IMG/VR virus record: IMGVR_UViG_3300029945_000001
Coordinates: 144,375-208,374 of that record
Strand: one strand, 5' to 3'
DNA: 64,000 nt
Shown here: positions 1-64,000 of the stretch, piece after piece
Position numbering within the stretch: position 1 is the stretch's first letter
Layout of the letters: the number at the start of each line of letters is the position of its first letter
Translations under genes and position numbers: made by a program
The notes under the pieces: generated by a model
Told to the model about the DNA's origin: nothing
What the model saw: only the letters and a program-made list of their open reading frames with translations
The model's database searches: none

Positions 1-2
1 AT

Positions 3-647
3 CCATTCGCTAAAGTTGTTTCTACGGCTTCTGGTGTTATGGGTGGATTATCTGGCGTGATTATTAGTTATGGTGTTAAAGCTTTAGGATTTAGTCCACA
101 GTTTGCTGCTATTTCGTCTGCTATATCTGTGGCTTCTATGGTTGTTAATGGTGTTAATATTGCTAGACAAGTTTCTAATTATGTTGGTATGGCACAAGAT
201 GCTGCTGCTACAGTAGATACCGATCCTGAAGCTGCTGAAGCTAAGATAGCTAAAATCGAAAATAATATGAATGGTGTAGATGAGGCAAATAAGGGCAAGA
301 AAGAGTTAAAGAACGGATCTGAAGTTAGTTCTTCTGTTCGTTCGGCTCAGGATGCTACCAAAGCTGCTAAATCTACAACAGACAAAATCAAGGATGTTGC
401 TTCTAATGTCGAATCGCAGTTAAAGAAAGTTGATGATGGCGATGGTAAAGATAAAGATAAGAAGAGAAGTTTATTTAAACGTATTTTAAATATCTTAGAG
501 AATGCATTTAAAAAGGTTAAAGGTGTTTTTGCTAGTGCTGGTAGATTTGTGTTAAAGATGTATAATTGGGTTAAGTCTAAAGTGACGAAGAGTAATCTTT
601 CTCCTGAAGATCAGACTGTTGAAGCTAAAATAGACAGTATTAAATAA
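3..647 (+). CDS. Hypothetical, probable virion/internal head protein (5' partial; frame open to window edge)
   Basis: Frame is open upstream of ATG 39 (PFAKVVSTASGVMGG...). Ala/Ser/Lys-rich helical composition. No catalytic motif. Confidence 0.45.
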   Translation, partial: PFAKVVSTASGVMGGLSGVIISYGVKALGFSPQFAAISSAISVASMVVNGVNIARQVSNYVGMAQDAAATVDTDPEAAEAKIAKIENNMNGVDEANKGKKELKNGSEVSSSVRSAQDATKAAKSTTDKIKDVASNVESQLKKVDDGDGKDKDKKRSLFKRILNILENAFKKVKGVFASAGRFVLKMYNWVKSKVTKSNLSPEDQTVEAKIDSIK

Positions 648-687
648 GTTATAGATAATAGGTTATTATTCTCCGAAGCTAGCTGTG

Positions 688-719
688 TGCAGAGAGGAGC
701 CATATGGCTCCTCTCTGCA
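688..719. terminator. Perfect 32-bp palindrome, bidirectional terminator between convergent genes
   Basis: tgcagagaggagccat|atggctcctctctgca. Confidence 0.75.
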
Positions 720-734
720 TATCGCTTATATATT

Positions 735-3293
735 TTACAATCTATCAATTTTAACATGTTCATTATAAACTTCAGGTACTAAAATATTAGTATCATTTAA
801 AACAATAACATTAGAATTCGAAATACCATCACTAACAATAGCATGATGATTGATCATAAACAATTGACCAACAATGTGTTCATCTATGATAGTGTTTAAT
901 AATGTTAATAACTTTTGTTTATGATAAACATCTAAAGGCCTATCTATCTCATCGAGATATAAAGGAAATGTACTAAGCTCTAACTTAACAGCTAATCCTA
1001 ATATAAAACAAAGATCTAATATAGCTTTTTGTCCATCAGAACAATTACCAATCTCATTAGGTTCATCTTGATCACCAATATTAATATACAAAACATAATC
1101 TAACGGATCATTCATATCAATTACTTTAAACTCTAAGGGATATGCTGAAATATACTGAATAAAGAAATTAGCATTTTCCAAAACACCATTTATAAAATCA
1201 ACAGTATACTCGTGCGGTATACCCATATTAGGAGAAAGTATCTTTTCAAATTCAATATATAAAGCTTTTCTTTCTTCAATCTTACTGATTGAAACTAATA
1301 TCTCTTCTGAGTATCGTGCATTGATATTTTCTTGTTTACTAATAATACTACTAATTTCACCTAATCTTTGAACATTATTATTTTTTCTTTCTATTTCAAA
1401 CTCTAATAATTTTTTGTTTAACAATATTTCAAATTCGAGAGTAGTATTTCTTTCATAAGTTTTTATAAGATCTTTTGAAGTCTCTATAAAGTTCATAATT
1501 TCTTTATATTTCTGTATTAATAATAGTTCTTCTTTCTTATTTGATATTTCAGTATTGAGTTTAAAAAATATGTTTTTGTTCTCTTGTATCTTCATAGATT
1601 TCTCTATTGATAACTTTTCCATAAATTCAATACTAATAGATTTAGATTGTTCTATTTTTAGTTTTAAGTCAAGTGTCTCATTATATTCTTTTTCTATTTT
1701 CTTAAATTCATAATAATGTTTAGAATTTAAGAAATGGTTATATATTTTACTAGTAATGATTAGTGGATTTGTATTTAAAACTTCTTTAATATTGACATCT
1801 TGTATAGTAGTACGTAAGTATCTATATTCGTTCAGATAGTTCATGACAGACTTAATATTTTCAAATACTATTTCCATGTTTCTAATCTTAATGTTAAGAT
1901 GAACTAAGTAGTTTTTAAGTCTATTTAATCTATGATTAAATATATGCATATCTTTTATGTTTTTATCATCTTGAACTTTATATTCATCATAAGACGTCAT
2001 ATACATTTTAAAGAGTTGACAACCAGATAATTTACAGTCTTGTGGTATTCCTATTTCATATCTCTGCATTCTTTCTTTAAGATAATTTTCTTTTTCTAAA
2101 CATTGAATAAGCTTAGAACTATAAGAAGCAGATTTCAAAGACCATTTGTCTAGTTTTTGTTTATATCTAAGAATATCTACATTTGTAAACAACGGACCTT
2201 TGTATTCAATGAAATATTGAAGATGATTTTCTAGTATATCGATATGATCTTGTGTAAATTCTAATAAGTCTTCAGAAATAGGATTTTCTATAGTTTTATA
2301 ATTCTTTAATAAATCAAATCTGCCTTTTAAATAAACAAGTTTATCTTCAGTATCGATAATGAGTGTAGTGTCTTCATGTTCTTTTATATATGTCTGACAT
2401 TGTTCATAATCTTTAACAAGTTCCATTAAATCTTGTTCTAAAGTTTCTTTCTGTGTCGTTAGTTTATTAATATTCATATTTGTATCGGTTTCTAATATAT
2501 TGATATCTACATTAATAAATTGTTTAAATTCAGAAAACCATTTTCTATATGACAGTAGTCTTTTATTAAGAGAGTTCAAGTCTATAGTACCAATATTGAT
2601 ATTATTCTTTTCTTTAATGTACTCATCTATTTTAGATTCTAATCTAGCAATAGTTGTAATTTGATTTGGAATATCATTAACAAGTTGTTTATTCTCTTCT
2701 ATTAAACTATTATAAATCTCTTCAGATAACAATTGTTGTTCTAATGCATTTTTCCTAGAATATAAAGATGATAGATTATTCTGACAAGATCTTATTTGAC
2801 CGGTTACTTTTTTATAATAGTCAAAAATGAATTTTAGATTACATGGATTTATGATCATTAGAAATGTTTTTAAATTACCGGGAGCCATGCCGCTTACTTT
2901 ATAATTTAGATAACATAAATCATGTACATTTTTAGAATAACCAAAATATTGTTCTACTAACTCTTCTTGGATACTCGTATTCCCACTTTCATTTAATTCT
3001 TCATCTGTACTAATTTTATAGAAAGAATGAGGAGATGTCTTTTTCTTATAGTCTGATGTTAAAATGTAATCTTCTCCATGGTCATCGGTAGCATATATTT
3101 TTCTATATCCATCTTCATAATAATTTGTTTTTACAGACGGTCTTAAGTTACATTCTTTTAACAATGATGTTTTACCATGACCATTTGGACTAATAATAAT
3201 TTGAACTAATTCTTCAAATGTAATATCAAGTGTTTCAATTCCAGTAAATCTAAACATAATTAACTTATGTATTATAAGTCTTGTTATTTTCAT
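735..3293 (-). CDS. sbcC: SbcC/Rad50-like SMC ATPase
   Basis: N-terminal Walker A SPNGHGKTS, long coiled coil with central CxxxxC (DCKLSGC), signature CSDGQ, Walker B LYLDEID, H-loop INHH. Confidence 0.92.
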   Translation of the reverse strand: MKITRLIIHKLIMFRFTGIETLDITFEELVQIIISPNGHGKTSLLKECNLRPSVKTNYYEDGYRKIYATDDHGEDYILTSDYKKKTSPHSFYKISTDEELNESGNTSIQEELVEQYFGYSKNVHDLCYLNYKVSGMAPGNLKTFLMIINPCNLKFIFDYYKKVTGQIRSCQNNLSSLYSRKNALEQQLLSEEIYNSLIEENKQLVNDIPNQITTIARLESKIDEYIKEKNNINIGTIDLNSLNKRLLSYRKWFSEFKQFINVDINILETDTNMNINKLTTQKETLEQDLMELVKDYEQCQTYIKEHEDTTLIIDTEDKLVYLKGRFDLLKNYKTIENPISEDLLEFTQDHIDILENHLQYFIEYKGPLFTNVDILRYKQKLDKWSLKSASYSSKLIQCLEKENYLKERMQRYEIGIPQDCKLSGCQLFKMYMTSYDEYKVQDDKNIKDMHIFNHRLNRLKNYLVHLNIKIRNMEIVFENIKSVMNYLNEYRYLRTTIQDVNIKEVLNTNPLIITSKIYNHFLNSKHYYEFKKIEKEYNETLDLKLKIEQSKSISIEFMEKLSIEKSMKIQENKNIFFKLNTEISNKKEELLLIQKYKEIMNFIETSKDLIKTYERNTTLEFEILLNKKLLEFEIERKNNNVQRLGEISSIISKQENINARYSEEILVSISKIEERKALYIEFEKILSPNMGIPHEYTVDFINGVLENANFFIQYISAYPLEFKVIDMNDPLDYVLYINIGDQDEPNEIGNCSDGQKAILDLCFILGLAVKLELSTFPLYLDEIDRPLDVYHKQKLLTLLNTIIDEHIVGQLFMINHHAIVSDGISNSNVIVLNDTNILVPEVYNEHVKIDRL

Positions 3294-3410
3294 AACAAAC
3301 CTTTCTTTGAAAGGAAGTTATAAAATGAACCTATTTATTAATATGTAACTTTTATTAAAATACTTAATTTCTTTATTTTATAAGAATGTTCCAAAAATGG
3401 GTGATGTTAC

Positions 3411-3423
3411 AAATATATATTAC
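3411..3423 (+). promoter_or_regulatory. Putative early (virion-RNAP) promoter AAATATATATTAC
   Basis: Contains TATATTAC, the phiKZ early promoter consensus; intergenic; recurs at 39510, 45889 and 53914. Confidence 0.7.
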
Positions 3424-3479
3424 TCATAAGGAGCATTTCAACAGAAGTTCCTTTTTAGATATATCAATCGGAGTTAGAC

Positions 3480-3983
3480 ATGACTAAGACCGCTGAAGTT
3501 ACCACCAAGGAAGTCACCATCAAGGAAGTCACCACCAAACCCCGTTATGTGGAGCTGGCTGAAAAGCTGACTGAGCTCGCCAAGGCTGGTGACAAGAGCA
3601 CTGTCGTTGCCTGGGGTGCCGCCGCTCCCATCGTCGAAGCTGTGACCGGGACCGATGCCGGCATGTTCAAGCAGGTCAATGACACCATCGGCGACCTCTC
3701 GAATGCCGCTATCACCATGGCCGGCACCGGACTTATTCCCAAGATCGAAGAAGCCAAGAAGGACGGTATCGATCCGTCTGAATTGACCTATCGTGCACGC
3801 ATCGCCATTCCGGGCGGATCTGTTGCTGCGATCGTTCGTGCCGAATCGACCTCGCGCAATCCTCGCACTGGCGAAACGAAAGCTGTCTATGGCCGGGCAG
3901 CCGTCGAAGTCAACTTCGATGCCGCCATCGACAAGGACAATGTGGCTTCATTCTCGAATCGTATCGCCACGCTCCTGGGTTAA
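3480..3983 (+). CDS. Divergent HU/IHF-like DNA-binding protein with N-terminal extension
   Basis: IAIPGGSVAAIVRAESTSRNPRTGETKAV aligns to the HU arm ([30 protein letters not shown]); GC-rich codon use; RBS ggag. Confidence 0.6.
   Translation: MTKTAEVTTKEVTIKEVTTKPRYVELAEKLTELAKAGDKSTVVAWGAAAPIVEAVTGTDAGMFKQVNDTIGDLSNAAITMAGTGLIPKIEEAKKDGIDPSELTYRARIAIPGGSVAAIVRAESTSRNPRTGETKAVYGRAAVEVNFDAAIDKDNVASFSNRIATLLG
3495..3539 (+). repeat. 3 x 15-bp in-frame tandem repeat (EVTTK/EVTIK/EVTTK)
   Basis: gaagttaccaccaag gaagtcaccatcaag gaagtcaccaccaaa. Confidence 0.9.
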
Positions 3984-4004
3984 GCCGACGTCATCGGCTT
4001 TGAA

Positions 4005-4033
4005 CATACGAGGAGCCACTGGCTCCTCGTATG
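4005..4033. terminator. Bidirectional terminator hairpin
   Basis: catacgaggagcc-act-ggctcctcgtatg between convergent genes. Confidence 0.75.
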
Positions 4034-4039
4034 TCATTT

Positions 4040-4657
4040 TTAGTTTTTAGCTCGTACAGATTCTGCTAAGATAAGATCGTCTAAATATATCTTAATAAAT
4101 GTATGGCCAATAGCAATAGCATCAGCTTCGTGTTCAGTTAGTAATTTGATAGGATTTGCTTTAGTATCTCTAATGATAATATCTTTATTATTAAGAACAC
4201 AATACTGAACAGTATCTTTATCAGATCCACCACTATTAGAAATACATTTCTTTACTTCTCTAGGAGCAATAGTTACAATATTCTTTTTAACGTGTTTGTG
4301 AGATAATCTACGAATAAGATGAATGATCAATACAAGGACACTAAATGCATCAATGAATTTATGAGCAAATGCACCTTCACAACAAACGTAGTCTGGCCCA
4401 TACATACTAAACATTTTATTTAAAGCAATTTCTAAACTAGAAAGAACAAAGTATCGTTCTCCGAATTCACTAATAACTAATTTATCTTCATCAGTTTTAG
4501 CTTTTAATAATGATTTTGCAGTTAATGTTCCATAAGCATATACTGTTTCAGTGCCTTTCTTAATATTGTAATCGATGACACTCCATCCAAGATTTCTTAA
4601 TCCAGGATCTATAGAGAAAATTCTATAATTTACTTTTTCTGTCATCTTAATTATCAC
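4040..4657 (-). CDS. ruvC: RuvC-like Holliday junction resolvase
   Basis: SIDPGLRNLGWS (Asp1), VCCEGAF (Glu), APREVKK...G.SDKD.V, EHEADAIAIG. Confidence 0.9.
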   Translation of the reverse strand: MIIKMTEKVNYRIFSIDPGLRNLGWSVIDYNIKKGTETVYAYGTLTAKSLLKAKTDEDKLVISEFGERYFVLSSLEIALNKMFSMYGPDYVCCEGAFAHKFIDAFSVLVLIIHLIRRLSHKHVKKNIVTIAPREVKKCISNSGGSDKDTVQYCVLNNKDIIIRDTKANPIKLLTEHEADAIAIGHTFIKIYLDDLILAESVRAKN

Positions 4658-4713
4658 CCTAATAAATTTTAACCTAGCCCTATAAATATGTTTATCAAAA
4701 GAAAGGACAAACT

Positions 4714-5271
4714 ATGGCTTTTTCAAAATGGTTAGTTTTTAAACATCGTACAAAAGAAATTACGGGAGATATTGATTTATCGAATTATATAATTGGTAAA
4801 CTCGATATCGATGAAAAAGAAGTTGAAACTATTAGTAGTTATATGAATGAACTTATTAAATATGGCGGTATTCCTTATGGTATTAATATGGAGTTTTTAA
4901 TTAAAACTATTAGAAATACTTTTAAATCTACACACATTCCGGCATATATTGTATCTTTATTTAGTGTTATGGTTGGTGAATTTGTTTTATTGAGTCTCAT
5001 TCTACTACAGAAAATAGGATACATTATTGGATTTACGAGATTAACATTTATTTCAGATAAAGTAGATAATTCATATAAGAAATTTAAATTTGGTGTATCT
5101 TTGAATTTATACATTTCTAGAACATATTCTCATACAACAAGTATTATTGGTTTAGTAGTTTTTATTATATTTATTCCAGTATTTGTTATTAAAGATATCA
5201 TAGACTTTATTCGTATGTTTATATATGTTGAGAAAATTAAATATACACGTTTTTCCATGGAGGATCTGTAA
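4714..5271 (+). CDS. Hypothetical membrane protein
   Basis: Two hydrophobic stretches (AYIVSLFSVMVGEFVLLSLILL; IIGLVVFIIFIPVFVI). Confidence 0.55.
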   Translation: MAFSKWLVFKHRTKEITGDIDLSNYIIGKLDIDEKEVETISSYMNELIKYGGIPYGINMEFLIKTIRNTFKSTHIPAYIVSLFSVMVGEFVLLSLILLQKIGYIIGFTRLTFISDKVDNSYKKFKFGVSLNLYISRTYSHTTSIIGLVVFIIFIPVFVIKDIIDFIRMFIYVEKIKYTRFSMEDL

Positions 5272-7688
5272 TGGAGTTTTCATCATCTAAAATTATTAAA
5301 ACAGAATATGTACGTATTATTAATGAGATTACTGATGTTTATACAAAACGTCACATCGTTGATTATAAAAAGAGTATTCTTATACAAGACCTTTATCCAA
5401 ATTTAGATAAATATATGAAAGAAACTTATACTATTGATAAATATCTAAACGATCTTGTTAGTAGATTGGAAGGTAATATTTTTGTTGACTATGTCACTAT
5501 TTATCATGAGTCAAAACGTATTCTTATTTCTATAAATCCTGATGCTATTAAATACGGTGCCGCAAAAGCAAAAACCCTACATATGCAATATGTTACTGAT
5601 TTGTATGGTAAAATTTCTAAAGCTATTATTGATGGCGATGGTAAGATATTTACTGTATATGAATATATGAAAAATAAAGTTTTCAAGGATGTTCGTGAAG
5701 CATTAACAGATTGTCCCCCAACTAAGTATATCACATTTAAATGTTTTGATAAAGAGTTTAAATTGAATGTTGTCGAATATAAACTTATTAAAACAATTAC
5801 TGAAGGTACTAGGGTAATATTCCAGTTTGAGAAATATAATGAAAAATCAACTGATGATGTAGCTAATTATGAACATACATTGAAACGCCTTTCGGATTTT
5901 ATTATTTCTGCATATAATAAAAGAAAGACTAAACTGACAATTAAATCAGGATTGATAGTAGAACTATTGTTAGAGAAAGAAAAATTTGGTATTACTAAAG
6001 ATATTATTAACTATATTAATGAAAAATATGGTTATAGTCTTTTTAATATAAACGAAGCTACATGTATTGTTGTATTCACTAATAATAAGTTTAATAACAC
6101 ACAAGACAACGAGGTCTGCATGACAACGATACAAGAATATACCGAAAATATTTGTAATGTGGCTCGTGAAAAAACTGAAGAATATATTCAAAACATTACT
6201 TCAGGTGATATTATTTCTGGTACTACTTTTATTATGGAAAAAGATAATAACATTGATTTAAATAAAGTTATTAAACTCTTAAAAACTCTTACTATTTATG
6301 CTGAAAAGAAATTCTATCTTAATGATATTGCATATCCTATTGCTAGATATAATGTAAATTTTGATAAATCTGAAGAATGTATTGCGGGTACAAGATTTTA
6401 CTTTAATTTTACTAAAGCAAATATTGATGAAATTAATATGAATCAAAGAATTAAATATGAAGAAAATTTGAAGATTAAAGAAGCTATACATACACTTAAA
6501 TCCGAAACAGATCATTTTAAACATATTAAAATTACTAGTAATAAATATGTCTGCGATGAACTTTATAAACATAAACAATATATTGAAGAAGTATATAACT
6601 TTGTGACATTGTGGGGTGTGACTATAGATGGTGAACAACTAAGTATTACTTTTCATCGCTTTTGTTTACTGGCAAAAAAGCCGTATCGTGTTAAAATAAT
6701 TTTACATAATGAGAAAGAAAAATTAAATAAAAAATCTGAATATAAAACTACTGGTCGTGAAGGTACAGAAGGTGTTATTGAACATATCGTTCCAGATAGC
6801 TATGTACATGTTGATGAGAATGACCACTATTCAAAGTTTAGAGACATTTGTAATCAGATTGTTCTTAAAGCTTGTAAAATTGGTGAAGATGTTGTTAATG
6901 ATAGTAAATTTAATATTATACATACAAATGATATCCATGTCCAAACTACTGAACTTAGTTTTCTTAAAATAGATGATATTATTAAATATATTAAGAATAA
7001 ATCTATTTATGTTGAGGAATATTTTACTATAAACGATATTAAATATCCTATTCGTAAGTATGGTTTGAAGTATAGAAGTTATAGTAATGATTGTTTTATA
7101 TTTAGTATTAGGGTAAAACCACCAGAACTTATTGAGTGGTCAGAACATCATACATACTCTAACAATATTGATTTGAAAACAATACTTGGAACCTTGGTAC
7201 TGAGAAAAGATATACCGAGCAAATGTAATACTAATGAAATCGTAATTAGTAATCCTTATATTGTTAAAGAACTAGTTAAACATCATAAGTATATTGAGAA
7301 GATTACTAATTGGAAGCTGATGAGCTATATAGAGGATTGTGTTACATTTAAATACTTTGATGATTATGATAAAGTTGAGAAAAACACCAGTCCTACCATT
7401 AAAGTAGATTATACAGATAATCTTATTAATTATAAAACTTATATTAAAGAATTCCGTAAAGATATGGATGCTGTTGCTTTTATTAATATACTTCTTCGTT
7501 CCAGTATATTTGTTTTAAATAATAAACATATTGGTCAAGATTTTCATCAGTCTTCATACATTATTGATATTATTGGAGATGATGTATATGATAAATTAAC
7601 TCCAGAAGTTAATGAAATCTTTAATAACAATGATTATTATACTGGTGATATGGATGAAAATGGTATTCGTATTAAATTGAAGAAATAG
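5271..7688 (+). CDS. Hypothetical 805-aa protein with internal repeats and an embedded RNAP-beta-like segment
   Basis: Long ORF coupled to the upstream stop. Repeated F-x-x-N-D-I-x-Y-P-I / EL-x-KH-x-x-YIE units. Contains YKTTGREGTEGVIEHIVP. Confidence 0.75.
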   Translation: MEFSSSKIIKTEYVRIINEITDVYTKRHIVDYKKSILIQDLYPNLDKYMKETYTIDKYLNDLVSRLEGNIFVDYVTIYHESKRILISINPDAIKYGAAKAKTLHMQYVTDLYGKISKAIIDGDGKIFTVYEYMKNKVFKDVREALTDCPPTKYITFKCFDKEFKLNVVEYKLIKTITEGTRVIFQFEKYNEKSTDDVANYEHTLKRLSDFIISAYNKRKTKLTIKSGLIVELLLEKEKFGITKDIINYINEKYGYSLFNINEATCIVVFTNNKFNNTQDNEVCMTTIQEYTENICNVAREKTEEYIQNITSGDIISGTTFIMEKDNNIDLNKVIKLLKTLTIYAEKKFYLNDIAYPIARYNVNFDKSEECIAGTRFYFNFTKANIDEINMNQRIKYEENLKIKEAIHTLKSETDHFKHIKITSNKYVCDELYKHKQYIEEVYNFVTLWGVTIDGEQLSITFHRFCLLAKKPYRVKIILHNEKEKLNKKSEYKTTGREGTEGVIEHIVPDSYVHVDENDHYSKFRDICNQIVLKACKIGEDVVNDSKFNIIHTNDIHVQTTELSFLKIDDIIKYIKNKSIYVEEYFTINDIKYPIRKYGLKYRSYSNDCFIFSIRVKPPELIEWSEHHTYSNNIDLKTILGTLVLRKDIPSKCNTNEIVISNPYIVKELVKHHKYIEKITNWKLMSYIEDCVTFKYFDDYDKVEKNTSPTIKVDYTDNLINYKTYIKEFRKDMDAVAFINILLRSSIFVLNNKHIGQDFHQSSYIIDIIGDDVYDKLTPEVNEIFNNNDYYTGDMDENGIRIKLKK
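6741..6821 (+). repeat. Dispersed repeat, near-copy of 55127-55207 (RNAP beta catalytic-lysine region)
   Basis: First 24 nt identical; 49/54 and 68/81 identical by manual alignment; same reading frame. Confidence 0.9.
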
Positions 7689-7694
7689 ACAATT

Positions 7695-7730
7695 ATAAGG
7701 GGGTACGGGCAATTGCCCGTACCCCCTTAT
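7695..7730. terminator. Perfect 36-bp palindrome, bidirectional terminator
   Basis: ataagggggtacgggcaa|ttgcccgtacccccttat between convergent genes. Confidence 0.75.
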
Positions 7731-7731
7731 T

Positions 7732-9510
7732 TCAATATCGTGCTACATTCTTATGTTCTATGCATACAGGGTTATTTTTTAAACTTTCTAAGAATAATTT
7801 GTTCATATCACTATAATTCGGTAATCCAAAATAAGTATTCATTATCTGTACACTATTTTCATCAGTACTAATAAATAATGAGAAGAATCTCTGTGTTTTA
7901 TTTTTATCCATACCTTCAATTAAATAAGCACTATTTAATTTAGTTTCTTTACTGATATTCATAACACATTCTACTGTTGGATAAAATGCGCTAAAATCAA
8001 TATCATTCACGAAACTTCGCATTAGTGATTTAATACCAGTCATATCTCTAAAGATATTAATGCCTAGATCATAAGTCTTTTCTGGTCTTAGAACTGCACC
8101 ACCAGTTTTACCCAACATCCAATCAAATTCATTAAACATAGTTCGTCCTGTACTAACAAGGACTTTACCTTCTTGTAGAATATCAAAGTAGAGATCGTCA
8201 GCAGCTTTGCGAGTTTGTCTAGACCATTTACACAATCTACTTGGCCCAGCCAACATAACCATCTGTTCTTCATCACGATTTTTCCATTCCATGATTTGTA
8301 ATGAAATACAATCGAATTGGTTATAAAGAATGTATTTCAAAAATTCATTTCTTTGCATATACCGATGCCAGTTGGTATCAGTTAATTCTGCAATAATTGG
8401 ATCGGCATCTTTAAATGTTAATTTGCCAACACCGATATTCTTATGCAAGATATCATCTAGTTTATAAGAGGTTTCTTTACCAATAACTGTTCTTAATAAG
8501 CTATATAACGAAGTGGCATTCGTGAATTGACTTCCGCTAGTTGAATGAAACCAATCCCATTTCTTTGTAAAATGATCTACTTTGCTATGGTCGGTGTCAT
8601 ACTTAACTTTTTTATATTTTTTCGCTAATCCTGGATAACACATGATATCTTCTACATTACCATTTAATCTTTGAATGTTTCTAATAACTTGAGGAATATC
8701 ATAACCCATATTCCATATACCAATAAAATCAGTCATATTAACATGGATCTGTTCAAAGATCCATTTGATACATTCTAATAAGTCATCGTGTAAAAAATAC
8801 TGATATTCAAATTTAGGAATCCTAACTTTAGGAAGGGCTTTTCTAATAGATTCGATATGTGGCTCCAATACTTCGTCTTTTAATTTAATTAATTCATCTA
8901 GAGAAGCATCGACAAACCTATCTTTACCATCGATGATTATTCTTTTCTTAAAGAACTTTTTCCATATAGCAGTATAGACTTTATTTTCATGAGTCACAGT
9001 AATGAGATTAATATCTTTACCATTTGTTTCTAACATATCAGCTTCAGTATCGAAAAATCCAGTTGTAACAGCAGATGGTCTTAATCCACTTTTTTCAAAT
9101 GTTTTCTGTAAAGCTCCTTTAATTAATACTTCAATATGGATATCAGCACCATAGACATAAGGACTATCGCATAATTGATTTAATTGAGGATTTCTTCTAG
9201 GATAAAATCCATTTAGCCTATGAAATAACTCTCTTGGTAATTCATGATTATAAACATCATACTTATCAAGATTTTCCATATATTCATATTCTTTTTTATA
9301 CTTATGTGTTCTTAATCCAGGTTTTGTTAAATAAAAACTCCTTTTAGGTTTATCGATAACAATAACTTCTGGGGTTGATATTCCCATGTGGTGTCTATTA
9401 ACTTTAGCAACAACTGCATCACCGTCTTCATAATCAACATGACAACTATGAACAAATTCATAAACAGGTTTTTCATTATAGACATTGATAGGTTCTGGGT
9501 TACTTGACAT
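7732..9510 (-). CDS. Family-B DNA polymerase, 3'-5' exonuclease plus motif A half (split polymerase of phiKZ-like phages)
   Basis: ExoI FFDTEAD, ExoII WNMGYDIP, SYKLDDI, ExoIII YNQFD, polymerase motif A DIDFSAFYP; motifs B and C absent. Confidence 0.85.
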   Translation of the reverse strand: MSSNPEPINVYNEKPVYEFVHSCHVDYEDGDAVVAKVNRHHMGISTPEVIVIDKPKRSFYLTKPGLRTHKYKKEYEYMENLDKYDVYNHELPRELFHRLNGFYPRRNPQLNQLCDSPYVYGADIHIEVLIKGALQKTFEKSGLRPSAVTTGFFDTEADMLETNGKDINLITVTHENKVYTAIWKKFFKKRIIIDGKDRFVDASLDELIKLKDEVLEPHIESIRKALPKVRIPKFEYQYFLHDDLLECIKWIFEQIHVNMTDFIGIWNMGYDIPQVIRNIQRLNGNVEDIMCYPGLAKKYKKVKYDTDHSKVDHFTKKWDWFHSTSGSQFTNATSLYSLLRTVIGKETSYKLDDILHKNIGVGKLTFKDADPIIAELTDTNWHRYMQRNEFLKYILYNQFDCISLQIMEWKNRDEEQMVMLAGPSRLCKWSRQTRKAADDLYFDILQEGKVLVSTGRTMFNEFDWMLGKTGGAVLRPEKTYDLGINIFRDMTGIKSLMRSFVNDIDFSAFYPTVECVMNISKETKLNSAYLIEGMDKNKTQRFFSLFISTDENSVQIMNTYFGLPNYSDMNKLFLESLKNNPVCIEHKNVARY

Positions 9511-9598
9511 AAGAGATCCTTGATGTCTTATGTTGAAAATACATATGATGTCGGTCTTTAAGTTAATTTAATTTTTGATTTATACAAAAAAATACACA

Positions 9599-9624
9599 GG
9601 ATGGTGAGCTTTCGCCCACCATCC
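9599..9624 (-). terminator. Intrinsic terminator after major capsid gene
   Basis: Minus strand GGATGGTGGGC-GAAA-GCTCACCATCC followed by a T-rich run. Confidence 0.8.
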
Positions 9625-9665
9625 CATGCATCACGTGTTTTTCGACTTTGACTTATTCGCAGGTA

Positions 9666-11987
9666 TTAAGCCTGGGGATCAGTCTCATCGATTTCAGCAT
9701 CGGCATTAACTAAGGCCTGACCGACACCATCGACACCTGAAGTCAGAACGCCATCGTTGCCAACCAGAGGATTGTTGTTCACCTGGATGGATTCAGACAA
9801 CATCAGCTTCAGAATGGCATCGAGACCCTTAACGCTGATGATCATGCCGATCGGGTTCGTCGGGTAGACGACCTCACGGCTGTTGGCGACAGCGCGCTGA
9901 GTCACGGCCATGGCGTTGTTGAACGTGAACTTGCCGGCGAAGATGCCACGGTCCAGATTCTTGCCAAAGCTGATGACGCTTTCCGGGTCAGCATCGCGAA
10001 CCGGGACGATGAGCATCAGACCTTCAAAGTTCTTGTACGACGTGGCGACGCAGTCGATGCGTGAGCCGTTCGGAAGATAGAAGCTGTAGTCTGCCGACGG
10101 AGCTTCTTCGACGCGAGTGTCGTTCAGTTCGTTGAAGTAGGTTTTGATGGCCAGCAGGGTTGCAATGATCGTCGGGGTGGTGACCAGACGATACACAGCC
10201 TTTTCGCCAGGGTTCAGCTGGTTCAGGTACAGCGAGGTCAGCTGCGAGTCGGCGATGATCGCATTCAGACGATTCATAACCAGCGAATGCATGTCCGAGT
10301 TACGCTCGGTTTCACGCATAACGACGGCATTGGAAACGTCCAGAACACCACGCCAGACATTCGGGTTACACAGAGTGCCGGCCAGGAAGTCCTGAGCCAC
10401 CGAATTGTACCAGTCGATGAGGGGATCGGTTTCCTCGTGCTTCAGGCGATTGTAGACGTTGTTCAGGCACTCGCCGATCATGCGAACGGCCTTGGCATCA
10501 TTGCCCAGCGACATGATATCATTGAGGATCTTGATGATGTCTTCGGCCGACTTGCCTTCAGTGTCCTTGATGCTGTATTCGGCGGTGTACATGCGAGACA
10601 CGGGAATATAGAAGGACTGCTCCTTCTGTGTCACGCGAGCCGAAATATTCGCCTTGCGCATATTTTCTTCGCTGTACTGGGCGAAGGGTTCGAAAGCGAA
10701 CAGCGAGAAGGACAGCTTGTTGTAAGCAGTATTCACGGCATCCGCAACGGTCGTGCCGGCGGCAGGGAAAAGCTGGGCGTTCAAGCTACCATAGCCTGTC
10801 GAGGCGCCGGTCTTGAGGTTAAGCTTCATGGTGAAGTTGAGATCGATTTCGGCACCGGCGTCACCAAGAACAGACAACAACGATGACGCAGTGCCCGCAG
10901 CGGTAACAGCAGTCGAAGGAATGACACGCTGGATACGAGGAGCTGCTTCACGATCGGCCGAGTCGTTCGTGTTGGTGCGCTGCACCAGACGCGAGGCTGC
11001 CTGATATTCGGTACGAACAGGGATATATTCCGTGGTCGTGCCGTCGGTGACGGCGATCCAGACTTCGCGAACATAGGCGCCTTCGCCGATGATGTCAGTC
11101 CAGTTCAGATTGTCGTAGCCGACGGTGTTGGAGCTGACGCCGAGCTTGAACATGTTGAACGGCACGCCGACCTTAACCAAGTTCTGGTGAACCAGGACAG
11201 GGTTGGTCGAATCGTCGTTTTCCATGAACAGTTCGACACGTTTGGCGGTGGTGTCGACGAACGAAGGATCGCGCATCAGCCGGATCAGAGGAGTGCGAAT
11301 GGCGTTCGAATAGCGAATATCGGCGTTCGGGTTCTGCGAAGCAGCCAGATCGTAAACATCGCCATTGGCGATCTTGGTGACGACGACGGTTTCTTCGGTA
11401 GCGATGCGCGGCAGGATACGATCGATCAGCGACTTGAAGACGCGCAGCATGGTCAGCGAGATCGACAGACGAACATCGGTGACGACGCTATCGATGCCTT
11501 CACCGAACGACTCGCCGGCAGCGATATCGTTAGTGACAGCATTGACACCACCATTGCCGAACAGCGAGCCCAGAGCGATGCATTCGGTTCCGGCAACGCC
11601 GCCCTTGGCATCAGCAAAGTTGGCATTGGTCGAATGCAGATGCCCCATGACACCAAGCGTAGCAGCTTCGATGGCCGCCGCAATGCGAGGATTGGTACGA
11701 TCCAGACGATTGTTCTGGGTCGAGCCGCTCATCGATTCGATGGTACCGATGACGAAGTTTTCAACGGCGGCCAGGTCGATGCGCTCTTCAGCGCCACGAA
11801 TGACGGTCATCGGCTTGTCGAAATATTCCAGGCCGGCAGCATTGGTGACCGAAGCAACCAATGAATTCGAACTCAGAAATGATTCTGTCGCCGCAGCCAG
11901 AGTGAACGCAGCACCCAGAGACAGACCGCTGTTCTGGGCAACACCACGCAGCTGCTGCTTCCATGAATTAAGTTTGCTCATTGTCAA
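9666..11987 (-). CDS. Major capsid protein precursor (phiKZ gp120-like)
   Basis: 773 aa, strongly GC-biased codons, candidate A/S/G-x-E head-protease sites (AATE-SF, AAGE-SF), divergent from DnaB with one intervening gene as in phiKZ gp118-120. Confidence 0.8.
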   Translation of the reverse strand: MTMSKLNSWKQQLRGVAQNSGLSLGAAFTLAAATESFLSSNSLVASVTNAAGLEYFDKPMTVIRGAEERIDLAAVENFVIGTIESMSGSTQNNRLDRTNPRIAAAIEAATLGVMGHLHSTNANFADAKGGVAGTECIALGSLFGNGGVNAVTNDIAAGESFGEGIDSVVTDVRLSISLTMLRVFKSLIDRILPRIATEETVVVTKIANGDVYDLAASQNPNADIRYSNAIRTPLIRLMRDPSFVDTTAKRVELFMENDDSTNPVLVHQNLVKVGVPFNMFKLGVSSNTVGYDNLNWTDIIGEGAYVREVWIAVTDGTTTEYIPVRTEYQAASRLVQRTNTNDSADREAAPRIQRVIPSTAVTAAGTASSLLSVLGDAGAEIDLNFTMKLNLKTGASTGYGSLNAQLFPAAGTTVADAVNTAYNKLSFSLFAFEPFAQYSEENMRKANISARVTQKEQSFYIPVSRMYTAEYSIKDTEGKSAEDIIKILNDIMSLGNDAKAVRMIGECLNNVYNRLKHEETDPLIDWYNSVAQDFLAGTLCNPNVWRGVLDVSNAVVMRETERNSDMHSLVMNRLNAIIADSQLTSLYLNQLNPGEKAVYRLVTTPTIIATLLAIKTYFNELNDTRVEEAPSADYSFYLPNGSRIDCVATSYKNFEGLMLIVPVRDADPESVISFGKNLDRGIFAGKFTFNNAMAVTQRAVANSREVVYPTNPIGMIISVKGLDAILKLMLSESIQVNNNPLVGNDGVLTSGVDGVGQALVNADAEIDETDPQA

Positions 11988-13678
11988 AGAACTCCTGAAA
12001 TACGCGTATTAAGACCAAGCTTGGTCAAGAGCGTTTTGGTTGCATCAATGGAAGATGTGAATAACCACAGCTTACACCATTCGTCAAGATAGGCTTTAGT
12101 TTCTGAAGAATACTGAGGATCATTCTTAATATCACCATTGAGTTTAGCAACAGCGAGTCTAACAAAATGATCATTTAGAGTCTCTTTGGAATCGATCAGC
12201 GGAATGAACAGCTGAGAATTCTCATCTTCGGAGATTTCATCAGAGACTTCAGATGATGCAGAACCATCGTCTTGATTGTCTATATTATCATCATCACCAT
12301 TATCTATAGTGTTTGTATCACCAAAGTTAGCGTCATCAGATGTTCCATCGCCAGATTCATCGGTTCCTTGTGAATTGGTGTCATCATCGCTGATAGTACT
12401 ATCAGGATTAGCATCACTATTACTATTATTATTGGTAGTATCTTCACCAGAAATATCAGAACTTGGGGAAGCATCAGACGAATCATCTTTGTTAGGAACT
12501 TTCGTTTCATCGTCTGATCCCTTTGTGTCTTTATTATCTACTGTATTTTCAGGATCATCTTCTTCTGATATGGGTTTATCTGCTTCGATATTATCATCTT
12601 GATTATTTTCAGTGGCATCTGTTTTATCTTCATTTTCCTCATCGTCTTCTTCATCATCTTTAACATCGCCTAGAGCTTCTAATCCATAAAAATATCCAGT
12701 ATCGTGTCCACTACCGGATACGAAACCATTTGGTGATTTTTTATAATAATAATCATCAACATAAATAAGAACTCTATCAATACTATCATAATTTTCAATT
12801 CCTTCTAAAGCATCACGTATTCTTTCCCAATAACGAGTGGCGTCTTTAACATCATAAATGTAATAACCAGTATTGTCGGCACCAACATTTTCAAAATTGC
12901 TAACATGTATGGCAAATGCTTTATTCTTAGTATATTTCAAACAAAGATTTGCACAGACAAAATTCTTATATGAAATAATACCATTATTAATAGCATTAAT
13001 AGGAAGAGCAGTCAATGCAATAACTTTAGCAATTTCTAAAAAGCTAGGTTTCATCGTAAGAAACTTAAGACTATTTATCATCTTCCAGTAATTATCCGAA
13101 TTCTTATTAAATTTGCTATTACAAATCAATTCATCTGTATCAATGACAACATGATGGATAGGATCTAATTGTAATGGGAATAGATCGCTTTTCAAATTGA
13201 CTCTAGGGACATAAAAAATAGTTTTTGTATTGGTAGTTTCAAAATTAATAGCTGAGAAGATAGCTAGAATACCATTTAATTTAGATAATCCGTGTTTCAG
13301 ATATAATCCTTTTAATAAAGGAATATCACTATCAATAATATTGTTTGTATGAATATACTTATTTACATATTGACCAATCTGGCTATCTTTAACTGATTGA
13401 GACATAGTAATGATATTATCTTTAACCAATGATAATAAAGCAAGAACATGAGAATGAGTATTAGATTCAACAAATATATTAAAATATTTATACATAATAA
13501 TTTGTTCTAAAAGAAGCTTATCATTATCAAGATCGACATTTCTAATGTCTATATTTATTTTAAGATCTAAATTAATAGCAGTATCATCAAAAATAACTTT
13601 ATCAAGTACTGAAATATTTCTGAAAATATCATTTAAAACAATAAGTGGCTGTCTGTCCATGGGAGCATTGTCCTTCAC
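11984..13678 (-). CDS. Virion head-associated protein (phiKZ gp119-like position) with long acidic low-complexity region
   Basis: Synteny between MCP and DnaB; D/E/S/N-rich segment of about 150 aa; stop overlaps MCP start. Confidence 0.55.
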   Translation of the reverse strand: MKDNAPMDRQPLIVLNDIFRNISVLDKVIFDDTAINLDLKINIDIRNVDLDNDKLLLEQIIMYKYFNIFVESNTHSHVLALLSLVKDNIITMSQSVKDSQIGQYVNKYIHTNNIIDSDIPLLKGLYLKHGLSKLNGILAIFSAINFETTNTKTIFYVPRVNLKSDLFPLQLDPIHHVVIDTDELICNSKFNKNSDNYWKMINSLKFLTMKPSFLEIAKVIALTALPINAINNGIISYKNFVCANLCLKYTKNKAFAIHVSNFENVGADNTGYYIYDVKDATRYWERIRDALEGIENYDSIDRVLIYVDDYYYKKSPNGFVSGSGHDTGYFYGLEALGDVKDDEEDDEENEDKTDATENNQDDNIEADKPISEEDDPENTVDNKDTKGSDDETKVPNKDDSSDASPSSDISGEDTTNNNSNSDANPDSTISDDDTNSQGTDESGDGTSDDANFGDTNTIDNGDDDNIDNQDDGSASSEVSDEISEDENSQLFIPLIDSKETLNDHFVRLAVAKLNGDIKNDPQYSSETKAYLDEWCKLWLFTSSIDATKTLLTKLGLNTRISGVL

Positions 13679-13763
13679 TGGAGATTTAATAGATAAAAAA
13701 ATCTATTAAAGACTTATAATATGTTAATTTGACGCTATAAATATTAGGAAACAGAAAGGGGAT

Positions 13764-15338
13764 TTGTTGATGCTTTTTTCTCCTGACTTTTTTATTGATT
13801 GTATGATTCTACTTATTTATGAAAATTCAGATAAGACTAAAGCAACTGTTAAGGATCTTATTAAAATATATGACGATGATAGTAAAACAAATACGCCATC
13901 AGAAAATGACAATAGTCGTTTTTATGTTAAACTTATTAAAGAGATCCTGAGGAACAATATAACTAAAAATGACGAAGCTGGTCTAAAATCATTATTGTTG
14001 AAAATCAATACAGATAAGAGTGCTTTTAATAAATCAGAAACTTTAAAATTACTTGAAAGTATTTTCTTAAGTAAAGTGGAAATCAGTTTTCAACAATTAG
14101 AAGAGACTGCTAAGAAAGTACAAATGGCACTCATGTGGCATTTGATCAGTAAACATCAAAGACGCGGTTATATTGCTCTTAGTAAATTTGCAGATAGTTT
14201 AAATAGTGAAGACCAAGAACAAGAATTAAGTGAAATTAATAAACAAGCAAATGCTATTCAACAAATATTTGAAGAAGCTATGTCTTCTATGATGAAAAAT
14301 ACATTGGCTAAAAAACCAGTAGAAAGTATAGATTTCTCTGAGAAAGATTCTCTCAAGAAAGGTATTACAAAATATAAAGATAGAGCTATTAATGGTATAT
14401 TCAAAACAGGCCTTCAAGGTTTGAATATCATGACTGGTCCTGGTCGTGGTGGAATCATGGAAGGTGAGTCTGTTGTTTTTTATGCTCTTCCGCATAACTA
14501 TAAATCTGGTCTATGTATGAGTGTTGCTACTCATGCTATCTTGTACAATAAACCAAATCTCAAAGATATTTCTAAAAAACCATTAGCATTGTTCATATCA
14601 TTAGAAAATGAAGCCTTCCAGAACATGATGTGGGTCTTCAAGCATTATTATGAAAATATTAATAATAAAGATTCTAGCGATATGGATGATGATGCTATTA
14701 TTGATTGGATGTACAAATTCTTTAATAAGATGGGATGGTCGTTTATTATTCTTCGTTATCTTCCTTCAGAATTTGGATTTAAAGATTTTGTTAATGTTGT
14801 TGAATATTATGAGAACTCTGGATATGAAATAAAATTAGCTGTTATCGACTATATGAATCTTATGTATAAAGGAAATGGATCTGAACGATCTTCATCAGTC
14901 GGAACCCATCTTCTTGTTAAGGAACTTTTTAGTAATGCTTGTAATTACACAAAATCAAAAGGTATTAGTCTTATTACGGCACATCCTCTAAATCGTAAAG
15001 CAACCGAACTTGTAAATACTGGTATTAAGAATATTGTTAAACGATTTGATACAGAGCATATTGCAGAAAGTATGGATGTCGCTAGAGAAGTTGATCTTGA
15101 AATATTTATTCATATTGAAAAGAACCAAGATGGTATTTATTATCTCACGTTTAAACGTGGTAAACATAGATATCAAGATAAAACAAAAGATGCACATAAA
15201 TTCTTTGCGTATAGATTTTCTGATTATGGTATTAAAGACGACATTGATGGTAAACCTACATTTACAAGAGATATTTATGCTATTCCTACAAATGATGATG
15301 ATAGACAAAAACAACATGTTGTTATGGACATTTTCTAA
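13764..15338 (+). CDS. dnaB: DnaB-like replicative helicase (phiKZ gp118-like)
   Basis: GLQGLNIMTG, divergent Walker A ALPHNYKSG, FISLEN, Walker B VIDYMNL, TAHPLNR, KRGKHR; real start probably ATG 13770. Confidence 0.85.
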   Translation: MLMLFSPDFFIDCMILLIYENSDKTKATVKDLIKIYDDDSKTNTPSENDNSRFYVKLIKEILRNNITKNDEAGLKSLLLKINTDKSAFNKSETLKLLESIFLSKVEISFQQLEETAKKVQMALMWHLISKHQRRGYIALSKFADSLNSEDQEQELSEINKQANAIQQIFEEAMSSMMKNTLAKKPVESIDFSEKDSLKKGITKYKDRAINGIFKTGLQGLNIMTGPGRGGIMEGESVVFYALPHNYKSGLCMSVATHAILYNKPNLKDISKKPLALFISLENEAFQNMMWVFKHYYENINNKDSSDMDDDAIIDWMYKFFNKMGWSFIILRYLPSEFGFKDFVNVVEYYENSGYEIKLAVIDYMNLMYKGNGSERSSSVGTHLLVKELFSNACNYTKSKGISLITAHPLNRKATELVNTGIKNIVKRFDTEHIAESMDVAREVDLEIFIHIEKNQDGIYYLTFKRGKHRYQDKTKDAHKFFAYRFSDYGIKDDIDGKPTFTRDIYAIPTNDDDRQKQHVVMDIF

Positions 15339-15346
15339 ATATTACA

Positions 15347-15376
15347 AGAGTGATGTGGGATATCCCACATCACTCT
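15347..15376 (+). terminator. Perfect 30-bp palindrome/terminator after helicase
   Basis: agagtgatgtgggat|atcccacatcactct followed by gttt. Confidence 0.65.
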
Positions 15377-15427
15377 GTTTAAATCCATCTTATGAATTCC
15401 TCTCTCCTGAAAAGGACTCGTATATAA

Positions 15428-17686
15428 ATGGTCGAATTTACGACAAAACCGCCAAAAATAACTTCAGATCCTACTGTCATATCTCCTAATGTAGTTCCTA
15501 ACACTATTGCTTTACATAAAGCTCTTGGTAACTTAAATAAAAATTGGATGGATGTTTTAGATAAGTTAAGTGCTAACTTTACAAATATATTTAGTGAATC
15601 GTTATTATCATCAACATTTACAAATTCATCTACTGATATCCAATATGGTTGGATCTATTCTGGTTGGGAGAGTTTAGATGGTTCATTAACGATAGATTAT
15701 GTTGAAGGTAGTATAAATAATTTTATTACAATACCTAATGTTTATGACAGTGCCGGGTATTATTTCTTATGTTTTGATATTAAAGAATTGACTGGATATT
15801 TAAATATAACTTTAAACGGCGAATCTTTAAGAACTATTACAACAACCGGTAGATGTGGTACAGTTTATCCTGTTAGTAGTTCACTTACTGATACATTAAC
15901 AATTCAACAAGTTGATCCTGATACAAATGGATCAACTACTATTCTAAATGGTTATCTTATCAAAGTTAGTCAAGAGCTTTATGATTATATTAATTCACAA
16001 ATAGCAAGTTATTTTAATTATTCTGATTTAAGTAATTATATTACAAAGAATGATATGGATCAGGCAGTTGGTACTATTCTAGCAACGACTATGCAAGCAC
16101 ACCTTGCTGCTAAAAATCCTCACAATATTACGCCAGAACTTATTAATGCTGCTCCTGTTAACCACACGCATAGTCAGTATGCTTTAAAAACAGATCTTTC
16201 TCTCATTGGAACATATAAACCAAATACGATCGTTTGTAATCTAAATGGTAATTATCCTAAAGAACTTTTTTCTGGATATATTGATGTTCCTGTTACCTTC
16301 ATAACACAATATTTAAACCATATTTCCAAAACTAATTTTTGTTTACAATCAGGAACAATATTGATTAATGATAAAGATATAGATTGTGTTTCTATGATAG
16401 ATGCAACAGTTCCTATCGATTCTAGATATGCAGTCATTCCTTCTTCAAAACTACCAACAGTTACATATACATTTACACAAACTCGACTATTAGAAACAAT
16501 TAATATTGTTAGTAATGCATCTTTAGATACTGGATGTCCTTTAAAACTTATTGTTAGTACAAATGGATATGTAAAAGAATTTACATCCGTCTTTAATGAG
16601 AATATTTCTGGGTATCAATTATATTCTATTCCTATGAATTCTATTTCAGCAGATTCTATTACAGTTTCAATTGAACAGACTGATACAACTCTTGAAAATT
16701 ATACATTCGGATTTGATATTATTTTTGCAGATACTAATTTAAATGATATTGCTATAAATACCAATATCGGTGTTGCTATGAGAACACCAGATAATTCAGC
16801 TACTTCTTTGATGTCTGTCATATCTCCTTTTTATTTTGATATAAATACCCTGGTACAAAATCATACATATATGGTTGCATATACATCTACAGATCAAGAA
16901 ACTATTTCTTTAGAATTATATCCACTTCCTTATCTCTACACAAATAAAAAGAATTCCAATGGAATAAATGTATTTTCTGAATGCACAATAACGGATGCGT
17001 ATTATAATATCCCTACTCTTACAAATATAGATATTACTGAAAATAATTACGATATTTATAAATACAATATGTCAACATCAACTTCTAATATTCTGTCAAT
17101 CAATCAAGTTTTAATAAATCCATTAGTTATAAATGAAATAACAGTTCATTTTAATAAAGAAACAACAAATACTATTCCTAACACATTTAGTATTATAGTT
17201 AATTATGAAGATAATACAATAGATACATTTACTGTATCTACTTCAAATGTAAGTATTATTGATGGTCCTATTGGATATGCTACGATACAATCAAAACCAG
17301 TATCTTCTTTTATTATTTCATTGCAGACAGATGAGAATACTATTTGCGATTTAAATTATATTAATGTAAAAGTAAATACATTAACATATAACAATAATAA
17401 ATGGTCTGATGGTAATATGAGAGGTCTCATTGGATACTTAACTGTTTTAGAAAATGGTTTTCAGTTAGATCCTATTTTTTATAACGACGTTTGTTCTTTA
17501 CCTATTGCTAATTTAAGTGATTTAGAATTTTATACATATACAACTATTAGTAATCCATATCCTAATTTTATTATAAACGAATCTTCTTCGGATGATATTA
17601 TTTATTATGAAAAATACAATCATACTACTAAACTAATATACACTTCTGCTGGTCCTAAAACAATGACTATTTTAGCAGATAGTTAA
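15428..17686 (+). CDS. Virion structural/tail-fibre-like protein
   Basis: HLAAKNPHNITPELINAAPVNHTH motif typical of tail-fibre repeats; Thr/Ser/Asn-rich beta-type composition. Confidence 0.6.
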   Translation: MVEFTTKPPKITSDPTVISPNVVPNTIALHKALGNLNKNWMDVLDKLSANFTNIFSESLLSSTFTNSSTDIQYGWIYSGWESLDGSLTIDYVEGSINNFITIPNVYDSAGYYFLCFDIKELTGYLNITLNGESLRTITTTGRCGTVYPVSSSLTDTLTIQQVDPDTNGSTTILNGYLIKVSQELYDYINSQIASYFNYSDLSNYITKNDMDQAVGTILATTMQAHLAAKNPHNITPELINAAPVNHTHSQYALKTDLSLIGTYKPNTIVCNLNGNYPKELFSGYIDVPVTFITQYLNHISKTNFCLQSGTILINDKDIDCVSMIDATVPIDSRYAVIPSSKLPTVTYTFTQTRLLETINIVSNASLDTGCPLKLIVSTNGYVKEFTSVFNENISGYQLYSIPMNSISADSITVSIEQTDTTLENYTFGFDIIFADTNLNDIAINTNIGVAMRTPDNSATSLMSVISPFYFDINTLVQNHTYMVAYTSTDQETISLELYPLPYLYTNKKNSNGINVFSECTITDAYYNIPTLTNIDITENNYDIYKYNMSTSTSNILSINQVLINPLVINEITVHFNKETTNTIPNTFSIIVNYEDNTIDTFTVSTSNVSIIDGPIGYATIQSKPVSSFIISLQTDENTICDLNYINVKVNTLTYNNNKWSDGNMRGLIGYLTVLENGFQLDPIFYNDVCSLPIANLSDLEFYTYTTISNPYPNFIINESSSDDIIYYEKYNHTTKLIYTSAGPKTMTILADS

Positions 17687-17792
17687 ATTTGAAATAAAAA
17701 ATACATATATATTAATATGTAGAGAAGACTGGTTAAGAACGCGTCTTGATCAGTCTATTCTCTAAAATCCGTTAAAATTGGGAATTAAATAA

Positions 17793-19088
17793 ATGCACTT
17801 TGATATTTCCACGCTGACTGCTGACGCTTTGACTTCTGCTACCATGATTGGTACTCTTGTTTCGGAGTCCGCAGCCCCCCTCATCGACTGGGACAGCATG
17901 CGCAAGGAGATCGAATCCTGGCCGCTGGTCTCGGAGGTGCCGCAGGACAAGGACGTTCCGCAGCTGAACATGACTTCGATCACCGGCAAGACCTGCCGTG
18001 AGCTGGTCAAGGGCGGCATCAAGACCGAGAATTTCATCGCCATCATCAAGTCGATGCTGAATGTCCGCGCCCATGTCATGTCCTCGAACGCCGGCAAGGC
18101 CCAGACTCTTTATCCGACCGTGAACGAATATGGCGCCCGTGAAGTCGGCAATGTCATCGTCGTCGCCAACAAGCATGCCGGCAAGCCCCGGTCGATCAAC
18201 ATCAATCGCCAGGCTTATGACCATCCGAAGAATGCCAATGACGAGACCCGTGGTCGTCAGCGGCACGTCAGCTGCGTCGTCGAAGTCGGTGGCTATATCG
18301 GTTTCGCTTTCTACAACAAGTTCTCTCCGAACACCCTGATCCAGACTTTCTTCCAGGTCACGCATGTCATTCCGCTCGGCGGCGACAGCAAGCTGTTCGA
18401 AATCGGCATGACCCTGGTTCATGCGGCGTTCGCTTCGGCCGCCGACGGCAAGGTCCTGGCCACTCCTCTGGAAGATGATACTCCGCTGGCCAATCTGATC
18501 GATGCGATGCAGCGTCGTTTGGCCGTCGGTGCTCTTCAACTGGATTGGCCGCTGTACAGTCAGATCTTCGTTCCGCATTTCGGCCTGAAGAATGACACCG
18601 CCGCCGGCATCGCCAAGATCGATCATTGGAAGGATCTGCACTCCGACACCGTGACTGCCAATCTCGACAAGCCGGTCAGTGCCGACATCACCGACATTGA
18701 AATCGATCTGATGCACAATCTGGTCGAAGCGCGTGCCACCTCCACGCCGAAGACCGACGGCGATGGCAATGCCGTCTATGATGAAACTGCTCTGGTCATC
18801 AGCCATCACATGGACGACACCGGCAATACCATCCGTGCGATGATGACCCTGATCAACAACAACGAAACCATCTGGACCGGCGTCACCGACATCACGGCCA
18901 ACAACTTCGATCGTCCGGTCGGTGATGACATCACCTATCCGAGCGGCAAGTTGAAGGCGGCGGTTCTCGATCCGGCCCTGATTCTCGGCGCCACCACGTT
19001 CCAGCGTCTGAAGACCGACGTCATCAATCGTCAGGTCGAAGGAAAGCATCCTGTGGAGAACCCGACCATCCTGGGCATTCTGCGTTAA
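17793..19088 (+). CDS. Hypothetical, probably highly expressed 431-aa protein
   Basis: GC-rich codon use like MCP and chimallin, AT-rich flanks, strong terminator downstream; no recognised motif. Confidence 0.75.
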   Translation: MHFDISTLTADALTSATMIGTLVSESAAPLIDWDSMRKEIESWPLVSEVPQDKDVPQLNMTSITGKTCRELVKGGIKTENFIAIIKSMLNVRAHVMSSNAGKAQTLYPTVNEYGAREVGNVIVVANKHAGKPRSININRQAYDHPKNANDETRGRQRHVSCVVEVGGYIGFAFYNKFSPNTLIQTFFQVTHVIPLGGDSKLFEIGMTLVHAAFASAADGKVLATPLEDDTPLANLIDAMQRRLAVGALQLDWPLYSQIFVPHFGLKNDTAAGIAKIDHWKDLHSDTVTANLDKPVSADITDIEIDLMHNLVEARATSTPKTDGDGNAVYDETALVISHHMDDTGNTIRAMMTLINNNETIWTGVTDITANNFDRPVGDDITYPSGKLKAAVLDPALILGATTFQRLKTDVINRQVEGKHPVENPTILGILR

Positions 19089-19107
19089 GCAGAAAACCAA
19101 CTAAAGT

Positions 19108-19139
19108 AGATACGGAGGAGCGCAAGCTCCTCCGTATCT
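19108..19139 (+). terminator. Intrinsic terminator
   Basis: agatacggaggagc-gcaa-gctcctccgtatct followed by ctttatttttt. Confidence 0.85.
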
Positions 19140-19154
19140 CTTTATTTTTTTATT

Positions 19155-19958
19155 TTAATCATAAACCAATTTACTCAAAGTCAATTTAAAATTATGTTCT
19201 ACCATTTGAAATGATTGAATAACTGTAGCATATGCATCTATTTGAATAGCAAATATTCTTAATATATTACTCAAGTCACGAATATCATCAGTTGTTAAGT
19301 TAAATGTTTTCTTGTTGTTTTCTAATTGTGAAATTATTTTATCTGTTTCTTTCTCTAAATCAAATATATGTTTTCCATGAGAAATAGAGTCTTTGAAAGT
19401 ATCATCTAGTTTCAGTAAATGATCTGTAATATAATTTAAATCTTCTACGGAAGAAACAACATTTTTCAAAATGGTATTAGAAATACTATTTTTTACAAAT
19501 ATAGTTTGTAGTTGTTTTTCAAGATATGAAATATCTACTTTATTGATCTTTTCTAGAATATGTCTAATTTTATGAAATTCTTTATTTATTATAAATTTAT
19601 GCATAACCTCTATAGTGTCATTGATATCTATTTTATCAAGAAGTTTAAATAATGTATCTGTAGCATATCTATACGTACATATCATTCCGGTTGGTATATA
19701 GATCATAGAAAACATATTTATTTCTTTATTTTTTAGATAAGAATTTACAGCAGTATGATTAGAATCAACAAATACTTTTAATTCTGATCTTTTAAAATCA
19801 CTAAATAAGCCTAATATACTTGTACTAAGATTCTTAAAATATTTAATAAAGAAATCAAATATTTTATTTTGGAATGAAATATTTTCTAATCCATAATAGT
19901 CAATATCTGTCAGATACTGATTTAAAGGAACATACGAAATGTCTGTTCTGTAAATCAT
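19155..19958 (-). CDS. Hypothetical, possible virion protein
   Basis: 267-aa helical ORF at the end of a minus-strand structural operon. Confidence 0.5.
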   Translation of the reverse strand: MIYRTDISYVPLNQYLTDIDYYGLENISFQNKIFDFFIKYFKNLSTSILGLFSDFKRSELKVFVDSNHTAVNSYLKNKEINMFSMIYIPTGMICTYRYATDTLFKLLDKIDINDTIEVMHKFIINKEFHKIRHILEKINKVDISYLEKQLQTIFVKNSISNTILKNVVSSVEDLNYITDHLLKLDDTFKDSISHGKHIFDLEKETDKIISQLENNKKTFNLTTDDIRDLSNILRIFAIQIDAYATVIQSFQMVEHNFKLTLSKLVYD

Positions 19959-19960
19959 GT

Positions 19961-21532
19961 CTACGATGCTCCTACTAAAAATGTTAATTGATTTCCATTG
20001 GTATCACTACTATTATAAGATGTAAATTCTCCAACATAACCATTTAATGGATATTGAGTATCTCCTATCGTCATTAATGTTGTATTGTCCATCGTAAATC
20101 CATATGCTTCTAATGATACTAATGTTTTATTCTTTGCTAGAATAGAAATACCATCTACAGAATATCCAAATGCTATCGCTGTTTCAATTCCAGTATTTAT
20201 TGATGTTGTAATCTGTAAGTTCGTATCTTCGTATGGACAGGTTATAGTTAAAATGCTATTCATAATAACAAACGTCAATCCATTATCAAACGATAATAAT
20301 ACTTTTTCAGTCGTATCATTAAATGCTACAAATCTTAATACGAACATACCTTCTTGAGAATTTAATGAAATAGGAATATTTAAAGTATTAACAGGAATTG
20401 TTTGTTGTGATCCGTTCGTAATAATAAGAGGATGTAAGCCAGGAATAATAGTTTGTTGTAATCCATAGATAATAAATAAAGGAGCATCTGTTCCTAAATA
20501 TATATCGCTGTCTAATGAAGGAACTGAAATTACACTAACCGAAGAAGTAATATCATTTGTTGATTTATAATCAAATCCTAATTTAATAGAACCATTCGGT
20601 AAAAAAGAATAATAGGTTGTAAAGTCGCTACATGTAGAGATGATAGTTTGTTCTTGAAGATCAATATAAAAATAATCAGATACTTTATCTGTTATAAATA
20701 CTTTTATATATCTATTTGAATTTAATGGATATATCATAAAATTTAAATTCAATATATTTGAAGAAGATAAAGAAAATGGATACGTAAATCCAAACATATT
20801 CGTAGAAGAATTATCATTCAATTGATAGTATTTAGATAATGAAGAAATAGAAGATGGTCTTATAGATGTATTTACTAATGATATATTTGATAGATCTTCA
20901 CTAGATGTATTAATATTTGATAAAGCTCCATAAATAGGATACATCGGATCATTGAATGTATAATCTCCAACTAATCCATTTATATTAGAAAGATTACCAT
21001 TAATATCAATAGTATTAATTTTCTGAATACTTAAAGAATATGATCCGAGAATAGAATTTATAAATCCATTAAAAGAAAAGACAGGATCTGATGTAGGAGG
21101 AATACCAGGCATAAAAGAGTTTATAAGATTAGAGTGTGCATTCTTATCCAGATTATGAAGGGATATCAAGTCTTCAACTTCTGTATTCGTAACAATAACA
21201 GAATCAAAAGAAGATTCTCCCATAACACCAAATATCTGTATTTCAAAATCTTTGTAAGTCCCAACATTTCCAGATAATAACCAGGCATTGTAAATAGCTT
21301 GCATAACATCAAGATTAATACTCATAGTATCGATATTGTGAGGATTTGAGTTATCCATTAAGTGATTATTGATAATATCTTTTAATGTTGAAATAGTATT
21401 CGGATCAAAGTCTTTTTCAATTGTTTTTATTCTATCTACAAGTGCCGACAATGAAAGAGTATCTTTATTTATTTTTACAGTATCATCTCCAGTTGTAATA
21501 GAGTCAAACCCTGTTATAGTTCCTTTGACCAT
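19961..21532 (-). CDS. Virion structural/tail protein with NPH repeat and possible LamG-like C-terminus
   Basis: HLMDNSNPHNI and HNLDKNAHSNL motifs; C-terminal YVGEFTSYN. Confidence 0.55.
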   Translation of the reverse strand: MVKGTITGFDSITTGDDTVKINKDTLSLSALVDRIKTIEKDFDPNTISTLKDIINNHLMDNSNPHNIDTMSINLDVMQAIYNAWLLSGNVGTYKDFEIQIFGVMGESSFDSVIVTNTEVEDLISLHNLDKNAHSNLINSFMPGIPPTSDPVFSFNGFINSILGSYSLSIQKINTIDINGNLSNINGLVGDYTFNDPMYPIYGALSNINTSSEDLSNISLVNTSIRPSSISSLSKYYQLNDNSSTNMFGFTYPFSLSSSNILNLNFMIYPLNSNRYIKVFITDKVSDYFYIDLQEQTIISTCSDFTTYYSFLPNGSIKLGFDYKSTNDITSSVSVISVPSLDSDIYLGTDAPLFIIYGLQQTIIPGLHPLIITNGSQQTIPVNTLNIPISLNSQEGMFVLRFVAFNDTTEKVLLSFDNGLTFVIMNSILTITCPYEDTNLQITTSINTGIETAIAFGYSVDGISILAKNKTLVSLEAYGFTMDNTTLMTIGDTQYPLNGYVGEFTSYNSSDTNGNQLTFLVGAS

Positions 21533-21558
21533 TTTTTAAAGATCCTTTCCTCTGTTTC

Positions 21559-22449
21559 CTAGAAAAATAAATTTATTAAATCATCAGATAAACATCTATT
21601 ATAAACAAATAATTCAGAAATAGATGTATCTTGAAATTTTATAGCATTTATTATGATGTTTGTTTTTAATGATTTAGATATATACTGAAATGAATTCGAA
21701 GTATCTGTATAGTAAATGTTTACAGATGTAGTATTCATACTTAACATAAATTTATTAATACCCATAACAAGAGGTAAAGATTGTGTTTCGGTAAAATCAG
21801 GACCATTGACAGTCAATATAAGTACATCTTCTTTTTTCAAGAAAATGATATCCGAATATCCAGCATTTGATATAAAAGTTAATAGATTTTTAGTTGATGT
21901 TAATTCATCTATATTAAAAGAAATAGAAATTGTATTTCCTATATCAGAACTAATTTGATTAATAGTAACATTTTCAATAAAATCACTAGGGATATAAGAG
22001 TATGCATATGTTGGAATATATTGAGGTATATTTAGATTCTTAAATTGTGTAAAGAGATCTGGATGTGTATCTATATTACTATTATGATCTGATATGTCAT
22101 TCTTTGTTTCTTTTAAAGTAGCAAATAGATCTTTTGAACTTAAGAAAAACTTTATAAAACTTTGATAAGACATTGGGTATAAAACAGTTTTACAATATGC
22201 AGCATATACAACACTCAATATATTGTTTTGGATATAAATAAGTAGAGCAGTATAGTAACTATCAGTTTCACTTAAATTATAAAGATGACTGTAGAACATC
22301 GTTAATAGATTATCTATTTCAGTACAATCATAAATACTTTCTAATTGTGTTATCTTTTCATTTAATCTAGACCATGTTTTAAATGATAAAAGTTCTTGTT
22401 TTTTAGATCCTAAAATAGATGTAAAATTATGTATAGTATTGGTACTCAT
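21559..22449 (-). CDS. Virion structural protein, shorter paralog of 19961-21532
   Basis: HNSNIDTHPDL motif, ISELFVYNRCLS C-terminus. Confidence 0.5.
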   Translation of the reverse strand: MSTNTIHNFTSILGSKKQELLSFKTWSRLNEKITQLESIYDCTEIDNLLTMFYSHLYNLSETDSYYTALLIYIQNNILSVVYAAYCKTVLYPMSYQSFIKFFLSSKDLFATLKETKNDISDHNSNIDTHPDLFTQFKNLNIPQYIPTYAYSYIPSDFIENVTINQISSDIGNTISISFNIDELTSTKNLLTFISNAGYSDIIFLKKEDVLILTVNGPDFTETQSLPLVMGINKFMLSMNTTSVNIYYTDTSNSFQYISKSLKTNIIINAIKFQDTSISELFVYNRCLSDDLINLFF

Positions 22450-22576
22450 ACTGATTTCCCTTTCTTTTAAAAAGGATTAGTCATAAAATGACAAAGTAAA
22501 TAATAGTAAAAAATATATCTTTAAATAAAGTAAAAATACTATAAATTAACTTTAGTTCAGAAAAGGTATAAAAGAT

Positions 22577-23965
22577 ATGGTTAGTATCTTTTCATCTGTT
22601 TCTATCAAAGAAACTGCATTTACTCCACATTTTAATACTGGTACTCATTATGATAGTGCAACTGGTGTTTTTGTTCCTGGTCATCATGGTGGTATGATTA
22701 TGAATGGTGGATTAACGTCCACGAATGCTACAGTTGGTCGTGAACAAATGTTTAAATCGACTGAAGCTATTAGTAAAGTTTTATTTACATTGATATTCTA
22801 TCCAGATACTGATTGTATTATTTATGATACTGAATTTGCTCAGAAGATCCAGAGACTTCTCAAGTTTATTCCTGAAAGTCTTCGTAAAGGTATCGAAGAG
22901 CGCATTCGTATTATTAAAACAACTGACTATACTCCTGAAGAAGTCTTTAAACTTATTATTCAAATTGGTAAAATGAAATTAGAACATAAGAAAGATTTTA
23001 CTGAAGAGTCTCCATTTACTGATATTAAAGGCGAGAAAATTAAAATCTTAAGACCTACTATTGTCGTATTCGATAGTTGGACAAAAATGAATAGCACTAA
23101 AGTTGTTGAAAGTTTTGAAAAAGTTGATGTTGGATCTTCTGATCAGAACATGGTATTCATGACAGATGGTAAGATGAAAACATTGATGATGTCACAACTT
23201 CCTGTGTTTGCTGTTAAGTACGGATTTATCTTTGTGTTGACTGCGCACATTGGTGATAAAATGGATCTTAATCCATATGCTGCTACACCTAAAGACTTAC
23301 AGCATATGAAAGGATCTGATAAGATCAAAGGCGTTGGTGCTGATTTTACATTCTTGATTTCTAATCTAAGTGATACTCGTAAAGTTGAGTTATTGTTAGA
23401 TAGCAATAAAAAATGTTTATATCCGATTAAGAACGGATCTGATGTTGAGCTTAGTGAATTAACAACGATTATTGCTAGAAATAAGAATAACGTTTCTGGT
23501 TCTATTTGTCCCTTTGTTGTTTCGCAATATGAAGGCATTCGTACTTCCTTATCATTTTATCATTATCTTAGAAATCATGATTATTATGGTTTAAATGGTA
23601 ATAAGCAAGATCATGAGCTTTGTATTTATCCTGGTGAAAAACTATCAAGAACGACTATTCGTGTTAAGACTGATAGCGATCCTAAACTTCGTAGAGGATT
23701 AGAAATTGTAAGTCAATTTAAGTATATTAAAGATAATTGGAATCTATCTCTATTAGATGTTGATTTTACAATTGATATTAATAAATTTGCAGAAGGTATC
23801 TTGGGAAAAGATGGATTGGCTAATGATATATTAGAGTCTCGCGGATTTTGGACTTATGATAAAGAAAATACAACTCCATATTTATCTGTTTATGATATTG
23901 TTGCTATTGTTACTGGTAAATATGAGTCTAAGTATTTCAACCTCGGACAAAAGAAGGATAAATAA
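22577..23965 (+). CDS. uvsX: RecA/UvsX-like recombinase (phiKZ gp152-like)
   Basis: Variant Walker A GREQMFKST, YDTEF, Walker B VVFDSWT, LTAHIGD, RNKNN. Confidence 0.85.
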   Translation: MVSIFSSVSIKETAFTPHFNTGTHYDSATGVFVPGHHGGMIMNGGLTSTNATVGREQMFKSTEAISKVLFTLIFYPDTDCIIYDTEFAQKIQRLLKFIPESLRKGIEERIRIIKTTDYTPEEVFKLIIQIGKMKLEHKKDFTEESPFTDIKGEKIKILRPTIVVFDSWTKMNSTKVVESFEKVDVGSSDQNMVFMTDGKMKTLMMSQLPVFAVKYGFIFVLTAHIGDKMDLNPYAATPKDLQHMKGSDKIKGVGADFTFLISNLSDTRKVELLLDSNKKCLYPIKNGSDVELSELTTIIARNKNNVSGSICPFVVSQYEGIRTSLSFYHYLRNHDYYGLNGNKQDHELCIYPGEKLSRTTIRVKTDSDPKLRRGLEIVSQFKYIKDNWNLSLLDVDFTIDINKFAEGILGKDGLANDILESRGFWTYDKENTTPYLSVYDIVAIVTGKYESKYFNLGQKKDK

Positions 23966-23968
23966 AAT

Positions 23969-24361
23969 ATGGATGCTATGAGTTTGGGTAAGGATTATGT
24001 TAGTAGTGAAATTATTAAAACCATTGATCTTATTAAAAGTATTAAAAATAAAGATTTGATGTATCACAGAATTACAAGTTTTCAAGATGTTAATCGTAGA
24101 GAAACGAATGAAGTTTTAGGAAATAGTATTAAAAAGTATATGTTTAAAGAAGATGGTACTGTTATTAAGAAAAGACTTTATAATCCAAGCACGACTACTT
24201 TTATTCTCGTCGAATTGGTTAATAAGAATAATATTAAAAAGATTTATTATTTTGATACTACTTTGTTCTTTAAGAAAATGGGATTAACATTACAAGATGT
24301 TAGTGAAGAGATAGTTCATCTTGAAAGTTTATTAAGTATGATCTCACAAAGGATCATCTAG
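23969..24361 (+). CDS. Hypothetical protein
   Basis: 130-aa ORF coupled to uvsX. Confidence 0.6.
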   Translation: MDAMSLGKDYVSSEIIKTIDLIKSIKNKDLMYHRITSFQDVNRRETNEVLGNSIKKYMFKEDGTVIKKRLYNPSTTTFILVELVNKNNIKKIYYFDTTLFFKKMGLTLQDVSEEIVHLESLLSMISQRII

Positions 24362-24373
24362 ACAATATAGATA

Positions 24374-24402
24374 ACAGAAGAGAGGCTAAGCCTCTCTTCT
24401 GT
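24374..24402. terminator. Bidirectional terminator hairpin
   Basis: acagaagagaggc-taa-gcctctcttctgt between convergent operons. Confidence 0.75.
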
Positions 24403-24407
24403 TGTCA

Positions 24408-24782
24408 TTACACTGTAGACCAGCTTGTACCATCAAATACACAAATAGCACTATCGCCATTATGTCTTAACAAAACACTATCTTGTTCATCGATCTTATT
24501 TCCATTACCACAAATTGTTATATTAAAGTACTGTGCTATATTTTTAGTATCTTTAATAAAATATACCGTATTTGTATCTGGAGTAGCAGGAAGATTGATT
24601 GTTACATTTTCTGGATTGTCATATCGAATACTGACGATAACAACATTTGATTGATAAATACCTAAGGTATAAACAGATCCTGATGTAAGACACGTAGTAT
24701 AAACTGGATTTGTTTGTGAATTACCATATGCCAACATAAATGGTTTTATAGTTGCGATAATGTAGTCTTTTAAGTTGATCAT
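24408..24782 (-). CDS. Small tail-fibre-associated beta protein
   Basis: VTINLPATP..NTVYFIKD..ITICGNGNKID..DSAICVFDGTSW module common in tail-fibre proteins. Confidence 0.55.
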   Translation of the reverse strand: MINLKDYIIATIKPFMLAYGNSQTNPVYTTCLTSGSVYTLGIYQSNVVIVSIRYDNPENVTINLPATPDTNTVYFIKDTKNIAQYFNITICGNGNKIDEQDSVLLRHNGDSAICVFDGTSWSTV

Positions 24783-24791
24783 GTATTTCTC

Positions 24792-25301
24792 CTATTTATA
24801 CCAGTAAGCATTGCTAGACGAACTATTACCAGAATCAAATGCATTTATATACCATACATCATTATACCCAAGAAGACTCATTTTATTGTTTTTTGCTAAT
24901 ACATATGTAGTATTATCATTGATAGAAAATGTATTGGTTGGTGCACAATTCAAGACAATAGCATCTGTAGTCATATTTAAAAATTCAATATTGAAGTAAT
25001 TTGTTAGTGAACTTATATCTGGTAGAACAATAAATTTAGTACCATTTAAAAGACATCTAGAATTATTGTTTGTATTGTCTACTTCTAATATCGGTATTGT
25101 TACTTCATCAACAACGAGCGATTGAGGAGCCCATAATGCAGTCTGAGCATCTCCAGATTGTATACATGTCCAAAATATACCACTATTTTTATCATAACAA
25201 ATATCTGGAGGAGATCCATTAAACGATACTTCTCCAGCTAAAATACCATTAGGGTTTTTAGGTACTAAAAAACAAGTTACAGCAGATAGATCGCTTGACA
25301 T
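24792..25301 (-). CDS. Tail-fibre-associated protein, related module
   Basis: FIVLPDIS..FNIEFLN..IVLNC..NTFSIND..MSLLGYNDVWY resembles the neighbouring module. Confidence 0.5.
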   Translation of the reverse strand: MSSDLSAVTCFLVPKNPNGILAGEVSFNGSPPDICYDKNSGIFWTCIQSGDAQTALWAPQSLVVDEVTIPILEVDNTNNNSRCLLNGTKFIVLPDISSLTNYFNIEFLNMTTDAIVLNCAPTNTFSINDNTTYVLAKNNKMSLLGYNDVWYINAFDSGNSSSSNAYWYK

Positions 25302-25304
25302 GAA

Positions 25305-25940
25305 TTATGTATTCCCCTGATCTATAGTTGTATTAATAGCATCAAATGGCGCCATCAAATCTAACGTAACTAATTCATCAAAGTTGTTATTATTACATAA
25401 TGTTTCTATCTGATTTGAAAGATCAAATTGTGTTTTATAAATTGTTTGAATACACTGATTAATGAATGTGGTAATTGATGTTATATCTGAAACTTCTAGT
25501 GCTATACGACCACACCAATAGATGGGAGAAGCGATAGTACCATTTGTTAATTGAGATAATAGAGAATTCAAATCGTTATTTAGAATACTAATATTAACAC
25601 CGTTATAAATAACAGATTTACTAAGTGCAGTATCTCTGTTTGCTTTAGCGATATTTGATAATGTAGTTAATAGTTCAGTATAAGCTTTAGGTGTTGCCGT
25701 ATATGTGATATCTGGACCATTTCTGTTTTCAACAACATCGTAATACGTAATATCAGGAAGAGTATCATGATAGTTAATATCAACAAATCCATTTAATGTT
25801 CTAAAATCAGGATTGGATATCATAGATCCATGATACTGAAATCCATTTAACGTAAAGAATGCGCCATCACTAAAGTATTCATTTAAAACAGGGTGATAAT
25901 ATTTTTCGGTATCTAAGAAACCTGTTGTCTGACTTGTCAT
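25305..25940 (-). CDS. Putative tail-fibre assembly/chaperone protein
   Basis: Position in the fibre cluster; C-terminal half AKANRDTALSKSVIYNG...IYW resembles DUF4376-type assembly proteins. Confidence 0.4.
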   Translation of the reverse strand: MTSQTTGFLDTEKYYHPVLNEYFSDGAFFTLNGFQYHGSMISNPDFRTLNGFVDINYHDTLPDITYYDVVENRNGPDITYTATPKAYTELLTTLSNIAKANRDTALSKSVIYNGVNISILNNDLNSLLSQLTNGTIASPIYWCGRIALEVSDITSITTFINQCIQTIYKTQFDLSNQIETLCNNNNFDELVTLDLMAPFDAINTTIDQGNT

Positions 25941-25976
25941 CTTTAGTTTTCCTTGTATGTGTTTGCTTTATTAAAA

Positions 25977-26135
25977 CTATTTAGTGAGACCTAAAATAAG
26001 CCCAGTTCCTGTTATGGTAGCATAACTTATGCCCACAATACAATTACCGGCAGCACCGCCACCAGATCCAGAATTTCCAAGACCGTCGTCAGTACCACGA
26101 GATCCAGCCTGACCGAAATCGCTCCATCCGCCAGC
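25977..26135 (-). pseudogene. Orphan C-terminal remnant of a second gp38-like glycine-rich adhesin
   Basis: Manual translation: AGGWSDFGQAGSRGTDDGLGNSGSGGGAAGNCIVGISYATITGTGLILGLTK*. Aligns with the end of 26309-27034 (GGPPGYAITGISNVTWIAKGTILGPTQ*). No own start or RBS. Confidence 0.75.
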
Positions 26136-26296
26136 TAAGACGCTTCCGCCTGCCGGCGTTGCTGAAGGCGAGCCGACATTTCCGACAAGACTTCGGGATG
26201 AGCCAGGATGTAGTGGTGCACGGCGGCATCGAAGCCGTATTTGCCCAGCACCAGGCCCATCGATGCCGCTGCAATAAGGTGAAAACGTGATTTCAT
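26135..26296 (-). pseudogene. 53-aa truncated DsbA-family-like N-terminus (signal/anchor plus YILAHPEVL helix)
   Basis: RBS aggaga overlaps the adhesin stop; MKSRFHLIAAASMGLVLGKYGFDAAVHHYILAHPEVLSEMSARLQQRRQAEAS*; GC-rich; no thioredoxin CxxC domain follows. Confidence 0.6.
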
Positions 26297-26308
26297 TTCA
26301 AATTTCTC

Positions 26309-27034
26309 CTACTGCGTCGGGCCAAGGATCGTGCCCTTAGCTATCCAAGTCACATTTGAAATGCCGGTGATCGCATAACCGGGCGGGCCACCGTTCCCGC
26401 CGCCGTTGTATGATCCGACAGACCCGTTTTGGCCGTACGCACCGGGGGCTCCCCCAGCACCACTGGAACCAGCACCAGAGGTGCCGCCGCCCTGAGCGCC
26501 GCCACCTACCGACAGGGTTCCTGAATTGCCGGCGCCGTTATATCCGTTTGACGGACTCCATCCGGGAACTGCCCCTGCGCCGCCGCCACCGTTGCCGCCC
26601 CAGCCATAAGTCGTGTATTCACATCCGCCACCGCCACCACCACCACCGCCACTCTGGATCGTGCCTAAATTTGTGATTGTGATTTTCTGCAAGGTGGAAA
26701 TGGCAGGGCCACCGCTGCCACCGCTACCGCCACCGCCATCACCACCACCGCCACCGCCGCCCTGGCCGCCGGCACCTACAATATAAGCACCAACCATTAC
26801 ATTAAGAGAAATATTAGAACTAGCAGGAAAACTATTGATAGTTAGTGCATACGTACTTGTTGATATCGATCCGATAATTGCAGATGAAGCAATATTTAAT
26901 TTGACATTAATAGGATTTTTACCATTCCAACCATAATTAGTAGTAAGATCAGTATTTAATACGTAATTATAAATAGTTCCAGATAAATTTATTACTACTG
27001 ATTGTACAGAGCTGGCAGGATTGAGTATAAACAT
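26309..27034 (-). CDS. T2/T6 gp38-like glycine-rich receptor-binding adhesin
   Basis: beta-rich N-terminus then GAGGQGGGGG / ITNLGTIQSGGGGGGGG polyglycine repeats and a terminal GYAITG..VTWI..GTILG motif. Confidence 0.8.
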   Translation of the reverse strand: MFILNPASSVQSVVINLSGTIYNYVLNTDLTTNYGWNGKNPINVKLNIASSAIIGSISTSTYALTINSFPASSNISLNVMVGAYIVGAGGQGGGGGGGDGGGGSGGSGGPAISTLQKITITNLGTIQSGGGGGGGGGCEYTTYGWGGNGGGGAGAVPGWSPSNGYNGAGNSGTLSVGGGAQGGGTSGAGSSGAGGAPGAYGQNGSVGSYNGGGNGGPPGYAITGISNVTWIAKGTILGPTQ

Positions 27035-27036
27035 AG

Positions 27037-27087
27037 TTAATAAACTTTTTTGTTTGAATAGAATTCTAATCTATTTAAAATATACAT
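27037..27087 (-). other. 16-codon upstream ORF carrying the strong RBS (aggagga), out of frame with the adhesin
   Basis: MYILNRLEFYSNKKVY* stops 2 nt before ATG 27034; contains an A6 run at 27046-27051. Confidence 0.6.
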
Positions 27088-27114
27088 AATGATTCCTCCT
27101 AATAGAAATACAGA

Positions 27115-27123
27115 TCATATAAT
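27115..27123 (-). promoter_or_regulatory. Putative late promoter ATTATATGA
   Basis: TATG core as in phiKZ late promoters; same 9-mer at 37610, 58085 and 60600, all intergenic. Confidence 0.45.
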
Positions 27124-27131
27124 GGATTTAA

Positions 27132-27164
27132 AGATAGGAGAAGGCGCGATACCTTCTCCTATCT
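27132..27164 (-). terminator. Terminator hairpin
   Basis: agataggagaagg-cgcgata-ccttctcctatct. Confidence 0.7.
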
Positions 27165-27177
27165 CATATCAGTTGTC

Positions 27178-27698
27178 TTAAGAACCCCAGATATTCCGTC
27201 TATTTTCAGGAAGATTATCTCTATCAATATAAACAGGAATATATCCAGTTTTCATTTCAAAAGCAAGAACAAAAGGAACAATATAAGAAGTATAATTCAT
27301 TTCACAATTTTGATCAAAGAGTTCACCGTATAACGACATACAAGAACCAGTACAAATACCAACAACAGGACATGATTTACAATTATCTCTTTGAGACCAG
27401 TGAGTAATTGCATCTAATTTAACATTAGTAATATCAGTAATAGATCCACGTTGTGTGATTTTCCATTTAAAGCAATATCAAGACTGCTAGCATTAGGGCA
27501 AGAAATAATATTACCTGACATATCAACAGCTAAATAAAAAGCACTATTCATATTACAGAAATTATAACTGGTTATCTGACTTTCATCAAATAGAACATAT
27601 GTTTTATCTCTGATGAAACTAATGATATTGCCAAGATTAAAATTAGCATAACTTTTATCGTTTGTCCAATCGAGTGTTTTTTTGAGTATCTTAGTTAT
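27178..27698 (-). pseudogene. Radical SAM/SPASM protein C-terminal remnant, 5' deleted and frameshifted
   Basis: Manual translation: NFCNMNSAFYLAVDMSGNIISCPN...NGKSHNV [-1 shift near 27447] GSITDITNVKLDAITHWSQRDNCKSCPVVGICTGSCMSLYGELFDQNCE...RNIWGS*. CxxCx5Cx3C SPASM motif; no start codon. Confidence 0.8.
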
Positions 27699-27750
27699 TT
27701 AAATTAGCAGCAATATTTACCATAGTAATTGTTCCTGTATTTTCTGCCAC
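27691..27750 (-). pseudogene. 19-aa N-terminal stub of a small tail-tip gene
   Basis: RBS aggaga, GTG start, MAENTGTITMVNIAANLNN*; resembles MAL..SGAISMS.I..EL starts that follow chaperone-bearing fibres. Confidence 0.4.
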
Positions 27751-27818
27751 AGTATATGTCTCCTGTGTCTCTATGGTTGATACTATATATAATTTATTCT
27801 ATACGATAAATTGTAAAA

Positions 27819-27858
27819 GTTAAGGATAGGATGAGCCTAGGCTCATCCTATCCTTAAC
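27819..27858 (-). terminator. Perfect 40-bp palindrome/terminator
   Basis: gttaaggataggatgagcct|aggctcatcctatccttaac. Confidence 0.7.
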
Positions 27859-27871
27859 CACATAAAATAAA

Positions 27872-29062
27872 TCATTTATTTTCTATAATTGACAATCGTC
27901 TATCTATATCTTTTATTGCTTCTACAATAATACCCATCATATTTCCATAAGCAACACTTAATGTATCATTATTATTAATGACAACTTCTGGTAAAACCTT
28001 TTGAATATCCTGGGCAATAAGACCAGACTGGCGTTCTCCAGTATCTATACGAGTGTATGTATATCCAGTCAATTGTTTAATCTTACTGATAGAATCCTCA
28101 ATAACTTTTAAATCTTTCTTTAATTTAATATCAGAATATGCAGTAAGATTTGCCAGTGCCACTAAGTTACCAGAAGTATCAATAGTCATTAGTGCATTTC
28201 CAGCATCGGTATTGTCCATAATTCTGAAATAGCCATTACTAGCATCAATAAATTTATCAGCCGGTGTTGTTCCAGTACCAACAACCCGAATAGAATTAAA
28301 TGGAGTATTGGAATTTGCACTCACATTAGATGTATAATCTTCTAATGTAGTATTTAATACTGTCGTTGATACATATTCGGAAAGATCAATGTTTGCTAAA
28401 GCTGTAGCTAATGCAGTATTCGTTACATAGTTCTGTAAAGTTGCTGTTAGTATTTTATTTGTTACATAATCAGTTAAATATGTACTAATATTATCAGACA
28501 TGACATAATCGCCAGCAGGGCTATATTCAGCCAATATTTTATTTAATGCATCTAAAGTGACATAATCCAATAATGTAGTATCAAGATCGGTGATTTTTTC
28601 ATAACTATTTAAATCTTGTATAATCTGAGCAATACTGCTATCAACTGATTGTTCGAATGTAACAAGTTCGTTTGTTAAATCTGATTGTCCAGTACCAACT
28701 GTCTGTGTAATCTCTGATAGAGCTGTTGTGATAGCAGCATTCACAAACCTGGTATTGGCAGCGCCAGATGAATTATTATCAGTAGCAAGATCTGGAACAT
28801 TACAACTTTCTGTAAAGGTAGCATTGGTTGTATCGGCTTTCGAATTTAAAATATTGAAAAGATTAATATAATCATTTATATTACATAATGTTTTTAAATT
28901 GGCATAAAGTGTAACACCATCACCTATTTTAATGATACCCGTGCTACTATCTATAGTAATTAGACCATATGGAATAGGAACTGATGTATTATTCCAATCT
29001 GCTTGTGTGGCATTTAATCTTTGAAAAATACCTTGAATAACTATGGGTGTTGACATAGACAT
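27872..29062 (-). CDS. Tail fibre with Mtd_N/hyaluronidase-type N-terminus and Peptidase_S74 intramolecular chaperone
   Basis: N-terminal T.ADW...PIPYGLITID...KIGDGVTLY..L; LxDYVT repeats; C-terminal YSDIKLKKDL...IKQLTGYTY...GLIAQDIQKVLPE...VAYGNM...VEAIKD. Confidence 0.88.
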   Translation of the reverse strand: MSMSTPIVIQGIFQRLNATQADWNNTSVPIPYGLITIDSSTGIIKIGDGVTLYANLKTLCNINDYINLFNILNSKADTTNATFTESCNVPDLATDNNSSGAANTRFVNAAITTALSEITQTVGTGQSDLTNELVTFEQSVDSSIAQIIQDLNSYEKITDLDTTLLDYVTLDALNKILAEYSPAGDYVMSDNISTYLTDYVTNKILTATLQNYVTNTALATALANIDLSEYVSTTVLNTTLEDYTSNVSANSNTPFNSIRVVGTGTTPADKFIDASNGYFRIMDNTDAGNALMTIDTSGNLVALANLTAYSDIKLKKDLKVIEDSISKIKQLTGYTYTRIDTGERQSGLIAQDIQKVLPEVVINNNDTLSVAYGNMMGIIVEAIKDIDRRLSIIENK

Positions 29063-29078
29063 ATACTTCTCCTATCTC

Positions 29079-30161
29079 TTAAACGAGTTCATTGATTGAA
29101 ACACCAGTATTGACCAATAATTTATTAACAGAATCATAAGCAAATGACAAGACACATATTCCTGTTAATGTAGGAATAGATCCTTGAGGAAAGAATATGT
29201 TTGTAGACCAATTAGGACTATAACCATTTGAGTAAATCATTAACTGATATGTAGCATTTGGAACAGGATTACAAAATGCTATATTGCAGTTTCCTACTAA
29301 TGTAACATTAGCACTCTGCCACATACTTAAATCCCAAGTTATATTTGATGAAAACTGTATAGGACCTCCGGCTGGAGCCTGTACGGCTTTCCAAGTGTTA
29401 GGTTTATCCAGTTTCGCAGTTTTTTCTAACTGACCATATATCTGTATTGCTGTTAAGTAATTACTTAGAGTACTGGACAATGTATTTGTTGATACATAAT
29501 TCTGTAATGCAGATGAAATAGAGTCATTCATAAAATCTGTTGTAGAATACTCACTTATTATTGAATCGAAAGACGATATTGATAAATATTCTTGCAAAGT
29601 AGACGCCAATATAATGGATGTTACATAGTCAGTAAGAGTTTCGGCTAAGACTACATTTGTTACATAATTATTTAAAGTATCTGTAAGATCGGCTGTTTTT
29701 ACATAGTTTCCAATAGTACTAAGAAATATATTAGTTGTGACAAATGTATCTGCCGTACCACTAATGGCTCCAGATAATTCATCATAGAGTGTTTGTAATG
29801 CAGCCGTTACCCATTTTGTATTTGCAGCATATAAACTATTATCTCCACTAGGAGGGGTAGGGACTTCAACACTGTTTTGAAAAATAGGATCTTTAATAGG
29901 AGCATATGATGAGACATCTCCCAATGCAATAAGGTCAGCAACAGTAATTATAACAGGAAGATCTCCGTATAGGGAAGTACCATCGCCTAATTTTATATTT
30001 CCATCTGATGAAATAACAACAAGACCATAAGGAATAGCAACATTAACATTTGACCATGTTTGATCACTACTTGCTATTCTTTGTATTAATCCATTAATAG
30101 GAATAACATTTGGTTCTGTCATAGAAAAATCCTTCCTTAATACAGGTAGAAAATTATTCAT
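29079..30161 (-). CDS. Tail fibre paralog (same N-terminal domain and DYVT repeats, different tip)
   Basis: DQTW..VAIPYGLVVIS..KLGDGTSLYGDLP; APIKDPIF..VEVPTPPSGDNS..ANTKWV; tip ITWDLSMWQSANVTLVGN. Confidence 0.8.
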   Translation of the reverse strand: MNNFLPVLRKDFSMTEPNVIPINGLIQRIASSDQTWSNVNVAIPYGLVVISSDGNIKLGDGTSLYGDLPVIITVADLIALGDVSSYAPIKDPIFQNSVEVPTPPSGDNSLYAANTKWVTAALQTLYDELSGAISGTADTFVTTNIFLSTIGNYVKTADLTDTLNNYVTNVVLAETLTDYVTSIILASTLQEYLSISSFDSIISEYSTTDFMNDSISSALQNYVSTNTLSSTLSNYLTAIQIYGQLEKTAKLDKPNTWKAVQAPAGGPIQFSSNITWDLSMWQSANVTLVGNCNIAFCNPVPNATYQLMIYSNGYSPNWSTNIFFPQGSIPTLTGICVLSFAYDSVNKLLVNTGVSINELV

Positions 30162-30245
30162 ACTATGGCTTAAAATACGTCATATATTTTATTATATAAC
30201 TTTTAACATCCTATAGTAATTTTCTCAAATTATGGAGTTATTTAT

Positions 30246-32012
30246 ATGCCATTTAGAGATACCAAAATAGAAGAATCAGTCATTCAAATATTTGATCCTG
30301 TTATTGAACAAGTCGTTCGAGGTATGCTTATTCGCTTAGGTTTGTATGAAAAGGTAAGAGATTATATTTCTATTACTACAGATTATAGATCTGCTTCTAA
30401 GACATCGGATGATTATCATAATGCATTATTAACAAGTGATCGCTGCGATGTTTCAGTCGAGTATAACTTAAATCCTTCAGATACAAAGTGGGAGAATTTA
30501 AAGTTTAAGCATGTCAATCCTGCTTATTATGCTATAAAAAATACTCAACATGGTATCTTCTATGATAAGTTTGCTGATATAAAGATTGTTGAAATAGATC
30601 TTCCTGCATCGATTCAGCTCAATTTTGCTATTACATATAAGAATACTCAAGATGCATATAGTGTTTTAAATACACTATATCTTTTAAATCCAAAAGATAC
30701 AACTTTTAACTTTACAGATGTTGTTTATCATTATCCCATTAATAGTGATTTACTTTATATATTAAATACGATTTACAATATGCTCGAGTTAGATCAGACA
30801 AAACTACCATTTGAAGATTACATTAATAAATTTTCTGACAACGCATTGACTAAATTAGTTTCTAGAGATGGAACACAGGAACAATATGTCATCAAAAGAA
30901 AGTTATTAAATATTTTAGGAACATTTGATATTCAACAGTCAAAACCAGAACCTAATAATCTAGAAGAATCCCTTGATTCATTTACTATTAATTTCACATA
31001 TACTTTTCAGTTCAATAATCCTATCTTATTAAGAGCATGTTTTCCAAGTGTTATAAATAATAAACTTATCCCGACATATATGATCCCACCATATAAAGAA
31101 ACATACTTTCCAGCATTGGCAGGAATCTATCAAGAGAAATGTATTAATAGTTTTTTGAATAATAATAAATCTTTACCAAATCCTGTATTACGAATTCCAA
31201 TCTGGAATGATTTTGTTGTCCCAGATTCTCTTTCCAAATTCTATAAATTTCAGCCATTTTTTATATCTGTTGTATTGTTAGATGATGGTGATGTGACTAA
31301 TATCCCATTACAAGAATTACCGGACGACTTAAAGTTTCATGATATTGTTATAGGATTAATGAAAGAACACGGTCCTGAAATTTTTGATAATACTGGCTTG
31401 TTAAATATATCTGTATATTGTAATGGTGTTCTTGTTGATAAAAGTAAATTGTCTATAGATAATGAGCTTAATCTACTTATTAATGTTTCGAATAGAAGAG
31501 CACAATATCAGCTCGTTGTATCAGAATGCACATCTTTTAATTTTATTTCACAAAAATGGATACCTTATTTAATAAGATACAAAAGTTTCTTTCCATTATT
31601 GATTTGTAGGAATCTTAATAGTATTTTGAAATTAGGTCATTTTAGATTAGTTCACAATGAAAGATTATTATCTATCATGAAGAATTTATTGAATAGTGGA
31701 GGAATGGATAATATCTTAAATGAATTCATTGAGAATGGAAAGTGTACAGAATCTATCTATGGCTATACGACTTCTGCCGAACAATTATTGGATTATATGA
31801 CATCTGTGGGTAATGATAAAGGATCTACTATTTTTGATACGTTCTTGTTATACTGTATGAATAATTGTATTTTAACAACAAGAGATATTGAACCACTAGA
31901 TATCATGAGTTCGCCTAATAAAAACTATTTAATTCGTGGTGTAAATACAATGAACTCTGGTTCTATTAATCTTCCATTGCGAGCTTTTAATACTAATATT
32001 TATATAGATTAA
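30246..32012 (+). CDS. Virion structural protein (phiKZ-like)
   Basis: 588-aa ORF at the head of a structural operon; no enzymatic motif. Confidence 0.5.
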   Translation: MPFRDTKIEESVIQIFDPVIEQVVRGMLIRLGLYEKVRDYISITTDYRSASKTSDDYHNALLTSDRCDVSVEYNLNPSDTKWENLKFKHVNPAYYAIKNTQHGIFYDKFADIKIVEIDLPASIQLNFAITYKNTQDAYSVLNTLYLLNPKDTTFNFTDVVYHYPINSDLLYILNTIYNMLELDQTKLPFEDYINKFSDNALTKLVSRDGTQEQYVIKRKLLNILGTFDIQQSKPEPNNLEESLDSFTINFTYTFQFNNPILLRACFPSVINNKLIPTYMIPPYKETYFPALAGIYQEKCINSFLNNNKSLPNPVLRIPIWNDFVVPDSLSKFYKFQPFFISVVLLDDGDVTNIPLQELPDDLKFHDIVIGLMKEHGPEIFDNTGLLNISVYCNGVLVDKSKLSIDNELNLLINVSNRRAQYQLVVSECTSFNFISQKWIPYLIRYKSFFPLLICRNLNSILKLGHFRLVHNERLLSIMKNLLNSGGMDNILNEFIENGKCTESIYGYTTSAEQLLDYMTSVGNDKGSTIFDTFLLYCMNNCILTTRDIEPLDIMSSPNKNYLIRGVNTMNSGSINLPLRAFNTNIYID

Positions 32013-32025
32013 AAAATCAAACTTC

Positions 32026-32052
32026 TGTAAGAGAGGCAAAACCTCTCTTACA
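32026..32052 (+). terminator. Hairpin between structural genes
   Basis: tgtaagagagg-caaaa-cctctcttaca. Confidence 0.55.
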
Positions 32053-32077
32053 AGAAAACAGATAGAAAGGTGAAAAT

Positions 32078-33406
32078 ATGCCACTTCCTACTGGAAAAGG
32101 TATCCCTCCGGTTATTACAGATGGATCACAATCTCCTGGACAAGATCCAGTTGTTGCATTAGATAAAGTAAAGTATGTAAAAGATACTTTTATTACAAGA
32201 ACTGCTATTGATCCAAAAACATATGCTGAAGAATATGGTAATTTATTAGGATATATTAAAGGATCGTATGTTATAGTTACATATTACAATAACGATACTG
32301 TATCAGATCTAAAATCTCAGACTATTGATCAGACAACAATTTCAAATACGATTCATGAATCATATACTAAAATTAATAAAATGGAATTGATCTTTTCAGA
32401 ACAACTTCAATTTAGTTATGATAAGGATAGAAATGTTTCTATTATCAGTGGTGTTGCTTTAGTATATCCTGGCATTGTCCCTATAAAAGGGGATTTATTT
32501 ATTATGACATTAAACGATGGTAAATCCGGTATTATGCATATTGGTTCGGTTGAACGTATTGGTTATAGACAAGGAGCGTTTCATAAAGTTACATTTACAC
32601 AGAGATATTACGCAGAAGATGATTCTTTTGCTAAAATAGAAGCAAGTGTTTCTAATACTGTAAATTTTGTAAAGTCTACATTTCTTGGAGATAGTACAAC
32701 ATTATTAAAAACAGATCAGTTTAATCAATTAAAAAGATTAGAAGCTATTAAAGATACAATTATTAAATATTATTATACTAGATATTTTAGATCTGATATT
32801 GGCAGTATCATGCATCCTTCACCAGAAAACTATTATGATCCTTATTTGGTTAATTTCTTAACAAGTAGAATAAGTATTAGACAGTCTATTAATAGAGCAA
32901 AACAATTATATCCATCATTACCGTATTATGAATTTTCTATATGGGATATGTTCAATGATAAATTTAATACCGATGTTACAATCCTTATGAATAATTTTTC
33001 TTTTTATCAGTTAACCCCAACATACTTTGATGCAAACATTACATCGCTTATTAATCAGAAATTTATTATTTTATCAAATCCGAATGATATCCAAACTCCA
33101 TTAACAGGATCTATTGATGGTGATGAACTGATCGGTTATTCGATGTATAAGAATTCAACTAAGATAAGTGAAGATTCTTATTATATCTTTAGTAAAGCTT
33201 TTTATGATGCAGAAATTGATAAGATGAACGATTTAGAGAAATTAGTTTATGATACAATTACTAATAAGTCTGTAACGGATATTACATCATTTTTAGATAT
33301 AGTTACAGTATATAACAAGCTATCGCTCAGTGATGGTTTTTATACCATTCCTATTTATATGTGGCTTATTGATATGGCTATTGCGACTCTAACTATAAAG
33401 GATTAA
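32078..33406 (+). CDS. Virion structural protein (phiKZ-like)
   Basis: LLGYIKGS...VTYY..; YPGIVPIKGDLF motif recalled from phiKZ-like structural proteins. Confidence 0.5.
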   Translation: MPLPTGKGIPPVITDGSQSPGQDPVVALDKVKYVKDTFITRTAIDPKTYAEEYGNLLGYIKGSYVIVTYYNNDTVSDLKSQTIDQTTISNTIHESYTKINKMELIFSEQLQFSYDKDRNVSIISGVALVYPGIVPIKGDLFIMTLNDGKSGIMHIGSVERIGYRQGAFHKVTFTQRYYAEDDSFAKIEASVSNTVNFVKSTFLGDSTTLLKTDQFNQLKRLEAIKDTIIKYYYTRYFRSDIGSIMHPSPENYYDPYLVNFLTSRISIRQSINRAKQLYPSLPYYEFSIWDMFNDKFNTDVTILMNNFSFYQLTPTYFDANITSLINQKFIILSNPNDIQTPLTGSIDGDELIGYSMYKNSTKISEDSYYIFSKAFYDAEIDKMNDLEKLVYDTITNKSVTDITSFLDIVTVYNKLSLSDGFYTIPIYMWLIDMAIATLTIKD

Positions 33407-33411
33407 TTATC

Positions 33412-34110
33412 ATGCAACGAAGCATGCCGCGTATTTATAATTCATTCACTGATCATATCAATATGGCATTATACGATTTAAGAGTTCCTAGTACAACAGC
33501 CAATGTACCACAAGCTGTTCTAGATGGTGATTTTTTAGCGATGCCATCTGTTCTAGATTCTTTCTTTTGTAACCACGATGAGATCGATGAAGCTGATGAA
33601 GAAACAGGATTATTGAGAACTGTATATGAAGATATTAGTGAGACTTTTTTTACAAGAAGAACAATTAACAATATGGTTCAATTTAATAAATCTAAAATAT
33701 TATTTACGATTGTGAACGATATGGATGTATTATACATTCTTCACAATATCGATGGTTATTTAAGAGAAATTAAAAATCTATTAAATGAAACAGAAGTCAG
33801 AGAGTATGTAAGAGATCTTATTTTTCTAAGAGAAAATATTGTTACATTGGCTAAGAGAGTTCTAAATATTCATAAAGACTGGAAAGAAAAATATATTAAA
33901 AATACTAATGCTGCTACTGCAATTGCTATGTTTTCTGGTGAAAATCCAGATGATATTATTTCTGCTATTTTTGCATGTCCTATTAATATTAAAGCACTGG
34001 AAGCTATGGATAAAAAGAAGAATATTATCCTAGAAAAAGATCCTACTATAAATGTCGACCCATTAGAAAATGACAAATCTTCATCAAGTAACTTTAGTTC
34101 ATATATTTAA
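33412..34110 (+). CDS. Probable virion structural protein
   Basis: 232 aa, tightly coupled in the operon. Confidence 0.45.
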   Translation: MQRSMPRIYNSFTDHINMALYDLRVPSTTANVPQAVLDGDFLAMPSVLDSFFCNHDEIDEADEETGLLRTVYEDISETFFTRRTINNMVQFNKSKILFTIVNDMDVLYILHNIDGYLREIKNLLNETEVREYVRDLIFLRENIVTLAKRVLNIHKDWKEKYIKNTNAATAIAMFSGENPDDIISAIFACPINIKALEAMDKKKNIILEKDPTINVDPLENDKSSSSNFSSYI

Positions 34111-34125
34111 AATGGAGTTGGATGT

Positions 34126-35478
34126 ATGTCTACAACATTAAGTCCGGCTATGCAGCTGGCTATGAATTCAGTTATTGCATCACAGAAAACAAATGAATTC
34201 ATTGTAGATTTTACAATTTTAAATGATGATGATGCTACTTATAAATACTCACCAGAAATTATTGATAAAATTGTTATTGGATGTAAATATATTGAAACTA
34301 TTACAGATGCTATCTATATTTACTTTAAAGTAGCTCCTACTGATTATATCAATCTTTATAAAAACCTATCTAATATTAGAATAAGTATGGTATTAACTTA
34401 TAAAGATCCCATTACTGGAGAAAAAGATTATACAAAAAATCCTATTAAGATATCTGGAATTGCTATGTTAAAGAACCCCAAAGACCTTTATAAAGAATAT
34501 AGCCCAGAACAATTACATCCTACAGATCAAGTTTCAAAAGTAGAATCTCATGTTAGTTTAAAAATACCTGTAGAACTACATGTTGTTAACTTTAATTTAT
34601 ATGCTATTAAGCAGATACAATTTCATACTACCTTTACAAAGACATATATAAATGATGCATTAGGTCATATTGCTAAAGCATTAAATATTTCAAATATGGA
34701 AATAAAACAGTCAGATAATACATACCAGTGGGAATATATTGTCATTCCTCCTGCTTATGATATTTCTAATATATTTACATTTCTTCAGAATAAATATGGT
34801 GTCTATAATAAAGGATGTTGTTGGTATTATACAAATGATGATGTTTTGTATGTATATCCATCATTTGAGACAAATCCTAATAATCAAAATATTGCAAAGA
34901 TTTATAATGTTCCAGATTCTGTTATTAAAGGTTCTAAAAATTATCACAAGATAACAAATGATGTTATTGAAATCGTTAGTAATAGTAAAGTTAGTCACGT
35001 CGATAAATCACAACATAGTGCCGAAAACGGCGCTACTAGTTACAGCTTTGTTAGACAATCTTCTATATTAGATAATTTTGTTAATAATGATAGTGGTCAA
35101 TCTTCTGCTAGTGTTAATAATACATTGACTGTAGCTACTGCTAAAAATAGAACTCTCTCATCCATCAATAATAATAATGATAAATTTATTCAAAACGCAT
35201 CAGACAACTTATGTATGTATAGTAGTAGAATAGCTGAAGGAGATTGTTCTATGATCTCCTGTGAATGGTTCCAATGTATTCCTCTTTATTTTAGACCAGG
35301 ACATCGAATAGAATATTACTTTGATAATAATGGAGCATTCTCAAAACAGACGGGTATATTAGATGGAGTTATTTACAAGATAGAACCTGTAAAAAGACAA
35401 TCGAGTGAACTTAGTTATTCTGCAAAAGCAAAGATGGTAATAAGAGCTTCGTCCGATATAACAGCATTGATATCGTAG
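34126..35478 (+). CDS. Probable baseplate hub-like virion protein
   Basis: LQNKYGVY..G..WYY...LYVYP and terminal FRPGHRIEY..G beta-barrel pattern typical of hub proteins. Confidence 0.45.
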   Translation: MSTTLSPAMQLAMNSVIASQKTNEFIVDFTILNDDDATYKYSPEIIDKIVIGCKYIETITDAIYIYFKVAPTDYINLYKNLSNIRISMVLTYKDPITGEKDYTKNPIKISGIAMLKNPKDLYKEYSPEQLHPTDQVSKVESHVSLKIPVELHVVNFNLYAIKQIQFHTTFTKTYINDALGHIAKALNISNMEIKQSDNTYQWEYIVIPPAYDISNIFTFLQNKYGVYNKGCCWYYTNDDVLYVYPSFETNPNNQNIAKIYNVPDSVIKGSKNYHKITNDVIEIVSNSKVSHVDKSQHSAENGATSYSFVRQSSILDNFVNNDSGQSSASVNNTLTVATAKNRTLSSINNNNDKFIQNASDNLCMYSSRIAEGDCSMISCEWFQCIPLYFRPGHRIEYYFDNNGAFSKQTGILDGVIYKIEPVKRQSSELSYSAKAKMVIRASSDITALIS

Positions 35479-35499
35479 AAATCGAGAAAGGGGGGTCTT

Positions 35500-35952
35500 A
35501 TGATGGACGATTTTATAGAATATTTAATTAATTGTATGCGACTAAATACAGTAGACAAAGCTGGTTATATTGATGATATTAATGAGATACTTACAACTAT
35601 TAATAAAAAATCACCGATCTATCAAACTTGTTTATTGTCTAAGAAAGATAAAGGTAAGAACATTTCAATGTATATCCTTGTTATAAATTATTGCATAGAT
35701 CCAAATATAGCATCTGTTTACATTATGAATAATAACTCTAACAGTTATAATTATGCCGAGTTGTACACAACAGTTCTTAATAATATCAATGATTATAAGA
35801 ATGCTAATATAGATACAAGTATACATTATTTTGTTGTTGTTGATAAGTTTAAGAATATTGAAGAATTTGTCGATACTATTCATATTCAAAATATGAATAA
35901 TCTCTTAGTACATAATGCATTATATCACAGAAAACACTTTATGGTACATTAA
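35500..35952 (+). CDS. Hypothetical protein
   Basis: RBS ggggg, 150 aa. Confidence 0.55.
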   Translation: MMDDFIEYLINCMRLNTVDKAGYIDDINEILTTINKKSPIYQTCLLSKKDKGKNISMYILVINYCIDPNIASVYIMNNNSNSYNYAELYTTVLNNINDYKNANIDTSIHYFVVVDKFKNIEEFVDTIHIQNMNNLLVHNALYHRKHFMVH

Positions 35953-36383
35953 TGGCTATCTTTGATACATTTGATATTCTTGGTGATGTTCTTTCTAAAG
36001 ATAAATTTAATTATTATACATTTAATTTTGGTAGAATTATTGATAAAAAATATAGTATTGAAAACTTAAAAGTTATCAGACCTATAGCATCGGACAAATA
36101 TGATATCATAGTTTTAACATTAGAAACTGTAGAAAAATTTATATTAGTCGTAACAGTAAATAGATCTATTAGTGATTTTAAATATGATGTATCAGAAGTA
36201 ACGAAATCTATTTATAGTTTTGTTAATGATTACAACACTGATAATGATTACGTATTTGTTTATAATGCTGAAACAAATAACTTTAATAAATCAATAGGCG
36301 ACCTTTATTTTTCATTAGAACAATATGACAATTGGTTAAAACAAATGATAGATACTGTGAAGAGATTTACTATCTCTATTTAG
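35952..36383 (+). CDS. Hypothetical protein
   Basis: TAATG coupling, 143 aa. Confidence 0.6.
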   Translation: MAIFDTFDILGDVLSKDKFNYYTFNFGRIIDKKYSIENLKVIRPIASDKYDIIVLTLETVEKFILVVTVNRSISDFKYDVSEVTKSIYSFVNDYNTDNDYVFVYNAETNNFNKSIGDLYFSLEQYDNWLKQMIDTVKRFTISI

Positions 36384-36384
36384 C

Positions 36385-36418
36385 GTATGAAGGGATGGCC
36401 TAGGCCATCCCTTCATAC
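36385..36418. terminator. Perfect 34-bp palindrome, bidirectional terminator
   Basis: gtatgaagggatggcct|aggccatcccttcatac. Confidence 0.75.
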
Positions 36419-37582
36419 ATCTTGATCTTTCATCAATGTAAATATATTGAATGTTAATTCATGTTCTATCAATTTTCGTGTATTCTCTATTTTACAATTT
36501 GACCAGAACTTATTACCTATGAGAATAGGGATATCTCTATTCATAGCCTTCATTAAATTCTGGCTATGTACAGTATCCCGTTGTAGAAAATATGTATACA
36601 TAATGATCTCTAAGTATCTATAGTCTCTTAAGAATTCCATCCAATTATATTGTCTTAAGTTTTTAATATAACAATATTTTAAAATATGTTTTATATAAGA
36701 TACAAAATCTCTATCTCCTAGTCTTAAACTATTAAGAAACATATCGCTTCTTAATGATTTCTCTTTTACTAATTTTATATTTGTAACCATTTCTTCTATA
36801 AATAAATTATATTCACTTCCTCTAAATCCAAAGAATTGATCTTTTGCAACTTCTTTTGTATAATCATAATTATCATTGAAATAAGCATCTCTTAGTAATG
36901 ACTGGTACTGATTTATCAACCAGTTATTCATGAGATCATCTAACATAAAACATAATACATATCTGTGAATATAATTAGAAACATTGTCATCTGTTTTCTG
37001 TAGATTAAAGGTCTTTAAATAATTAACAAACTGTAGACCTAAAGCAACAACATCAATACCAATAACAATATGAGAAGGACATTGTTCTTTGAATATTATC
37101 TTATCTAGATAAGTATTAAAAGTTAACTCATTACTCTTTATATCCATTATACGAACGGGACGAATATGTTTCCACATATCCCATCCTTGTTCAAATGGTA
37201 ATGTTTGTAAAGGATCTGTACTTTCGATTGGAATAATGTATTCATTACATCTACCTTTGTCAGAACTCACAAAACTATTTATTCTAATAGTATTTGTTTC
37301 ATTCATATCAAATATACTTTCTAATTGATCTTTGTCATTTAACATAACATCAAAGTATCTAGAAACATCAGTTTTTCTTTTAAGTACCATATTCTCTACA
37401 TCCATATCTAACAAGATTTTCTTTATAAGTTTAATAGCACCACTTTCAAAACTATTAGAATATAAAAACCTTTTATAAATAAGATTCTTTCTTACATTTA
37501 AACTATTTATATACATATTTGTTTTTGGAAATACTTTTCCATTTAAATGTGGTAAATATGTTTGCATAGATCGAAATAACAT
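36413..37582 (-). CDS. Probable virion structural protein (phiKZ-like)
   Basis: 389 aa; RBS agagga; preceded by the ATTATATGA late-type motif. Confidence 0.5.
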   Translation of the reverse strand: MLFRSMQTYLPHLNGKVFPKTNMYINSLNVRKNLIYKRFLYSNSFESGAIKLIKKILLDMDVENMVLKRKTDVSRYFDVMLNDKDQLESIFDMNETNTIRINSFVSSDKGRCNEYIIPIESTDPLQTLPFEQGWDMWKHIRPVRIMDIKSNELTFNTYLDKIIFKEQCPSHIVIGIDVVALGLQFVNYLKTFNLQKTDDNVSNYIHRYVLCFMLDDLMNNWLINQYQSLLRDAYFNDNYDYTKEVAKDQFFGFRGSEYNLFIEEMVTNIKLVKEKSLRSDMFLNSLRLGDRDFVSYIKHILKYCYIKNLRQYNWMEFLRDYRYLEIIMYTYFLQRDTVHSQNLMKAMNRDIPILIGNKFWSNCKIENTRKLIEHELTFNIFTLMKDQDV

Positions 37583-37601
37583 AAACCATTTCCTCTCTAA
37601 A

Positions 37602-37621
37602 AGAGTTAATCATATAATAGA
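37602..37621 (-). promoter_or_regulatory. 20-bp putative late promoter, identical to 60597-60616
   Basis: Minus strand tctattatatgattaactct. Confidence 0.6.
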
Positions 37622-37814
37622 TTTTTAAATGATACTTTTATTGTAAAAAAATAAATGTGAATATAATATTGTGTAGAGACTTCGCCGAGAAATCGGTGAT
37701 TTCTTAGAGGGATATATATGTCGCATTTTTCAAACGAAATGTGAACATATATTATTTATTTGGTTATAACCATGTTCCTTGTCGACGAGGAACACAAGTA
37801 AAAGGGACTAAAAA

Positions 37815-39401
37815 ATGTCTAGTGTTTCCGGTTTTGGTACTCAGGAAAGCGATTCTCCCAAGGCTCCGCAGGGCGAAAAGCAGGCTCCTGGTTTCAGCAA
37901 TTCTCAGCAGGAAAAGAAGCGTTCTCTCCTGCACAGTTCATTGTCCGAATTTGACAGCTTCTCGACGCAGTCCCCGCAGCTATCGAAGTTCGTCGAGCGT
38001 ATGGAAAAGGAAATCCCCGGCGCCAAGGTCGTTCGCATCCCTGAGCCGTCCAACACTCTGGCGGTGATGGTCGACAACATGTTCTATGTTCTGCTGTTCC
38101 CCGACATGGGCGTTCAGTTCGGAACTCTTGAATTCAAGCGCAAGGCGTTCATCGCTTATTTCCCGAGCGTTCGCAAGCGCCTCGAAGCTGATTTCGCGAA
38201 TTGCACCATCATTCAGAATGCCATCGTCATTCCCGAAGACTACCAGAACGAAACTCGCGTCGGCGCCATCATCGCCCATCTGCGGTCTACGTTCTCGGCG
38301 AACAAGCCTGGCAATCTGGATGTCTACGGGTCGATCAGCTTCTTCAAGGGTTCGACCTTGACGATCTCGACGTCGTTGGCTGAAGTCCACAACTACTACG
38401 ATCGCCATTGGCCGTTCGTGACCAAGCCGCGTTTCGACTACGGCATCGTTGTCAGCTCTCCTGTTCGTGACGAACTGTCGGTCTCCAACAACGAACCGAC
38501 GGAACCGAAACAGCTGTTCGTCGTCGGCGGCTACACCAGCTTCGTTCGGACCAATCCTCCGAACAACTCATTGGCTCGCGAAAAGCTTCCGCATGTTCTG
38601 GCTCCGATCGTGCACATTTCTTCTGTGTTCTCGATCATGCCGATCAATGCCTTCGCTCCTCTCGCCATCGGCCTGGGTGGGTCGAAGTTCCTCTATGATG
38701 GTCTGTGGCTGTCGCCTTATACTTCATTCGAAAGCGGAAAGCCGAACCTCGGCCGCCTGATGCCGGATGTTCTGGACAACAGCCGCAATGAACTGATGTC
38801 GTGCGACAACATGGACGACGTTAAGCAGTTCGTCCAGATCGCCTGCTTGACTCCTGTTCTGGCTATCGATAACATCCCTGGCGTTCCGACGCTGTCCATG
38901 CTCAAGCTGTTCATGGACGATGGCAACAACAAGCGGGTCATCGATGCCTTCAGTGACTTTATGGGCAAGCCGTATGATGGCAATAGCGACATCTTTTCGG
39001 TCGCTTCGACGGTCATCACCGGCATCGTCAACTACCCTGACAGCCCGACCGATAGTCGCGTCGTCGACTATATGTCACTGGTCAGCGGTAAGGGATATCC
39101 TGCTGAGGAAATCTCGAACCTGCTGGACGTCTATGAGAACCAGCATTACCAGGCTTCGATTGTCGCCAAGCATTCGAAGTTCATTCCGCTGTCGTACAAC
39201 ATTGTCAGCATCCTGAAGCCGTCTTTTGTGCAGGCCCTGGTCAATGCTATCAACAACGGCGTGACCATCAAGCAGTCCAACAGCAATACCAGCAGCAGTA
39301 ACACCAACTGGCTGATCGATATGGCCAAGGGCTATAGCGAGGCTCGTCTGAGCATGGGTGCCAATACTGTCGAAGGTGGTCTCGGCGGCATGTACCTGTA
39401 A
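37815..39401 (+). CDS. chmA: Putative chimallin (major phage-nucleus shell protein)
   Basis: Immediately upstream of the nvRNAP beta-prime N-terminal subunit gene, as phiKZ gp54-gp55; strongest GC codon bias class; disordered N-terminus; own terminator. Assigned by synteny, not alignment. Confidence 0.72.
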   Translation: MSSVSGFGTQESDSPKAPQGEKQAPGFSNSQQEKKRSLLHSSLSEFDSFSTQSPQLSKFVERMEKEIPGAKVVRIPEPSNTLAVMVDNMFYVLLFPDMGVQFGTLEFKRKAFIAYFPSVRKRLEADFANCTIIQNAIVIPEDYQNETRVGAIIAHLRSTFSANKPGNLDVYGSISFFKGSTLTISTSLAEVHNYYDRHWPFVTKPRFDYGIVVSSPVRDELSVSNNEPTEPKQLFVVGGYTSFVRTNPPNNSLAREKLPHVLAPIVHISSVFSIMPINAFAPLAIGLGGSKFLYDGLWLSPYTSFESGKPNLGRLMPDVLDNSRNELMSCDNMDDVKQFVQIACLTPVLAIDNIPGVPTLSMLKLFMDDGNNKRVIDAFSDFMGKPYDGNSDIFSVASTVITGIVNYPDSPTDSRVVDYMSLVSGKGYPAEEISNLLDVYENQHYQASIVAKHSKFIPLSYNIVSILKPSFVQALVNAINNGVTIKQSNSNTSSSNTNWLIDMAKGYSEARLSMGANTVEGGLGGMYL

Positions 39402-39418
39402 GTTCGTTTCTGGAATGT

Positions 39419-39446
39419 ATGGTAGGGGTCGAAAGATCCCTACCAT
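39419..39446 (+). terminator. Intrinsic terminator after chimallin
   Basis: atggtaggggtc-gaaa-gatccctaccat followed by a T-rich run. Confidence 0.85.
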
Positions 39447-39509
39447 CATTTCTTTTATTTTTCTTAATTGAGGTTAATTATAAATTATGATATTATCTTT
39501 AGATAATAT

Positions 39510-39522
39510 ACATATATATTAC
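39510..39522 (+). promoter_or_regulatory. Putative early promoter ACATATATATTAC
   Basis: TATATTAC core upstream of the RNAP subunit gene. Confidence 0.65.
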
Positions 39523-39526
39523 ATTT

Positions 39527-40828
39527 TTGCATACATACAGAGGGGATCAAATGCATATTAACAAACTCAATCCTGATGCTATTTTAAATTTAGAATCTAC
39601 ATCTACGTCTACTAAAGAGATCGTTAGACATGTTGGTTTTTGTAACTTAGAAGAATTATATGCTGGATCAAAAGAAGCTATTTGTTTAAATGAAATTCCT
39701 TTAGGAAATAAAGATTATGCACAACAGCGTAATCGTATGTTATTCTCAAGAAGTGGTGATTTGAGTTTTATTGCATCTTGTGAATGTGGGCATTATTTTG
39801 GTAATTATTATAAAGGACAAATTTGTAATATTTGTCACAGTGAAGTTATTGACGATTTCGCTGCTTATAACAAAATTCAACATAAAACTTGGTTATCTAT
39901 TCCACATGGTATCAAAGTACTTCATCCTATGTTTTATAAGCTTCTTACAAATTCTTGGTTAAAGAGTGGGTACCTAGAAGCAATTTTAAACCCTAATGCA
40001 CAATTACCTCCTGAATTAGAAATGCATATTGATGGACAAGGTTATGTTTATTTCTATGAAAATTTTGATAAGATCATAGATTACTTTGCACGTATCAATA
40101 GTGTTACAAGTAAGAAACCAATTACGAAAGATATTTTAGAAGTTATTGCAAAGAATAGAGATTTGGTCTTTACAAATAAGCTTCCTATTTTGTCTAGTGT
40201 TGTTCATTCTGTTACAAACGATGGAACACATGGTGGTCGTCAATTTGTTGATTCTGGATCTAAACTTATCCTTAATGCTGCTACTGATTTACAATGTATT
40301 TCAGATAGAGAAACAGTTCGAGTAAAAACATTATTGAAAACTATTTATGATGTTTATTCATCTTATATCAGTTATATCGATGAAATCATTAGTGATCGTA
40401 TTGGTGCAAAAAGATCTATTTTCAGAGGTCAGATTTTAGGGACTAGAACACACTTTTCTTTTAGAGGTGTTATTTGTCCACATGAAGATAAATATGATCA
40501 TTTGTACTTGCCATGGTCTATGGGTGTTAATACTTATAAAGATCACATTATTGGTAGATTAATTGATGATTACAAAATGGCTCCTGGAGATGCTGTTCTT
40601 AGACAACGTATCGCCTTGGTTGAATTTGATAAAGATATCAATGATATATTTATTAAACTTATTAACGATAGTCCATTTGAAGGATTACCAACGACATTTT
40701 GTAGACACCCTTGTTTAAAACGTGGCGGTGTTCAATTCTTGTATATTACTAAATTTAAAACAAACATACATGATAATACTATTAATATTGGTGTTCCTGT
40801 TAGTCATGTTACGAAGGACCCGAATGCA
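39527..40828 (+). CDS. Non-virion RNA polymerase beta-prime N-terminal subunit, exon 1 (phiKZ gp55-like)
   Basis: Zn finger CECGH..CNIC, GTRTHFSFRGVICP, RHPCLKRG, ends KDPN(A) right before the catalytic loop; ATG 39551 is the likelier start. Confidence 0.9.
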
Positions 40829-41214
40829 AAGTTAATTGGCCTACTTGAAAGTAATTTCAAGATAGAATTCTCCTTAATTGCGGGAAAACCTCGTTAAGCA
40901 TCATATACCAAACATCCCTCAGAAATGAGATATACAGGATGTGGCCAATCTAATCAATTGGGTATGGTAAAAACTATGATGATAGAGAAAGTCCGCAGCG
41001 AAGCTTCTACGGAACATCGGATGATGTGCTATGAAGAACGTTCAACGATCATGGGTTTATCACCCAGTAGACTCCCAAGTGGGAAAGAAATAGGAGATAC
41101 CCTACTCCAATTGGACAGGGTAAAGATATGATCTGGTCCACATAAAGATATGTGGCGGGTAGAACATACCGGGATATGAGAGAGATAACTTCAACGACAT
41201 ATCTGGACACAACG
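40826..41214 (+). ncRNA. Group I self-splicing intron without homing endonuclease (5' end 40826 or 40829)
   Basis: P AATTGCGGGAAA 40876-87, Q GTCCGCAGCGAAG 40991-41003, R GTTCAACGATCAT 41040-52, S AAAGATATGATCT 41122-34, P7 GATCA/TGATC, P9 ccacata-aaga-tatgtgg, terminal G 41214 before GAC TTT GAC GGA GAT. Confidence 0.9.
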
Positions 41215-41394
41215 GACTTTGACGGAGATGAGATGACTGGTAATCCTATCTTTGAAAATGAAGCTGCTCGTAAGTTCAGTGTTCTGCATCCAGCAAATCG
41301 TATTCATAATACAAAATCATTTGGTATTGCATCTGGCGTATCTTTGACATATCCTGTTCTGTCTACATTAAGTGCATTCTTGTCTTCTGATTAG
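41215..41394 (+). CDS. nvRNAP beta-prime N-terminal subunit, exon 2 (DFDGD catalytic motif; gp56.1-like)
   Basis: DFDGDEMTGNPIFENEAARKFSVLHP...; in frame with exon 1 after intron removal. Confidence 0.9.
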   Translation, partial: DFDGDEMTGNPIFENEAARKFSVLHPANRIHNTKSFGIASGVSLTYPVLSTLSAFLSSD

Positions 41395-41406
41395 GAGTAT
41401 AACCAT

Positions 41407-42018
41407 ATGTCATTTACTATGACACAGTTAGGTGCATTTCCTCTTGCTGGTAATCTTTTAGGTGGTGGCGGAAACGATGCCATTGTTAACAAGATCAATA
41501 ACTCATTTCAAAGTAATAACTTCTTTGGAAATATTCAAGACGATTTTACAAGTATTCGTAAATCCTTTGTTGATACAGTCATTCGTGATATTCGTATGTC
41601 TGAAGTTAAGTTCAATGAGGCCATGACTACTATCGATGTACAAGAAAATAATATCAAACCGTTAGAAACATTAGATGATCTTAGAGATACACCTTCTATT
41701 ATGTTCCATCCTATTATTACATATGCGCCAGTATTGAATCTATTAAAACAAGGAAGAATTAGTGGATTTGGATTTGATCCAGAACATATTGATGAAGAAG
41801 ATGTTTATGGAAGATTAATTAATAATGGTAGAGTTGATGATGTTATGGAAGCCATGGATGAAAATGGAATTGTTACATTTAAAAATGTTTGGTATAGTGA
41901 CGATCCTGTATTAACAAGAAGTGAATTAGATGCCATTGAACGAACTCGTGATTTTGTTGATACTGTTATTAGAGTAATGAAGTTAGATCCTACAAATCCA
42001 GATTGTGATTTAGGATAA
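41407..42018 (+). CDS. Conserved hypothetical protein of the nucleus-phage core block
   Basis: RBS aggag; 203 aa; YGRLINNG..DPTNP motif. Confidence 0.65.
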   Translation: MSFTMTQLGAFPLAGNLLGGGGNDAIVNKINNSFQSNNFFGNIQDDFTSIRKSFVDTVIRDIRMSEVKFNEAMTTIDVQENNIKPLETLDDLRDTPSIMFHPIITYAPVLNLLKQGRISGFGFDPEHIDEEDVYGRLINNGRVDDVMEAMDENGIVTFKNVWYSDDPVLTRSELDAIERTRDFVDTVIRVMKLDPTNPDCDLG

Positions 42019-42078
42019 AATTTTATGATGGGGATGGGTGAAAATCCATCCTCATTATAAACTACAAGGATGTAGAAA

Positions 42079-42471
42079 ATGGCAACAATTGTCATTCCAA
42101 CATTAGGACCAACTGGTTTATTAAAAACCGGTACCGATAAAGTAACATATATGTTGAATTATTTTTTTAGTATGAAGGCGGGTATTTCTGACTTATTTCC
42201 AGATCTATTAATTAGTAATCATGACTTATTAACTCGATATGAAAATACTCCTGATCAGTATGTAGCAAATACTAAAAAACAACTAATGAATGTTATGGCA
42301 AGATTATTTGGAGAAAATAACTATACAGTTGAAGTTACTTATAATGCATCAAGTAAAGTTGGATTTTATGATATTACTATTGAAATAATGTGGATCGAAG
42401 ATGGACAATGGAATAGTTTAACTTCTAATGTTAATATAACCAATAATCAAATAACCATGTCATTCACATAA
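42079..42471 (+). CDS. Conserved hypothetical protein
   Basis: RBS aagga; 130 aa. Confidence 0.6.
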   Translation: MATIVIPTLGPTGLLKTGTDKVTYMLNYFFSMKAGISDLFPDLLISNHDLLTRYENTPDQYVANTKKQLMNVMARLFGENNYTVEVTYNASSKVGFYDITIEIMWIEDGQWNSLTSNVNITNNQITMSFT

Positions 42472-42483
42472 GGGAGAACTAAA

Positions 42484-43095
42484 ATGTCATTTGATTTTAC
42501 AAGAGATTTATTAGCGAAACTCGGTGGACATAGTGCTGTAGATGAAATTAATAGTTTTTGTAAGACTGCTTTAAAAACCCTTGATGATATTTCAAAAAAG
42601 AATAATACTTTTACATTAATGCAGTTTAAAAAGTTTATGCCTATTTTTTATTCTAACAATAGTAATAGAGAAGATGAAAAATATAAAAAATTAGTGGAAG
42701 AATTTATGGATCGTAAAATAGATTTCTTTGAAATGATTTATGTTGTTGATAACAATGATCCCAATCTTGTTCTTTTCAGATTACCAAGATTATTTAGACG
42801 CCCTAAAGATACTGCCGAAAGAAGTAGAAATGATAGAATTGGTTTAAATGCATATGTTAATAAAACATCAAGTCAGATTCCTAGAGACTCAAGTGCCGCT
42901 TGGGGTGTTTTATATAGAGTTTTAGATAAAAAATTTAATGTAGATGGTATAGAGATTGAAGAAGCACAGAAAGAATTTATGGACTGTATTAAGTCTATTA
43001 GAGATTTTATTCAGAATGGTCCTCCTAAAGAGATAGAAGAAACAAAAATCAATGAACAAGATAGCACAGAATGGGAAGTCCCAGACGACAACTGA
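42484..43095 (+). CDS. Conserved hypothetical protein
   Basis: RBS gggag; 203 aa; LFRLPRLF motif. Confidence 0.6.
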   Translation: MSFDFTRDLLAKLGGHSAVDEINSFCKTALKTLDDISKKNNTFTLMQFKKFMPIFYSNNSNREDEKYKKLVEEFMDRKIDFFEMIYVVDNNDPNLVLFRLPRLFRRPKDTAERSRNDRIGLNAYVNKTSSQIPRDSSAAWGVLYRVLDKKFNVDGIEIEEAQKEFMDCIKSIRDFIQNGPPKEIEETKINEQDSTEWEVPDDN

Positions 43096-44233
43096 TTTTG
43101 GTATTATTAATTTAACTGATGTTCATTTAGGACATTATAAAACACCGAGTCAATATATCATTGATAATCTTTATATGTATTTATTTCCATTATTAAAACA
43201 AGAAACTACAAAACTTCTTTTGATCAATGGTGATTTTCTAGATACACTTTTGTATTTAAATCCTAGTGTAAATATCATTCTTGGTTTTATAGTTGATCTT
43301 CTTTATCGGTGTAATAAAGAAAGTATTGTTGTTCGTGTTGTGAGGGGTACATATTCTCACGATAGAAATCAAATGTCATTATTTAAATTACTGTATGATA
43401 AACACAAGTTTACAAACGATTTAAAATACATAGATAAATTAACATATGAAAACATCAATAGTTTAAATAGATCTTTTATCTATATACCTGACGATTTACC
43501 ATATGAGGATAGTTATGCTATTATAGAAGAAGTAAAGAATTTGCTATCTATTAATAACGTATCTCATGTTGACTATGTGACAGTTCATGGCAACTTTGCA
43601 CATGCTCTTCCAGAAAATATATCATTACCAAAGTGTACTTTTTCTGCTGAGCAGTTTAAGGATTTTGTTAAGAAAGCAGTGTTATGTGGACACATCCATC
43701 TTGTGTCTGTTTATGAAAATGTATACTTTAGTGGATCTTTTGATAGACTTGCTCATAATGAAGAAGAACGCAAAGGATTCTTTTATATATTAGATATGGA
43801 AAATGGATTTACTCCAAAGTTTATAGAAAATAAAAATGCTATGCCTTATATAACATTTAATATGATGAACATAACTGATCTTGATGATATCATTTCTGAC
43901 TTTGATAAAAGAATGGATAAGTTTTATAAGGATAGGTCTGTATATGGTTTTGTTAGAGTTATTCATAATTCAAAAGAAGTAAAAACTATATTAACAAGAT
44001 ATGTAAAACAAAACTACACAAATATTATCTTTACTTATAAAAAAGATAAAACAGAAAAAGATAATCAATTTAAGTTACATCAAATGAAAGAGATTAATAA
44101 AGATAGACCAATTCCAACTCCAGATACATTACCAAAGTTAATTCACGAAAGATTAAAACTAAAATCAAATATCGAATTATCCGAAGAAATGATACAGTCT
44201 ATTCTTGATAGTCTCGACGAACCATTAATTTAG
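43052..44233 (+). CDS. sbcD: SbcD/Mre11-like metallophosphoesterase nuclease
   Basis: TDVHLG, INGDFLD, RGTYSHD, TVHG, CGHIH, SGSFDRL. Confidence 0.92.
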   Translation: MNKIAQNGKSQTTTDFGIINLTDVHLGHYKTPSQYIIDNLYMYLFPLLKQETTKLLLINGDFLDTLLYLNPSVNIILGFIVDLLYRCNKESIVVRVVRGTYSHDRNQMSLFKLLYDKHKFTNDLKYIDKLTYENINSLNRSFIYIPDDLPYEDSYAIIEEVKNLLSINNVSHVDYVTVHGNFAHALPENISLPKCTFSAEQFKDFVKKAVLCGHIHLVSVYENVYFSGSFDRLAHNEEERKGFFYILDMENGFTPKFIENKNAMPYITFNMMNITDLDDIISDFDKRMDKFYKDRSVYGFVRVIHNSKEVKTILTRYVKQNYTNIIFTYKKDKTEKDNQFKLHQMKEINKDRPIPTPDTLPKLIHERLKLKSNIELSEEMIQSILDSLDEPLI

Positions 44234-44245
44234 GGGAGGTATTTC

Positions 44246-45118
44246 GTGTCTTATCAGTTTCCAGCTGTTAATAATACAGATGTATCCTCTAAATCTGGAG
44301 ATCTTATTCTTGGTGGTAGTATTGGAATTAATAAGATTCTTCTTTACTTTAGAGAAAATGCGCATAAAGCCAGAAGAAAAGAATGGGATTTATTCTTTGT
44401 AAACGTTTATACATTAGGAAGAAACTGTTTTAGATCAGGAATGAAGTTAGACGAATTTGTATTTGGAATTGATAATGAAATAGAGAAATTAACAACGTAC
44501 TATAGTGCTTATACACAAGCAAGAGAAACTAGAAAAGTAGGACTCATTTTTTACATACCAGATTATGAACATATTCCAAGATATTTACGATTAGAAAAAA
44601 CTGGACAGAAAAAAGAATTTGATGAACTTTATAGAGAATTGTTAAAAGCTCATAAGAAAACTAAATATGTAGATTTAACAGAAGATGAAAATATACAAAG
44701 ATTTTTAATAAATGTTCAAGATGCTGTATATCCACACAAAGCTCTTCCTCTTATAACCGGTAAAAAATTCGGTAATGTAGGAACATTATTACTATCACAC
44801 GTTGCTATGGATTATCATCTCTATAAGAGTTATAAGAACATCAATGTCATTGAGTCGCATCAAGGTAATATTTTAGAATATCAAGATTTTGGTAAAAAAC
44901 TTATCAAAGATGTAAGAGTACCGTTTAATACAATAACACATCGGGTATTTGGTGACAGTACTGTATTAAAACCTCTTCTAGAAAAAAAAGATAAGAAGAA
45001 ATTATTAGAAAATATCAAAACTAAAAATTGGTTTATTAGAACAGACTATGAATTGAAAAAGTTTATTTTAGAAACTACCTCTATTAAAGAGACCGATTTA
45101 GATTTTCTTAAATTATAA
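44246..45118 (+). CDS. Conserved hypothetical protein, possibly inactive 5'-nuclease/PIN-like fold
   Basis: GTG start with RBS ggggagg; LLLSHVAMD and VFGDS motifs; position after sbcD. Confidence 0.5.
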   Translation: MSYQFPAVNNTDVSSKSGDLILGGSIGINKILLYFRENAHKARRKEWDLFFVNVYTLGRNCFRSGMKLDEFVFGIDNEIEKLTTYYSAYTQARETRKVGLIFYIPDYEHIPRYLRLEKTGQKKEFDELYRELLKAHKKTKYVDLTEDENIQRFLINVQDAVYPHKALPLITGKKFGNVGTLLLSHVAMDYHLYKSYKNINVIESHQGNILEYQDFGKKLIKDVRVPFNTITHRVFGDSTVLKPLLEKKDKKKLLENIKTKNWFIRTDYELKKFILETTSIKETDLDFLKL

Positions 45119-45190
45119 TTTATGCTTAGTATACATGATATGTAGTTTTTTAACAATCCAAAAGACCTTTGACAAGGAAAGCCATCGATT

Positions 45191-45820
45191 ATGTCTGACC
45201 AAAAAAGCTATGAGCAGAAGCCCTTCGAGCCGAAGCCTTACGATTTTTCTCGCCTGGTCAATCTGCGAGGATCGGATAACAAGGATGCTTCTCTGAATAT
45301 TGGCGTCTATAACGGCAACGCATCCTTGGCCGTCATGGTCAAGAATGTTCAGGGCGGTCCTGTGTTCAAGTGGAATCTGAGCCGCAATGCCATGGTGGTT
45401 CTGCGCAGCAAGTTTCGTAAGCTGCTGGTAGAGCAGCATCCCGAGACCCACGAGACGATCAATCTCACGATTTATGATGACAAAGAAAAGAAATTCATGC
45501 CCAACGGGTGTGTTGTCATCGGTCGGAATGACAAGAACGTCTGTTATATCGCTGTTAATGGCCAGAAGGCTGAGCGGTTGCGGTTCAACATTCGGGCCAG
45601 TCTGAACTTTGAACTTCAAACTCCTATGGATGAAGTCGGCCGTTCAAACATCGGTGTCGAAACCATCATCGAACAGCTTGGTGCCGACATTCCTTATGCT
45701 GTTCTTCTGACCAGCTATAAGCGCGAATTCGCCGGCCAGGGCGGTCGCCCCAATAATAATACTGGTGGTAGTGGTGGTTATCAGAAGAGTGTTCCTCAGG
45801 AAGATATCTTCGGCGGCTGA
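45191..45820 (+). CDS. chmC: ChmC-like nucleus-associated nucleic-acid-binding protein (Whirly-type fold) with disordered tail
   Basis: Two beta4-alpha units, G/N-rich tail (GQGGRPNNNTGGSGGY), GC-leaning codons, directly upstream of the sigma-like nvRNAP subunit. Confidence 0.6.
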   Translation: MSDQKSYEQKPFEPKPYDFSRLVNLRGSDNKDASLNIGVYNGNASLAVMVKNVQGGPVFKWNLSRNAMVVLRSKFRKLLVEQHPETHETINLTIYDDKEKKFMPNGCVVIGRNDKNVCYIAVNGQKAERLRFNIRASLNFELQTPMDEVGRSNIGVETIIEQLGADIPYAVLLTSYKREFAGQGGRPNNNTGGSGGYQKSVPQEDIFGG

Positions 45821-45833
45821 TGATCTGATATAT

Positions 45834-45868
45834 ACAAGATGACCAGACTCAAAGTCTGGTCATCTTGT
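45834..45868 (+). terminator. Intrinsic terminator
   Basis: acaagatgaccagact-caa-agtctggtcatcttgt followed by gattttt. Confidence 0.8.
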
Positions 45869-45888
45869 GATTTTTCCTTCTTGTTTTA

Positions 45889-45901
45889 AAATATATATTA
45901 C
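45889..45901 (+). promoter_or_regulatory. Putative early promoter AAATATATATTAC
   Basis: Exact copy of 3411 and 53914. Confidence 0.7.
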
Positions 45902-45931
45902 TTTACAGAAGCATCGAAAGGGGATTTTCGT

Positions 45932-47551
45932 ATGTTAAAGATTATAAAGATTATTACCGAAACTGACCGCCCTCAATCAGGTATTGCTAAACTTGTTCAT
46001 GACTTTGATATCAATAATTCCGACGACGATGTGACGTTTCATATAGGCGGTTCTTATAAAAAATTAGTCTCTTATGATAAGCAGAAAGAAAATCATTGGG
46101 ATGAGTTAATGCTTCCGGCGAATGCTTTTCTCGAATCTTTACCAGAAGAATTTCAACGAGAAGTATTATTGTTCTTTATTAAAGCTAATCAGATTATTTC
46201 GACAAACATGTATGATCAAAAATCTATGAATGTTTCCCTGGAGGTTATTGGGGATCTATTAATAGAATTGTCAAATTCTAAGAATTCGAATATGAGTCTT
46301 CCTACAAGGCTTATTACATTTGTTAAAGAATCCGGTATCCCTGTTCCTAATCTCGATAAAGCTATGACTGAGCCACACCATACAAATTCATTAACATTTA
46401 AATATGTAGATTATGTTAATGTTATTGCTATTTCTGTTTTATGTAAAATGATTTGTCCTATTTGGGGAGAAATCATTCATAAGACAACATCTTTCATTTC
46501 TTCTGATATGAAAGAAATTTATTGTATTAAGATTTTAGACAAGTTATTAAGAACTAGTGAATTGGATACTATTGATTCTAAGTTTACAAACTATTTGGAT
46601 AATATTATTAATCGTCGAGATAACAATGATAGAAGTAAGTTTACAGCTTCTATCAGCGGATATTCTCCTGTTCGTGTTCGTAAGTTTATTTATGCTACTA
46701 TGCTTGTTAAGAAACTCATTAATATTGATCTATTAAAAGATGATTCTGATGTTATGAAATATATCGATACTTGTACAAAGAGTTCTTTCTCTGCTTTAAG
46801 TATGACAGTTAATCGTGGCAACAATGTCATGAGTAGAACAGAACTTACAGAATCTAGTGGTGGTGATGAAGAGTCTAATACAACACACCTCGAACATAGT
46901 TCGAAGGTATCGCAAATACCTGCTGATATTCCGATCATTATTGAGTATGGTGTTAATTGTCATATTGAAGCTGTTTGTAAGAACTACAATATTTCTTTTG
47001 ATATGTTTAGGGATGCTGTTAACTATTATCGGAATAACATTGTACAAGTTAATAGCTTTAATACCACTATTGCTGGTTTGATCATCGGTCCTATTATCGG
47101 TGGTGCAAAAGGGTTACAATATCTTAATGCAGATACGTTCTGTAAACTCATTGTTGTAACTCAAATTTATTTAGCATTGAGTGGAAAATCTGCCCTTGTT
47201 AATTTGTTAACATGTAATACACCGAATGATAAGAAAGATAGTGCATTATCAACGGTTGGCAATCGTATTAATATGAGTTATAATCAAACAATTGAGTATA
47301 GAAATTGTATTGCATCGTTTCCTAATTCTATTGGTGATAATTCTTTTGTCAATGTTATTAATAGTCTTAAAGATTTTATTATTCTCTATGATCACAAATA
47401 TAATACTGCTCCTATGTTATTCAAATTAATCAATCAGGATATTGAAAATGGAGAAGATGTTTATTATGACGATGAAGTTGTTCGTGATATTTGTAGAATA
47501 ATTTTACAGGTCAGGAACTCTCAAATGCCTGAAGAAAAGATCGAAGAGTGA
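45932..47551 (+). CDS. Sigma-like specificity subunit of non-virion RNAP (phiKZ gp68-like)
   Basis: 539 aa, all-helical, KMICPIWGE motif, early promoter, synteny. Confidence 0.65.
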   Translation: MLKIIKIITETDRPQSGIAKLVHDFDINNSDDDVTFHIGGSYKKLVSYDKQKENHWDELMLPANAFLESLPEEFQREVLLFFIKANQIISTNMYDQKSMNVSLEVIGDLLIELSNSKNSNMSLPTRLITFVKESGIPVPNLDKAMTEPHHTNSLTFKYVDYVNVIAISVLCKMICPIWGEIIHKTTSFISSDMKEIYCIKILDKLLRTSELDTIDSKFTNYLDNIINRRDNNDRSKFTASISGYSPVRVRKFIYATMLVKKLINIDLLKDDSDVMKYIDTCTKSSFSALSMTVNRGNNVMSRTELTESSGGDEESNTTHLEHSSKVSQIPADIPIIIEYGVNCHIEAVCKNYNISFDMFRDAVNYYRNNIVQVNSFNTTIAGLIIGPIIGGAKGLQYLNADTFCKLIVVTQIYLALSGKSALVNLLTCNTPNDKKDSALSTVGNRINMSYNQTIEYRNCIASFPNSIGDNSFVNVINSLKDFIILYDHKYNTAPMLFKLINQDIENGEDVYYDDEVVRDICRIILQVRNSQMPEEKIEE

Positions 47552-48687
47552 GTAGTATTATAAATTATATTTCTTTAGATCGAGATAGAAGTGTCCTCAC
47601 GGGCACTTCTTTCGGTTATACGAGAATGATAAGTGGATTTTATCAACCTACTATTGTTGGAGACCCATTAGAAATTGAAGCTGATCAAAATATAACATAT
47701 CCTAGTTTTATAAAATTAATAGAGTATGAATATCAATGTGGTAAAGCTTTTATCATTGAAAGACTGTGTTTTAAAGATGATAAGATGTACTATCCGTATC
47801 ATGTTAGTTTTCATGATATTGAAGAAGGTTCACATTCAAATGACTATATCTTTGTTAACCATATTAATAATATTCATAAATCAATAACAAATACAAAGTT
47901 TAAACATAATACTCCACTTAGAGCATTTTGTAATAAACTTGATAGTAATTCATATCAGATAGAAAATCAATATATGAAATATTCAGATTTTTATAATACT
48001 GTAAGCCAGACGTTTTATGATACGACTGCATTAACGAACTTTTTATATACAGAAAAACGTAATAAGAGACCTATTATGGATGATTATAATTGGTATATAT
48101 TTCCTAAAGTTCCTATAAGTGATACATTAAGTAATATTGCATTAACAGAACCTTTAACATTAGATCATTTTAAACAGAATGCTAATTATGGATTGGATAT
48201 GTCAGAGCTTCATAAATTTGATTTATACGACATCAGTAACAAAATGAATATTATTGTTAATGATAAACAATTTGACGATATCTTTATGATGTTTATATCT
48301 TTGAAAAGGGCATATACTGATTTGCATTATAACTATATATTACTTAATGGTAACGTATTTGTAGATGATAATCACGATAGCATTTGTATCGATAGACTTA
48401 ATAGAAAGTATCCTTTTAGAAATGCATATGGTCCTAAAGATGTACTTTCAGTAATTGTAAAAAAATTACTTAAGTATGCACAACACAATATCGATATCGC
48501 TAATAACATTAGTTGTTCTTTTATGAATAATCCATTATGTAAAATAAAAATTTGTATTCATATGACGTTTAACGACGAAGCTGTAATTATAGTTTATAAT
48601 GAAGAGAATGTACGTGATTGGTTTTGTATTTATTTTGATTTAGCTTTATTGTTATTGACAAGCTCTAATTTCATTCGAACCGTCTAA
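47548..48687 (+). CDS. Hypothetical protein
   Basis: GTGA overlap with upstream gene; 379 aa; no motif. Confidence 0.6.
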   Translation: MSSIINYISLDRDRSVLTGTSFGYTRMISGFYQPTIVGDPLEIEADQNITYPSFIKLIEYEYQCGKAFIIERLCFKDDKMYYPYHVSFHDIEEGSHSNDYIFVNHINNIHKSITNTKFKHNTPLRAFCNKLDSNSYQIENQYMKYSDFYNTVSQTFYDTTALTNFLYTEKRNKRPIMDDYNWYIFPKVPISDTLSNIALTEPLTLDHFKQNANYGLDMSELHKFDLYDISNKMNIIVNDKQFDDIFMMFISLKRAYTDLHYNYILLNGNVFVDDNHDSICIDRLNRKYPFRNAYGPKDVLSVIVKKLLKYAQHNIDIANNISCSFMNNPLCKIKICIHMTFNDEAVIIVYNEENVRDWFCIYFDLALLLLTSSNFIRTV

Positions 48688-48706
48688 TCCTTGGAGGGAC
48701 GAACTC

Positions 48707-50347
48707 ATGGCTAACTTTATTGGTAATGATTATGAATTGAATAATAAAGGCATGTTTGAAAATAAATTTAATAATGACAAGAAAGTTGTTATTTATATAT
48801 TCTCCCCTCGTAATTTTACTGATCAATGTATACGTCCTATGACATATGAAATTAATCGTGGTGTTCTTGGACAAGTTCAAGAGTGCATGAGCGATGCCGT
48901 TCATCAATGTAATGAAAATCTTGTTTTGAAATTAGCTGATGATATTAATGTTCAGGGAGCCATCAAATCACAATGGTCTCCTGATCGTATTGTTAAAGCC
49001 AGTGAGTTCAGTCATGAAACTGGCTGGACTTTTCTTATGTATATTGATAATCTTCCTATTTATAATAGCAGTGGTATTCAGATGCAATGTGCAAATAGTC
49101 GAACTATCTATTTTGGACGATTTAGTGACGAACCTATGAATCTGCATGGTACCATCAATCCCGATACTGTCATGATTATTCTTCATAAAACTGGCGTTAC
49201 TGCACAACGATATGGTGATAAAGATCTTATTGGTCTCCAAAATGATACTGATATTATCCACGGAAATACTTTACAGTTCTTATCTGATCGCGATTCGTAT
49301 TTGATGCGTCCTGAAGAATTAAGCAATGTTACCGATTTGACGAATAATACTTCTGTTACAATGATTACTGAAATGAATAAGCTTGGTAATCAAGGTGAAG
49401 CTATTATTACAAATACTAGTTTAAAAACACCATCTCAAAATATGGGTCATATTCTTCGCGGTATTGCTAAAACTAAGATTGATGCTCGTAGTCCTAATAA
49501 TGGGATGATGCATTCTGATTTGTTACAAGAATCTTATTTTGATAGTCTTACAAACAATTTACGAGATGTTAGTTTTGGATCTTCCATTCTTGATCTCGAT
49601 AGTTGTATTTCATTAGGTGATTTTGTTAGTCGATTTGACCCTAAAATTATTGATTTCAATGTTGGTAATGGATTTAACCAAAGAGATCAAAGTGTTGCAT
49701 GTGCTTCGAATGCAGCTAGCTCTATGTTGGCACAGGTCATTCCTGTTGTTATGACACAGTATATGATTGCAAATGTTGGTTTTGTTTACAATAGCTTTTA
49801 TGATAAACAACAATTAAATGTTGGCGGACGAGCCCTTGAAGTTACCCAGGGTACTCTTGGATATCTTGTCCCCAACCTTGATGAAGATACTAAAGCTCGT
49901 AATTTTCAATATTTTATTCGTGATCTTACAAATGGTATTTTTAAAGTTCTTGAATTTCAACGTGGTGATTTTGAACTAAGTGCAAGTGTCTGTTTTGCTG
50001 GTTTAACGCATATTAACTTTCATTATCTTTGCGACAATGAACGATATCGTGAAAACTATGAAGTTCCAACTATTCTTGGTGGTATGATTTCTCCGCTTAT
50101 TGGATCTGGTGATGCGATTGGATATAACAGTAGAAATTTGAGTACCTTATTAGGTATTGGTATTGGTGATGATACTCGTCCTCTTCTTGGTATGGATGAT
50201 GGTCCTTCTGAGATGCAGAAGCTTTTTGGTGCTATCGACGAAGGACGTAAGAATAAGAATTTTGGATCTATTGGTAACGGAAATAGTTTTATAAATAATA
50301 ACAGCAACATCTTTAAAAGCAATAACGACGATGATCTTATTTTATAA
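48707..50347 (+). CDS. Putative PicA/Imp1 nuclear-import protein (phiKZ gp69-like)
   Basis: 546 aa; position between the gp68-like subunit and the nvRNAP beta gene; RBS ggaggg. Synteny-based. Confidence 0.55.
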   Translation: MANFIGNDYELNNKGMFENKFNNDKKVVIYIFSPRNFTDQCIRPMTYEINRGVLGQVQECMSDAVHQCNENLVLKLADDINVQGAIKSQWSPDRIVKASEFSHETGWTFLMYIDNLPIYNSSGIQMQCANSRTIYFGRFSDEPMNLHGTINPDTVMIILHKTGVTAQRYGDKDLIGLQNDTDIIHGNTLQFLSDRDSYLMRPEELSNVTDLTNNTSVTMITEMNKLGNQGEAIITNTSLKTPSQNMGHILRGIAKTKIDARSPNNGMMHSDLLQESYFDSLTNNLRDVSFGSSILDLDSCISLGDFVSRFDPKIIDFNVGNGFNQRDQSVACASNAASSMLAQVIPVVMTQYMIANVGFVYNSFYDKQQLNVGGRALEVTQGTLGYLVPNLDEDTKARNFQYFIRDLTNGIFKVLEFQRGDFELSASVCFAGLTHINFHYLCDNERYRENYEVPTILGGMISPLIGSGDAIGYNSRNLSTLLGIGIGDDTRPLLGMDDGPSEMQKLFGAIDEGRKNKNFGSIGNGNSFINNNSNIFKSNNDDDLIL

Positions 50348-50432
50348 AATATGATATCATATTCTAGAATTGAAACCGGAGTGGGTTGTTGACAACCCAT
50401 TTCTATTCTTCAGAAAATCCAAGGGGACTTAA

Positions 50433-51725
50433 ATGACAGCTGACATTGTTATGGTTAAAACCCATGATGTTACGAATTGTCTTAGATATTTAATTAACTT
50501 ATCTGCGCCTGTTTATTCTACTGATGATGATGGTTATGTTATCGATTCTAATGATAATCGTATAAAGATTACTTCTGGTAAGGATGAGAAACGCCATGTA
50601 TTATTATTCCAAGAAGTCTTTAATGATCAAGAAGCACTCATGCTTAACCCGTTTGCTGAGCTCACCACTGATCATCCTGCTAATCGTTTCTTCTATAGAA
50701 CTGTTCGTGGCGGCGCTGTTGGTTGGATTCAATTTGCTTATCGCGAGCTTATCAAAGTAGCTGTTAAAGCTAAAGATAAATCTGAAAAGACTATTCCTAC
50801 AAAATTAATTAATCTTGTTAGTGGTATTGTTGACAAGGTCGATGAAAAGACTCTTGTTGAATTTGATAAAATTCTTAAGAATGAAACTGATATGTTTGTT
50901 GATGTTATGTATCGCGATAAAACTATGATGTGTACTTTGAATGTTCGTCTTTTAAATAGTAAGCAAGAACTCATTGATGCTTATAAAGAAAAGTTCAATG
51001 TCCGTAAGGGTACTTGGGCAGTTCTTATGTATCTTACTGAAAAGATCTTTGATATTAAGACTATTGATGAACTTGAAGAAAAGTATTATGTAAAGCCTGA
51101 ATTCGATGGTCCAGTTGCTCCGTGTCCTCGAATGATTTCTACTGTTCATTTATTGTACAAAATCTATGATAAGATCAATCCTATTATTGATATGGTTGAT
51201 GGTATTTATACTAAGAATATGTCACAGTTTGCCATTCATGTTAATAATCTTCCCAAGTATATTAAAATTGCTAGTAGTGTTGCACAAGATGCAAATAAGA
51301 TCAATTCTTCTGTTGCTAGAATTGTCCAGAAGCCTGCTCAACAGCAACAGAGTACTGGAAATTCAATGTTTGGTAATTTAACAAAATCAAATAGTCTCTT
51401 TGGTGATAATTTAAGTACACCTAAGAATGCATATACTGAACATCTGTTTGGTTCTGGATTTGGTAGCACTGGTTCATTTGCTAATTTGAATAATCAATCT
51501 AATCAGAATGGTGGTGGTATGTTTGGAGCCATGTTTGGTGGTGGTAGTTCATTTGGGAATAATAATAATAATAATAATAACTTTGGTTCTAATCAGAGTA
51601 GTAATTTTGGTAGTTTCAATATCGAAAAACCGATGCCATTAAATCGCGCCCCTATGGCTGGAGAAGGATCGAATTTTGGGAGTAATTCGTTTGGCGGAAC
51701 TCCCGGAATGCCAAATATCCTATAA
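50433..51725 (+). CDS. phiKZ gp70-position protein: folded N-terminal ~300 aa plus 128-aa FG-repeat low-complexity tail
   Basis: RBS agggga; LNPFAE motif; tail from QQQQS (51339) has 11 FG dipeptides in N/S/G/Q-rich spacers. Confidence 0.75.
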   Translation: MTADIVMVKTHDVTNCLRYLINLSAPVYSTDDDGYVIDSNDNRIKITSGKDEKRHVLLFQEVFNDQEALMLNPFAELTTDHPANRFFYRTVRGGAVGWIQFAYRELIKVAVKAKDKSEKTIPTKLINLVSGIVDKVDEKTLVEFDKILKNETDMFVDVMYRDKTMMCTLNVRLLNSKQELIDAYKEKFNVRKGTWAVLMYLTEKIFDIKTIDELEEKYYVKPEFDGPVAPCPRMISTVHLLYKIYDKINPIIDMVDGIYTKNMSQFAIHVNNLPKYIKIASSVAQDANKINSSVARIVQKPAQQQQSTGNSMFGNLTKSNSLFGDNLSTPKNAYTEHLFGSGFGSTGSFANLNNQSNQNGGGMFGAMFGGGSSFGNNNNNNNNFGSNQSSNFGSFNIEKPMPLNRAPMAGEGSNFGSNSFGGTPGMPNIL

Positions 51726-51735
51726 GGCCAATGAG

Positions 51736-51764
51736 ATATAAGGAGGGTGTTGCCCTCCTTATAT
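51736..51764 (+). terminator. Intrinsic terminator
   Basis: atataaggaggg-tgttg-ccctccttatat followed by ttttt. Confidence 0.8.
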
Positions 51765-51784
51765 TTTTTAAAGGATAAGTCATA

Positions 51785-52933
51785 ATGACAGAACCAAAAG
51801 ATAGAGTTAGTTCTGTAGAAACATTTCATGGTTATGTTGCAGAAGATAAAGATAAAGATAGTGTAATTATAAAAGTATATATTCCAGAATTACAACCAAT
51901 GCAAACTGGTGCTATCGATGCTAAGAATTCTAGCGCAAATATTGCGGTTATGGATGCTTCTGGTAAATCTATAACTTTTAATACAACAACATCAAATAAT
52001 ATTTCTGCTACGTATGAAGGTGATGGTAATCATAAATATCCTCCTGATGTTATGAAAGGCGAACAGGTTACTGTTAGAAGAGTAAGTTCTGATAAATTTA
52101 CTTGGTCTTGTGATGGTCGAGATAAATACCTACGGAAAAATGAAACACTAAGAATAGAAATAGCAAATAGGCAGGGCGAAGATGATCTCGATGATACAAA
52201 TACTTATTTGATTGAATTAGATACAAAAAGAGGAAAACATTTTAGAATATCATTGGCTAATAGTGATGGTGAATTTACATCTTATAAATTAGAAGTAGAT
52301 ATGGATAATGCTACTGCTTATTTTGGAGATATATTGGGAAATACAGTGTGTATTGATAGTAATAAACCACAAGTTGTTTTAACAAACTCCGATGACTGTA
52401 TGATAAACTTACAAGGAAAAAATGGGCAAATCATTATACCAGAAACATTGCTCATTTCAGCTGGTAAAAATATGATTTTAAATTCCCCACTACTAAGTAT
52501 TGCAAATACTTCTGGAGATGGTATATTTGAAATCGCCTCTAATTTTGTTAACTTTACTGTTACAAATTCAACTGTTTTTAATAGTCCTTGTTTTGGCGTA
52601 ACTGGTTCATCTAAATTCATCGGACAGATGGTTGCTTCTGCTATTAGAGCTGCAAGTTATAATTCTGGAGATCCAGGATCTCAATATAAAGCTTCATCCA
52701 TCTCATCTGGGTTAGATGGTAGTTGGAGTGGGACTGCGAATGGTAACTCTCCAGATAATGGAACTGGTGATGGTGAACGACATACTGCTGCTTATGAAGA
52801 TATGGTGAAAACTATAAATACAGTTATTGAATGTTTTAATCAGGTTCAGGGCGTTATTGGCGTTCCTTCTTCGCAAGGACAGCTAGCTGGAGAAGTTGCA
52901 GCATCTATTATGCCATTGAATATGGGAGAATAA
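51785..52933 (+). CDS. Baseplate central-spike-like protein (gp5/VgrG OB fold plus beta-helix)
   Basis: GYVAEDK..IIKVYIPEL..YPPDVMKGEQVTV OB-fold pattern followed by short beta-strand repeats. Confidence 0.55.
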   Translation: MTEPKDRVSSVETFHGYVAEDKDKDSVIIKVYIPELQPMQTGAIDAKNSSANIAVMDASGKSITFNTTTSNNISATYEGDGNHKYPPDVMKGEQVTVRRVSSDKFTWSCDGRDKYLRKNETLRIEIANRQGEDDLDDTNTYLIELDTKRGKHFRISLANSDGEFTSYKLEVDMDNATAYFGDILGNTVCIDSNKPQVVLTNSDDCMINLQGKNGQIIIPETLLISAGKNMILNSPLLSIANTSGDGIFEIASNFVNFTVTNSTVFNSPCFGVTGSSKFIGQMVASAIRAASYNSGDPGSQYKASSISSGLDGSWSGTANGNSPDNGTGDGERHTAAYEDMVKTINTVIECFNQVQGVIGVPSSQGQLAGEVAASIMPLNMGE

Positions 52934-52938
52934 ACATT

Positions 52939-53433
52939 ATGTTTTTTATAAAGGAGAAAACTGAAAAGATAGATATGTATACTGAATTAAATTTATTTTA
53001 TGATGTCATTATATCTTGGTGTGTAGATCAAGACTTTTTAATAGATGAAAATGGAATATATAGATTAAACACGGATAAAGAAGATGATCATAAATATATC
53101 ATTATGACTATTGCCAAATGGGATCTAAAATCTGTTATCGTAAAGACGCATCTTAGTAAGTTTATAGAAGAAGTTTTAAATCAATTTGATACTATGTCAA
53201 AGATTATAGATTTAAATATTTTTATAGAAAACAATATATCAAGATCATTTCTATTAAACTTAAAAGAAAAACATAAATTAACATTAACTGAGAATTTAGA
53301 TGTTTTTTATAATAAGTATAAAAGTTATGAAGTTATTACAGTAAAAGAGATATTTAAAAGATACCCCTGGATATGGCTATTCTGGTATATTCAATATATT
53401 TTCAGAGGAACTGTAAATTATAACAGAAAATAG
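52939..53433 (+). CDS. Hypothetical protein
   Basis: 164 aa; ends YPWIWLFWYIQ. Confidence 0.55.
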   Translation: MFFIKEKTEKIDMYTELNLFYDVIISWCVDQDFLIDENGIYRLNTDKEDDHKYIIMTIAKWDLKSVIVKTHLSKFIEEVLNQFDTMSKIIDLNIFIENNISRSFLLNLKEKHKLTLTENLDVFYNKYKSYEVITVKEIFKRYPWIWLFWYIQYIFRGTVNYNRK

Positions 53434-53436
53434 GTA

Positions 53437-53472
53437 TATGAAGAGAGAGCCCGATCGGGCTCTCTCTTCATA
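53437..53472. terminator. Perfect 36-bp palindrome, bidirectional terminator
   Basis: tatgaagagagagcccga|tcgggctctctcttcata. Confidence 0.75.
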
Positions 53473-53477
53473 CATAT

Positions 53478-53828
53478 TTACAATGTTGTTTTAACCAAAG
53501 ATGTTTTATATAAATTAAATACAGTCCTTAAGTATTCAATAGTTGGAACATACATAAATTTAATATCTTTAAATTGTTCATCTCCATGAAGATCATTTAT
53601 CTCTCTAATGACGTATTCTAAATCTAAACTAATACCAACATATTTCATATAGTCTTTCAATCTATATTGATATGTTGCCATAATGTCATATGTCAATGTA
53701 TATATTTTAGAATTTTTAATAAATAGATTTTTATAATCTTTTACAAATTGTATCCAACCTGCATCAGTATTGCTATATTTTGAAATAACTGAACTTCTTA
53801 ATATACTGGATAATGTGGTTGAAGCCAT
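53478..53828 (-). CDS. Small baseplate/LysM-like (T4 gp53-type) protein
   Basis: YQYRLKDYM...YVIREINDL...FMYVP pattern; RBS aggagg. Confidence 0.4.
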   Translation of the reverse strand: MASTTLSSILRSSVISKYSNTDAGWIQFVKDYKNLFIKNSKIYTLTYDIMATYQYRLKDYMKYVGISLDLEYVIREINDLHGDEQFKDIKFMYVPTIEYLRTVFNLYKTSLVKTTL

Positions 53829-53913
53829 AGTTTTACAAACCCTCCTCTTGTTTAAAAAATCAATTTATATATATAATATTTATACTATTGTATCTATATT
53901 TGACTTTTCAAAT

Positions 53914-53926
53914 AAATATATATTAC
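53914..53926 (+). promoter_or_regulatory. Putative early promoter AAATATATATTAC
   Basis: Exact copy of 3411 and 45889, upstream of the RNAP beta gene. Confidence 0.7.
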
Positions 53927-53971
53927 TACTTTGACGACACAGAAAAAAGCTTAACATAGGGGTAGCTAAAC

Positions 53972-56062
53972 GTGTCAAAGTTACAAATCGCCGAAGAGTT
54001 TCCGAGTTTAGATAATGTTAGTGTTGATAGTCGTATTCTTGGATTACAGCCTGGTTTATATCCTCATTTAAAGAATAGTTCTGGTCAGCGCACTGATATG
54101 CACGGTTCGCATGTCAATCAAACTATTTTAGTTGATGGTAGTCAATTTGCATTTCAATTTACTGGTAAAGAATATGACTTTGGACAATTTGATATTAATG
54201 ATACTCATAGAGAACAAGATATGATTATTCTTGCTGTTGTTCAAAAGTATCCTAACATCAATTATATTCAGCAGGCACATACAGTTATCTGTAAGGGTCT
54301 CGATGATTGTAAAATCCATCACTTTATTGTTAGTCCATATACTAAAGTTGCTGATGGTTTTGGTTATGAAAATGTTTTAAGCAATAGACATTCTCTTCGA
54401 GCTGGTGAAGTCCTTTTAAAAGAAACTGTTCTCTCAAGATCTCCTATTAATAAAGATGGTGCTTACTGTATGGGTCGTAATGTTAATGTTGCATATATGA
54501 CATCTCCCCATATCATTGAAGATTCCATGTGGATCTCCGATGAATTAGCAGATAACTTAAGTTCTAGTGCTATCTATAAACAGATTTTTGTAATCGGAAG
54601 TAATAACATCCCGATTAATCTTTATGGTGATGATGTTAACTATAAATTCCTTCCTGATCTTGGTGAAACTATTTCTGATTATGGTATTATTTCTGCATTT
54701 AGAAAAACAACACCAGAAACATTTATTGCAGATACAATGCCTAATGAATTAACAAAACCTCAGGCTATGCATGATATGTGTTATGTTGCACATAAAGGCG
54801 CTAAAGTTATCGATATCGATGTTCAGATTTCTCGCGGTGCTAAAATCTCTGGCAAGTGGTATGACCAGGCTAAGAAGTATTCTGATAGTCATATTAAATA
54901 CTGTGAAGAAATTGTTAAGGTTTATGAGACGAATCGTAACTTAGAATGCTCAAGTGCTTTTAATAGATTAGTTTCTGATTGTATGAAACGATTAATTGCT
55001 GAAGGTAGACGAGTTAAAAATATCTATACAAAATGCAAGCTTGGTATTATTGGTAGGAATAATCGTCCTATCGAATTTATGAGAATTGTCGTTACATATA
55101 TTGAAAAACGCCATATGTCCTTTGGATATAAAACTACTGGTCGTGAAGGTGCGAAAGGTGTTATTGGACATATTGTTCCAAAGAGCTGTATGCCTGTTGA
55201 TGAAGATGGATTTGTTGCTGATCTTGTTTTAGATCCTGCATCTTGTATTGCACGCATGAATACAGGACAATGGATAGAACAAGGTATTAATCGTATTTCT
55301 GAATTTGTTAGACGAAGAGCTGTTGAGCTATATAAGACAGATAAACAATCAGCAATCGATATGTTATTTGAGTATTATAATGATCTTAATCCTAATTATC
55401 TAAAACAAGTTATTGCAACGAATCCAGATTTTAAAAGTCAGTGTGTGCATTTTGGAAGAAGTACTAGTGATGAAGGTGGTATTTATATTTGGTTGCCTCC
55501 GTTCTTAAAACACATTACTATGAAACATTTTGATTTCTTAAGAAAGAAGTATAAAGTTGGTATTTCTAAAGCATCTTATAAACGCGTTGATAGCGATGGC
55601 AATATCATTGCTGAGTTCGTATCGGATAAACCTGTTTGTATTGGTTCTAAGTATGTTATCGCGCTTTGTAAAGTTCCTTATCAGACAGCACCTGGTGTTG
55701 GTCATGTTAATCAATTTGGCGTTCCTATGAAGTCATCTAATCCTAATATTAAAAATCAATATACGGTTCGTATTAGTGCATTGAAATATGGCGAAGATGA
55801 ATGGCGAACTGTTGGTATGGATATGGGCGAAGATGCAAATGAAATGATTCGTTATACGAGCCTACATGCAAACAGTCCTACTGGTGTTAATGTTCTAGTT
55901 ACTGATATTTTAAAGAATAAGAATCCTACAAATATTGAACGTATCAATATTACTAATGAAGAACTTGTTAAGAAGAATAGTGTCTTAAATTTGTTCAGTC
56001 ACATGATTACAACTTTAGGTATTAAGATTGAATCTGAACTTAAAGAGGTTATTAGCCCATGA
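53972..56062 (+). CDS. Non-virion RNA polymerase beta subunit, C-terminal part (phiKZ gp71-73-like), uninterrupted
   Basis: SSGQRTDM, GRNVNVAYM..IEDSMWIS, GYKTTGREGAKGVI (both catalytic lysines), DEDG..DLVLDP..ARMNTGQ, KYGEDE. Confidence 0.93.
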   Translation: MSKLQIAEEFPSLDNVSVDSRILGLQPGLYPHLKNSSGQRTDMHGSHVNQTILVDGSQFAFQFTGKEYDFGQFDINDTHREQDMIILAVVQKYPNINYIQQAHTVICKGLDDCKIHHFIVSPYTKVADGFGYENVLSNRHSLRAGEVLLKETVLSRSPINKDGAYCMGRNVNVAYMTSPHIIEDSMWISDELADNLSSSAIYKQIFVIGSNNIPINLYGDDVNYKFLPDLGETISDYGIISAFRKTTPETFIADTMPNELTKPQAMHDMCYVAHKGAKVIDIDVQISRGAKISGKWYDQAKKYSDSHIKYCEEIVKVYETNRNLECSSAFNRLVSDCMKRLIAEGRRVKNIYTKCKLGIIGRNNRPIEFMRIVVTYIEKRHMSFGYKTTGREGAKGVIGHIVPKSCMPVDEDGFVADLVLDPASCIARMNTGQWIEQGINRISEFVRRRAVELYKTDKQSAIDMLFEYYNDLNPNYLKQVIATNPDFKSQCVHFGRSTSDEGGIYIWLPPFLKHITMKHFDFLRKKYKVGISKASYKRVDSDGNIIAEFVSDKPVCIGSKYVIALCKVPYQTAPGVGHVNQFGVPMKSSNPNIKNQYTVRISALKYGEDEWRTVGMDMGEDANEMIRYTSLHANSPTGVNVLVTDILKNKNPTNIERINITNEELVKKNSVLNLFSHMITTLGIKIESELKEVISP

Positions 56063-58017
56063 TCAAGTTTGATGTTTTTAATACAAAGATAGATTTTGAT
56101 TTAACGAAACAGTTATTAGCTAATAAGAATGAAATTTTCCTTGTGGATCTTGAAGATGGTCCATTGGAAATATCTGGAAAGTTCTTAATGTTAAATGTTT
56201 GGTTTTGGAAAATTCTTGTTGATAGAAATGTCCGTCCTTCTAGAAAACATTGTTTATTAGAAAAAATAATCACTAAAGAAAATCAGACTGCTGTATTAAC
56301 ACATATTGAGAATACTATTCGTGAAAGAAATCCTAATTATATTAACGAGTATGTAAAAGATAAATTAGGAAATGATCTTAAGTATTTAACACTAAATGAT
56401 GATATTTGTATGTGTGATAATAATATTCATCGTATGGTGTCATGGCAACTTGGTTCTTACGAAATGTCTTGCTCTGCATTTGAAATATGTGATATGTTAT
56501 TCGATCAAGAATATGATCAGCATAGAAAGTATGATATTAAGAAAGAAGAACGTCTTGGTATTAAACATGTAGAGAAAAGAATAGCCAATCAAATAGATAC
56601 TTTTATTAAAGAGATTAGTGATAACGACACTATTCTTTCTATTCCTCTTAAAGTTGGTTCTATGAGTAAGAAACAGATTGGTCAGGTTTTTGTTGGTATT
56701 GGATATCGTACCGATGCTGACGATACTATTGTTATGCGTCCTATTACTGAAAATTACTTAGATGGTTTAAACAGCACACACTCTTATTTAACAGAAAGTC
56801 TTGCTGGCAAGAAGACAATCTATTACAATAAGGATGCTATGCCGGATAGCCAATATAGTAATCGCAGACAACAGATTCAGAGTTCTATTATCCAAAAGTT
56901 ATATGCTGGTGATTGTGGAACAGATCGTTTTATCCAAGTATATATCCATGCTGGTATTGCTAGTAAAGGACAAATGGATGGTAAATTGATTTATGAAAAT
57001 GGTGTTCTCACTATGATCAATAGAGAAAACGTCTCTAATTTTTATGGTAAATATGTTAACATGCGTTCTCCATTTACATGTAATCACACCAATGGTACAT
57101 GTGCGGTATGTCTTGGTGCATTGGCAGCACAATTCTTACCCTCTACAAATATTGGTTTAGAAGCTGCACAAAACTATATGAGTGATGCATCACAACTTGT
57201 GTTGAGTGCAAAACACTTTACGAATACCGATGCTGTTCTCTATGGTATTCCTCCGCAAATGAAAGAATATCTATTTATTAGACAAAATGATATTTATCTT
57301 AGAGAAGAATTTAATATCAAACCAGTTAAGGTTGGTATACCTTTTATTAATATGAAGAATATAAATGATCTTAATAGTATTAAGAATGATAAGTTTATTC
57401 ACGAACAACATTTTAGTAGTATTACAGAAATGCTCTTTATACGCGGAGATACTGGTGAACTTGTATCACAATATGCAACAATGCCAATGAACAATATTAT
57501 CCCGTTCTTCTCATTAGAATTCTTGAAATACATTAAAGCTAATATCCATCGTTGTACTATTGACAATATGATTTGGATTCCTCTTGATGAGTTTAATGCA
57601 GCTGAATATCCGATTATGAGATATACCATTGAGAGTAGTAGTATGGTTAAATTTAATAACAGTTTGAGCAATTTTATGCTCAGTGGTGTTGCTTCATATA
57701 CCTCTATTTCTGATGTCTTACGAGATTTTAGTGAACTTGTTTATAAACAAATTACAACCAATTTTGCTCATATCGAAATCGTCCTCAAATCTTATCTTAA
57801 AACATCTAAAGATAATTATAGAATTCCAATTATTCGAGATCCGAATAATGTCATGTTCGATAGTCTTGGTCGTAATATTCCAAGACGATCTATTGGTGCA
57901 CAATTTGCATATGAAAAACAAATGGCATATCTTACAAATCCTAAGACTTATCTTGAAGACAAACCTCCTGGATTTTTCGATACATTCATGGGTCTTACAG
58001 TTGGTCTTAGTCTCTGA
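56059..58017 (+). CDS. Non-virion RNA polymerase beta-prime C-terminal subunit (phiKZ gp74-like)
   Basis: YLDGL..ESLAGKK, DCGT, MRSPFTC...CAVCLG Zn site, SQLVLSAKH trigger-loop region. Confidence 0.9.
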   Translation: MIKFDVFNTKIDFDLTKQLLANKNEIFLVDLEDGPLEISGKFLMLNVWFWKILVDRNVRPSRKHCLLEKIITKENQTAVLTHIENTIRERNPNYINEYVKDKLGNDLKYLTLNDDICMCDNNIHRMVSWQLGSYEMSCSAFEICDMLFDQEYDQHRKYDIKKEERLGIKHVEKRIANQIDTFIKEISDNDTILSIPLKVGSMSKKQIGQVFVGIGYRTDADDTIVMRPITENYLDGLNSTHSYLTESLAGKKTIYYNKDAMPDSQYSNRRQQIQSSIIQKLYAGDCGTDRFIQVYIHAGIASKGQMDGKLIYENGVLTMINRENVSNFYGKYVNMRSPFTCNHTNGTCAVCLGALAAQFLPSTNIGLEAAQNYMSDASQLVLSAKHFTNTDAVLYGIPPQMKEYLFIRQNDIYLREEFNIKPVKVGIPFINMKNINDLNSIKNDKFIHEQHFSSITEMLFIRGDTGELVSQYATMPMNNIIPFFSLEFLKYIKANIHRCTIDNMIWIPLDEFNAAEYPIMRYTIESSSMVKFNNSLSNFMLSGVASYTSISDVLRDFSELVYKQITTNFAHIEIVLKSYLKTSKDNYRIPIIRDPNNVMFDSLGRNIPRRSIGAQFAYEKQMAYLTNPKTYLEDKPPGFFDTFMGLTVGLSL

Positions 58018-58023
58018 TTATTG

Positions 58024-58055
58024 ACAAGGGATGGTCCAGACGGACCATCCCTTGT
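58024..58055 (+). terminator. Intrinsic terminator
   Basis: acaagggatggtcc-agac-ggaccatcccttgt followed by tttattttt. Confidence 0.85.
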
Positions 58056-58112
58056 TTTATTTTTATAGACTAAATTCTTCTCTTATTATATGACATAATA
58101 CATTACCATTAA

Positions 58113-59678
58113 GTGTCTTATGTTTTTTCATACACTTCAAAATATCTGCACCTTTGTGCAGATATATATTACCATTATGCTGTCGAGGAATTGTCTATGA
58201 AAGTCATAGTACACACATCTCCATATTCTTTTAAAGTTAAGTTAAATCAAAATGGTATGATTAAAGATACATTAGTTCCTATAGGACCGTTCTTAGGTCA
58301 GCTCATTGATAAATCGTGGGATCATATGTCGAGAAGATATGTTACAACACAGAAGTATTTCTACTACAATAAAAGAGATGAATATTTATACATTCCTAAG
58401 TTTTTATATACTAAGTTTTATGAATATGTAAAAACATATGGTGGTGTTATTCATGAAATACAAAGAGTTATTCAAAAAGGTAAAAGTATAGATCTCTCTA
58501 TGAAACCAGGTTATCAAGATAAAAGTGAAAAACAAACAGAAGCAATTAATACAATTATTAATATATTTAAAGATAATGCAATTAGGGGATTGAGTTTACA
58601 GACTGGTGGTGGTAAAACTGTTAGTTTTATTCGTATTTGTACATTACTTAAAAAGAGAGCTATTTTGTGTACAAATGGTCTTGTTGATCAGTGGATAGAA
58701 GAAGTTTTACTTTGGACTGGATGTGACAAAGAAGACATTTATGTTATTAAAGGATATGCTTCTATTGTAAAACTTTTAAAAGAGATTGATAAAACTATCT
58801 TTCCTAAAATCATTATTGCTTCAACACCGACATTACAAGAATATGCAACAGATAATAGTGAAGCATATAAGGAATTACCACCATTTGAAGATTTCTTTGA
58901 TATTTGTAAAATAGGTGTTCGTGGTATCGATGAAGCACATGAAAGATTTAAAGCAAATCTTATAATCGATATGATGTCTAATACAGAAATTCTTATTCCT
59001 ATTAGTGCTACATTAGGTAGATCAAAAGAGTTTGAAAAGAAAATCTTTAATTTACATTATCCACAAAAACAAAGATATGGTGAAGGTGATTTCGATAGGT
59101 ATATCAATGTTTATAGCTACAGTTATGATATTGGTTATTTACCATCAAGAGCATATCAGTCTCCGAAAGGATATTCTGGTGCTAAGTATGAGGCATATCT
59201 ATTAAAGAATAAACTAAAGATAGAATCTGTTTATGATACAGTACTTAAACCTATTATCAGAATTCACTATCTTAATAAAAGAGATGACGGACATAAACTA
59301 TTAATGTTATGTACTACAATTAATATGTGCGAATATCTTGTTACTAAATTAAGAAGAGATACAAATTGTGTTGTCAATCTTTATATTAGTGGAACTCCTA
59401 ATGAAGTTTTGAAAGAATCTGATATTATCGTTAGTACACCAGGATCAGCTGGTACAGGAACTGATATTAAAAATCTATTAGCAACTATTCAGACTGTTAG
59501 TACAAAAGCCGAAATTATTAATGTTCAGACTTTAGGCAGAACTAGAAAATTACCAGATAGAGATCCAGAATATATTACAGTTCATAATAGAGGCATTCGT
59601 AGTCATGTTGAACATAATAAAACACGAGAAATTTTATATAGAGAAAGAGGTAAATCCTATGAATCTATTAAGTTATGA
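58113..59678 (+). CDS. Superfamily 2 DEAH helicase (phiKZ gp75-like)
   Basis: LQTGGGKT, IDEAH, SAT, GTGTDI, QTLGRTR; start may be ATG 58178. Confidence 0.92.
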   Translation: MSYVFSYTSKYLHLCADIYYHYAVEELSMKVIVHTSPYSFKVKLNQNGMIKDTLVPIGPFLGQLIDKSWDHMSRRYVTTQKYFYYNKRDEYLYIPKFLYTKFYEYVKTYGGVIHEIQRVIQKGKSIDLSMKPGYQDKSEKQTEAINTIINIFKDNAIRGLSLQTGGGKTVSFIRICTLLKKRAILCTNGLVDQWIEEVLLWTGCDKEDIYVIKGYASIVKLLKEIDKTIFPKIIIASTPTLQEYATDNSEAYKELPPFEDFFDICKIGVRGIDEAHERFKANLIIDMMSNTEILIPISATLGRSKEFEKKIFNLHYPQKQRYGEGDFDRYINVYSYSYDIGYLPSRAYQSPKGYSGAKYEAYLLKNKLKIESVYDTVLKPIIRIHYLNKRDDGHKLLMLCTTINMCEYLVTKLRRDTNCVVNLYISGTPNEVLKESDIIVSTPGSAGTGTDIKNLLATIQTVSTKAEIINVQTLGRTRKLPDRDPEYITVHNRGIRSHVEHNKTREILYRERGKSYESIKL

Positions 59679-60526
59679 AAACTAAAACGATCACAGATGT
59701 TTGTCAATTAGTGGATTTTAATTATGATTTAGATCATTTTGGAAATCTTATTGGTGAGGCTCAGTTTATGAGCCTCATTAATAATAAAAATTATATCATA
59801 GATATTTCAAAAGATAAATTTAAGTCAATGGGGTATCGATATGTTTATACACTCGGTGTTACTCCTGGAAAACCAAGAATAACACATATTAAGAAAATAG
59901 ATACTAATATTCCAGACATATATATTCACAAGTATGATCTTTATAAATTCGGTCCGCCATTTGAACCTCCTTATATTAATAAAGAAATAGAGTGTTGTAT
60001 GTATTGTAGTACAAGAATACATAAAGCATTATTGAGATGTACGAATCAAAAATGTAACGGTATTCTTATTAAAAGGTTAAAGAGAGCTATTTTAGATTTT
60101 GGATTAGAAAAGTATATCGACATAAATGGAACTACAATCGATAATCTTATACTTGATCAAGATATTAAACACCTTGGTCATATACTATCAATAGACGATA
60201 TTTGTATAGAGTTATTAGGAATAGAAAAAAATAAAATAGATGATTTTTGTGCTACCATACTAGTTATACAGATGGATCAATATTACATCTATAATGTTCT
60301 TGTTTCTCTTTACATAGAAGGTCTTACACCAAAGATTATTAAGAAAATAATAGATACTTATGAATCTTCTTCAGATGAGTTTTCTCAATATCTTCCGACT
60401 ATCTTAACACAACCTGAGAATCTTGCTGAATGTGTAGATAGTGTTTATACAATTAACAAAATAGTAAATAGTAGTCAATATCGAATAGAAGAACTTGATA
60501 CATTATTTAATTCGAAGAATAACTAG
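59675..60526 (+). CDS. Protein resembling the OB/Zn-finger/HhH half of NAD-dependent DNA ligase, no adenylation domain
   Basis: CMYCS..LRCTNQKC Cys4 motif followed by HhH-like DINGTTIDNL, LLGIEK and LYIEGLTPK; no KxDG. Confidence 0.5.
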   Translation: MKTKTITDVCQLVDFNYDLDHFGNLIGEAQFMSLINNKNYIIDISKDKFKSMGYRYVYTLGVTPGKPRITHIKKIDTNIPDIYIHKYDLYKFGPPFEPPYINKEIECCMYCSTRIHKALLRCTNQKCNGILIKRLKRAILDFGLEKYIDINGTTIDNLILDQDIKHLGHILSIDDICIELLGIEKNKIDDFCATILVIQMDQYYIYNVLVSLYIEGLTPKIIKKIIDTYESSSDEFSQYLPTILTQPENLAECVDSVYTINKIVNSSQYRIEELDTLFNSKNN

Positions 60527-60556
60527 CAGTAGGAGGCTTTTAGCCTCCTACTGCTA
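60524..60556 (+). terminator. Terminator hairpin
   Basis: tagcagtaggaggct-ttt-agcctcctactgcta. Confidence 0.75.
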
Positions 60557-60596
60557 TATTTCATAGTATTCTTTTTTAGTTAAATATTATATTTTA

Positions 60597-60616
60597 TCTA
60601 TTATATGATTAACTCT
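60597..60616 (+). promoter_or_regulatory. 20-bp putative late promoter, identical to 37602-37621 (minus)
   Basis: tctattatatgattaactct. Confidence 0.6.
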
Positions 60617-60677
60617 CGTCCTTAGGACACTAGGTCATGATCGAAAAATATAACCATCCTATGAGGAGGCTTATGCG

Positions 60678-61100
60678 ATGGTAGAATCCACCTCAATTGG
60701 TATACCGCGCATCATCTCCGAATTATCTAAGGTGTTGCAAAGTACATCCAATCCTATTTTACAAGATGCGATTGTTATTGAATCAGATACGGGTATTTTA
60801 ACATTAGGTAATGGACAACTTTATAAAGATATTCCAAGTTCAAGAAAATATGTTCCTCTTTCATACTTAGAATCATTTCTAAATTCTAATACTCGTTATG
60901 ATATTGATATACCTTCAGATACTTGGATCATTACACATAATAAAGGGACTATTTCATTCTCTATTCAGATTTATACATATGACGATGATGAAAATGCTAT
61001 TCTAACATTGGCATCTCCGACTCCGGTTGATCTTGATACTTTTGAAATAAAATTCAATAGTCAATTGACTGGTTATGTCATTGTCCAATTCGTAGTTTAA
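60678..61100 (+). CDS. Small virion/tail protein
   Basis: RBS gaggagg; TWIITHN..IQIY..PVDLDTFEIKF module shared with 61179 and 63160. Confidence 0.6.
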   Translation: MVESTSIGIPRIISELSKVLQSTSNPILQDAIVIESDTGILTLGNGQLYKDIPSSRKYVPLSYLESFLNSNTRYDIDIPSDTWIITHNKGTISFSIQIYTYDDDENAILTLASPTPVDLDTFEIKFNSQLTGYVIVQFVV

Positions 61101-61178
61101 TTTTTTTTCTTAATTTTTTTGTATTTTTTAAAAAGTTACACCATGTAACTAAGAAAACCACAGAAAGGGTTTTTTAAA

Positions 61179-62702
61179 ATGACTTATGCTCAGCGTATTG
61201 GCCAAGATCTGGCCTTTGTTGGTTCGGGTGTTTTCCAGAATTTCGGCATCGAGCAGCTGGCTGTCGATCCCTCACCGATCACCAAGGTGAGTGTGTGGTA
61301 TAATACCACATCGAACACCCTGAACTTCTCTTCGATCAATACTTCCGGCGCCTTCGTCATCAATCAGGTCAGCGACGTCGCCTCGGCGGTTTCGGCTCTG
61401 TCGGCCGAGACTGCGGCCCGTGAAGCCGATGTCGCCACCCTGACGGCCAAGCTTAATCAGGCCATCAACGGTCTGTCCTGGAAGTATGCCGTCGAGGTTA
61501 TGCTGGATGGTACTGACACCGCCGTGGCACTGACTGGTCTTTATACCATTCAGGGCTATGCCATCCAGGAAGGCGATCGCATCGCCGTCAATGTCGATAC
61601 TCCGGCCGGTTGGCAGGGTAACGGTATCTATATCGCTACAGCGGCCGGCGCCTGGTCACGCTCTACTGACATGAACGAAACCACTCCGCTGGACGAGTTC
61701 ACCGACGCGACATTCTACGTCGAAAATGGCACATACGGCGGCAAGCCGTACACACAGGTCAACCAGGTCAATGTCGTCGGTACCGACGCTGTCGCGTTCA
61801 CGCAGTCGAATGGTGCCAATAGCCTGGACCAGGGCTATGGTATCGTGATCGTCGGCAACACCATCGCCGTGGTTGGTGACAACTCCACCATCATCGTCGA
61901 TTCGACTGGCGTTCATGTTGCCCAGGCTTATACCGATGGCATCAACTCCACCATCTCTAGTGCTGTCTCGAACGAGCAGACACAGCGCACTCTGGCTATC
62001 CAGGGATTGCAGACCCAGATCAACACGGCCGACGGCAACATCTCCGCATTGCTGACCAGTGTCGGCGACAGTTCAACTTTGCAGACAACTGCGAAGAATC
62101 TGTCGGGCGCCATCAATGAAGTGTTGGGCAACATCAATTCGTTGTCGAGCACTGTTACCGGCAATATCCAGACTGCGATCAACGGCATCGAAACTCAGAT
62201 CGGCACCGTCGCCAGTCTGACAACGACGGCGAATAACTTGGTCGGCGCCATCAACGAAGTCAAGGCCAGTGTTGCGACACTGTCGACTTCTGTTTCTGGA
62301 GATCTTCAGACGGCTATCGATAACGTGCAGTCTGGTCTGACTCAGGAAATCCAGGACCGGGGAACAGCGATCACCAACCTGTCCAACACTCTGGCTCAGG
62401 ATATCGCTGCTGAAGCGGCCGCTCGTGATGCCGACATCAACGGCCTGGTCAGCGCCATCAACTCACAGCGTTATAACTACGCTTCGACGGTTGCGGCCTC
62501 GTCCTACACCGTCAACCACAATTTGAACACTGGCAATATCCAGGTGACCATCCGTGGCGACATGGGCAATGGCGTGTTCGACAACATCCTGCTTCCCTGG
62601 CATGTTGTTGATGCCAACAACATCTACATCGGCGACATCGGCTCTGCGATGAATGTCATCGTGTCGATCACTGCCAATGATCCGATCACGGTCACTCCGT
62701 AA
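61179..62702 (+). CDS. Abundant tail-fibre/collar-like virion protein
   Basis: GLSWKYAV..LTGLYTIQG..GDRI..NGIYIA..AWSRSTD domain, coiled-coil LxTTAxNLxGAINEV repeats, YTVNHNL C-terminal module; GC-rich codons. Confidence 0.75.
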   Translation: MTYAQRIGQDLAFVGSGVFQNFGIEQLAVDPSPITKVSVWYNTTSNTLNFSSINTSGAFVINQVSDVASAVSALSAETAAREADVATLTAKLNQAINGLSWKYAVEVMLDGTDTAVALTGLYTIQGYAIQEGDRIAVNVDTPAGWQGNGIYIATAAGAWSRSTDMNETTPLDEFTDATFYVENGTYGGKPYTQVNQVNVVGTDAVAFTQSNGANSLDQGYGIVIVGNTIAVVGDNSTIIVDSTGVHVAQAYTDGINSTISSAVSNEQTQRTLAIQGLQTQINTADGNISALLTSVGDSSTLQTTAKNLSGAINEVLGNINSLSSTVTGNIQTAINGIETQIGTVASLTTTANNLVGAINEVKASVATLSTSVSGDLQTAIDNVQSGLTQEIQDRGTAITNLSNTLAQDIAAEAAARDADINGLVSAINSQRYNYASTVAASSYTVNHNLNTGNIQVTIRGDMGNGVFDNILLPWHVVDANNIYIGDIGSAMNVIVSITANDPITVTP

Positions 62703-62716
62703 TCTGGGCGTATGAG

Positions 62717-62749
62717 ATATGCCCTTCCCCTTATAGAGGAAGGGCATAT
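62717..62749 (+). terminator. Intrinsic terminator
   Basis: atatgcccttcc...ggaagggcatat followed by tcttttt. Confidence 0.75.
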
Positions 62750-62769
62750 TCTTTTTACGGAAAAATAAA

Positions 62770-62967
62770 ATGATTAATTTAACAGATAAAAAGAATAATA
62801 AAATAAATAGAATTCTTGATAATTTGGATAAAGAAATGACAAATATAATGAATGAATTTTCTAGCAAAACTACATTTATGCCAAACAATAAAGAATCGAT
62901 AGAATTAAGAAGTAAAATAGAAGATATTAAGAAAAAATATGAAAGTTTAAGAGATATGCTAACATGA
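62770..62967 (+). CDS. Small coiled-coil hypothetical protein
   Basis: 65 aa, ATGA overlap with next ORF. Confidence 0.45.
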   Translation: MINLTDKKNNKINRILDNLDKEMTNIMNEFSSKTTFMPNNKESIELRSKIEDIKKKYESLRDMLT

Positions 62968-63167
62968 TCAATAACATGCATGTATGTGGATGGATAGATT
63001 ATATTCTTAAGTTACAAAGAACATTTAGAAAAAAGGGTATTTGTGATAATCACGATTTAAATAGATTTATAGATAATCAAATAAAATTATTAAATTATAT
63101 TCCAGATGCATTAGATCATAAAGTATCTTTTACAGGTTTTCCAAGAAAGGACAATTCCGATGAGTAA
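62964..63167 (+). CDS. Small hypothetical protein
   Basis: 67 aa, overlaps both neighbours. Confidence 0.4.
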   Translation: MINNMHVCGWIDYILKLQRTFRKKGICDNHDLNRFIDNQIKLLNYIPDALDHKVSFTGFPRKDNSDE

Positions 63168-64000
63168 TATTCAGCGCATCGGTAGTGATGTAACGGTTAT
63201 GGGTGGTGTGAATATCGGATCTCAGTTGACCGATTTTCCTTCGAATCCTATACCGAATACATATTACACAATTAATGACGTTGTGTATTTATATACATAC
63301 GTTAAAGGTGTCGCTACCTATTTCCCTGTTACTAATTTAAGTAACTCTATGGTTATAACCCAGGCCATTGCAAGCAATACCTGGACACTTACACATAATC
63401 TCAGTTATATGTATCCATTTATTCAAGTTGTTACTACCGATGGACAAATGTTCAGCCCTGGCTATACACCTGTTGATGCTAATAGTCTTATTATTAACTT
63501 CAATGAAGCTATTGCTGGATATGCATTAATTATTTCTCCAGAACAACTTCAGATCAATAGTGATGCTGCTCCTGAGTTTGTTACTGAACCTAGTTTAACT
63601 TCTGTATTGTCTGGTTATGTTACAAATAATTCGTTAGTAGCTTCCTTGGCTGCATATAGTCCAAGTGGCGATTATGTTACTGGTACGCAGCTTCAGGATG
63701 CTATACAGACTATCACTGGTGTCACGCCAGCAACACTATCTACTCTTGAACAAATTGATGCTTTGCTGACGAGTGATACAAGTTCTATTGCTGCGTTAAC
63801 AACCTCATTAAATGGCATTCTTATCGATTATATCACAAATGAGTATTTATCTTCATCTCTATCTGATTATGTTACTAATAGTGCATTAACAATTGCATTA
63901 GAGAACATTAATCTTTCTAACTATGTCACAACAACAGCATTAAATACAGCTTTATCGAATATCAATCTTTCTAATTATGTTTCTAATTCTGCATTATCAT
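63160..64000 (+). CDS. Tail-fibre-like protein (3' partial, absent from ORF track)
   Basis: Manual translation MSNIQRIGSDVTVMGG...TWTLTHNL...YSPSGDYVT...LSDYVTNSAL..ENINLSNYVTTTALNTALSNINLSNYVS is open to the window end; RBS aagga. Confidence 0.85.
   Translation, partial: MSNIQRIGSDVTVMGGVNIGSQLTDFPSNPIPNTYYTINDVVYLYTYVKGVATYFPVTNLSNSMVITQAIASNTWTLTHNLSYMYPFIQVVTTDGQMFSPGYTPVDANSLIINFNEAIAGYALIISPEQLQINSDAAPEFVTEPSLTSVLSGYVTNNSLVASLAAYSPSGDYVTGTQLQDAIQTITGVTPATLSTLEQIDALLTSDTSSIAALTTSLNGILIDYITNEYLSSSLSDYVTNSALTIALENINLSNYVTTTALNTALSNINLSNYVSNSALS

What the first reader, a model, noticed from the sequence alone, without database searches (positions are those of the whole stretch)
6741..6821. 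RNAP beta active-site segment duplicated in frame inside an unrelated 805-aa protein
Seen: 6741-6821 encodes YKTTGREGTEGVIEHIVPDSYVHVDEN and 55127-55207 encodes YKTTGREGAKGVIGHIVPKSCMPVDED. The first 24 nt are identical, with 49/54 and 68/81 identity overall, 48 kb apart. The preceding RVKIILHNEKEKL also weakly resembles the beta strand before the GDK motif. Established: this is the GDKxxGRHGxKGV segment with the two catalytic lysines; the second Lys is Glu in the copy. Inference: a recent ectopic capture of the phage's own conserved RNAP sequence. It could be a by-product of homing or break repair, a decoy for competitors' intron endonucleases (introns are known in the homologous phiKZ gp71/73 gene), or a peptide mimic.
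Basis: partly seen in the sequence, partly recalled or inferred. Interest (0 to 1): 0.78.

Follow-up and report, generated by a model that had tools for sequence, protein, structure and literature searches.

The report
RNA polymerase fragment copied into orphan gene
A giant peat-soil phage carries a real, in-frame 81-base copy of its own RNA polymerase active-site coding segment inside an unrelated orphan gene; the copy brackets the spot where self-splicing introns insert in related phages, so it is most likely a decaying DNA-repair or intron-hopping scar, not a new function.

Summary
Window 6741-6821 and 55127-55207 share 68/81 bases, with the first 24 exact (self-BLAST E 3.5e-19). It is the only strong direct repeat in the window, and its edges drop sharply to random identity. 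It is not an assembly artefact: six independent metagenome contigs and three independently assembled runs bridge both junctions.

The resident copy lies in the non-virion RNA polymerase beta (C-half) gene, a phiKZ gp71/73 homologue. The ectopic copy forms codons 491-517 of an 805-aa ORFan. That protein has no homologue in any database searched and no other similarity to beta.

Every interrupted homologue whose break I could place (phiKZ, PhiPA3, four metagenomic relatives) breaks inside this 27-codon segment. In four of them a group I intron was detected, two carrying HNH endonucleases. The window itself holds a 386-nt intron of the same family in the beta-prime gene.

The copy has lost the invariant Lys, Met and Pro. 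It keeps an ancestral Asp that the resident gene has since changed (dS about 0.23, dN/dS about 0.74).

Best reading: a moderately old, near-neutral scar of illegitimate break repair or ectopic intron homing. I found no support for the decoy or peptide-mimic ideas.

The parts
6741..6821 (+). Ectopic 81-nt (27-codon) copy of the RNAP beta active-site segment. It forms codons 491-517 of the 805-aa ORF. BLAST extends the match to 6737.
55127..55207 (+). Resident segment in the nvRNAP beta C-half gene (GxKxxGRxGxKGV...MPxD motif, residues 386-412).
5271..7688 (+). Host gene of the copy: an 805-aa ORFan between RuvC-like and DNA polymerase genes. No Pfam, PHROG or PDB hit, and no homologue other than itself.
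53972..56062 (+). nvRNAP beta C-half gene (phiKZ gp71/73 homologue). It is uninterrupted here.
55153..55154 (+). Position homologous to the main group I intron insertion site of phiKZ, PhiPA3 and L020 (between codons 9 and 10 of the patch). A second site, seen in L018 and probably P0016, lies about 9 nt upstream (about 55144|55145).
6767..6768 (+). The same intron-insertion position inside the ectopic copy. Differences from the resident gene lie at -3, -1 and +1 around it.
6252..6602 (+). Internal repeat 1 of the 805-aa protein (aa 328-444). The patch lies 47 aa downstream of it.
6963..7313 (+). Internal repeat 2 (aa 565-681), 30% identical to repeat 1 (E 2e-15). Forty aa after it comes NYKT, encoded with the same 9-mer that opens the patch (7431-7439). 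This may be an unfilled paralogous site, but it is not statistically supported.
40829..41214 (+). 386-nt ORF-less group I intron splitting the nvRNAP beta-prime N-half gene at ...PNA|DFDGD.... It belongs to the same intron family as the beta-site introns of PhiPA3 and L020.

Best explanation
The 81 nt at 6741-6821 are a DNA-level ectopic copy of the lineage's own nvRNAP beta gene segment. Illegitimate, microhomology-type recombination pasted it in frame into a tolerant, linker-like part of a fast-evolving ORFan. I think the event is tied to group I intron and homing-endonuclease activity at this exact spot of the beta gene. Two routes are possible. In route (a), an intron plus short exon flanks (about 27 nt upstream and 54 nt downstream) invaded the ORFan by illegitimate double-strand-break repair. 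The intron was later lost precisely, by conversion against an intron-less beta allele. In route (b), an endonuclease-induced break at a cryptic look-alike site in the ORFan was patched using the beta locus as template. Since then the copy has drifted almost neutrally as a passenger peptide with no RNA polymerase role. Shown: the copy is real and discrete, the direction is beta gene to ORFan, the active-site residues have decayed, the copy coincides with the intron hot spot, and an intron of the same family is present in this genome. Inferred: the recombination mechanism, the link to introns, and the absence of function.
For: The repeat is real and sharp-edged, and assembly error is excluded. 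Nothing else in the 805-aa protein resembles beta. For polarity, the copy lost K10, M22 and P23, which 16/16 relatives keep. It retains D19 (15/16 relatives) where the resident gene now has K, and it shares lineage-specific T3, H15 and S20. dS is 0.23 and dN/dS is 0.74. For the hot spot, phiKZ gp71|gp73, PhiPA3 and L020 carry a group I intron exactly between codons 9 and 10 of the patch. Rfam scores are 87.6, 79.2 and 71.7 bits, and the spliced phiKZ protein 7ogp_C reads ...HGG|KGV.... L018 has two introns about 9-10 nt apart inside the patch, one carrying an HNH ORF homologous to phiKZ gp72. The closest relative, P0016, also breaks after GR(D). An 81-nt piece of a 2088-nt gene would cover a given site by chance about 4% of the time. 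This window holds a 386-nt intron of the same family in the beta-prime gene (59.6 bits; 80% identity over 66 nt to the PhiPA3 and L020 beta introns). Intron similarities cut across beta and beta-prime sites, which implies past hops between sites. Literature: illegitimate DSB repair at microhomologies lets T4 introns invade ectopic sites (PMC2988022, citing Parker et al. 1999), and intron HNH endonucleases target chimallivirus RNAP genes (PMC11620839).
Against: Neither the beta gene nor the ORFan holds an intron or endonuclease gene now, so route (a) needs several steps, including a precise intron loss. No empty-site allele or homologue of the ORFan exists to prove insertion. The internal-repeat 'empty site' is not significant. 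The 4% coincidence is post hoc. It would also be expected if the active-site motif had been selected for itself. Eight Pawinskivirus genomes show no second copy of their equivalent segment, so this is not a general phenomenon.
Confidence: 0.5

Rival explanations
1. The copy arose by the same kind of ectopic event (templated break repair or replication template switching through microhomology), but it has nothing to do with introns or homing endonucleases. Its overlap with the intron hot spot is coincidence.
For: This is a single-step event, whereas the intron route needs several steps. No intron or endonuclease gene lies at either copy. The patch is contiguous, with no intron remnant. The 9-mer that opens the patch recurs at a possibly paralogous place in repeat 2, which hints at a microhomology junction.
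Against: The chance of covering the one known intron hot spot of a 2088-nt gene is only about 4%. This genome and its relatives clearly have active histories of this intron family in RNAP genes.
Confidence: 0.3
2. The copy is retained for a function. It could be a decoy or cleavage-resistant homologous patch against competitors' intron endonucleases, or a peptide mimic of the beta active-site loop displayed by the 805-aa protein.
For: The copy is in frame and in the donor's frame. The first 24 nt are still identical. It coincides with a site that intron endonucleases target in relatives. Intron endonucleases are known weapons between co-infecting chimalliviruses (PMC11620839).
Against: dN/dS is about 0.74, and invariant K, M and P are lost. 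The 24-nt identical run is not significant (P = 0.09). Frame 2 of the patch is also open, so the shared frame is a 1-in-3 outcome. A cleavable decoy would break another gene. Repair from this copy would put Glu at the active-site Lys. A single copy titrates little. Other phages tested have no equivalent.
Confidence: 0.08
3. The 805-aa protein is an extremely diverged RNAP beta paralogue, or it shares an ancient domain with beta. The patch would then be the only part kept similar by recurrent gene conversion.
For: Chimalliviruses encode two sets of split, highly diverged beta and beta-prime subunits (PMC12908238).
Against: The protein has no Rpb2 Pfam hit. With the patch masked it shows no similarity to beta. 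It has no PDB hit. It contains an internal tandem repeat unrelated to beta, and it sits in the replication module. Motif residues essential for any beta subunit are lost.
Confidence: 0.04
4. The copy is an assembly chimera.
For: None found.
Against: The sequence is identical across both junctions in six contigs from different samples and in contigs from three independently assembled runs. More than 20 peat runs hold the stretch.
Confidence: 0.01

Closest known systems
[quoted passage not shown]
   Same: Donor-gene sequence ends up at a non-homologous site through microhomology junctions. The event is linked to a homing-endonuclease target in an essential, conserved gene. Short donor exon flanks are carried along.
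   Different: Here only the exon flanks are present, with no intron between them. The event is natural and old (dS about 0.23), and the product is an in-frame peptide inside an unrelated protein. The mechanism is inferred, not observed.
Group I introns with HNH endonucleases in chimallivirus RNAP genes (phiKZ gp72 in gp71/73, phiKZ gp56 in gp55, PhiPA3 gp210)
   Same: The gene, the motif and the nucleotide position are the same as the gp71/73 intron site. The same intron family is present in this genome's beta-prime gene.
   Different: The beta gene here is intron-less, and the feature of interest is a second, ectopic intron-less copy of the homing-site region. The published competition work (PMC11620839) concerns a different RNAP gene and motif.
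Short-tract ectopic gene conversion and templated insertions at repaired breaks
   Same: The patch is discrete, tens of bases long, with sharp borders, and it was copied from elsewhere in the same genome.
   Different: There is no surrounding paralogy between donor and recipient. No empty-site allele is available to define what was replaced.

Membership tests
RNAP beta subunit (Pfam RNA_pol_Rpb2_6): is the 805-aa protein a member? | Significant match to the Rpb2 domain 6 profile | tested here: not met
   The 805-aa protein matches 0 Pfam families at E<=1. The 696-aa beta gene scores 1.3e-17.
RNAP beta subunit (Pfam RNA_pol_Rpb2_6): is the 805-aa protein a member? | Similarity to beta outside the 27-residue motif | tested here: not met
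   Flank and whole-protein alignments with the patch masked score no better than shuffles. tblastn finds only the patch.
RNAP beta subunit (Pfam RNA_pol_Rpb2_6): is the 805-aa protein a member? | Invariant motif residues (second Lys, Met-Pro) | tested here: not met
   K10 is E, M22 is V and P23 is H in the copy, while 16/16 relatives keep K, M and P.
Group I intron homing site (intron-less allele region) | The segment spans the position where homologous genes carry the intron | tested here: met
   phiKZ, PhiPA3 and L020 carry the intron between codons 9 and 10 of the patch. L018 has two sites inside it, and P0016 breaks inside it.
Group I intron homing site (intron-less allele region) | An intron or homing-endonuclease gene at or beside either copy in this genome | tested here: not met
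   There is no Rfam intron at either copy. No HNH or other endonuclease domain was found in 29 ORFs scanned with Pfam, and tblastn with two site-specific HNH proteins is negative. An intron of the family does exist elsewhere in the window, at 40829-41214.
Group I intron homing site (intron-less allele region) | Cleavage or nicking of the sequence by the cognate endonuclease | not testable with these tools
   This needs an in vitro assay with phiKZ gp72 or the L018 HNH protein on both 81-bp copies.
Ectopic templated insertion or illegitimate-recombination scar | A discrete patch with abrupt loss of identity at both borders, and a donor identifiable in the same genome | tested here: met
   Identity is 84% inside and about 30% outside. 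Donor polarity comes from outgroup states.
Ectopic templated insertion or illegitimate-recombination scar | An empty-site allele or homologues lacking the patch | tested here: inconclusive
   No homologue or variant allele exists in the phage records, IMG/VR, JGI contigs, the 5.8-billion-protein index or the 1.84-billion-representative library. The comparison with internal repeat 2 is suggestive but not significant.
Ectopic templated insertion or illegitimate-recombination scar | Microhomology at the junctions | tested here: inconclusive
   Only 3 of the 5 bases upstream of the left border match (BLAST extends the alignment 4 nt, to 6737), and 1 base matches beyond the right border. The pre-insertion sequence is unknown.
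Assembly artefact | Junctions not supported by independent data | tested here: not met
   Independent contigs span both junctions with no variants.

The most novel reading that the evidence does not exclude
The ectopic copy is maintained as a working part of intron-endonuclease warfare between co-infecting jumbo phages. One version: it is a homologous patch or decoy, resistant to cleavage or binding, for the beta-gene homing site, and it alters the outcome when a competitor's HNH endonuclease attacks the RNA polymerase gene. A less radical but still new reading is that it is the first natural fossil of a group I intron hopping into an unrelated gene with its exon flanks and then being lost; I put that at about 0.3.
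Probability: 0.06. Interest if true: 0.85.

Novelty: new variant of a known kind. Interest (0 to 1): 0.45.

Why it matters
If the link to introns holds, this is a natural record of how homing elements reshape phage genes beyond their own target. Exon flanks from an essential active-site motif would have been carried into, and translated within, an unrelated protein. That would document ectopic intron movement, so far known mainly from engineered T4 crosses, in an uncultivated nucleus-forming-type jumbo phage. It would also show one way orphan proteins pick up new peptide segments. It marks the GxKxxGRxG|KGV site of nvRNAP beta as a recurrent battleground, with twin introns 9-10 nt apart in one relative. 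If the overlap is coincidence, the finding is an ordinary, well-documented repair scar.

Tried and rejected
1. Homologues of the 805-aa protein, sought to test for a lineage-specific insertion. tblastn in phage records, the word-indexed 5.8-billion-protein search, a full HMMER scan of 1.84 billion representatives, IMG/VR and JGI metagenome contigs all returned only identical copies. The one exception was a 738-nt, apparently chimeric contig.

2. Structure. The AlphaFold2 single-sequence model has pLDDT 30 and is unusable. The ESM Atlas model has pTM 0.28, and the feature search only picked up the patch. The PDB sequence search found nothing.

3. Internal repeat 2 as an 'empty site'. The tails after the repeats are not significantly alike, with or without the patch.

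4. Extended homology around the patch. None was found at the nucleotide or protein level.

5. Other patches in the ORFan or the window. None were found.

6. Endonuclease genes in the window. None turned up in 29 ORFs scanned with Pfam, nor by tblastn with phiKZ gp72 and the L018 HNH protein.

7. Generality. The equivalent 121-nt segment of Pawinskivirus phages occurs once per genome in 8 genomes.

8. Non-random placement of differences. The 24-nt identical run has P = 0.09.

9. Rfam in gathering mode on the whole window missed the beta-prime intron. It appeared only through BLAST with relatives' introns and a focused scan.

10. RNA evidence. Only two 151-nt contigs from one metatranscriptome map upstream of the patch, so transcription is not shown.

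Full report
WHAT IS THERE

Window 6741-6821 and 55127-55207 share 68/81 bases. The first 24 are identical, and 49 of the first 54 match. Both are read in the same frame. Self-BLASTN of the window gives E 3.5e-19, and this is the only strong direct repeat in 64 kb. Every other top hit is a short intergenic palindrome. The 24-mer occurs twice even with three mismatches allowed, against zero matches in 100 shuffles. Identity drops to the random level (about 30%) immediately outside the patch. Gapped nucleotide and protein alignments of the flanks, and of the whole proteins with the patch masked, score no better than shuffles. The patch is therefore discrete.

NOT AN ARTEFACT

The genome is a jumbo phage of about 230 kb from peat metagenomes (source contig 229,851 bp). 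681-nt stretches around both copies are letter-perfect in six IMG/VR contigs from different samples. More than 20 peat runs hold the stretch. Logan contigs from three DNA runs bridge both junctions without any variant.

THE TWO GENES

ORF 53972-56062 (696 aa) is the C-terminal half of the non-virion multisubunit RNAP beta subunit.
- It matches Pfam Rpb2_6 at 1.3e-17.
- Its best solved relative is phiKZ gp71/73, chain 7ogp_C. The motif aligns to E. coli beta around 1047-1127, which contains the GDKxxGRHGNKGV active-site loop.
- Known phages are only about 27% identical, and the nearest metagenomic relatives about 42%.

ORF 5271-7688 (805 aa) lies between RuvC-like and DNA polymerase genes.
- It has no Pfam, PHROG or PDB match and no homologue other than itself in any library searched.
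- It contains an internal repeat, aa 328-444 vs 565-681, at 30% identity and E 2e-15.
- The patch forms residues 491-517, in a Lys/Glu-rich stretch after repeat 1.

DIRECTION AND AGE

In an alignment of 16 relatives, the copy has lost residues that are invariant in beta: K10 to E, M22 to V and P23 to H. It shares the lineage-specific T3, H15 and S20 with the resident gene, so the donor was this lineage's own beta gene. At position 19 the copy keeps Asp (15/16 relatives), whereas the resident gene now has Lys (0/16). The donor allele was therefore ancestral, or from a close relative, and the resident gene has changed since. Nei-Gojobori gives dS 0.23, dN 0.17 and dN/dS 0.74. The copy is much younger than the split from any known relative, but it is not recent at strain level. 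It is drifting almost neutrally.

THE KEY CONTEXT: AN INTRON HOT SPOT

Every interrupted homologue whose break I could place is interrupted inside these 27 codons.
- phiKZ gp71 ends ...FHGG and gp73 resumes KGVI... after an intron that carries the HNH/NUMOD4 protein gp72. The Rfam group I score is 87.6 bits, and the spliced protein in 7ogp_C reads straight through.
- PhiPA3 and metagenomic locus L020 have ORF-less introns of 450 and 340 nt at the identical position, with exon 1 ending ...GGTGGT and exon 2 starting AAAGG....
- Locus L018 has two group I introns (89.6 and 95.3 bits) separated by a mini-exon of about 9-10 nt that encodes (R)DGA. The first carries a 456-aa HNH protein 31% identical to phiKZ gp72.

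The main insertion site maps to 55153|55154 in the resident gene and 6767|6768 in the copy. That places 27 nt of 'exon 1' and 54 nt of 'exon 2' on either side. A random 81-nt piece of this gene would cover a given site about 4% of the time. This figure is post hoc, so it is suggestive only.

AN INTRON OF THE SAME FAMILY IN THIS WINDOW

BLAST with relatives' beta-gene introns hit window 40943-41069 (80% over 66 nt, E 1.7e-10). A focused Rfam scan then gave a group I intron at 40812-41155 (59.6 bits, above the gathering score). The whole-window gathering scan had missed it. The intron is 386 nt (40829-41214) and has no ORF. It splits the nvRNAP beta-prime N-half gene (a phiKZ gp55 homologue) at ...PNA|DFDGDEM..., which is the catalytic NADFDGD motif. 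phiKZ carries its gp56-bearing intron at the same place. Pairwise similarities among these introns cut across host sites. The window's beta-prime intron is closest to PhiPA3's beta intron. The L018 beta introns are closer to phiKZ's beta-prime intron than to phiKZ's beta intron. The family has therefore moved between sites in the past.

INTERPRETATION

The patch is a DNA-level ectopic copy, and at the sequence level the 805-aa protein is not a beta paralogue. I commit to an origin by illegitimate recombination linked to intron and endonuclease activity at the beta hot spot (about 0.5). There are two possible routes. One is an intron with short exon flanks invading the ORFan and later being lost precisely. 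The other is an endonuclease break at a look-alike site being patched from the beta locus. T4 experiments show that illegitimate double-strand-break repair at microhomologies can place introns at ectopic sites (PMC2988022). Intron HNH endonucleases are active weapons against RNAP genes of co-infecting chimalliviruses (PMC11620839).

The main rival (about 0.3) is the same kind of templated repair with no link to introns. It needs fewer steps but leaves the coincidence unexplained.

Functional readings (decoy, resistant repair template, peptide mimic) get about 0.08 together.
- The copy differs at -3, -1 and +1 around the insertion site.
- It has lost the active-site Lys and the Met-Pro pair.
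- It shows no purifying selection.
- It would be harmful as a cleavable decoy or as a repair donor.
- Eight Pawinskivirus genomes have no equivalent second copy.

LIMITS

- No empty-site allele or homologue of the ORFan exists in any collection searched, so insertion is inferred from polarity and the sharp borders, not seen directly.
- The comparison with repeat 2 finds the same 9-mer at 7431-7439, but it is not significant.
- The structure model is unusable.
- Only 64 kb of the roughly 230-kb genome was examined.
- Transcription of the ORFan is not shown.

VERDICT

This is a new variant of a known kind: an ectopic repair or homing scar. It is of moderate interest as a natural fossil that exactly brackets a recurrent intron site.

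Noticed in passing
window 40829-41214 (+), within gene 39527-41394: A 386-nt ORF-less group I intron (Rfam RF00028, 59.6 bits) splits the nvRNAP beta-prime N-half gene at ...PNA|DFDGDEM..., the catalytic NADFDGD motif. phiKZ gp55/gp56.1 is split at the same site. The whole-window gathering-mode Rfam scan missed it.
   Followed up: yes
L018 5186-7318: A metagenomic relative has two group I introns inside the beta motif, separated by a mini-exon of only about 9-10 nt that encodes (R)DGA. The first intron carries a 456-aa HNH endonuclease homologous to phiKZ gp72. Exact splice sites are ambiguous by 1-2 nt.
   Followed up: partly
L017, L018, L020, L025, L027 and window 40829-41214: Intron similarity does not follow host site. 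The window's beta-prime intron is closest to PhiPA3's beta intron. The L018 beta introns are closer to phiKZ's beta-prime intron than to phiKZ's beta intron. This suggests past movement of one intron family between RNAP gene sites.
   Followed up: partly
window 55181-55183 (residue 404 of the beta protein): The resident beta gene has Lys (AAG) where 15 of 16 relatives, and the ectopic copy, have Asp. This is a two-nucleotide replacement at a nearly invariant position 27-29 nt downstream of the intron insertion site.
   Followed up: partly
window 6252-6602 and 6963-7313: The 805-aa ORFan contains an internal duplication of about 117 aa (30% identity, E 2e-15). There may be a weaker third module in the N-terminal part.
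   Followed up: partly
window 27819-27858, 7695-7730, 53437-53472, 36385-36418, 688-719, 15347-15376: Perfect 30-40-nt palindromes sit in intergenic gaps, several of them between convergent genes. They are probably strong bidirectional terminator hairpins characteristic of this phage.
   Followed up: no
L023 (738-nt ENA contig), about 445-735: About 290 nt are roughly 96% identical to window 5140-5430 (the end of the upstream ORF and the start of the 805-aa gene). They are flanked by unrelated, GC-richer sequence. This is either a chimeric contig or a related strain in another sample with a different context.
   Followed up: partly
window 26309-27034 (-) and 19155-19958 (-): The 240-aa ORF matches the Pfam Gp38 tail-fibre adhesin family (E 1.4e-6, above the cut-off). 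The 266-aa ORF has a weak, sub-threshold SAVED-domain hit (E 0.003).
   Followed up: no

What the first reader, a model, noticed from the sequence alone, without database searches (positions are those of the whole stretch)
25977..26800. Adhesin tip-swap scar: new GC-rich C-terminus, DsbA-like hitchhiker and stranded old C-terminus
Seen: the gp38-like adhesin has an AT-rich 5' third and a GC-rich 3' part. Its stop overlaps an RBS driving a 53-aa GC-rich ORF (26135-26296) that looks like the start of an alphaproteobacterial DsbA-type protein (YILAHPEVL helix) but is cut off. Right after, in another frame, is a startless second adhesin C-terminus (25977-26135) ending ...GLILGLTK*. Inference: a donor fragment (adhesin 3' end plus the start of its next gene) recombined into the resident adhesin, probably via glycine-codon repeats, and displaced the original receptor-binding end. 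The old end may remain a silent cassette for host-range switching, and the stub hints at the donor and host.
Basis: partly seen in the sequence, partly recalled or inferred. Interest (0 to 1): 0.75.

Follow-up and report, generated by a model that had tools for sequence, protein, structure and literature searches.

The report
Phage adhesin tip swap with scar
An uncultured peat jumbo phage replaced the receptor-binding half of its tail-fibre adhesin with foreign GC-rich DNA, and the join still shows a cut-off bacterial gene start and the stranded old adhesin end; this is a clear natural example of a known way phages change host range.

Summary
The locus lies on the minus strand of an AT-rich (about 29% GC) PhiKZ-type jumbo phage from peat. 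The 241-aa protein (26309-27034) is a true gp38-type adhesin by sequence and by predicted fold. Its synonymous codon usage switches after codon 87 (26774|26773). That point is the boundary between the attachment domain and the glycine-rich specificity domain. The 53-aa ORF (26135-26296) is the signal anchor plus N-terminal helix of an alphaproteobacterial ScsC/DsbA-like protein. It is cut at the end of that helix, and no thioredoxin domain exists anywhere in the phage. The startless frame 25977-26138 is a gp38-family C-terminus in the phage's own AT-type codons, still in its native place before the next gene.

Best reading: about 634 bp of GC-rich donor DNA replaced most of the resident specificity domain. 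The left crossover was in the first glycine-rich motif; the right join was illegitimate.

The arrangement is identical in more than 24 contigs from many peat samples. No donor, ancestral allele or relative was found. The "silent cassette" idea has no support.

Caveat: about a dozen whole genes of this phage, including the capsid protein and PhuZ, share the GC-rich codon dialect. GC-richness alone therefore does not prove foreign origin here.

The parts
27872..29062 (-). Tail-fibre gene (396 aa) with a C-terminal intramolecular chaperone domain. It is the upstream neighbour in the same-strand tail-fibre block.
   Evidence: Pfam Peptidase_S74 50.2 bits. Many PHROG tail-fibre families, best E 2.8e-34.
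26774..27034 (-). Adhesin codons 1-87: resident N-terminal attachment domain in the AT-type codon dialect.
   Evidence: GC3 0.07-0.27 and mean synonymous LLR -1.46. Folded beta/alpha domain with pLDDT about 97. Aligns with the N-terminal domain of environmental gp38 homologues.
26309..26773 (-). Adhesin codons 88-241 plus the TAG stop: the imported glycine-rich specificity (receptor-binding) domain in the GC-type dialect. The left crossover lies in the first glycine-rich motif (YIVG|AGGQGG), at about 26773/26774.
   Evidence: GC3 0.40-0.73 and mean LLR +0.64. Gly codons are GGC 33, GGT 23, GGA 6, GGG 4, against GGT/GGA in resident genes. The profile matches S16 gp38 6f45_D at E 2.9e-8. The AF2 model matches PP01 and S16 gp38 with probability 1.0 and TM 0.59-0.72.
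26297..26308 (-). 12-nt spacer. Together with the adhesin stop it forms TAGGAG, a ribosome-binding site for the stub ORF. It probably came in with the donor DNA.
   Evidence: Sequence read directly.
26135..26296 (-). Hitchhiker stub: 53 codons plus TAG. It holds the signal anchor and N-terminal helix of an alphaproteobacterial-type ScsC/DsbA-like protein. It is cut at the end of that helix, and the stop codon is supplied by resident sequence at the join (about 26140).
   Evidence: Pfam ScsC_N 43.6 bits, E 2.3e-11. PDB 7rgv_A residues 11-40. About 60% identity over residues 22-53 to Mesorhizobium and other alphaproteobacterial homologues, which continue into a CPYC thioredoxin domain. No Thioredoxin_4 domain in the 208-kb record of the phage. 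GC3 0.65.
25977..26138 (-). Stranded old adhesin C-terminus: the last 53 codons plus the native TAG stop. It is startless, out of frame with the stub and adhesin, and uses the resident AT-type dialect. It sits 36 nt before the next gene.
   Evidence: Profile hit E 5.5e-5 to the C-terminal end of the family model. 17.6 bits against a maximum of 10.4 in 2000 shuffles. GC3 0.28, LLR -0.73. No ORF of 30 aa or more in this frame.
25305..25940 (-). Next resident gene (211 aa, unknown function) with its own ribosome-binding site. Genes of 169 aa and 124 aa follow it.
   Evidence: ORF list. No family hit. Only identical copies in the databases.
24373..24403 (-). Hairpin terminator that closes the minus-strand block after the 124-aa gene.
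   Evidence: Terminator scan: 14-pair stem.

Best explanation
This is the scar of a specificity-domain swap in a gp38-type tail-fibre adhesin.

The resident gene was in the AT-rich dialect. It encoded an N-terminal attachment domain and a glycine-rich receptor-binding domain ending ...GLILGLTK.

A GC-rich donor molecule carried three things: a homologous adhesin 3' part, a 12-nt spacer with a ribosome-binding site, and the first 53 codons or so of a ScsC/DsbA-like gene. It recombined with the phage in two places.
- The left crossover fell in the DNA of the first conserved glycine-rich motif, probably helped by homology.
- The right join was illegitimate. It fused ScsC codon 53 to the resident adhesin 53 codons before its stop.

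About 634 bp (roughly 26140-26773) thus replaced most of the old specificity domain.

The result is a chimeric adhesin. It keeps the attachment domain matched to the phage's own fibre and displays a new receptor-binding domain, which probably meant a change of receptor or host.

The ScsC stub and the old end are by-products. The stub may be translated into a 53-aa membrane-anchored peptide. The old end is untranslated.

Shown: the anatomy, the homologies, the codon-usage step, the truncation, and that the arrangement is fixed across samples. Inferred: a single event, the crossover mechanism, the change of specificity, and an alphaproteobacterial-type donor.
For: - The adhesin belongs to the gp38 family by Pfam, by profile against PDB (S16 gp38, E 2.9e-8) and by fold.
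- The codon-usage change point after codon 87 coincides with the attachment/specificity domain boundary and with the motif YIVGAGGxGG, the best-conserved motif of the family.
- Among ORFs of the 104.6-kb contig, the adhesin is the clearest case holding long segments of both dialects.
- The stub is a significant ScsC_N match. It aligns to full-length alphaproteobacterial homologues up to its last residue, and these then continue into a CPYC thioredoxin domain that the phage lacks.
- The exact 9-mer YILAHPEVL occurs in 45 loci of the species-representative genomes, and most of those titles are Alphaproteobacteria.
- ScsC_N was found in Caulobacter only among the 14 control genomes.
- The old end is a significant gp38 C-terminus in resident codons. 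It sits in the native position before the next gene.
- gp38-family genes occur in 8 of 401 sampled alphaproteobacterial genomes, in loci of 51-74% GC, so a plausible donor pool exists.
- Both joins are covered by contigs from three independent peat runs. The arrangement is identical (one mismatch in 8250 bases at most) in the two contigs compared. The adhesin, the neighbouring 211-aa gene and the old-end fragment are each 100% identical at protein level in all the other copies found.
- Published work shows that gp38 has an N-terminal attachment domain and a C-terminal specificity domain, and that natural and laboratory exchanges occur in or near the conserved glycine-rich motifs (PMC3157838, citing Tetart et al. 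1998).
Against: - No donor sequence and no ancestral allele (N-terminal domain joined to a domain ending GLILGLTK) was found in any collection searched. All hits for the adhesin's neighbours are identical copies of this phage.
- The direction and the single-step nature of the event are therefore inferred.
- The GC-rich dialect of adhesin codons 88-241 resembles that of the phage's own GC-class genes. GC-richness alone therefore does not mark foreign DNA in this genome.
- None of the gp38-family loci examined has a ScsC-like gene next to it.
- The assemblies are contigs, which drop rare variants.
Confidence: 0.8

Rival explanations
1. In-place origin. The GC-rich 3' part of the adhesin was recoded inside this phage by the same force that made its other GC-dialect genes (codon selection toward a GC-rich host's tRNA pool). 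The old end would then be a leftover of a local tandem duplication, and the ScsC stub a separate capture.
For: - About a dozen whole genes, including the capsid protein and PhuZ, share a dialect that avoids A at four-fold sites (A 1-7%). Adhesin codons 88-241 are similar: A 14, C 43, G 15, T 29%.
- The phage's tRNAs read A/U-ending codons, which suggests a GC-richer host.
- There is a precedent for codon selection in highly expressed genes of a low-GC phage in a high-GC host (PMC4324244).
Against: - Selection on expression should act on a whole gene, not stop at codon 87.
- An adhesin is a low-copy virion protein.
- The GC-rich tract runs on through a truncated gene of cellular type that has no reason to be codon-optimised.
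- The two C-termini share only about 48% identity over 21 residues, so they are not a recent duplication.
Confidence: 0.08
2. Programmed switch. The old end is kept as a silent alternative cassette that can be recombined back to change host range, as in Mu/P1 invertible tail-fibre segments, shufflons or diversity-generating retroelements.
For: Two homologous adhesin 3' ends lie 170 bp apart on the same strand. They share an in-phase 8-nt identity, GGATGGAG, encoding G-W-S.
Against: - There are no inverted repeats flanking the ends, and no direct repeats beyond glycine-codon repeats.
- No Resolvase, Phage_integrase or RVT_1 match exists in the 208-kb, 91%-complete record.
- No alternative joint appears in contigs of four runs, apart from cross-hits of other organisms to the (GGN)n tract.
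- The fragment carries only the last 53 residues, so it lacks most of the variable loops of a specificity domain.
Confidence: 0.04
3. Artefact or chance. The mosaic is an assembly chimera between an AT-rich phage and GC-rich DNA, and the 'old end' is a chance glycine-rich frame.
For: Metagenome origin. The glycine-rich low-complexity tract attracts cross-hits from many organisms.
Against: - The arrangement is identical (one mismatch in 8250 bases at most) in the two contigs compared (ENA and JGI). The adhesin protein is carried by more than 24 contigs in the ENA, JGI and Logan collections, from many samples.
- Both joins are spanned by contigs in three runs.
- The join is in frame, and the chimeric protein gives a confident gp38-like model with pLDDT 89.7.
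- No shuffle of the old fragment reaches its score (0 of 2000).
Confidence: 0.02
4. The stub is a functional gene kept by selection, for example a membrane-anchored copy of the ScsC trimerisation helix that interferes with the host's periplasmic disulfide isomerase. It would then not be a neutral hitchhiker.
For: - The ORF is intact, with a good ribosome-binding site and start.
- It retains about 60% identity to cellular homologues over the helix.
- ScsC_N is described as the N-terminal domain of trimeric ScsC (name of the Pfam family; 7rgv match).
Against: - There are no diverged relatives, so conservation cannot be measured.
- The stop codon is created by the join itself.
- No transcript contig covers the stub in the one RNA run laid.
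Confidence: 0.06

Closest known systems
Specificity-domain exchange in T-even gp38 adhesins (T2/T6/K3/S16/PP01 type; Tetart et al. 1998; Trojet et al. 2011, PMC3157838)
   Same: - The protein family and fold are the same.
- The two-domain logic is the same: the N-terminal attachment domain is kept and the C-terminal glycine-rich specificity domain is exchanged.
- The crossover lies in or near a conserved glycine-rich motif.
   Different: - The carrier is a PhiKZ-type, PhuZ-encoding jumbo phage of about 29% GC from peat, not a T4-like phage.
- The donor differs strongly in composition.
- Only the left crossover is in homologous sequence. The right one is illegitimate.
- Because of that, a truncated cellular-type gene and the old 3' end remain as a visible scar.
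Homology-facilitated illegitimate recombination (one homologous anchor, one illegitimate join; described for natural transformation; recalled from general knowledge, not tested here)
   Same: There is one crossover in shared sequence, one join without homology, and foreign flanking DNA comes in along with the selected part.
   Different: It was described for bacterial transformation. Here it is only inferred for a phage-by-(pro)phage or phage-by-host exchange, and neither parent is known.
Invertible tail-fibre segments and shufflons (Mu G/Gin, P1 C/Cin) and diversity-generating retroelements
   Same: More than one adhesin 3' end lies at a single locus.
   Different: There are no inverted repeats, no recombinase, no reverse transcriptase and no population variation. 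The second end is a dead remnant.
Mycobacteriophage Patience (PMC4324244): a low-GC phage in a high-GC host with imported higher-GC genes and host-like codons in highly expressed genes
   Same: A low-GC phage carries higher-GC segments. Both import and codon selection were proposed.
   Different: The contrast here is far stronger (GC3 about 0.17 against 0.55-0.71). One segment starts inside a gene and carries a datable scar.

Membership tests
gp38 tail-fibre adhesin (Pfam PF05268; T2/S16/PP01 type) | Sequence match to the family model above the curated cut-off | tested here: met
   28.8 bits against a cut-off of 25. The profile of the protein with 15 homologues hits S16 gp38 (6f45_D) at E 2.9e-8 and PP01 gp38 (9v85) at E 4e-4.
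gp38 tail-fibre adhesin (Pfam PF05268; T2/S16/PP01 type) | Two-domain fold: an N-terminal attachment domain plus a polyglycine-rich sandwich | tested here: met
   AF2 model with pLDDT 89.7 and pTM 0.86. Foldseek matches 9v85_C (E 8.8e-14, TM 0.67/0.72) and 6f45_D (E 4.4e-9, TM 0.59), both with probability 1.0.
gp38 tail-fibre adhesin (Pfam PF05268; T2/S16/PP01 type) | Conserved glycine-rich motifs separated by variable segments, and a conserved C-terminal motif | tested here: met
   The alignment of 16 sequences has invariant Gly columns in blocks, variable stretches between them, and a shared ...G(N/I)xN(I/V)TW..GT.LG end.
gp38 tail-fibre adhesin (Pfam PF05268; T2/S16/PP01 type) | Gene placed directly after the distal tail-fibre gene whose tip it caps | tested here: inconclusive
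   A tail-fibre gene lies upstream on the same strand. It is separated by a hairpin and about 840 bp of small ORFs, and it carries its own S74 chaperone domain. The partner fibre is not identified.
gp38 tail-fibre adhesin (Pfam PF05268; T2/S16/PP01 type) | Binds the fibre tip and a host surface receptor | not testable with these tools
   The host is unknown and no binding assay is possible.
ScsC / DsbA-like periplasmic thiol-disulfide oxidoreductase | N-terminal ScsC_N helix after a signal sequence | tested here: met
   43.6 bits against a cut-off of 25.8. 7rgv_A residues 11-40. About 60% identity to alphaproteobacterial homologues.
ScsC / DsbA-like periplasmic thiol-disulfide oxidoreductase | Thioredoxin-fold catalytic domain with a CxxC motif | tested here: not met
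   The ORF stops at residue 53. Homologues continue for about 200 residues, including CPYC. No Thioredoxin_4 match occurs in the 208-kb record of the phage. It is a truncated remnant, not a working member.
Programmed tail-fibre switching (Gin/Cin-type inversion, shufflon, DGR) | Repeats that flank the alternative ends (inverted for invertases; template/variable repeat pair for DGRs) | tested here: not met
   Only glycine-codon repeats and short chance matches were found.
Programmed tail-fibre switching (Gin/Cin-type inversion, shufflon, DGR) | Site-specific recombinase or reverse transcriptase encoded by the element | tested here: not met
   No Resolvase, Phage_integrase or RVT_1 match in the 91%-complete 208-kb record. 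The controls rang.
Programmed tail-fibre switching (Gin/Cin-type inversion, shufflon, DGR) | Both arrangements present in a population | tested here: inconclusive
   No alternative joints appear in contigs of four runs. Contigs drop rare variants, and no raw reads were available.

The most novel reading that the evidence does not exclude
The scar is direct evidence that a very AT-rich, nucleus-forming-type (PhuZ-encoding) jumbo phage imports functional modules from GC-rich alphaproteobacterial (pro)phage or host DNA. On this reading, the same import route, rather than in-place codon selection, produced its other GC-dialect genes such as the capsid protein and PhuZ. That would give a genome that runs on two codon dialects. 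A second unexcluded reading is that the 53-aa ScsC helix peptide is expressed and acts on the host's periplasmic disulfide isomerase.
Probability: 0.15. Interest if true: 0.7.

Novelty: new member of a known kind. Interest (0 to 1): 0.45.

Why it matters
Adhesin domain swaps are the main way T4-like phages change host range, but they are usually inferred from clean mosaics. Here the join kept its debris: a cut-off cellular gene and the old 3' end.

That debris gives the direction of the event, the approximate limits of the imported piece (about 634 bp) and a hint of the donor (an alphaproteobacterial-type genome). This is useful because the phage is an uncultured peat jumbo phage with no known host and no known relatives.

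The locus also extends the gp38 exchange logic to a PhiKZ-type phage. It offers a concrete handle on the question of why this genome holds two very different codon dialects.

Tried and rejected
Donor searches, none successful:
- Stub peptides against species-representative genomes found no relative.
- The stub against 1.8 billion representative proteins found no true homologue.
- tblastn of the stub and the adhesin against GenBank phages gave no match. The low-complexity filter probably masks the glycine tract.
- blastn of 25000-28000 against phages gave no match.
- The YILAHPEVL pattern and a looser pattern in IMG/VR found only this phage or chance hits.

Ancestral-allele and relative searches:
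- Queries were the old fragment, the adhesin, the 211-aa neighbour and the capsid protein.
- They returned only 100% identical copies of the same phage.

Neighbourhood checks:
- No ScsC-like gene lies next to the gp38 homologues examined.
- No gp38-like gene lies next to alphaproteobacterial ScsC genes.

Other points:
- Domain-wise best hits differ between the N- and C-terminal halves. All are distant (30-50% identity) and inflated by glycine, so I give this no weight.
- Stop-codon recoding is rejected. TAA, TGA and TAG are all common stops, ORFs of 100 aa or more cover 86% of the genome, and there is no suppressor tRNA.
- My guess that the small ORFs at 27178-27560 are a broken radical-SAM/SPASM gene got no Pfam support.
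- The GC-rich 528-aa protein could not be identified.

Full report
**Setting**

The window is part of a 104.6-kb viral contig. The same phage is assembled as contigs of up to about 229 kb elsewhere. It encodes a PhiKZ-type major capsid protein and a PhuZ tubulin. It has six tRNAs that read A/U-ending codons. No integrase, resolvase or reverse transcriptase was found in a 91%-complete 208-kb record. All runs that hold it are peat metagenomes. Background GC is about 29%, and GC3 is about 0.17.

**The observation**

- Adhesin. The 241-aa ORF 26309-27034 is a gp38-family protein. It scores 28.8 bits on Pfam. It scores 152 bits against a profile of environmental homologues built without it. The family profile hits S16 gp38 at E 2.9e-8. 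The AlphaFold model (pLDDT 89.7) matches PP01 and S16 gp38 with probability 1.0.
- Codon switch. Codon usage switches after codon 87, at window 26774|26773. GC3 goes from 0.07-0.27 to 0.40-0.73. The synonymous-codon log-likelihood ratio goes from -1.46 to +0.64. The switch lies in YIVG|AGGQGG. This is the first glycine-rich motif and the boundary between the attachment domain and the glycine-rich specificity domain.
- Stub. The adhesin stop forms TAGGAG, 9 nt before the ATG of a 53-aa ORF (26135-26296). That ORF is a clear ScsC_N match (43.6 bits, E 2.3e-11). Its best solved relative is 7rgv_A, residues 11-40.
- Old end. The frame 25977-26138 has no usable start and reads ...GNCIVGISYATITGTGLILGLTK*. 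It is the only other hit to the gp38 profile in the six-frame translation of the contig (E 5.5e-5), and it aligns to the very end of the model. It scores 17.6 bits, against a maximum of 10.4 in 2000 shuffles. Its codons are of the resident type, with GC3 0.28.

**The stub is a truncated cellular-type gene**

The nine-residue peptide YILAHPEVL was sought in one genome per prokaryote species and found at 45 loci. Most are Alphaproteobacteria, such as Mesorhizobium, Sphingomonas, Novosphingobium, other Hyphomicrobiales and Rhodobacteraceae. These genes align with stub residues 22-53 at about 60% identity, right up to its last residue (RRQAEAS against RQREAEAA). They then continue for about 200 residues, through a CPYC thioredoxin domain.

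The phage has no thioredoxin domain anywhere. It has no second gp38 gene either. The stub's TAG is supplied by the resident sequence TTAGCT at the join, which places the right junction near 26140.

**It is not an artefact**

The two contigs compared (ENA and JGI) are identical to the window over about 8-9 kb, with one mismatch at most. The exact adhesin protein is carried by more than 24 contigs in the ENA, JGI and Logan collections. The IMG/VR copies encode the adhesin, the 211-aa neighbour and the old fragment at 100% protein identity. Contigs from three independent runs span each junction without mismatch. No alternative joints were seen, apart from cross-hits of other organisms to the (GGN)n tract. 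These are contigs, so rare variants cannot be excluded.

**Mechanism**

The simplest account is one recombination event with a GC-rich donor. That donor carried a homologous adhesin gene followed, 12 nt later, by a ScsC-like gene.
- The left exchange was in the conserved glycine-motif DNA.
- The right join was illegitimate, inside ScsC codon 53 or 54 on one side and 53 codons before the resident stop on the other.

This replaced most of the resident specificity domain. It left the old end, its native stop and its native spacing to the next gene (36 nt) untouched.

The account matches what is known for T-even gp38. The N-terminal domain fits the phage's own fibre, the C-terminal domain sets receptor specificity, and exchanges occur in or near the glycine-rich motifs (PMC3157838).

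The functional consequence, a new receptor specificity, is inferred. gp38-family genes do occur in alphaproteobacterial genomes: 8 of 401 sampled, in loci of 51-74% GC. A donor pool of the right composition therefore exists. None of those examined has a ScsC neighbour, and none is close (35-40% identity).

**What is not supported**

The suggestion that the old end is a silent cassette finds no support.
- There are no flanking repeats.
- There is no recombinase or reverse transcriptase.
- There is no population variation in contigs.
- Only 53 residues are retained.

**An important caveat: two codon dialects**

GC-richness is not unique to this locus. In the 208-kb record, most of 189 ORFs have GC3 of 0.10-0.30. 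About a dozen whole genes have GC3 of 0.5-0.71. They include the capsid protein and PhuZ.

These genes avoid A at four-fold sites (1-7%) but keep T (22-36%). Most have their own hairpin terminator. Together with the phage's tRNA set, this looks like an extreme form of the codon selection described for mycobacteriophage Patience. That phage is a low-GC phage in a high-GC host which also imported higher-GC genes (PMC4324244).

The glycine-rich part of the adhesin has a similar dialect. The case for import here therefore rests on three things rather than on GC content alone:
- the step inside the gene;
- the continuation of the GC-rich tract through a truncated cellular-type gene;
- the stranded homologous end.

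Among ORFs of the contig, the adhesin is the clearest intragenic mosaic.

**Limits**

No donor, no ancestral allele and no relative of the phage could be found in any collection. The refutation test "relatives carry the same arrangement as intact genes" could therefore not be run.

**Verdict**

The feature is real and well explained. It is a new and unusually legible example of a known kind of event, in an unusual carrier.

Noticed in passing
whole contig and the 208-kb record G001; in the window 3480-3983(+), 9666-11987(-), 17793-19088(+), 37815-39401(+), 45191-45820(+), 61179-62702(+): The genome holds two codon dialects. Most genes have GC3 of about 0.10-0.30, but about a dozen whole genes have GC3 of 0.5-0.71. 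These include the PhiKZ-type capsid protein and PhuZ (at G001 106637-107689). They almost lack A at four-fold sites (1-7%) while keeping T (22-36%), and most have their own GC-rich hairpin terminator. The contrast is far stronger than in mycobacteriophage Patience. Whether selection or import caused it is unresolved.
   Followed up: partly
contig C1 13096-17919 (outside the window; window coordinates about -22300 to -17500): There are six phage tRNA genes: Ser-UGA, Leu-UAA, Lys-UUU, Met-CAU, Thr-UGU and Asn-GUU. Apart from Met-CAU, they read codons ending in A, or in U/C for Asn. This suggests a host that decodes the phage's AT-rich codons poorly.
   Followed up: partly
window 3415, 39514, 45893, 53918, 58164 and others (16 sites on the contig): The motif ATATATATTAC(T) recurs about 16 times, 15 of them on the plus strand, mostly just upstream of gene starts. 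It is probably a phage promoter.
   Followed up: no
window 27178-27560 (-): Three small ORFs in shifting frames lie between the fibre gene and the adhesin. One piece is Cys-rich (...CKSCPVVGICTGSC...). This looks like another broken gene in the same locus, but Pfam gave no hit.
   Followed up: partly
window 27819-27858 and 27037-27087 (-): A perfect 40-nt palindrome lies directly after the tail-fibre gene. A 16-codon ORF with a strong AGGAGG site ends 2 nt before the adhesin ATG, which itself lacks a visible ribosome-binding site. This suggests translational coupling.
   Followed up: no
window 17772-19100: In this GC-rich island both strands show long ORFs. The minus-strand 442-aa ORF reads like antisense noise. 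The plus-strand 431-aa ORF (17793-19088), preceded by a near-match of the promoter-like motif (TATATATTA, 17706) and followed by a terminator, is the likely gene.
   Followed up: partly
contig C1, window coordinates -31756 to -30204 (outside the window): Two adjacent lipoprotein-like genes have signal peptides with a Cys and intermediate GC (0.46-0.49). One is a mosaic of the two codon dialects. They may be host-derived accessory genes.
   Followed up: no
L111, L119, L122 (one alphaproteobacterial genome, contig C40, 5690-10763): Three gp38-family genes lie in tandem on one strand within 5 kb of a sampled alphaproteobacterial genome. This may be a multi-adhesin array in a prophage.
   Followed up: no

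What the first reader, a model, noticed from the sequence alone, without database searches (positions are those of the whole stretch)
27178..27750. Hidden radical SAM/SPASM pseudogene and deletion scar inside the tail-fibre cluster
Seen: the apparently empty 27.1-27.8 kb gap encodes a SPASM domain (CKSCPVVGICTGSC...C) with a single-base frameshift near 27447 and no N-terminal radical SAM core. It abuts a 19-aa stub with its own RBS and GTG (27691-27750). Inference: a deletion fused the start of a tail-tip gene to the end of a radical SAM gene. Radical SAM/SPASM enzymes are peptide and protein maturases, so the ancestral cassette may have chemically modified the fibre or the glycine-rich adhesin, a poorly described system that is decaying here.
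Basis: partly seen in the sequence, partly recalled or inferred. Interest (0 to 1): 0.6.

Follow-up and report, generated by a model that had tools for sequence, protein, structure and literature searches.

The report
Dead radical SAM gene beside tail fibres
The "empty" gap holds the broken last third of a radical SAM/SPASM enzyme gene in a peat jumbo phage. Its intact relatives in hundreds of phages always sit just downstream of tail-fibre proteins that end in a Cys-Asn repeat, which points to an undescribed chemical maturation of phage fibres.

Summary
On the minus strand, 27698..27417 and 27477..27181 are two stop-free frames. Joined at a 1-base frame break at 27447, they match positions 300-430 of a 451-position phage radical SAM/SPASM family (phrog_1802; E 1e-48). 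All 7 SPASM cysteines are kept. The CxxxCxxC core (about 250 codons) is absent. Independent peat-metagenome assemblies carry the identical sequence, so this is a real pseudogene.

This copy is dead, but the same phage keeps an intact 444-aa paralogue elsewhere, directly behind a 175-aa protein carrying CNCNCNC repeats.

Across IMG/VR, 51 of 53 family loci with enough upstream DNA have a same-strand tail-fibre or tip ORF ending in (Cys-Asn/Asp)n. In the reverse test, all 21 C-terminal CNCNCNC tails with at least 4 kb downstream are followed by this enzyme. A 2OG-oxygenase-like gene is a frequent partner.

The likely substrate is therefore a Cys-Asn tail, not the glycine-rich gp38-like adhesin. 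The 19-aa stub weakly resembles the N-terminus of the Cys-Asn-repeat proteins (p about 0.04), which fits a deletion of about 1.2 kb but does not prove it.

I found no paper describing this system.

The parts
27181..27477 (-). Distal piece of the relic (99 codons; stop TAA at 27180..27178). It holds the CX2CX5CX3C block, the last SPASM cysteine and the family's C-terminal tail.
   Evidence: Family HMM positions 343-430, E 8e-36. TIGR04085 SPASM 21.9 bits, E 1.7e-4, below the 27-bit cut-off on its own. 42% identity to RSP15 ORF045 residues 342-429. 55% identity to the phage's own intact paralogue.
27417..27698 (-). Proximal piece of the relic (94 codons, other frame). It holds the first two SPASM cysteines (C..G....C) and the linker before them. 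The first ATG/GTG/TTG comes only after the first cysteine.
   Evidence: Family HMM positions 299-343, E 6e-12, envelope from residue 6. BLASTP to P0002 extends the homology up to residue 18, about 27647. ORF list.
27445..27449 (-). Frame break: the last codon of the proximal frame (GTG 27449..27447) and the first of the distal frame (GGA 27447..27445) share base 27447, so one base is missing.
   Evidence: The tblastn segments end and start at 27447 and are contiguous in both intact homologues. The break is identical in independent runs.
27691..27764 (-). Stub: AGGAG (27764..27760), 9-nt spacer, GTG 27750..27748, 19 codons, TAA 27693..27691. It is in the same frame as the distal piece. It is a possible N-terminus of a lost Cys-Asn-repeat protein gene, and the deletion or recombination junction lies at about 27690-27700.
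   Evidence: Sequence. It aligns N-terminally anchored to the Cys-Asn-protein family profile with p 0.04 (shuffles) and 13/2373 (window 19-mers). There is no other copy in the 208-kb genome.
27819..27858 (.). Perfect 40-nt palindrome directly after the S74 fibre gene, a likely transcription stop that separates the fibre gene from the stub and relic.
   Evidence: It matches itself on the opposite strand at 100%. The simple terminator scan did not call it because there is no T-run.
27872..29062 (-). Upstream neighbour: a tail fibre with a C-terminal Peptidase_S74 intramolecular chaperone domain.
   Evidence: PF13884 E 3e-13. 24 tail-fibre PHROGs, best 2.8e-34.
26309..27034 (-). Downstream neighbour: a glycine-rich gp38-like adhesin. 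It is a chimera: codons 1-60 have native composition (GC3 0.15) and codons 61-241 are GC-rich (GC3 0.51).
   Evidence: PF05268 28.8 bits, cut-off 25. Tail-fibre PHROGs. Composition.

Best explanation
The gap holds a non-functional relic of a second copy of a phage radical SAM/SPASM maturase gene (family phrog_1802). Only the last ~170 codons survive, from the linker to the natural stop. A 1-base deletion at 27447 splits them into two frames. The SAM-cleaving CxxxCxxC core (~250 codons) is gone, and so is whatever gene preceded it.

The most likely history is partly inferred. The fibre cluster once carried a cassette of the type 'protein with a C-terminal Cys-Asn repeat, then radical SAM/SPASM enzyme', as in this phage's own intact locus and its closest relatives. 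A deletion or recombination of about 1.2 kb then joined the first 19 codons of the Cys-Asn protein gene, out of frame, to the enzyme's 3' third. This may have happened when the fibre tip was refitted with the partly foreign gp38-like adhesin next door. The relic has no function now.

In intact cassettes the enzyme most probably modifies the (Cys-Asn/Asp)n tail of the fibre or tip protein. By analogy with its nearest curated families, the modification would be thioether cross-links between Cys sulfur and Asn/Asp carbons. A 2OG-Fe(II) oxygenase-like partner often accompanies it. This chemistry is inferred, not shown.
For: Shown:
- Relic identity and break point (E 1e-48 to a family HMM built here).
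- All 7 SPASM Cys are kept and the 3 core Cys are absent.
- There is no start codon before the first Cys.
- The sequence is identical in independent assemblies.
- The relic has native composition, GC3 0.14-0.22.
- The same phage holds an intact 444-aa paralogue with CNFNCSYC at 5377-6711 of a 208-kb sibling contig that is 100% identical to the window over 20 kb. It scores PF04055 2e-13 and phrog_1802 4e-53.
- The relic groups with that paralogue (support 0.88) inside a clade with P0002 and P0003 (0.98). The relic's branch is about twice as long.
- It still keeps 37/74 highly conserved columns, against 42/74 for the intact copy.

Family context:
- 460 IMG/VR contigs encode a relative.
- 70/82 loci examined have annotated tail genes within 7 ORFs.
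- 51/53 loci with at least 3 kb upstream have a same-strand ORF ending in (C-N/D)n-C. None of 60 has one downstream.
- Reverse test from a blind DNA-pattern scan: 36/61 in-frame CNCNCNC ORFs are followed by the enzyme. So are all 21 with a C-terminal motif and at least 4 kb downstream. The 5 negatives have the motif far from the C-terminus.
- In the phage's own genome the pattern occurs only in the 175-aa ORF that ends 17 nt before the intact enzyme's GAGGAG-ATG.
- The closest relatives show the same pairing, next to Peptidase_S74 fibre proteins.
- Nearest curated models for the family are PapB, QhpD and Cys-rich-peptide maturases, all far below their cut-offs.
- The -1 neighbour folds as a prolyl-hydroxylase-like DSBH (pLDDT 79, Foldseek prob 1.0).
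- One family member is fused to PF13640.
Against: - No relative with an intact copy at this position was recovered, so the deletion is reconstructed, not observed.
- The stub's similarity to the Cys-Asn-protein N-terminus is weak: p 0.04 anchored, 0.21 unanchored against shuffles. A pairwise test was not significant.
- The relic's sister relation to the intact paralogue rests on about 170 columns and long branches.
- Enzyme-substrate pairing is inferred from gene linkage only. The complex prediction gave no verdict.
- RSP15 has the enzyme without a Cys-Asn tail.
- In this jumbo phage the intact pair lies between RNA polymerase subunit genes, not in a fibre cluster.
Confidence: 0.75

Rival explanations
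1. There was never a full gene here. Only the 3' third of a radical SAM/SPASM gene was brought in as a passenger by illegitimate or mosaic recombination during exchange of fibre or adhesin modules. The 19-codon ORF is a chance ORF or the start of an unrelated gene.
For: The locus is visibly mosaic. The adhesin 150 nt downstream switches from GC3 0.15 to 0.51 at codon ~60. It is followed by 330 nt of 53% GC DNA holding a 53-aa fragment of a bacterial ScsC-type gene (PF18312 2e-11). The stub similarity is only marginal. No intact orthologous locus was found.
Against: The relic has the phage's own composition (GC3 0.14-0.22). Its nearest relative is the phage's own paralogue. The natural stop and C-terminus are intact. 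The stub has a good AGGAG-N9-GTG and aligns at the expected N-terminal offset to the protein family that precedes the enzyme in the closest relatives.
Confidence: 0.2
2. The relic is still expressed as a small stand-alone SPASM-type iron-sulfur protein, by starting at the internal ATG (27551) and shifting frame by -1 at 27447.
For: Both frames are free of stops and all 7 cysteines are kept. The sequence is fixed in every sample examined.
Against: The only start codon lies after the first cluster cysteine. The break site (AAC GTG GAT) is not a slippery heptamer, by direct reading of the sequence. There is no SAM-cleaving core to serve. The one RNA run has contigs on both flanking genes but none on 27109-27815, which is weak evidence at low depth. 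The relic's branch is twice as long as the intact copy's.
Confidence: 0.03
3. The frameshift or the truncation is a sequencing or assembly artefact, and the real genome has an intact gene.
For: A single-base difference in a short G run is a classic error type.
Against: The sequence is identical in six assembled contigs from different samples. It is also identical in contigs of two runs not flagged as the source, with no indel reported. The missing ~750 nt of core cannot be an indel error, because only 173 nt separate the relic from the fibre gene's stop.
Confidence: 0.02

Closest known systems
phrog_1802 'radical SAM domain-containing protein' (e.g. Ralstonia phage RSP15 ORF045, Achromobacter phage JWF gp030)
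   Same: The relic is homologous to their last ~130-160 residues (35-48% identity). It has the same 7-Cys SPASM pattern and the same C-terminal tail ending (..LPE.RR.I(F/W)G). JWF gp030 and most metagenomic members also sit in tail-fibre clusters.
   Different: These are intact 445-455-aa proteins with CxxxCxxC. The relic lacks the first ~250 codons and is frameshifted. None has a described function.
Radical SAM/SPASM peptide maturases that make Cys-to-Asp/Glu/Asn thioethers (PapB ranthipeptide maturase NF047865, QhpD TIGR03906; NxxcB from my own knowledge)
   Same: They are the best-scoring curated models for the intact family members (E 4e-15 and 6e-14). They share the two-domain architecture. 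Their substrates are rich in Cys next to Asp/Asn, like the CNCNC/CNCDC tails.
   Different: Scores are far below every equivalog cut-off (56 against 340 bits), so the family is not a member. The presumed substrate is the C-terminal tail of a 100-700-aa virion fibre or tip protein rather than a small leader-bearing peptide. No chemistry has been shown.
Anaerobic sulfatase-maturating enzyme anSME (PDB 4K36-4K39)
   Same: It is the only solved structure whose sequence aligns over both core and SPASM regions of the intact paralogue (residues 77-398, E 7e-7). It acts on a protein, not a peptide, and JWF gp030 was first annotated as this enzyme.
   Different: The score is well below TIGR03942's cut-off (44-51 against 349 bits). 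No sulfatase is encoded nearby.
T-even gp38 adhesin with a fibre that needs helper genes (tail-fibre tip cassettes)
   Same: The relic lies between an S74-type fibre gene and a gp38-like glycine-rich adhesin. That is the position where phages keep tip adhesins and their assembly helpers.
   Different: gp38 systems use chaperones, not redox enzymes. The gp38-like protein has a single Cys and no Cys-Asn repeat, and it shows no link to this enzyme family in other loci.

Membership tests
Radical SAM superfamily (PF04055) | CxxxCxxC motif binding the SAM-cleaving [4Fe-4S] cluster, within a partial TIM barrel | tested here: not met
   There is no counterpart of the three invariant cysteines (family columns 153/157/160). 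No family-HMM match to positions 1-298 exists in any frame of 26900-28000. Pfam gave no hit on either piece. The relic descends from the family but cannot be a working member.
SPASM domain (TIGR04085 / 7-Cys auxiliary cluster motif) | C-x9-15-G-x4-C, gap, C-x2-C-x5-C-x3-C, gap, C | tested here: met
   All seven cysteines that are invariant in 74/74 full-length relatives are present, spread over the two frames.
SPASM domain (TIGR04085) | Score at or above the curated cut-off (27 bits) | tested here: inconclusive
   The distal piece alone scores 21.9 bits (E 1.7e-4) and the proximal piece gets no hit. The joined read-through could not be sent to that library. Intact homologues pass with 31.5 and 34.5 bits.
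phrog_1802 phage radical SAM/SPASM family | Significant profile match, collinear with full-length members | tested here: met
   phrog_1802 matches at E 2e-10 and 5e-4 for the two pieces. An HMM built from 74 members scores the read-through, with X at the break, at 153.6 bits, E 1e-48, positions 300-430 of 451.
Functional gene | One uninterrupted frame with a start codon and ribosome-binding site | tested here: not met
   There are two frames. A stop lies immediately upstream of the proximal piece (27701..27699). The first start codon is at 27551, after the first cluster cysteine.
Cys-Asn-tail plus radical SAM/SPASM cassette (defined here) | A same-strand ORF ending in (C-N/D)n-C within ~0-5 kb upstream of the enzyme gene | tested here: not met
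   The pattern TGYRAYTGYRAYTGY is absent from the window's 104.6-kb record. In the 208-kb sibling contig it is present only next to the intact paralogue. The upstream S74 fibre has no such tail.
Cys-Asn-repeat protein family (N-terminus M-TL..SGAISLS.VNTE.G) | The stub matches the family's N-terminal profile better than chance | tested here: inconclusive
   The best alignment is at the expected offset. p is 0.04 (anchored shuffles), 0.21 (unanchored) and 13/2373 for start-anchored 19-mers of the window. Only four family sequences were available.

The most novel reading that the evidence does not exclude
Many phages post-translationally modify a (Cys-Asn/Asp)n tail at the C-terminus of a tail-fibre or fibre-tip protein. 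They use a dedicated radical SAM/SPASM enzyme, often together with a prolyl-hydroxylase-like 2OG oxygenase. This would be RiPP-type chemistry applied to a virion receptor-binding structure. The window's relic would then be what is left when a fibre tip of this type was replaced by a gp38-like adhesin that needs no such enzyme.
Probability: 0.5. Interest if true: 0.8.

Novelty: new variant of a known kind. Interest (0 to 1): 0.6.

Why it matters
The relic itself is an ordinary pseudogene. Its value is as a pointer. It led to a large family of phage radical SAM/SPASM enzymes that sources name only 'uncharacterized' or 'radical SAM protein' (at least 590 protein clusters, 460 viral contigs). The family's linkage to fibre proteins ending in Cys-Asn repeats is nearly perfect in both directions.

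If the enzyme cross-links or otherwise modifies that tail, phage receptor-binding fibres would be a new class of substrates for RiPP-type radical chemistry. That would bear on fibre stability, host recognition and engineering of phage host range.

It is directly testable in cultured phages (Achromobacter phages JWF and 2-1). The locus also documents module replacement at a jumbo-phage fibre tip, with a helper gene left to decay.

Tried and rejected
- Megablast of 26000-29100 against cultured phages found no match.
It was replaced by the two-protein alignment.
- Search for diverged syntenic relatives, using the conserved 588-aa neighbour and the distal piece in metagenome contigs, returned only identical copies of the same phage and one remote hit. 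The intact ancestral locus could not be recovered.
- Cultured relatives of the phage are remote (21-25% identity to phiKZ-like virion proteins).
- The stub DNA has no second copy in the genome.
- Pairwise stub comparisons with the N-termini of the Cys-Asn protein and the enzyme were not significant.
- HMMs of the conserved neighbours of other loci (C2, C3, C4, C16, C21) found nothing in the window or at the phage's intact locus.
- Complex prediction of the intact enzyme with the C-terminal 86 residues of the 175-aa Cys-Asn protein gave no verdict (score 0.00). It is neither support nor evidence against.
- The fold search of the -2 neighbour (C4) gave only weak Ig/FN3-like matches (TM below 0.3) and is uninformative.
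- The word search with the 175-aa protein found only 2 relatives.
- Six literature searches found no paper describing a radical SAM enzyme tied to tail fibres or a CNCNC motif. That is absence from the held library only.
- The large representative-protein search was not used, because the word search and family scans settled the relic's identity.
- The careful tree run did not finish. The quick tree was used, and a second FastTree with broader sampling was added.

Full report
WHERE THE WINDOW COMES FROM. The window is part of an IMG/VR virus record of 104.6 kb, estimated 46% complete, with about 29% GC. A 208,374-bp sibling contig (91% complete) is 100% identical to the window over the 20 kb compared (window position + 144,374). 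A 229.9-kb JGI contig also carries the identical stretch. The phage encodes phiKZ-type split RNA polymerase beta subunits and a PhiKZ-type major capsid protein. Its virion proteins are only 21-25% identical to cultured phiKZ-like phages. It is therefore a distant phiKZ-like jumbo phage. Public runs that hold it are all peat metagenomes.

THE OBSERVATION. On the minus strand, 27698..27417 (94 codons) and 27477..27181 (99 codons) are free of stops in two different frames. With the local composition a stop is expected about every 12 codons, so such runs have probabilities of about 4e-4 and 3e-4.

tblastn against cultured phages places the two pieces back to back on intact proteins: residues 305-341 then 342-429 of Ralstonia phage RSP15 ORF045 (446 aa), and 305-344 then 345-433 of Achromobacter phage JWF gp030 (454 aa). 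Both alignments end and start at base 27447. Read directly, the last codon of one frame (GTG 27449..27447) and the first of the other (GGA 27447..27445) share one base. One base has therefore been lost.

These homologues carry Radical_SAM (PF04055) and pass the SPASM model TIGR04085 (31.5 and 34.5 bits, cut-off 27). They reach no curated equivalog. They belong to phrog_1802 (E 1e-78).

I built an HMM from 74 full-length members. It scores the read-through, with X at the break, at 153.6 bits (E 1e-48) over positions 300-430 of 451. BLASTP to the nearest database protein extends the homology up to about 27647. All seven SPASM cysteines, invariant in 74/74 members, are kept. The three CxxxCxxC cysteines have no counterpart, and no frame between 26900 and 28000 matches the first 298 profile positions.

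The 19-codon stub exists as described: AGGAG 27764..27760, 9-nt spacer, GTG 27750..27748, TAA 27693..27691. The proximal frame opens at 27698, directly after a stop.

IS IT REAL DNA? Six assembled contigs from different samples are identical. Contigs of two runs not flagged as the possible source span the relic with no difference and no indel. One RNA run has contigs on the adhesin's 5' end and on the S74 fibre gene but none on 27109-27815. That is weak evidence, at low depth, that the relic is poorly transcribed or not transcribed.

SURROUNDINGS. The gene order on the minus strand is as follows:
- a fibre-like protein (29079..30161)
- a fibre with a Peptidase_S74 chaperone domain (27872..29062)
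- a perfect 40-nt palindrome (27819-27858)
- the stub and the relic
- a gp38-like glycine-rich adhesin (26309..27034; PF05268 28.8 bits)

The adhesin is a chimera. Codons 1-60 have the phage's GC3 of 0.15 and codons 61-241 have GC3 of 0.51. The GC-rich tract runs on for 330 nt and contains a 53-aa fragment of a bacterial ScsC-type gene (PF18312, E 2e-11). The relic itself has native composition, GC3 0.14-0.22. The fibre tip region has therefore been rebuilt by recombination with foreign DNA, right beside the relic.

AN INTACT COPY IN THE SAME PHAGE. Searching the sibling contig with phrog_1802 found, besides the relic, an intact 444-aa gene at 5377-6711. It has CNFNCSYC, PF04055 at 2e-13 and phrog_1802 at 4e-53. 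It lies between two RNA polymerase subunit genes.

It is the relic's nearest relative: 48% identity over 135 residues, 55% over the last 88, and 66% DNA identity over 230 nt. In a tree of 83 sequences the relic is its sister (support 0.88), inside a clade with two metagenomic proteins (0.98). The relic's terminal branch is twice as long, 0.95 against 0.45. An earlier quick tree agreed but had long branches. The relic still keeps 37 of the 74 columns that are at least 90% conserved, against 42 for the intact copy. It was a working gene for most of its history and was lost fairly recently.

WHAT THE FAMILY DOES: GENE CONTEXT. 460 IMG/VR contigs encode a relative. I examined 82 loci: the best 80 plus RSP15 and JWF. 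In 70 of them, annotated tail genes lie within 7 ORFs. These include gpJ-like, DUF1833/gpL-like, NlpC-P60/gpK-like, tape measure and tail-fibre PHROGs.

The decisive pattern is different. In 51 of the 53 loci with at least 3 kb of upstream DNA, a same-strand upstream ORF ends in (Cys-Asn/Asp)n-Cys, for example CNCNCNCNC, CNCDCNC or CNCNCDCACCC. The motif lies 0-5 residues from the stop in 53 of 55 cases, at a median 1.5 kb before the enzyme gene. None of 60 loci has such a motif downstream. The only exception is RSP15, counted twice. These ORFs are the tail-fibre clusters C3 and C16. In JWF the motif sits in gp028, a fibre protein, directly before a Hint self-cleaving domain.

I then ran the test in reverse with a blind DNA-pattern scan of IMG/VR for CNCNCNC (120 stretches). 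In 61 the motif is in frame in an open frame of at least 60 aa. Of those, 36 are followed on the same strand by a family enzyme gene (E at most 1e-20). All 21 with a C-terminal motif and at least 4 kb of downstream DNA are positive. The 5 clear negatives have the motif far from the C-terminus.

In the peat phage itself the pattern occurs only in the 175-aa ORF that ends 17 nt before the intact enzyme's GAGGAG-ATG, and nowhere in the window's record. The relic's closest relatives show the same pairing next to S74-domain proteins. In locus L118 the order is Cys-Asn protein with Hint, then enzyme, then a 211-aa S74 protein. In locus L120 the order is an S74 fibre, then a 176-aa Cys-Asn protein, then a 262-aa protein, then the enzyme.

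The most common -1 neighbour (cluster C2) has invariant His98 and His178. Its model (pLDDT 79, pTM 0.81) matches prolyl-4-hydroxylases, PHD2 and related 2OG-Fe(II) oxygenases (Foldseek probability 1.0, TM about 0.6). One family member carries a C-terminal PF13640 2OG-oxygenase domain.

MECHANISM. Shown: homology, truncation, frameshift, the paralogue, and the two-way gene linkage. Inferred: the enzyme acts on the Cys-Asn/Asp tail. The nearest curated models (PapB, QhpD, Cys-rich-peptide maturases) make thioethers between Cys and Asp/Glu. From my own knowledge, a related enzyme (NxxcB) links Cys to Asn. Thioether cross-linking of the tail is therefore the most economical guess. An anSME-like oxidation is the alternative. 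The complex prediction gave no verdict.

THE STUB AND THE DELETION. Four Cys-Asn proteins share a conserved N-terminus. The stub aligns to it at the offset expected for a true gene start. The significance is only p 0.04 against anchored shuffles, 0.21 unanchored, and 13/2373 against start-anchored 19-mers of the window. Together with the gene order in relatives, this favours a deletion of roughly 1.2 kb, running from codon ~19 of a Cys-Asn protein gene to codon ~250 of the enzyme gene. The junction would be out of frame, which explains the immediate stop. It is not proven. Import of a 3' fragment during module exchange remains possible.

COMPARISON AND NOVELTY. The relic is a descendant of phrog_1802 and of the radical SAM/SPASM class. 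It fails the defining radical SAM feature, so it is filed as a pseudogene. Sources name the family only 'uncharacterized' or 'radical SAM protein'. Six full-text searches found no description of a tail-fibre-linked radical SAM enzyme or of the Cys-Asn tail. The object in the window is ordinary. The system it points to looks like an undescribed variant of radical SAM/SPASM maturation, acting on virion fibre proteins.

VERDICT. Observation confirmed. Interpretation partly supported: the pseudogene and the fibre linkage hold, the deletion-fusion is plausible, the substrate is probably a Cys-Asn tail rather than the glycine-rich adhesin, and an intact cassette persists elsewhere in the phage. Interest 0.6, driven by the family-level association rather than by the relic.

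Noticed in passing
window 25981-26850 (adhesin codons 61-241 and the 330 nt after it); ORF 26135..26296 (-): A 55-68% GC island sits in a 29% GC phage. The gp38-like adhesin switches from GC3 0.15 to 0.51 at about codon 60. The non-coding tract behind it holds a 53-aa fragment matching the N-terminal domain of bacterial copper-resistance protein ScsC (PF18312, E 2e-11). It looks like a recent import of a receptor-binding module with a scrap of bacterial DNA.
   Followed up: partly
window 9666..11987 (-), 17772..19100 (-), 37815..39401 (+): Three further ORFs are strongly GC-rich (GC 0.54-0.56, GC3 0.57-0.71) amid genes with GC3 0.15-0.20. One of them is the PhiKZ-type major capsid protein (PF25620, E 8e-15). 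Such a compositional split inside one phage genome is unexplained.
   Followed up: no
window 27819-27858: A perfect 40-nt palindrome lies directly after the S74 fibre gene. It is a probable terminator, but it has no T-run and the simple scan did not call it.
   Followed up: no
L101:5095-7509 (sibling contig of the same phage, positions 5095-7509): The intact enzyme sits in a four-gene block (98 aa, 175-aa Cys-Asn protein, enzyme, 91-aa protein with a CC pair) between two RNA polymerase beta-subunit genes. That is an odd place for a presumed fibre-maturation cassette.
   Followed up: partly
L012:5812-7260 (JWF gp028) and L118:3855-4730: In some phages the Cys-Asn repeat is followed by a Hint (intein-like) domain. 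Self-cleavage would then leave the repeat at the mature C-terminus. This mirrors the S74 self-cleaving domains on neighbouring fibres.
   Followed up: no
P0055 (660 aa, from the protein search): One family member has the radical SAM/SPASM part (residues 1-435) fused to a C-terminal PF13640 2OG-Fe(II) oxygenase domain. This fusion supports a functional link between the two enzyme types.
   Followed up: partly
L112 (Ralstonia jumbo phage RP12, record positions 84042-89152): Three radical SAM genes lie in a row in a cultured phiKZ-like phage. One is 28% identical to the peat phage's intact enzyme. Their role is unknown.
   Followed up: no
window 26717-26764: The glycine-codon repeat of the adhesin attracts many unrelated GC-rich contigs from the peat runs, seen as a depth spike and loose ends. 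Depth there is not informative.
   Followed up: no

What the first reader, a model, noticed from the sequence alone, without database searches (positions are those of the whole stretch)
50433..51725. FG-nucleoporin-like tail in the gene next to the phage-nucleus import factor
Seen: after ~300 folded residues the protein ends in a 128-aa disordered tail (51339-51725) with 11 FG dipeptides (SMFG, SLFG, HLFG, SGFG, GMFG, AMFG, SSFG, NNFG, SNFG, SNFG, NSFG). They are spaced by N/S/G/Q-rich, nearly uncharged linkers, including QQQQ and an N8 run. Established: this is the grammar of cohesive GLFG/SLFG nucleoporins (Nup98/Nup100/Nup116) that form the selective phase of eukaryotic nuclear pores; chimallin-shell phages import proteins selectively via PicA/Imp1 (phiKZ gp69). 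Inference: the gene lies directly downstream of the gp69-position gene, so this phage may use a convergently evolved FG-repeat gate or condensate at shell import sites. I know of no description of this.
Basis: partly seen in the sequence, partly recalled or inferred. Interest (0 to 1): 0.92.

Follow-up and report, generated by a model that had tools for sequence, protein, structure and literature searches.

The report
Phage nuclear-shell protein with FG-repeat tail
A very divergent giant phage encodes, next to its nuclear import factor, a member of a protein family seen at the phage nuclear shell, and its disordered tail carries 11 phenylalanine-glycine repeats like those of nuclear pore proteins; that repeat pattern is strongest by far in this phage and its function is untested.

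Summary
ORF 50433-51725 encodes 430 aa. About 285 residues fold confidently. A 128-aa tail holds 11 FG; 11 of its 13 Phe precede Gly, against 2.3 FG in shuffles (P<1e-5).

The gene is a distant homolog of phiKZ gp70 / PhiPA3 gp64 (hhalign 98.9%, E 2e-17). The upstream gene is a divergent PicA/Imp1. ChmC/Imp6-like, Imp3-like and non-virion RNA polymerase genes lie in the phiKZ order. Published work places PhiPA3 gp64 at the nuclear shell with PicA and ChmC. PhiKZ gp70 did not pull down with Imp1.

Of 204 family proteins, 203 have a C-terminal tail of at least 40 aa (median 132 aa, 6% charged, rich in P/Q/G/N). Phe, Tyr, Trp and Met sit next to Gly more often than chance. Most tails end in a hydrophobic tip; in this clade it is PGMP. 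FG counts are low: median 0, and the next highest are 6, 6 and 5. The conserved feature is therefore a sticky, uncharged tail, and this phage has an extreme FG version of it.

A cohesive or docking tail at the shell transport site is the best reading. A true FG permeability gate is possible but unsupported (about 0.12). I found no description of this in the searched literature.

The parts
50433..51725 (+). Gene for the 430-aa gp70 / PhiPA3 gp64-family protein, a phage nuclear-shell-associated family
   Evidence: ORF. There are 248 homologs at E<1e-3 in 1.84 billion representative proteins. Profile-profile match to the phiKZ gp70 family: 98.9%, E 2.2e-17 over 253 columns. Foldseek matches only uncharacterized proteins, five of the six best from named jumbo phages.
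50433..51317 (+). Folded N-terminal domain (about aa 1-295), a mixed alpha/beta fold with no relative among solved structures
   Evidence: Block-mean pLDDT of 83-98 for residues 11-280. No PDB fold match (best E 0.48, TM below 0.16). No PDB sequence match. Conserved motifs include NPFAE (aa 72-76) and R191.
51339..51725 (+). Disordered C-terminal tail of 128 aa with 11 FG motifs in N/S/G/Q-rich, low-charge spacers
51558..51580 (+). Perfect (AAT)7.7 trinucleotide run encoding the Asn run; the only DNA-level repeat in the tail
51699..51722 (+). C-terminal tip TPGMPNIL, a short motif shared with clade relatives (PGMP followed by hydrophobic residues)
   Evidence: Tips in relatives include VPGMPILR, IPGMPQGIYR, APGMPWGIIR and TPGMPHLRR. 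G[MLIV]P occurs in the last 14 residues of 39 of 203 tails.
48707..50347 (+). Divergent PicA/Imp1 (phiKZ gp69)-like gene directly upstream
   Evidence: phrog_3141 at E 3e-5; 201phi2-1 gp125 matches phrog_3141 at 1.5e-163. Clade orthologs at 26-30% identity hit phrog_3141 at 6.7e-12, 8.9e-6 and 1.7e-4. A full-length collinear hhalign has E 0.005 but low probability.
50378..50403 (+). Terminator-like hairpin between the PicA-like gene and this gene
   Evidence: 11-pair stem followed by a T-rich tail. This is a consensus match only.
45191..45820 (+). ChmC/Imp6 (phiKZ gp67)-like gene with a short G/N-rich tail
   Evidence: phrog_3284 at E 2.7e-5, the same family as 201phi2-1 gp123. Sequence.
45932..47551 (+). 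phiKZ gp68-like gene (non-virion RNA polymerase subunit family)
   Evidence: phrog_3209 at E 2e-25, the same family as 201phi2-1 gp124.
41407..42018 (+). Imp3 (phiKZ gp59)-like gene
   Evidence: phrog_3254 at E 8e-7. Pairwise E 8e-5 over 183 aa to 201phi2-1 gp114, which its record annotates as similar to phiKZ gp59.
53972..58017 (+). Two RNA polymerase beta/beta'-like genes (phiKZ gp71-73 and gp74 equivalents) that anchor the synteny
   Evidence: phrog_3295 at 1.3e-114 and phrog_3015 at 2.2e-84. tblastn gives about 26% identity to 201phi2-1 gp129.

Best explanation
The gene is this phage's ortholog of phiKZ gp70 / PhiPA3 gp64. That protein family is specific to jumbo phages and is encoded in the conserved block that also holds ChmC/Imp6, the gp68 polymerase subunit, PicA/Imp1 and the non-virion RNA polymerase. 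Shown here: the family has a fixed three-part plan, with a folded N-domain of about 285 aa, an uncharged low-complexity tail of about 130 aa, and a short hydrophobic C-terminal tip. Also shown: across the family, Phe, Tyr, Trp and Met in the tails sit next to Gly more often than chance, while Leu, Ile and Val do not. Lineages use different versions of this pattern. PhiPA3 is Met-Gly rich, many relatives use Tyr-Gly, and this phage is an almost pure FG version. FG-rich versions also occur in distant relatives. Inferred: the tail is a multivalent, weakly self-associating ('sticker and spacer') region. It holds or concentrates the protein at the nuclear shell transport site, or binds hydrophobic pockets on partners there. 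The C-terminal tip acts as a docking peptide. This parallels the neighbouring ChmC protein, whose disordered tail is needed for condensate formation and for shell localisation. The pure FG form probably arose as a lineage-specific choice of sticker residue under that same constraint.
For: Homology to gp70/gp64:
- A local family profile hits the gp70 set at E 2e-16.
- hhalign gives 98.9%, E 2.2e-17.
- Gene order matches 201phi2-1 and Proteus phage 10.
- The same order holds in clade relatives L020, L021 and the contig carrying P0091.

Tail architecture:
- 203 of 204 family proteins have a tail of at least 40 aa, median 132 aa, 6% charged, with P 15.6, Q 11.3 and G 11%.

Grammar in the 147 closer relatives:
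- Enriched against shuffles: FG 1.97x, GF 1.94x, YG 1.71x, GY 2.15x, GM 1.98x, with z of 7-13.
- Not enriched: LG, IG and VG at 0.75-0.81x.
- In the Pseudomonas-type gp70 set, YG, GY and GF are enriched but FG is not (0.84x).

Other FG-rich tails in distant relatives: P0049 and P0050 with 6 FG each, and P0198 with 5.

Selection rather than slippage or AT bias in the window tail:
- No DNA repeat underlies the motifs.
- F is 13 while Y is 1, I is 2 and K is 3.

Literature:
- PhiPA3 gp64 localises to the nuclear shell, is expressed early, is absent from virions, and was pulled down with ChmB together with PicA (PMC10643120).
- Deleting the ChmC tail abolishes condensates and shell localisation (bioRxiv 10.1101/2023.09.22.559000).
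Against: - No function is known for any family member.
- PhiKZ gp70 did not co-purify with Imp1 in E. coli, and the same preprint lists it among nuclear proteins rather than shell proteins (bioRxiv 10.1101/2024.03.27.586873).
- Aromatic residues in the family tails are not more evenly spaced than random (mean z 0.06), so one hallmark of prion-like sticker-spacer domains is missing.
- The shuffle z-scores pool related sequences and so overstate significance.
- No chimallin gene could be confirmed in the window.
- Localisation and self-association of this particular protein are untested.
Confidence: 0.5

Rival explanations
1. True convergent FG gate. Copies of the protein ring or fill the PicA import site, and their FG tails form a cohesive selective phase. 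PicA-bound cargo crosses it by binding FG motifs, as transport receptors cross nuclear pores.
For: - FG density is 1 per 11.6 aa. Charged residues are 6%, the spacers are N/S/G/Q rich, and 5 of the 11 motifs have Met or Leu just before the Phe.
- Nucleoporin_FG is the only Pfam family listed for the tail at E up to 10.
- The gene sits next to a PicA/Imp1 homolog.
- The PhiPA3 ortholog is at the shell and was pulled down with ChmB along with PicA (PMC10643120).
- A 2025 review states that the route of protein transit through the shell is unknown and that no channel has been seen (PMC12908238).
Against: - FG is not conserved in orthologs: the median is 0, and the closest relatives have 0-2.
- The Pfam score of 11.4 bits is far below the 32.2-bit cutoff.
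- The tail is only 128 aa.
- PhiKZ gp70 did not bind Imp1 in pull-downs (bioRxiv 10.1101/2024.03.27.586873).
- A terminator-like hairpin separates the two genes.
- PicA-dependent import recognises folded cargo surfaces, and no FG-binding receptor is known.
Confidence: 0.12
2. Linker plus docking peptide, as in bacterial SSB. The tail is mainly a flexible, loosely constrained spacer that presents the conserved C-terminal tip (PGMP followed by hydrophobic residues) to a partner such as the chimallin lattice, ChmB or the polymerase. The FG pattern is a lineage quirk with no role of its own.
For: - The tip is the most position-specific feature of the tails.
- Tail composition varies widely between lineages (Met-rich, Tyr/Gln/Pro-rich or FG-rich) while length and low charge are kept.
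- Neighbouring proteins (ChmC-like, PicA-like) also end in short hydrophobic tips after disordered stretches.
Against: - A pure spacer would not place 11 of 13 Phe before Gly (P 3e-7).
- It would not enrich aromatic and Met residues next to Gly across the family while Leu, Ile and Val are not enriched.
- Aromatic content is kept at about 7%, median 10 per tail.
Confidence: 0.25
3. Client or scaffold of nucleic-acid condensates. The tail drives the protein into ChmC-RNA or replication and transcription condensates, inside the nucleus or at its inner face. Its role would be in transcript handling rather than protein import.
For: - The gene lies in the non-virion RNA polymerase block.
- ChmC from the same block forms RNA condensates through an N/G-rich tail (bioRxiv 10.1101/2023.09.22.559000).
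- PhiKZ gp70 is listed among nuclear proteins (bioRxiv 10.1101/2024.03.27.586873).
Against: - The N-domain is not basic: pI is 6.5 here and the family median is 6.3.
- The domain has no recognisable nucleic-acid-binding fold.
- The tail lacks Arg and RGG motifs.
Confidence: 0.1
4. Neutral drift. The tail is under little constraint, and the AT-rich genome (about 30% GC) pushed it toward Asn and Phe codons, producing FG motifs by accident.
For: - The genome is about 30% GC.
- Asn is the commonest tail residue, and a perfect AAT run shows slippage at that spot.
Against: - AT bias would also enrich Lys, Ile and Tyr, but these number 3, 2 and 1 of 128.
- Gly, which uses GC-rich codons, stays at 18%.
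- The Phe-then-Gly order is highly non-random.
- Only the Asn run is a DNA repeat.
Confidence: 0.03

Closest known systems
PhiPA3 gp64 / phiKZ gp70 / 201phi2-1 gp126 (uncharacterized nuclear-shell-associated protein of Chimalliviridae)
   Same: The N-domain is homologous (hhalign 98.9%). The gene sits in the same place, directly after PicA/Imp1 and before the RNA polymerase genes. The plan is the same: folded domain, uncharged disordered tail and hydrophobic C-terminal tip.
   Different: Similarity is detectable only by profile methods; direct BLAST, PHROG and word-based searches found nothing. The tail here is FG/Asn-rich, whereas PhiPA3 is Met-Gly rich and 201phi2-1 is Gln/Pro/Tyr-rich. This clade has extra genes inserted on both sides.
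GLFG-type FG nucleoporins (Nup98, Nup100, Nup116; Pfam PF13634 Nucleoporin_FG)
   Same: FG density is about 1 per 12 residues. The spacers are low in charge and rich in N, Q, S and G. Met or Leu precedes Phe in 5 motifs. A disordered region is attached to a folded anchor domain. The comparison values for nucleoporins come from established knowledge and were not computed here.
   Different: There is no homology; the Pfam score is 11.4 bits against a cutoff of 32.2. The tail is 128 aa rather than several hundred. FG is not conserved among orthologs. No transport-receptor partner, pore scaffold or barrier function has been shown.
ChmC / Imp6 (phiKZ gp67, PhiPA3 gp61) N/G-rich C-terminal tail
   Same: It is encoded in the same gene block and is a shell-associated protein. 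It has a folded domain plus a disordered, Asn/Gly-rich tail. For ChmC that tail is required for condensates and for shell localisation (bioRxiv 10.1101/2023.09.22.559000). A ChmC-like gene is present at 45191-45820.
   Different: The ChmC tail is shorter (50-70 aa), lacks aromatic repeats and ends in an acidic segment. ChmC has a Whirly RNA-binding fold, whereas this N-domain has no known fold.
Bacterial SSB (OB fold, disordered Gly/Gln/Pro-rich linker, conserved C-terminal tip)
   Same: Both have three parts: a folded domain, a low-complexity uncharged linker and a short conserved C-terminal docking motif. This is an analogy from established knowledge.
   Different: The fold is different and there is no acidic tip. 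No DNA-binding features were seen (pI 6.5).

Membership tests
phiKZ gp70 / PhiPA3 gp64 family | Homologous N-terminal domain of about 285 aa | tested here: met
   hhalign of A1 against A2 gives 98.9%, E 2.2e-17 over 253 columns. hmmsearch with the family profile hits 201phi2-1 and PhiPA3 relatives at up to 2e-16. Foldseek against BFVD matches uncharacterized proteins, five of six from named jumbo phages, at about E 1e-7. Direct PHROG and BLAST searches were negative.
phiKZ gp70 / PhiPA3 gp64 family | Position directly downstream of PicA/Imp1 within the non-virion RNA polymerase block | tested here: met
phiKZ gp70 / PhiPA3 gp64 family | Long, uncharged, low-complexity C-terminal tail ending in a hydrophobic tip | tested here: met
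   203 of 204 family proteins have such a tail. The window tail is 128-135 aa and 6-7% charged, with the tip TPGMPNIL.
phiKZ gp70 / PhiPA3 gp64 family | Localisation to the phage nuclear shell during infection; early expression | not testable with these tools
   Known only for PhiPA3 gp64 (PMC10643120). This phage is an uncultured metagenomic contig.
FG nucleoporins (GLFG type, Pfam PF13634) | Dense FG motifs in a disordered, low-charge region with N/Q/S/T/G-rich spacers | tested here: met
   11 FG in 128 aa, 8 charged residues, and N+G+S+Q making up 57%. The region is predicted disordered.
FG nucleoporins (GLFG type, Pfam PF13634) | Match to the Nucleoporin_FG profile at Pfam's gathering score | tested here: not met
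   E 0.63 and 11.4 bits against a cutoff of 32.2.
FG nucleoporins (GLFG type, Pfam PF13634) | FG repeats kept across orthologs | tested here: not met
   The median is 0 FG in 203 tails. Counts: 0 in 116 tails, 1 in 53, 2 in 14, 3 in 12, 4 in 4, 5 in 1, 6 in 2, and 11 in 1 (the window protein). Clade relatives L020 and L021 have 0 and 2.
FG nucleoporins (GLFG type, Pfam PF13634) | Forms a cohesive selective phase and binds transport receptors at a pore | not testable with these tools
   This needs purified protein and infection assays. No multimer prediction tool was available.
PicA / Imp1 (phiKZ gp69) family, for the upstream gene 48707-50347 | Sequence homology to gp69 family members | tested here: met
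   phrog_3141 at E 3e-5 over aa 31-265. Orthologs in L021, L020 and L010 hit phrog_3141 at 6.7e-12, 8.9e-6 and 1.7e-4, and hit no other family. The collinear hhalign is weak (E 0.005, probability 7%).
Prion-like aromatic sticker-and-spacer low-complexity domains | Aromatic residues flanked by Gly or Ser in an uncharged polar region | tested here: met
   Aromatic-Gly and Gly-aromatic dipeptides are 1.7-2.2x enriched in the 147 closer relatives and 5x in the window tail.
Prion-like aromatic sticker-and-spacer low-complexity domains | Aromatic residues spaced more evenly than chance | tested here: not met
   The family mean z is 0.06, and 49% of tails fall below zero. The window tail gives z of -1.7, which is suggestive only.
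Chimalliviridae (nucleus-forming phage), for the genome | Encodes chimallin (ChmA) | tested here: inconclusive
   The gene at the chimallin position (37815-39401) has no PHROG, PDB or tblastn hit. hhalign to two chimallins gives E 0.19. The single-sequence AlphaFold2 model has pLDDT 36. PicA, ChmC, Imp3 and non-virion polymerase homologs are present.

The most novel reading that the evidence does not exclude
The gp70/gp64 family is the missing 'barrier' part of the phage nuclear import site. Its uncharged tails, with aromatic or Met residues next to Gly, would form a cohesive phase around the PicA punctum that admits only licensed cargo. This phage would then show the clearest case of convergence on the FG-nucleoporin solution, found independently by a bacterial virus.
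Probability: 0.12. Interest if true: 0.92.

Novelty: new variant of a known kind. Interest (0 to 1): 0.62.

Why it matters
How folded proteins cross the chimallin shell is an open question. A 2025 review says no channel has been seen and the transit mechanism is unknown (PMC12908238).

This analysis shows that a third shell-associated protein family, encoded next to PicA/Imp1, carries a long, uncharged, sticky disordered tail in nearly all sampled members. The papers I read and searched do not mention such a tail. In one deep-branching phage the tail has taken the exact form of cohesive FG nucleoporins.

That gives a concrete test in tractable phages such as PhiPA3, phiKZ or Goslar: delete the tail, or change its sticker residues to Ser, and measure localisation, import and fitness. 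If the tails do form a selective phase, it would be a striking case of a bacterial virus and eukaryotes converging on the same solution. If they do not, the family remains an example of a folded domain, a low-complexity tail and a docking tip in a phage organelle.

Tried and rejected
- **Direct similarity searches with the ORF.** tblastn and megablast against 50,697 phage records, PHROGs, Pfam and the word-indexed search of 5.8 billion proteins all found nothing. Only the full phmmer scan found relatives.
- **Closer relatives carrying an FG tail.** IMG/VR and JGI metagenome scans returned only identical copies of the same phage. An IMG/VR scan with a profile of the family added two relatives at 27-29% identity. 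P0163 is the same tail with one substitution.
- **Fold assignment of the N-domain.** There is no PDB match by structure or by sequence profile.
- **DNA slippage as the origin of the FG motifs.** Rejected, because only the AAT run repeats.
- **A virion or tail role suggested by the neighbouring 'baseplate' gene.** The neighbour 51785-52933 is a phiKZ gp164-like virion protein (PDB 6orj). It is an insertion specific to this clade. PhiPA3 gp64 is absent from virions (PMC10643120).
- **Confirming chimallin at 37815-39401.** All sequence tests were negative and the single-sequence structure model was unusable, so no fold search was run on it.
- **Rfam scan of the window.** No RNA family matched.
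- **Even spacing of aromatic residues.** It is not a family property.
Full report
**1. The observation**

ORF 50433-51725 (+) encodes 430 aa. An AAGGGG ribosome-binding-like motif precedes its ATG.
- Composition is N 25, G 23, S 18, F 13 and Q 7, with only 8 charged residues.
- Eleven of the 13 Phe are followed by Gly.
- None of 100,000 shuffles reached 11 FG (mean 2.3). The binomial P is 3e-7.
- Among the window's 66 ORFs of at least 110 aa, the next best 128-aa stretch has 3 FG. The background is 0.29 FG per 100 aa, against 8.6 in the tail.
- Only the Asn run is a DNA repeat, (AAT)7.7 at 51558-51580. The FG motifs are therefore not recent slippage copies.
- AlphaFold2 with an 81-sequence alignment gives block-mean pLDDT of 83-98 for residues 11-280 and mostly below 50 from about 290 onward.
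- The gene is identical in the four IMG/VR contigs compared. A 229,851-bp JGI contig matched at 100% over the queried first 305 aa.

**2. Which genome this is**

The window is about 30% GC. It has no nucleotide match among 50,697 phage records. Its RNA polymerase beta-like protein is only about 26% identical to those of phiKZ-like phages.

Gene order matches the conserved phiKZ block as annotated in 201phi2-1 and confirmed by PHROG families:

| Window gene | Assignment | Evidence |
|---|---|---|
| 43052-44233 | SbcD-like | |
| 44246-45118 | Uncharacterized (phrog_3229), at the position of the gp66 gene | |
| 45191-45820 | ChmC/Imp6 (gp67)-like | phrog_3284 |
| 45932-47551 | gp68-like | phrog_3209, E 2e-25 |
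| 48707-50347 | PicA/Imp1 (gp69)-like | phrog_3141 |
| 50433-51725 | The ORF under study | see section 4 |
| 53478-53828 (-) | Small reverse-strand gene | phrog_3455 |
| 53972-58017 | Two polymerase genes | |
| 58113-59678 | Helicase | |
| 41407-42018 | Imp3 (gp59)-like | |

This clade has extra genes at 47548-48687, 51785-52933 and 52939-53433. The same layout occurs in IMG/VR relatives L020 and L021 and in the contig carrying P0091.

**3. Is the upstream gene PicA?**

Probably yes.
- It hits only phrog_3141, at E 3e-5 over its N-terminal half. 201phi2-1 gp125 (the phiKZ gp69 equivalent) defines that family at 1.5e-163.
- Orthologs from the same clade are 26-30% identical to it at E 1e-26 to 1e-44. 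They hit phrog_3141 at 6.7e-12, 8.9e-6 and 1.7e-4, covering the middle and C-terminal parts.
- A profile comparison built from very few sequences is collinear over 398 columns, but weak (E 0.005, probability 7%).

**4. What the ORF is**

Direct searches failed. A full phmmer scan of 1.84 billion representative proteins with the N-domain found 248 homologs at E<1e-3 and 98 at E<1e-10. The listed best 150 are mostly 350-500 aa, with the match at their N-terminus.
- A profile of this set hits the phiKZ gp70 / 201phi2-1 gp126 / PhiPA3 gp64 family at E 2e-16.
- hhalign gives 98.9% probability, E 2.2e-17 over 253 columns.
- The predicted fold has no relative in the PDB.
- In the viral structure library, all six matches at E<=0.001 are uncharacterized proteins. 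Five come from named phages: Ralstonia RSF1 and RP12, Erwinia PhiEaH1, Klebsiella Miami and an uncultured Myoviridae.

The ORF is therefore a true, deep-branching member of the gp70/gp64 family.

**5. What is known about that family**

- Enustun et al. [quoted passage not shown] It is expressed early, is absent from virions, and appears with PicA in ChmB pull-downs. No function was assigned.
- Kokontis et al. (bioRxiv 10.1101/2024.03.27.586873) tested phiKZ gp70 as an Imp1 partner. Imp1 pulled down gp67 (Imp6) but not gp70.
- The ChmC study (bioRxiv 10.1101/2023.09.22.559000) showed that ChmC's N/G-rich tail is needed for condensates and for shell localisation in PhiPA3.
- A 2025 review says the transit route for proteins is unknown (PMC12908238).
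- The Enustun paper contains neither 'disordered' nor 'low-complexity'. Searches linking the phage nucleus to FG repeats or nucleoporins found nothing relevant.

**6. Tails across the family**

Of 204 proteins with a complete N-domain match, 203 have a tail of at least 40 aa. The median length is 132 aa and 6% of residues are charged. Pooled composition is P 15.6, Q 11.3, G 11.0 and A 9.0%, with aromatic residues near 7%.

FG counts are low: 0 in 116 tails, 1 in 53, 2 in 14, 3 in 12, 4 in 4, 5 in 1, 6 in 2, and 11 only in the window protein.
- The closest relatives, at 27-35% identity, have 0-2 FG and use Tyr, Gln and Pro instead.
- The PhiPA3 gp64 tail is Met-Gly rich with no FG.

A broader pattern does hold. 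In the 147 closer relatives these dipeptides are enriched against shuffles, with z of 7-13: FG 1.97x, GF 1.94x, YG 1.71x, GY 2.15x and GM 1.98x. LG, IG and VG are at 0.75-0.81x. In the Pseudomonas-type set YG, GY and GF are enriched but FG is not (0.84x). These z-scores pool related sequences and are upper bounds.

FG-rich tails also appear in distant members: P0049 and P0050 with 6 each, and P0198 with 5. Aromatic spacing is not more even than chance in the family.

Most tails end in a hydrophobic tip. In this clade it is PGMP plus hydrophobic residues; the window protein ends TPGMPNIL.

**7. Interpretation**

The conserved unit is a folded domain, a sticky uncharged tail and a docking tip. 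The window protein is the extreme FG form of that tail.

AT bias alone does not explain it. Lys, Ile and Tyr are rare in the tail, and Gly stays at 18%.

The resemblance to GLFG nucleoporins is real at the level of composition and motif. It is not homology. The Pfam Nucleoporin_FG model is the only family listed for the tail at E up to 10, but at 11.4 bits against a cutoff of 32.2.

I judge a cohesive or docking role at the shell transport hub to be most likely (0.5 overall; the family assignment itself is about 0.9). A linker-plus-tip role comes next (0.25). A true FG permeability gate is possible but unsupported (0.12).

**8. Limits**

- No close relative of this phage exists in the collections searched.
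- No multimer prediction was possible.
- Chimallin could not be confirmed in the window.
- All functional statements rest on orthologs at the limit of sequence detection.

Noticed in passing
window 37815-39401 (+) and 9666-11987 (-): The 528-aa gene at 37815-39401 runs at 52-56% GC inside a genome of about 29% GC. The 2-kb bin covering most of the 773-aa gene at 9666-11987 is 55% GC. Neither has a PHROG or PDB sequence hit. The 528-aa gene sits exactly where chimallin lies in phiKZ-like phages, between a reverse-strand gene and the gp55-like polymerase. The pattern may reflect recoding of very highly expressed genes; it is unexplained.
   Followed up: partly
window 17772-19100, 26000-28000, 60000-64000: There are lesser GC peaks of 40-42%. 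ORFs at 26309-27034 and 61179-62702 resemble tail fibre proteins in PHROGs. The 442-aa ORF at 17772-19100 has no hit.
   Followed up: partly
window 51785-52933 (+): A phiKZ gp164-like virion protein (PDB 6orj, E 6e-12; PHROG 'baseplate assembly protein') is inserted between the gp70-like gene and the polymerase genes. Clade relatives L010, L012, L020 and L021 carry it at the same place.
   Followed up: yes
window 47548-48687 (+): A 379-aa gene with no family hit lies between the gp68-like and PicA-like genes. It is conserved in position in L021 (23% identity). The contig carrying P0091 has a gene of similar length (374 aa) at the same position, with no sequence available. The gene is absent from 201phi2-1 and Proteus phage 10.
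   Followed up: partly
window 48707-50347 and 45191-45820; L001 and L002: The shell-associated proteins of this block all end in a disordered stretch followed by a short tip. The PicA-like protein here ends NFGSIGNGNSFINNNSNIFKSNNDDDLIL and the ChmC-like protein ends QEDIFGG. Proteus phage 10's ChmC homolog ends DFDDDIPF, the same tip as bacterial SSB. A shared docking site for these tips is an open idea.
   Followed up: no
window 50378-50403 (+): A terminator-like hairpin (11-pair stem, then a T-rich tail) lies between the PicA-like gene and the FG-tail gene. The two genes may therefore not be strictly co-transcribed.
   Followed up: no
window 30246-32012 (+): A 588-aa protein is related to phiKZ gp98 and to chains named as jumbo-phage collar and tail-terminator proteins in recent PDB entries (E about 1e-7). 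It is not chimallin, although its size is similar.
   Followed up: yes
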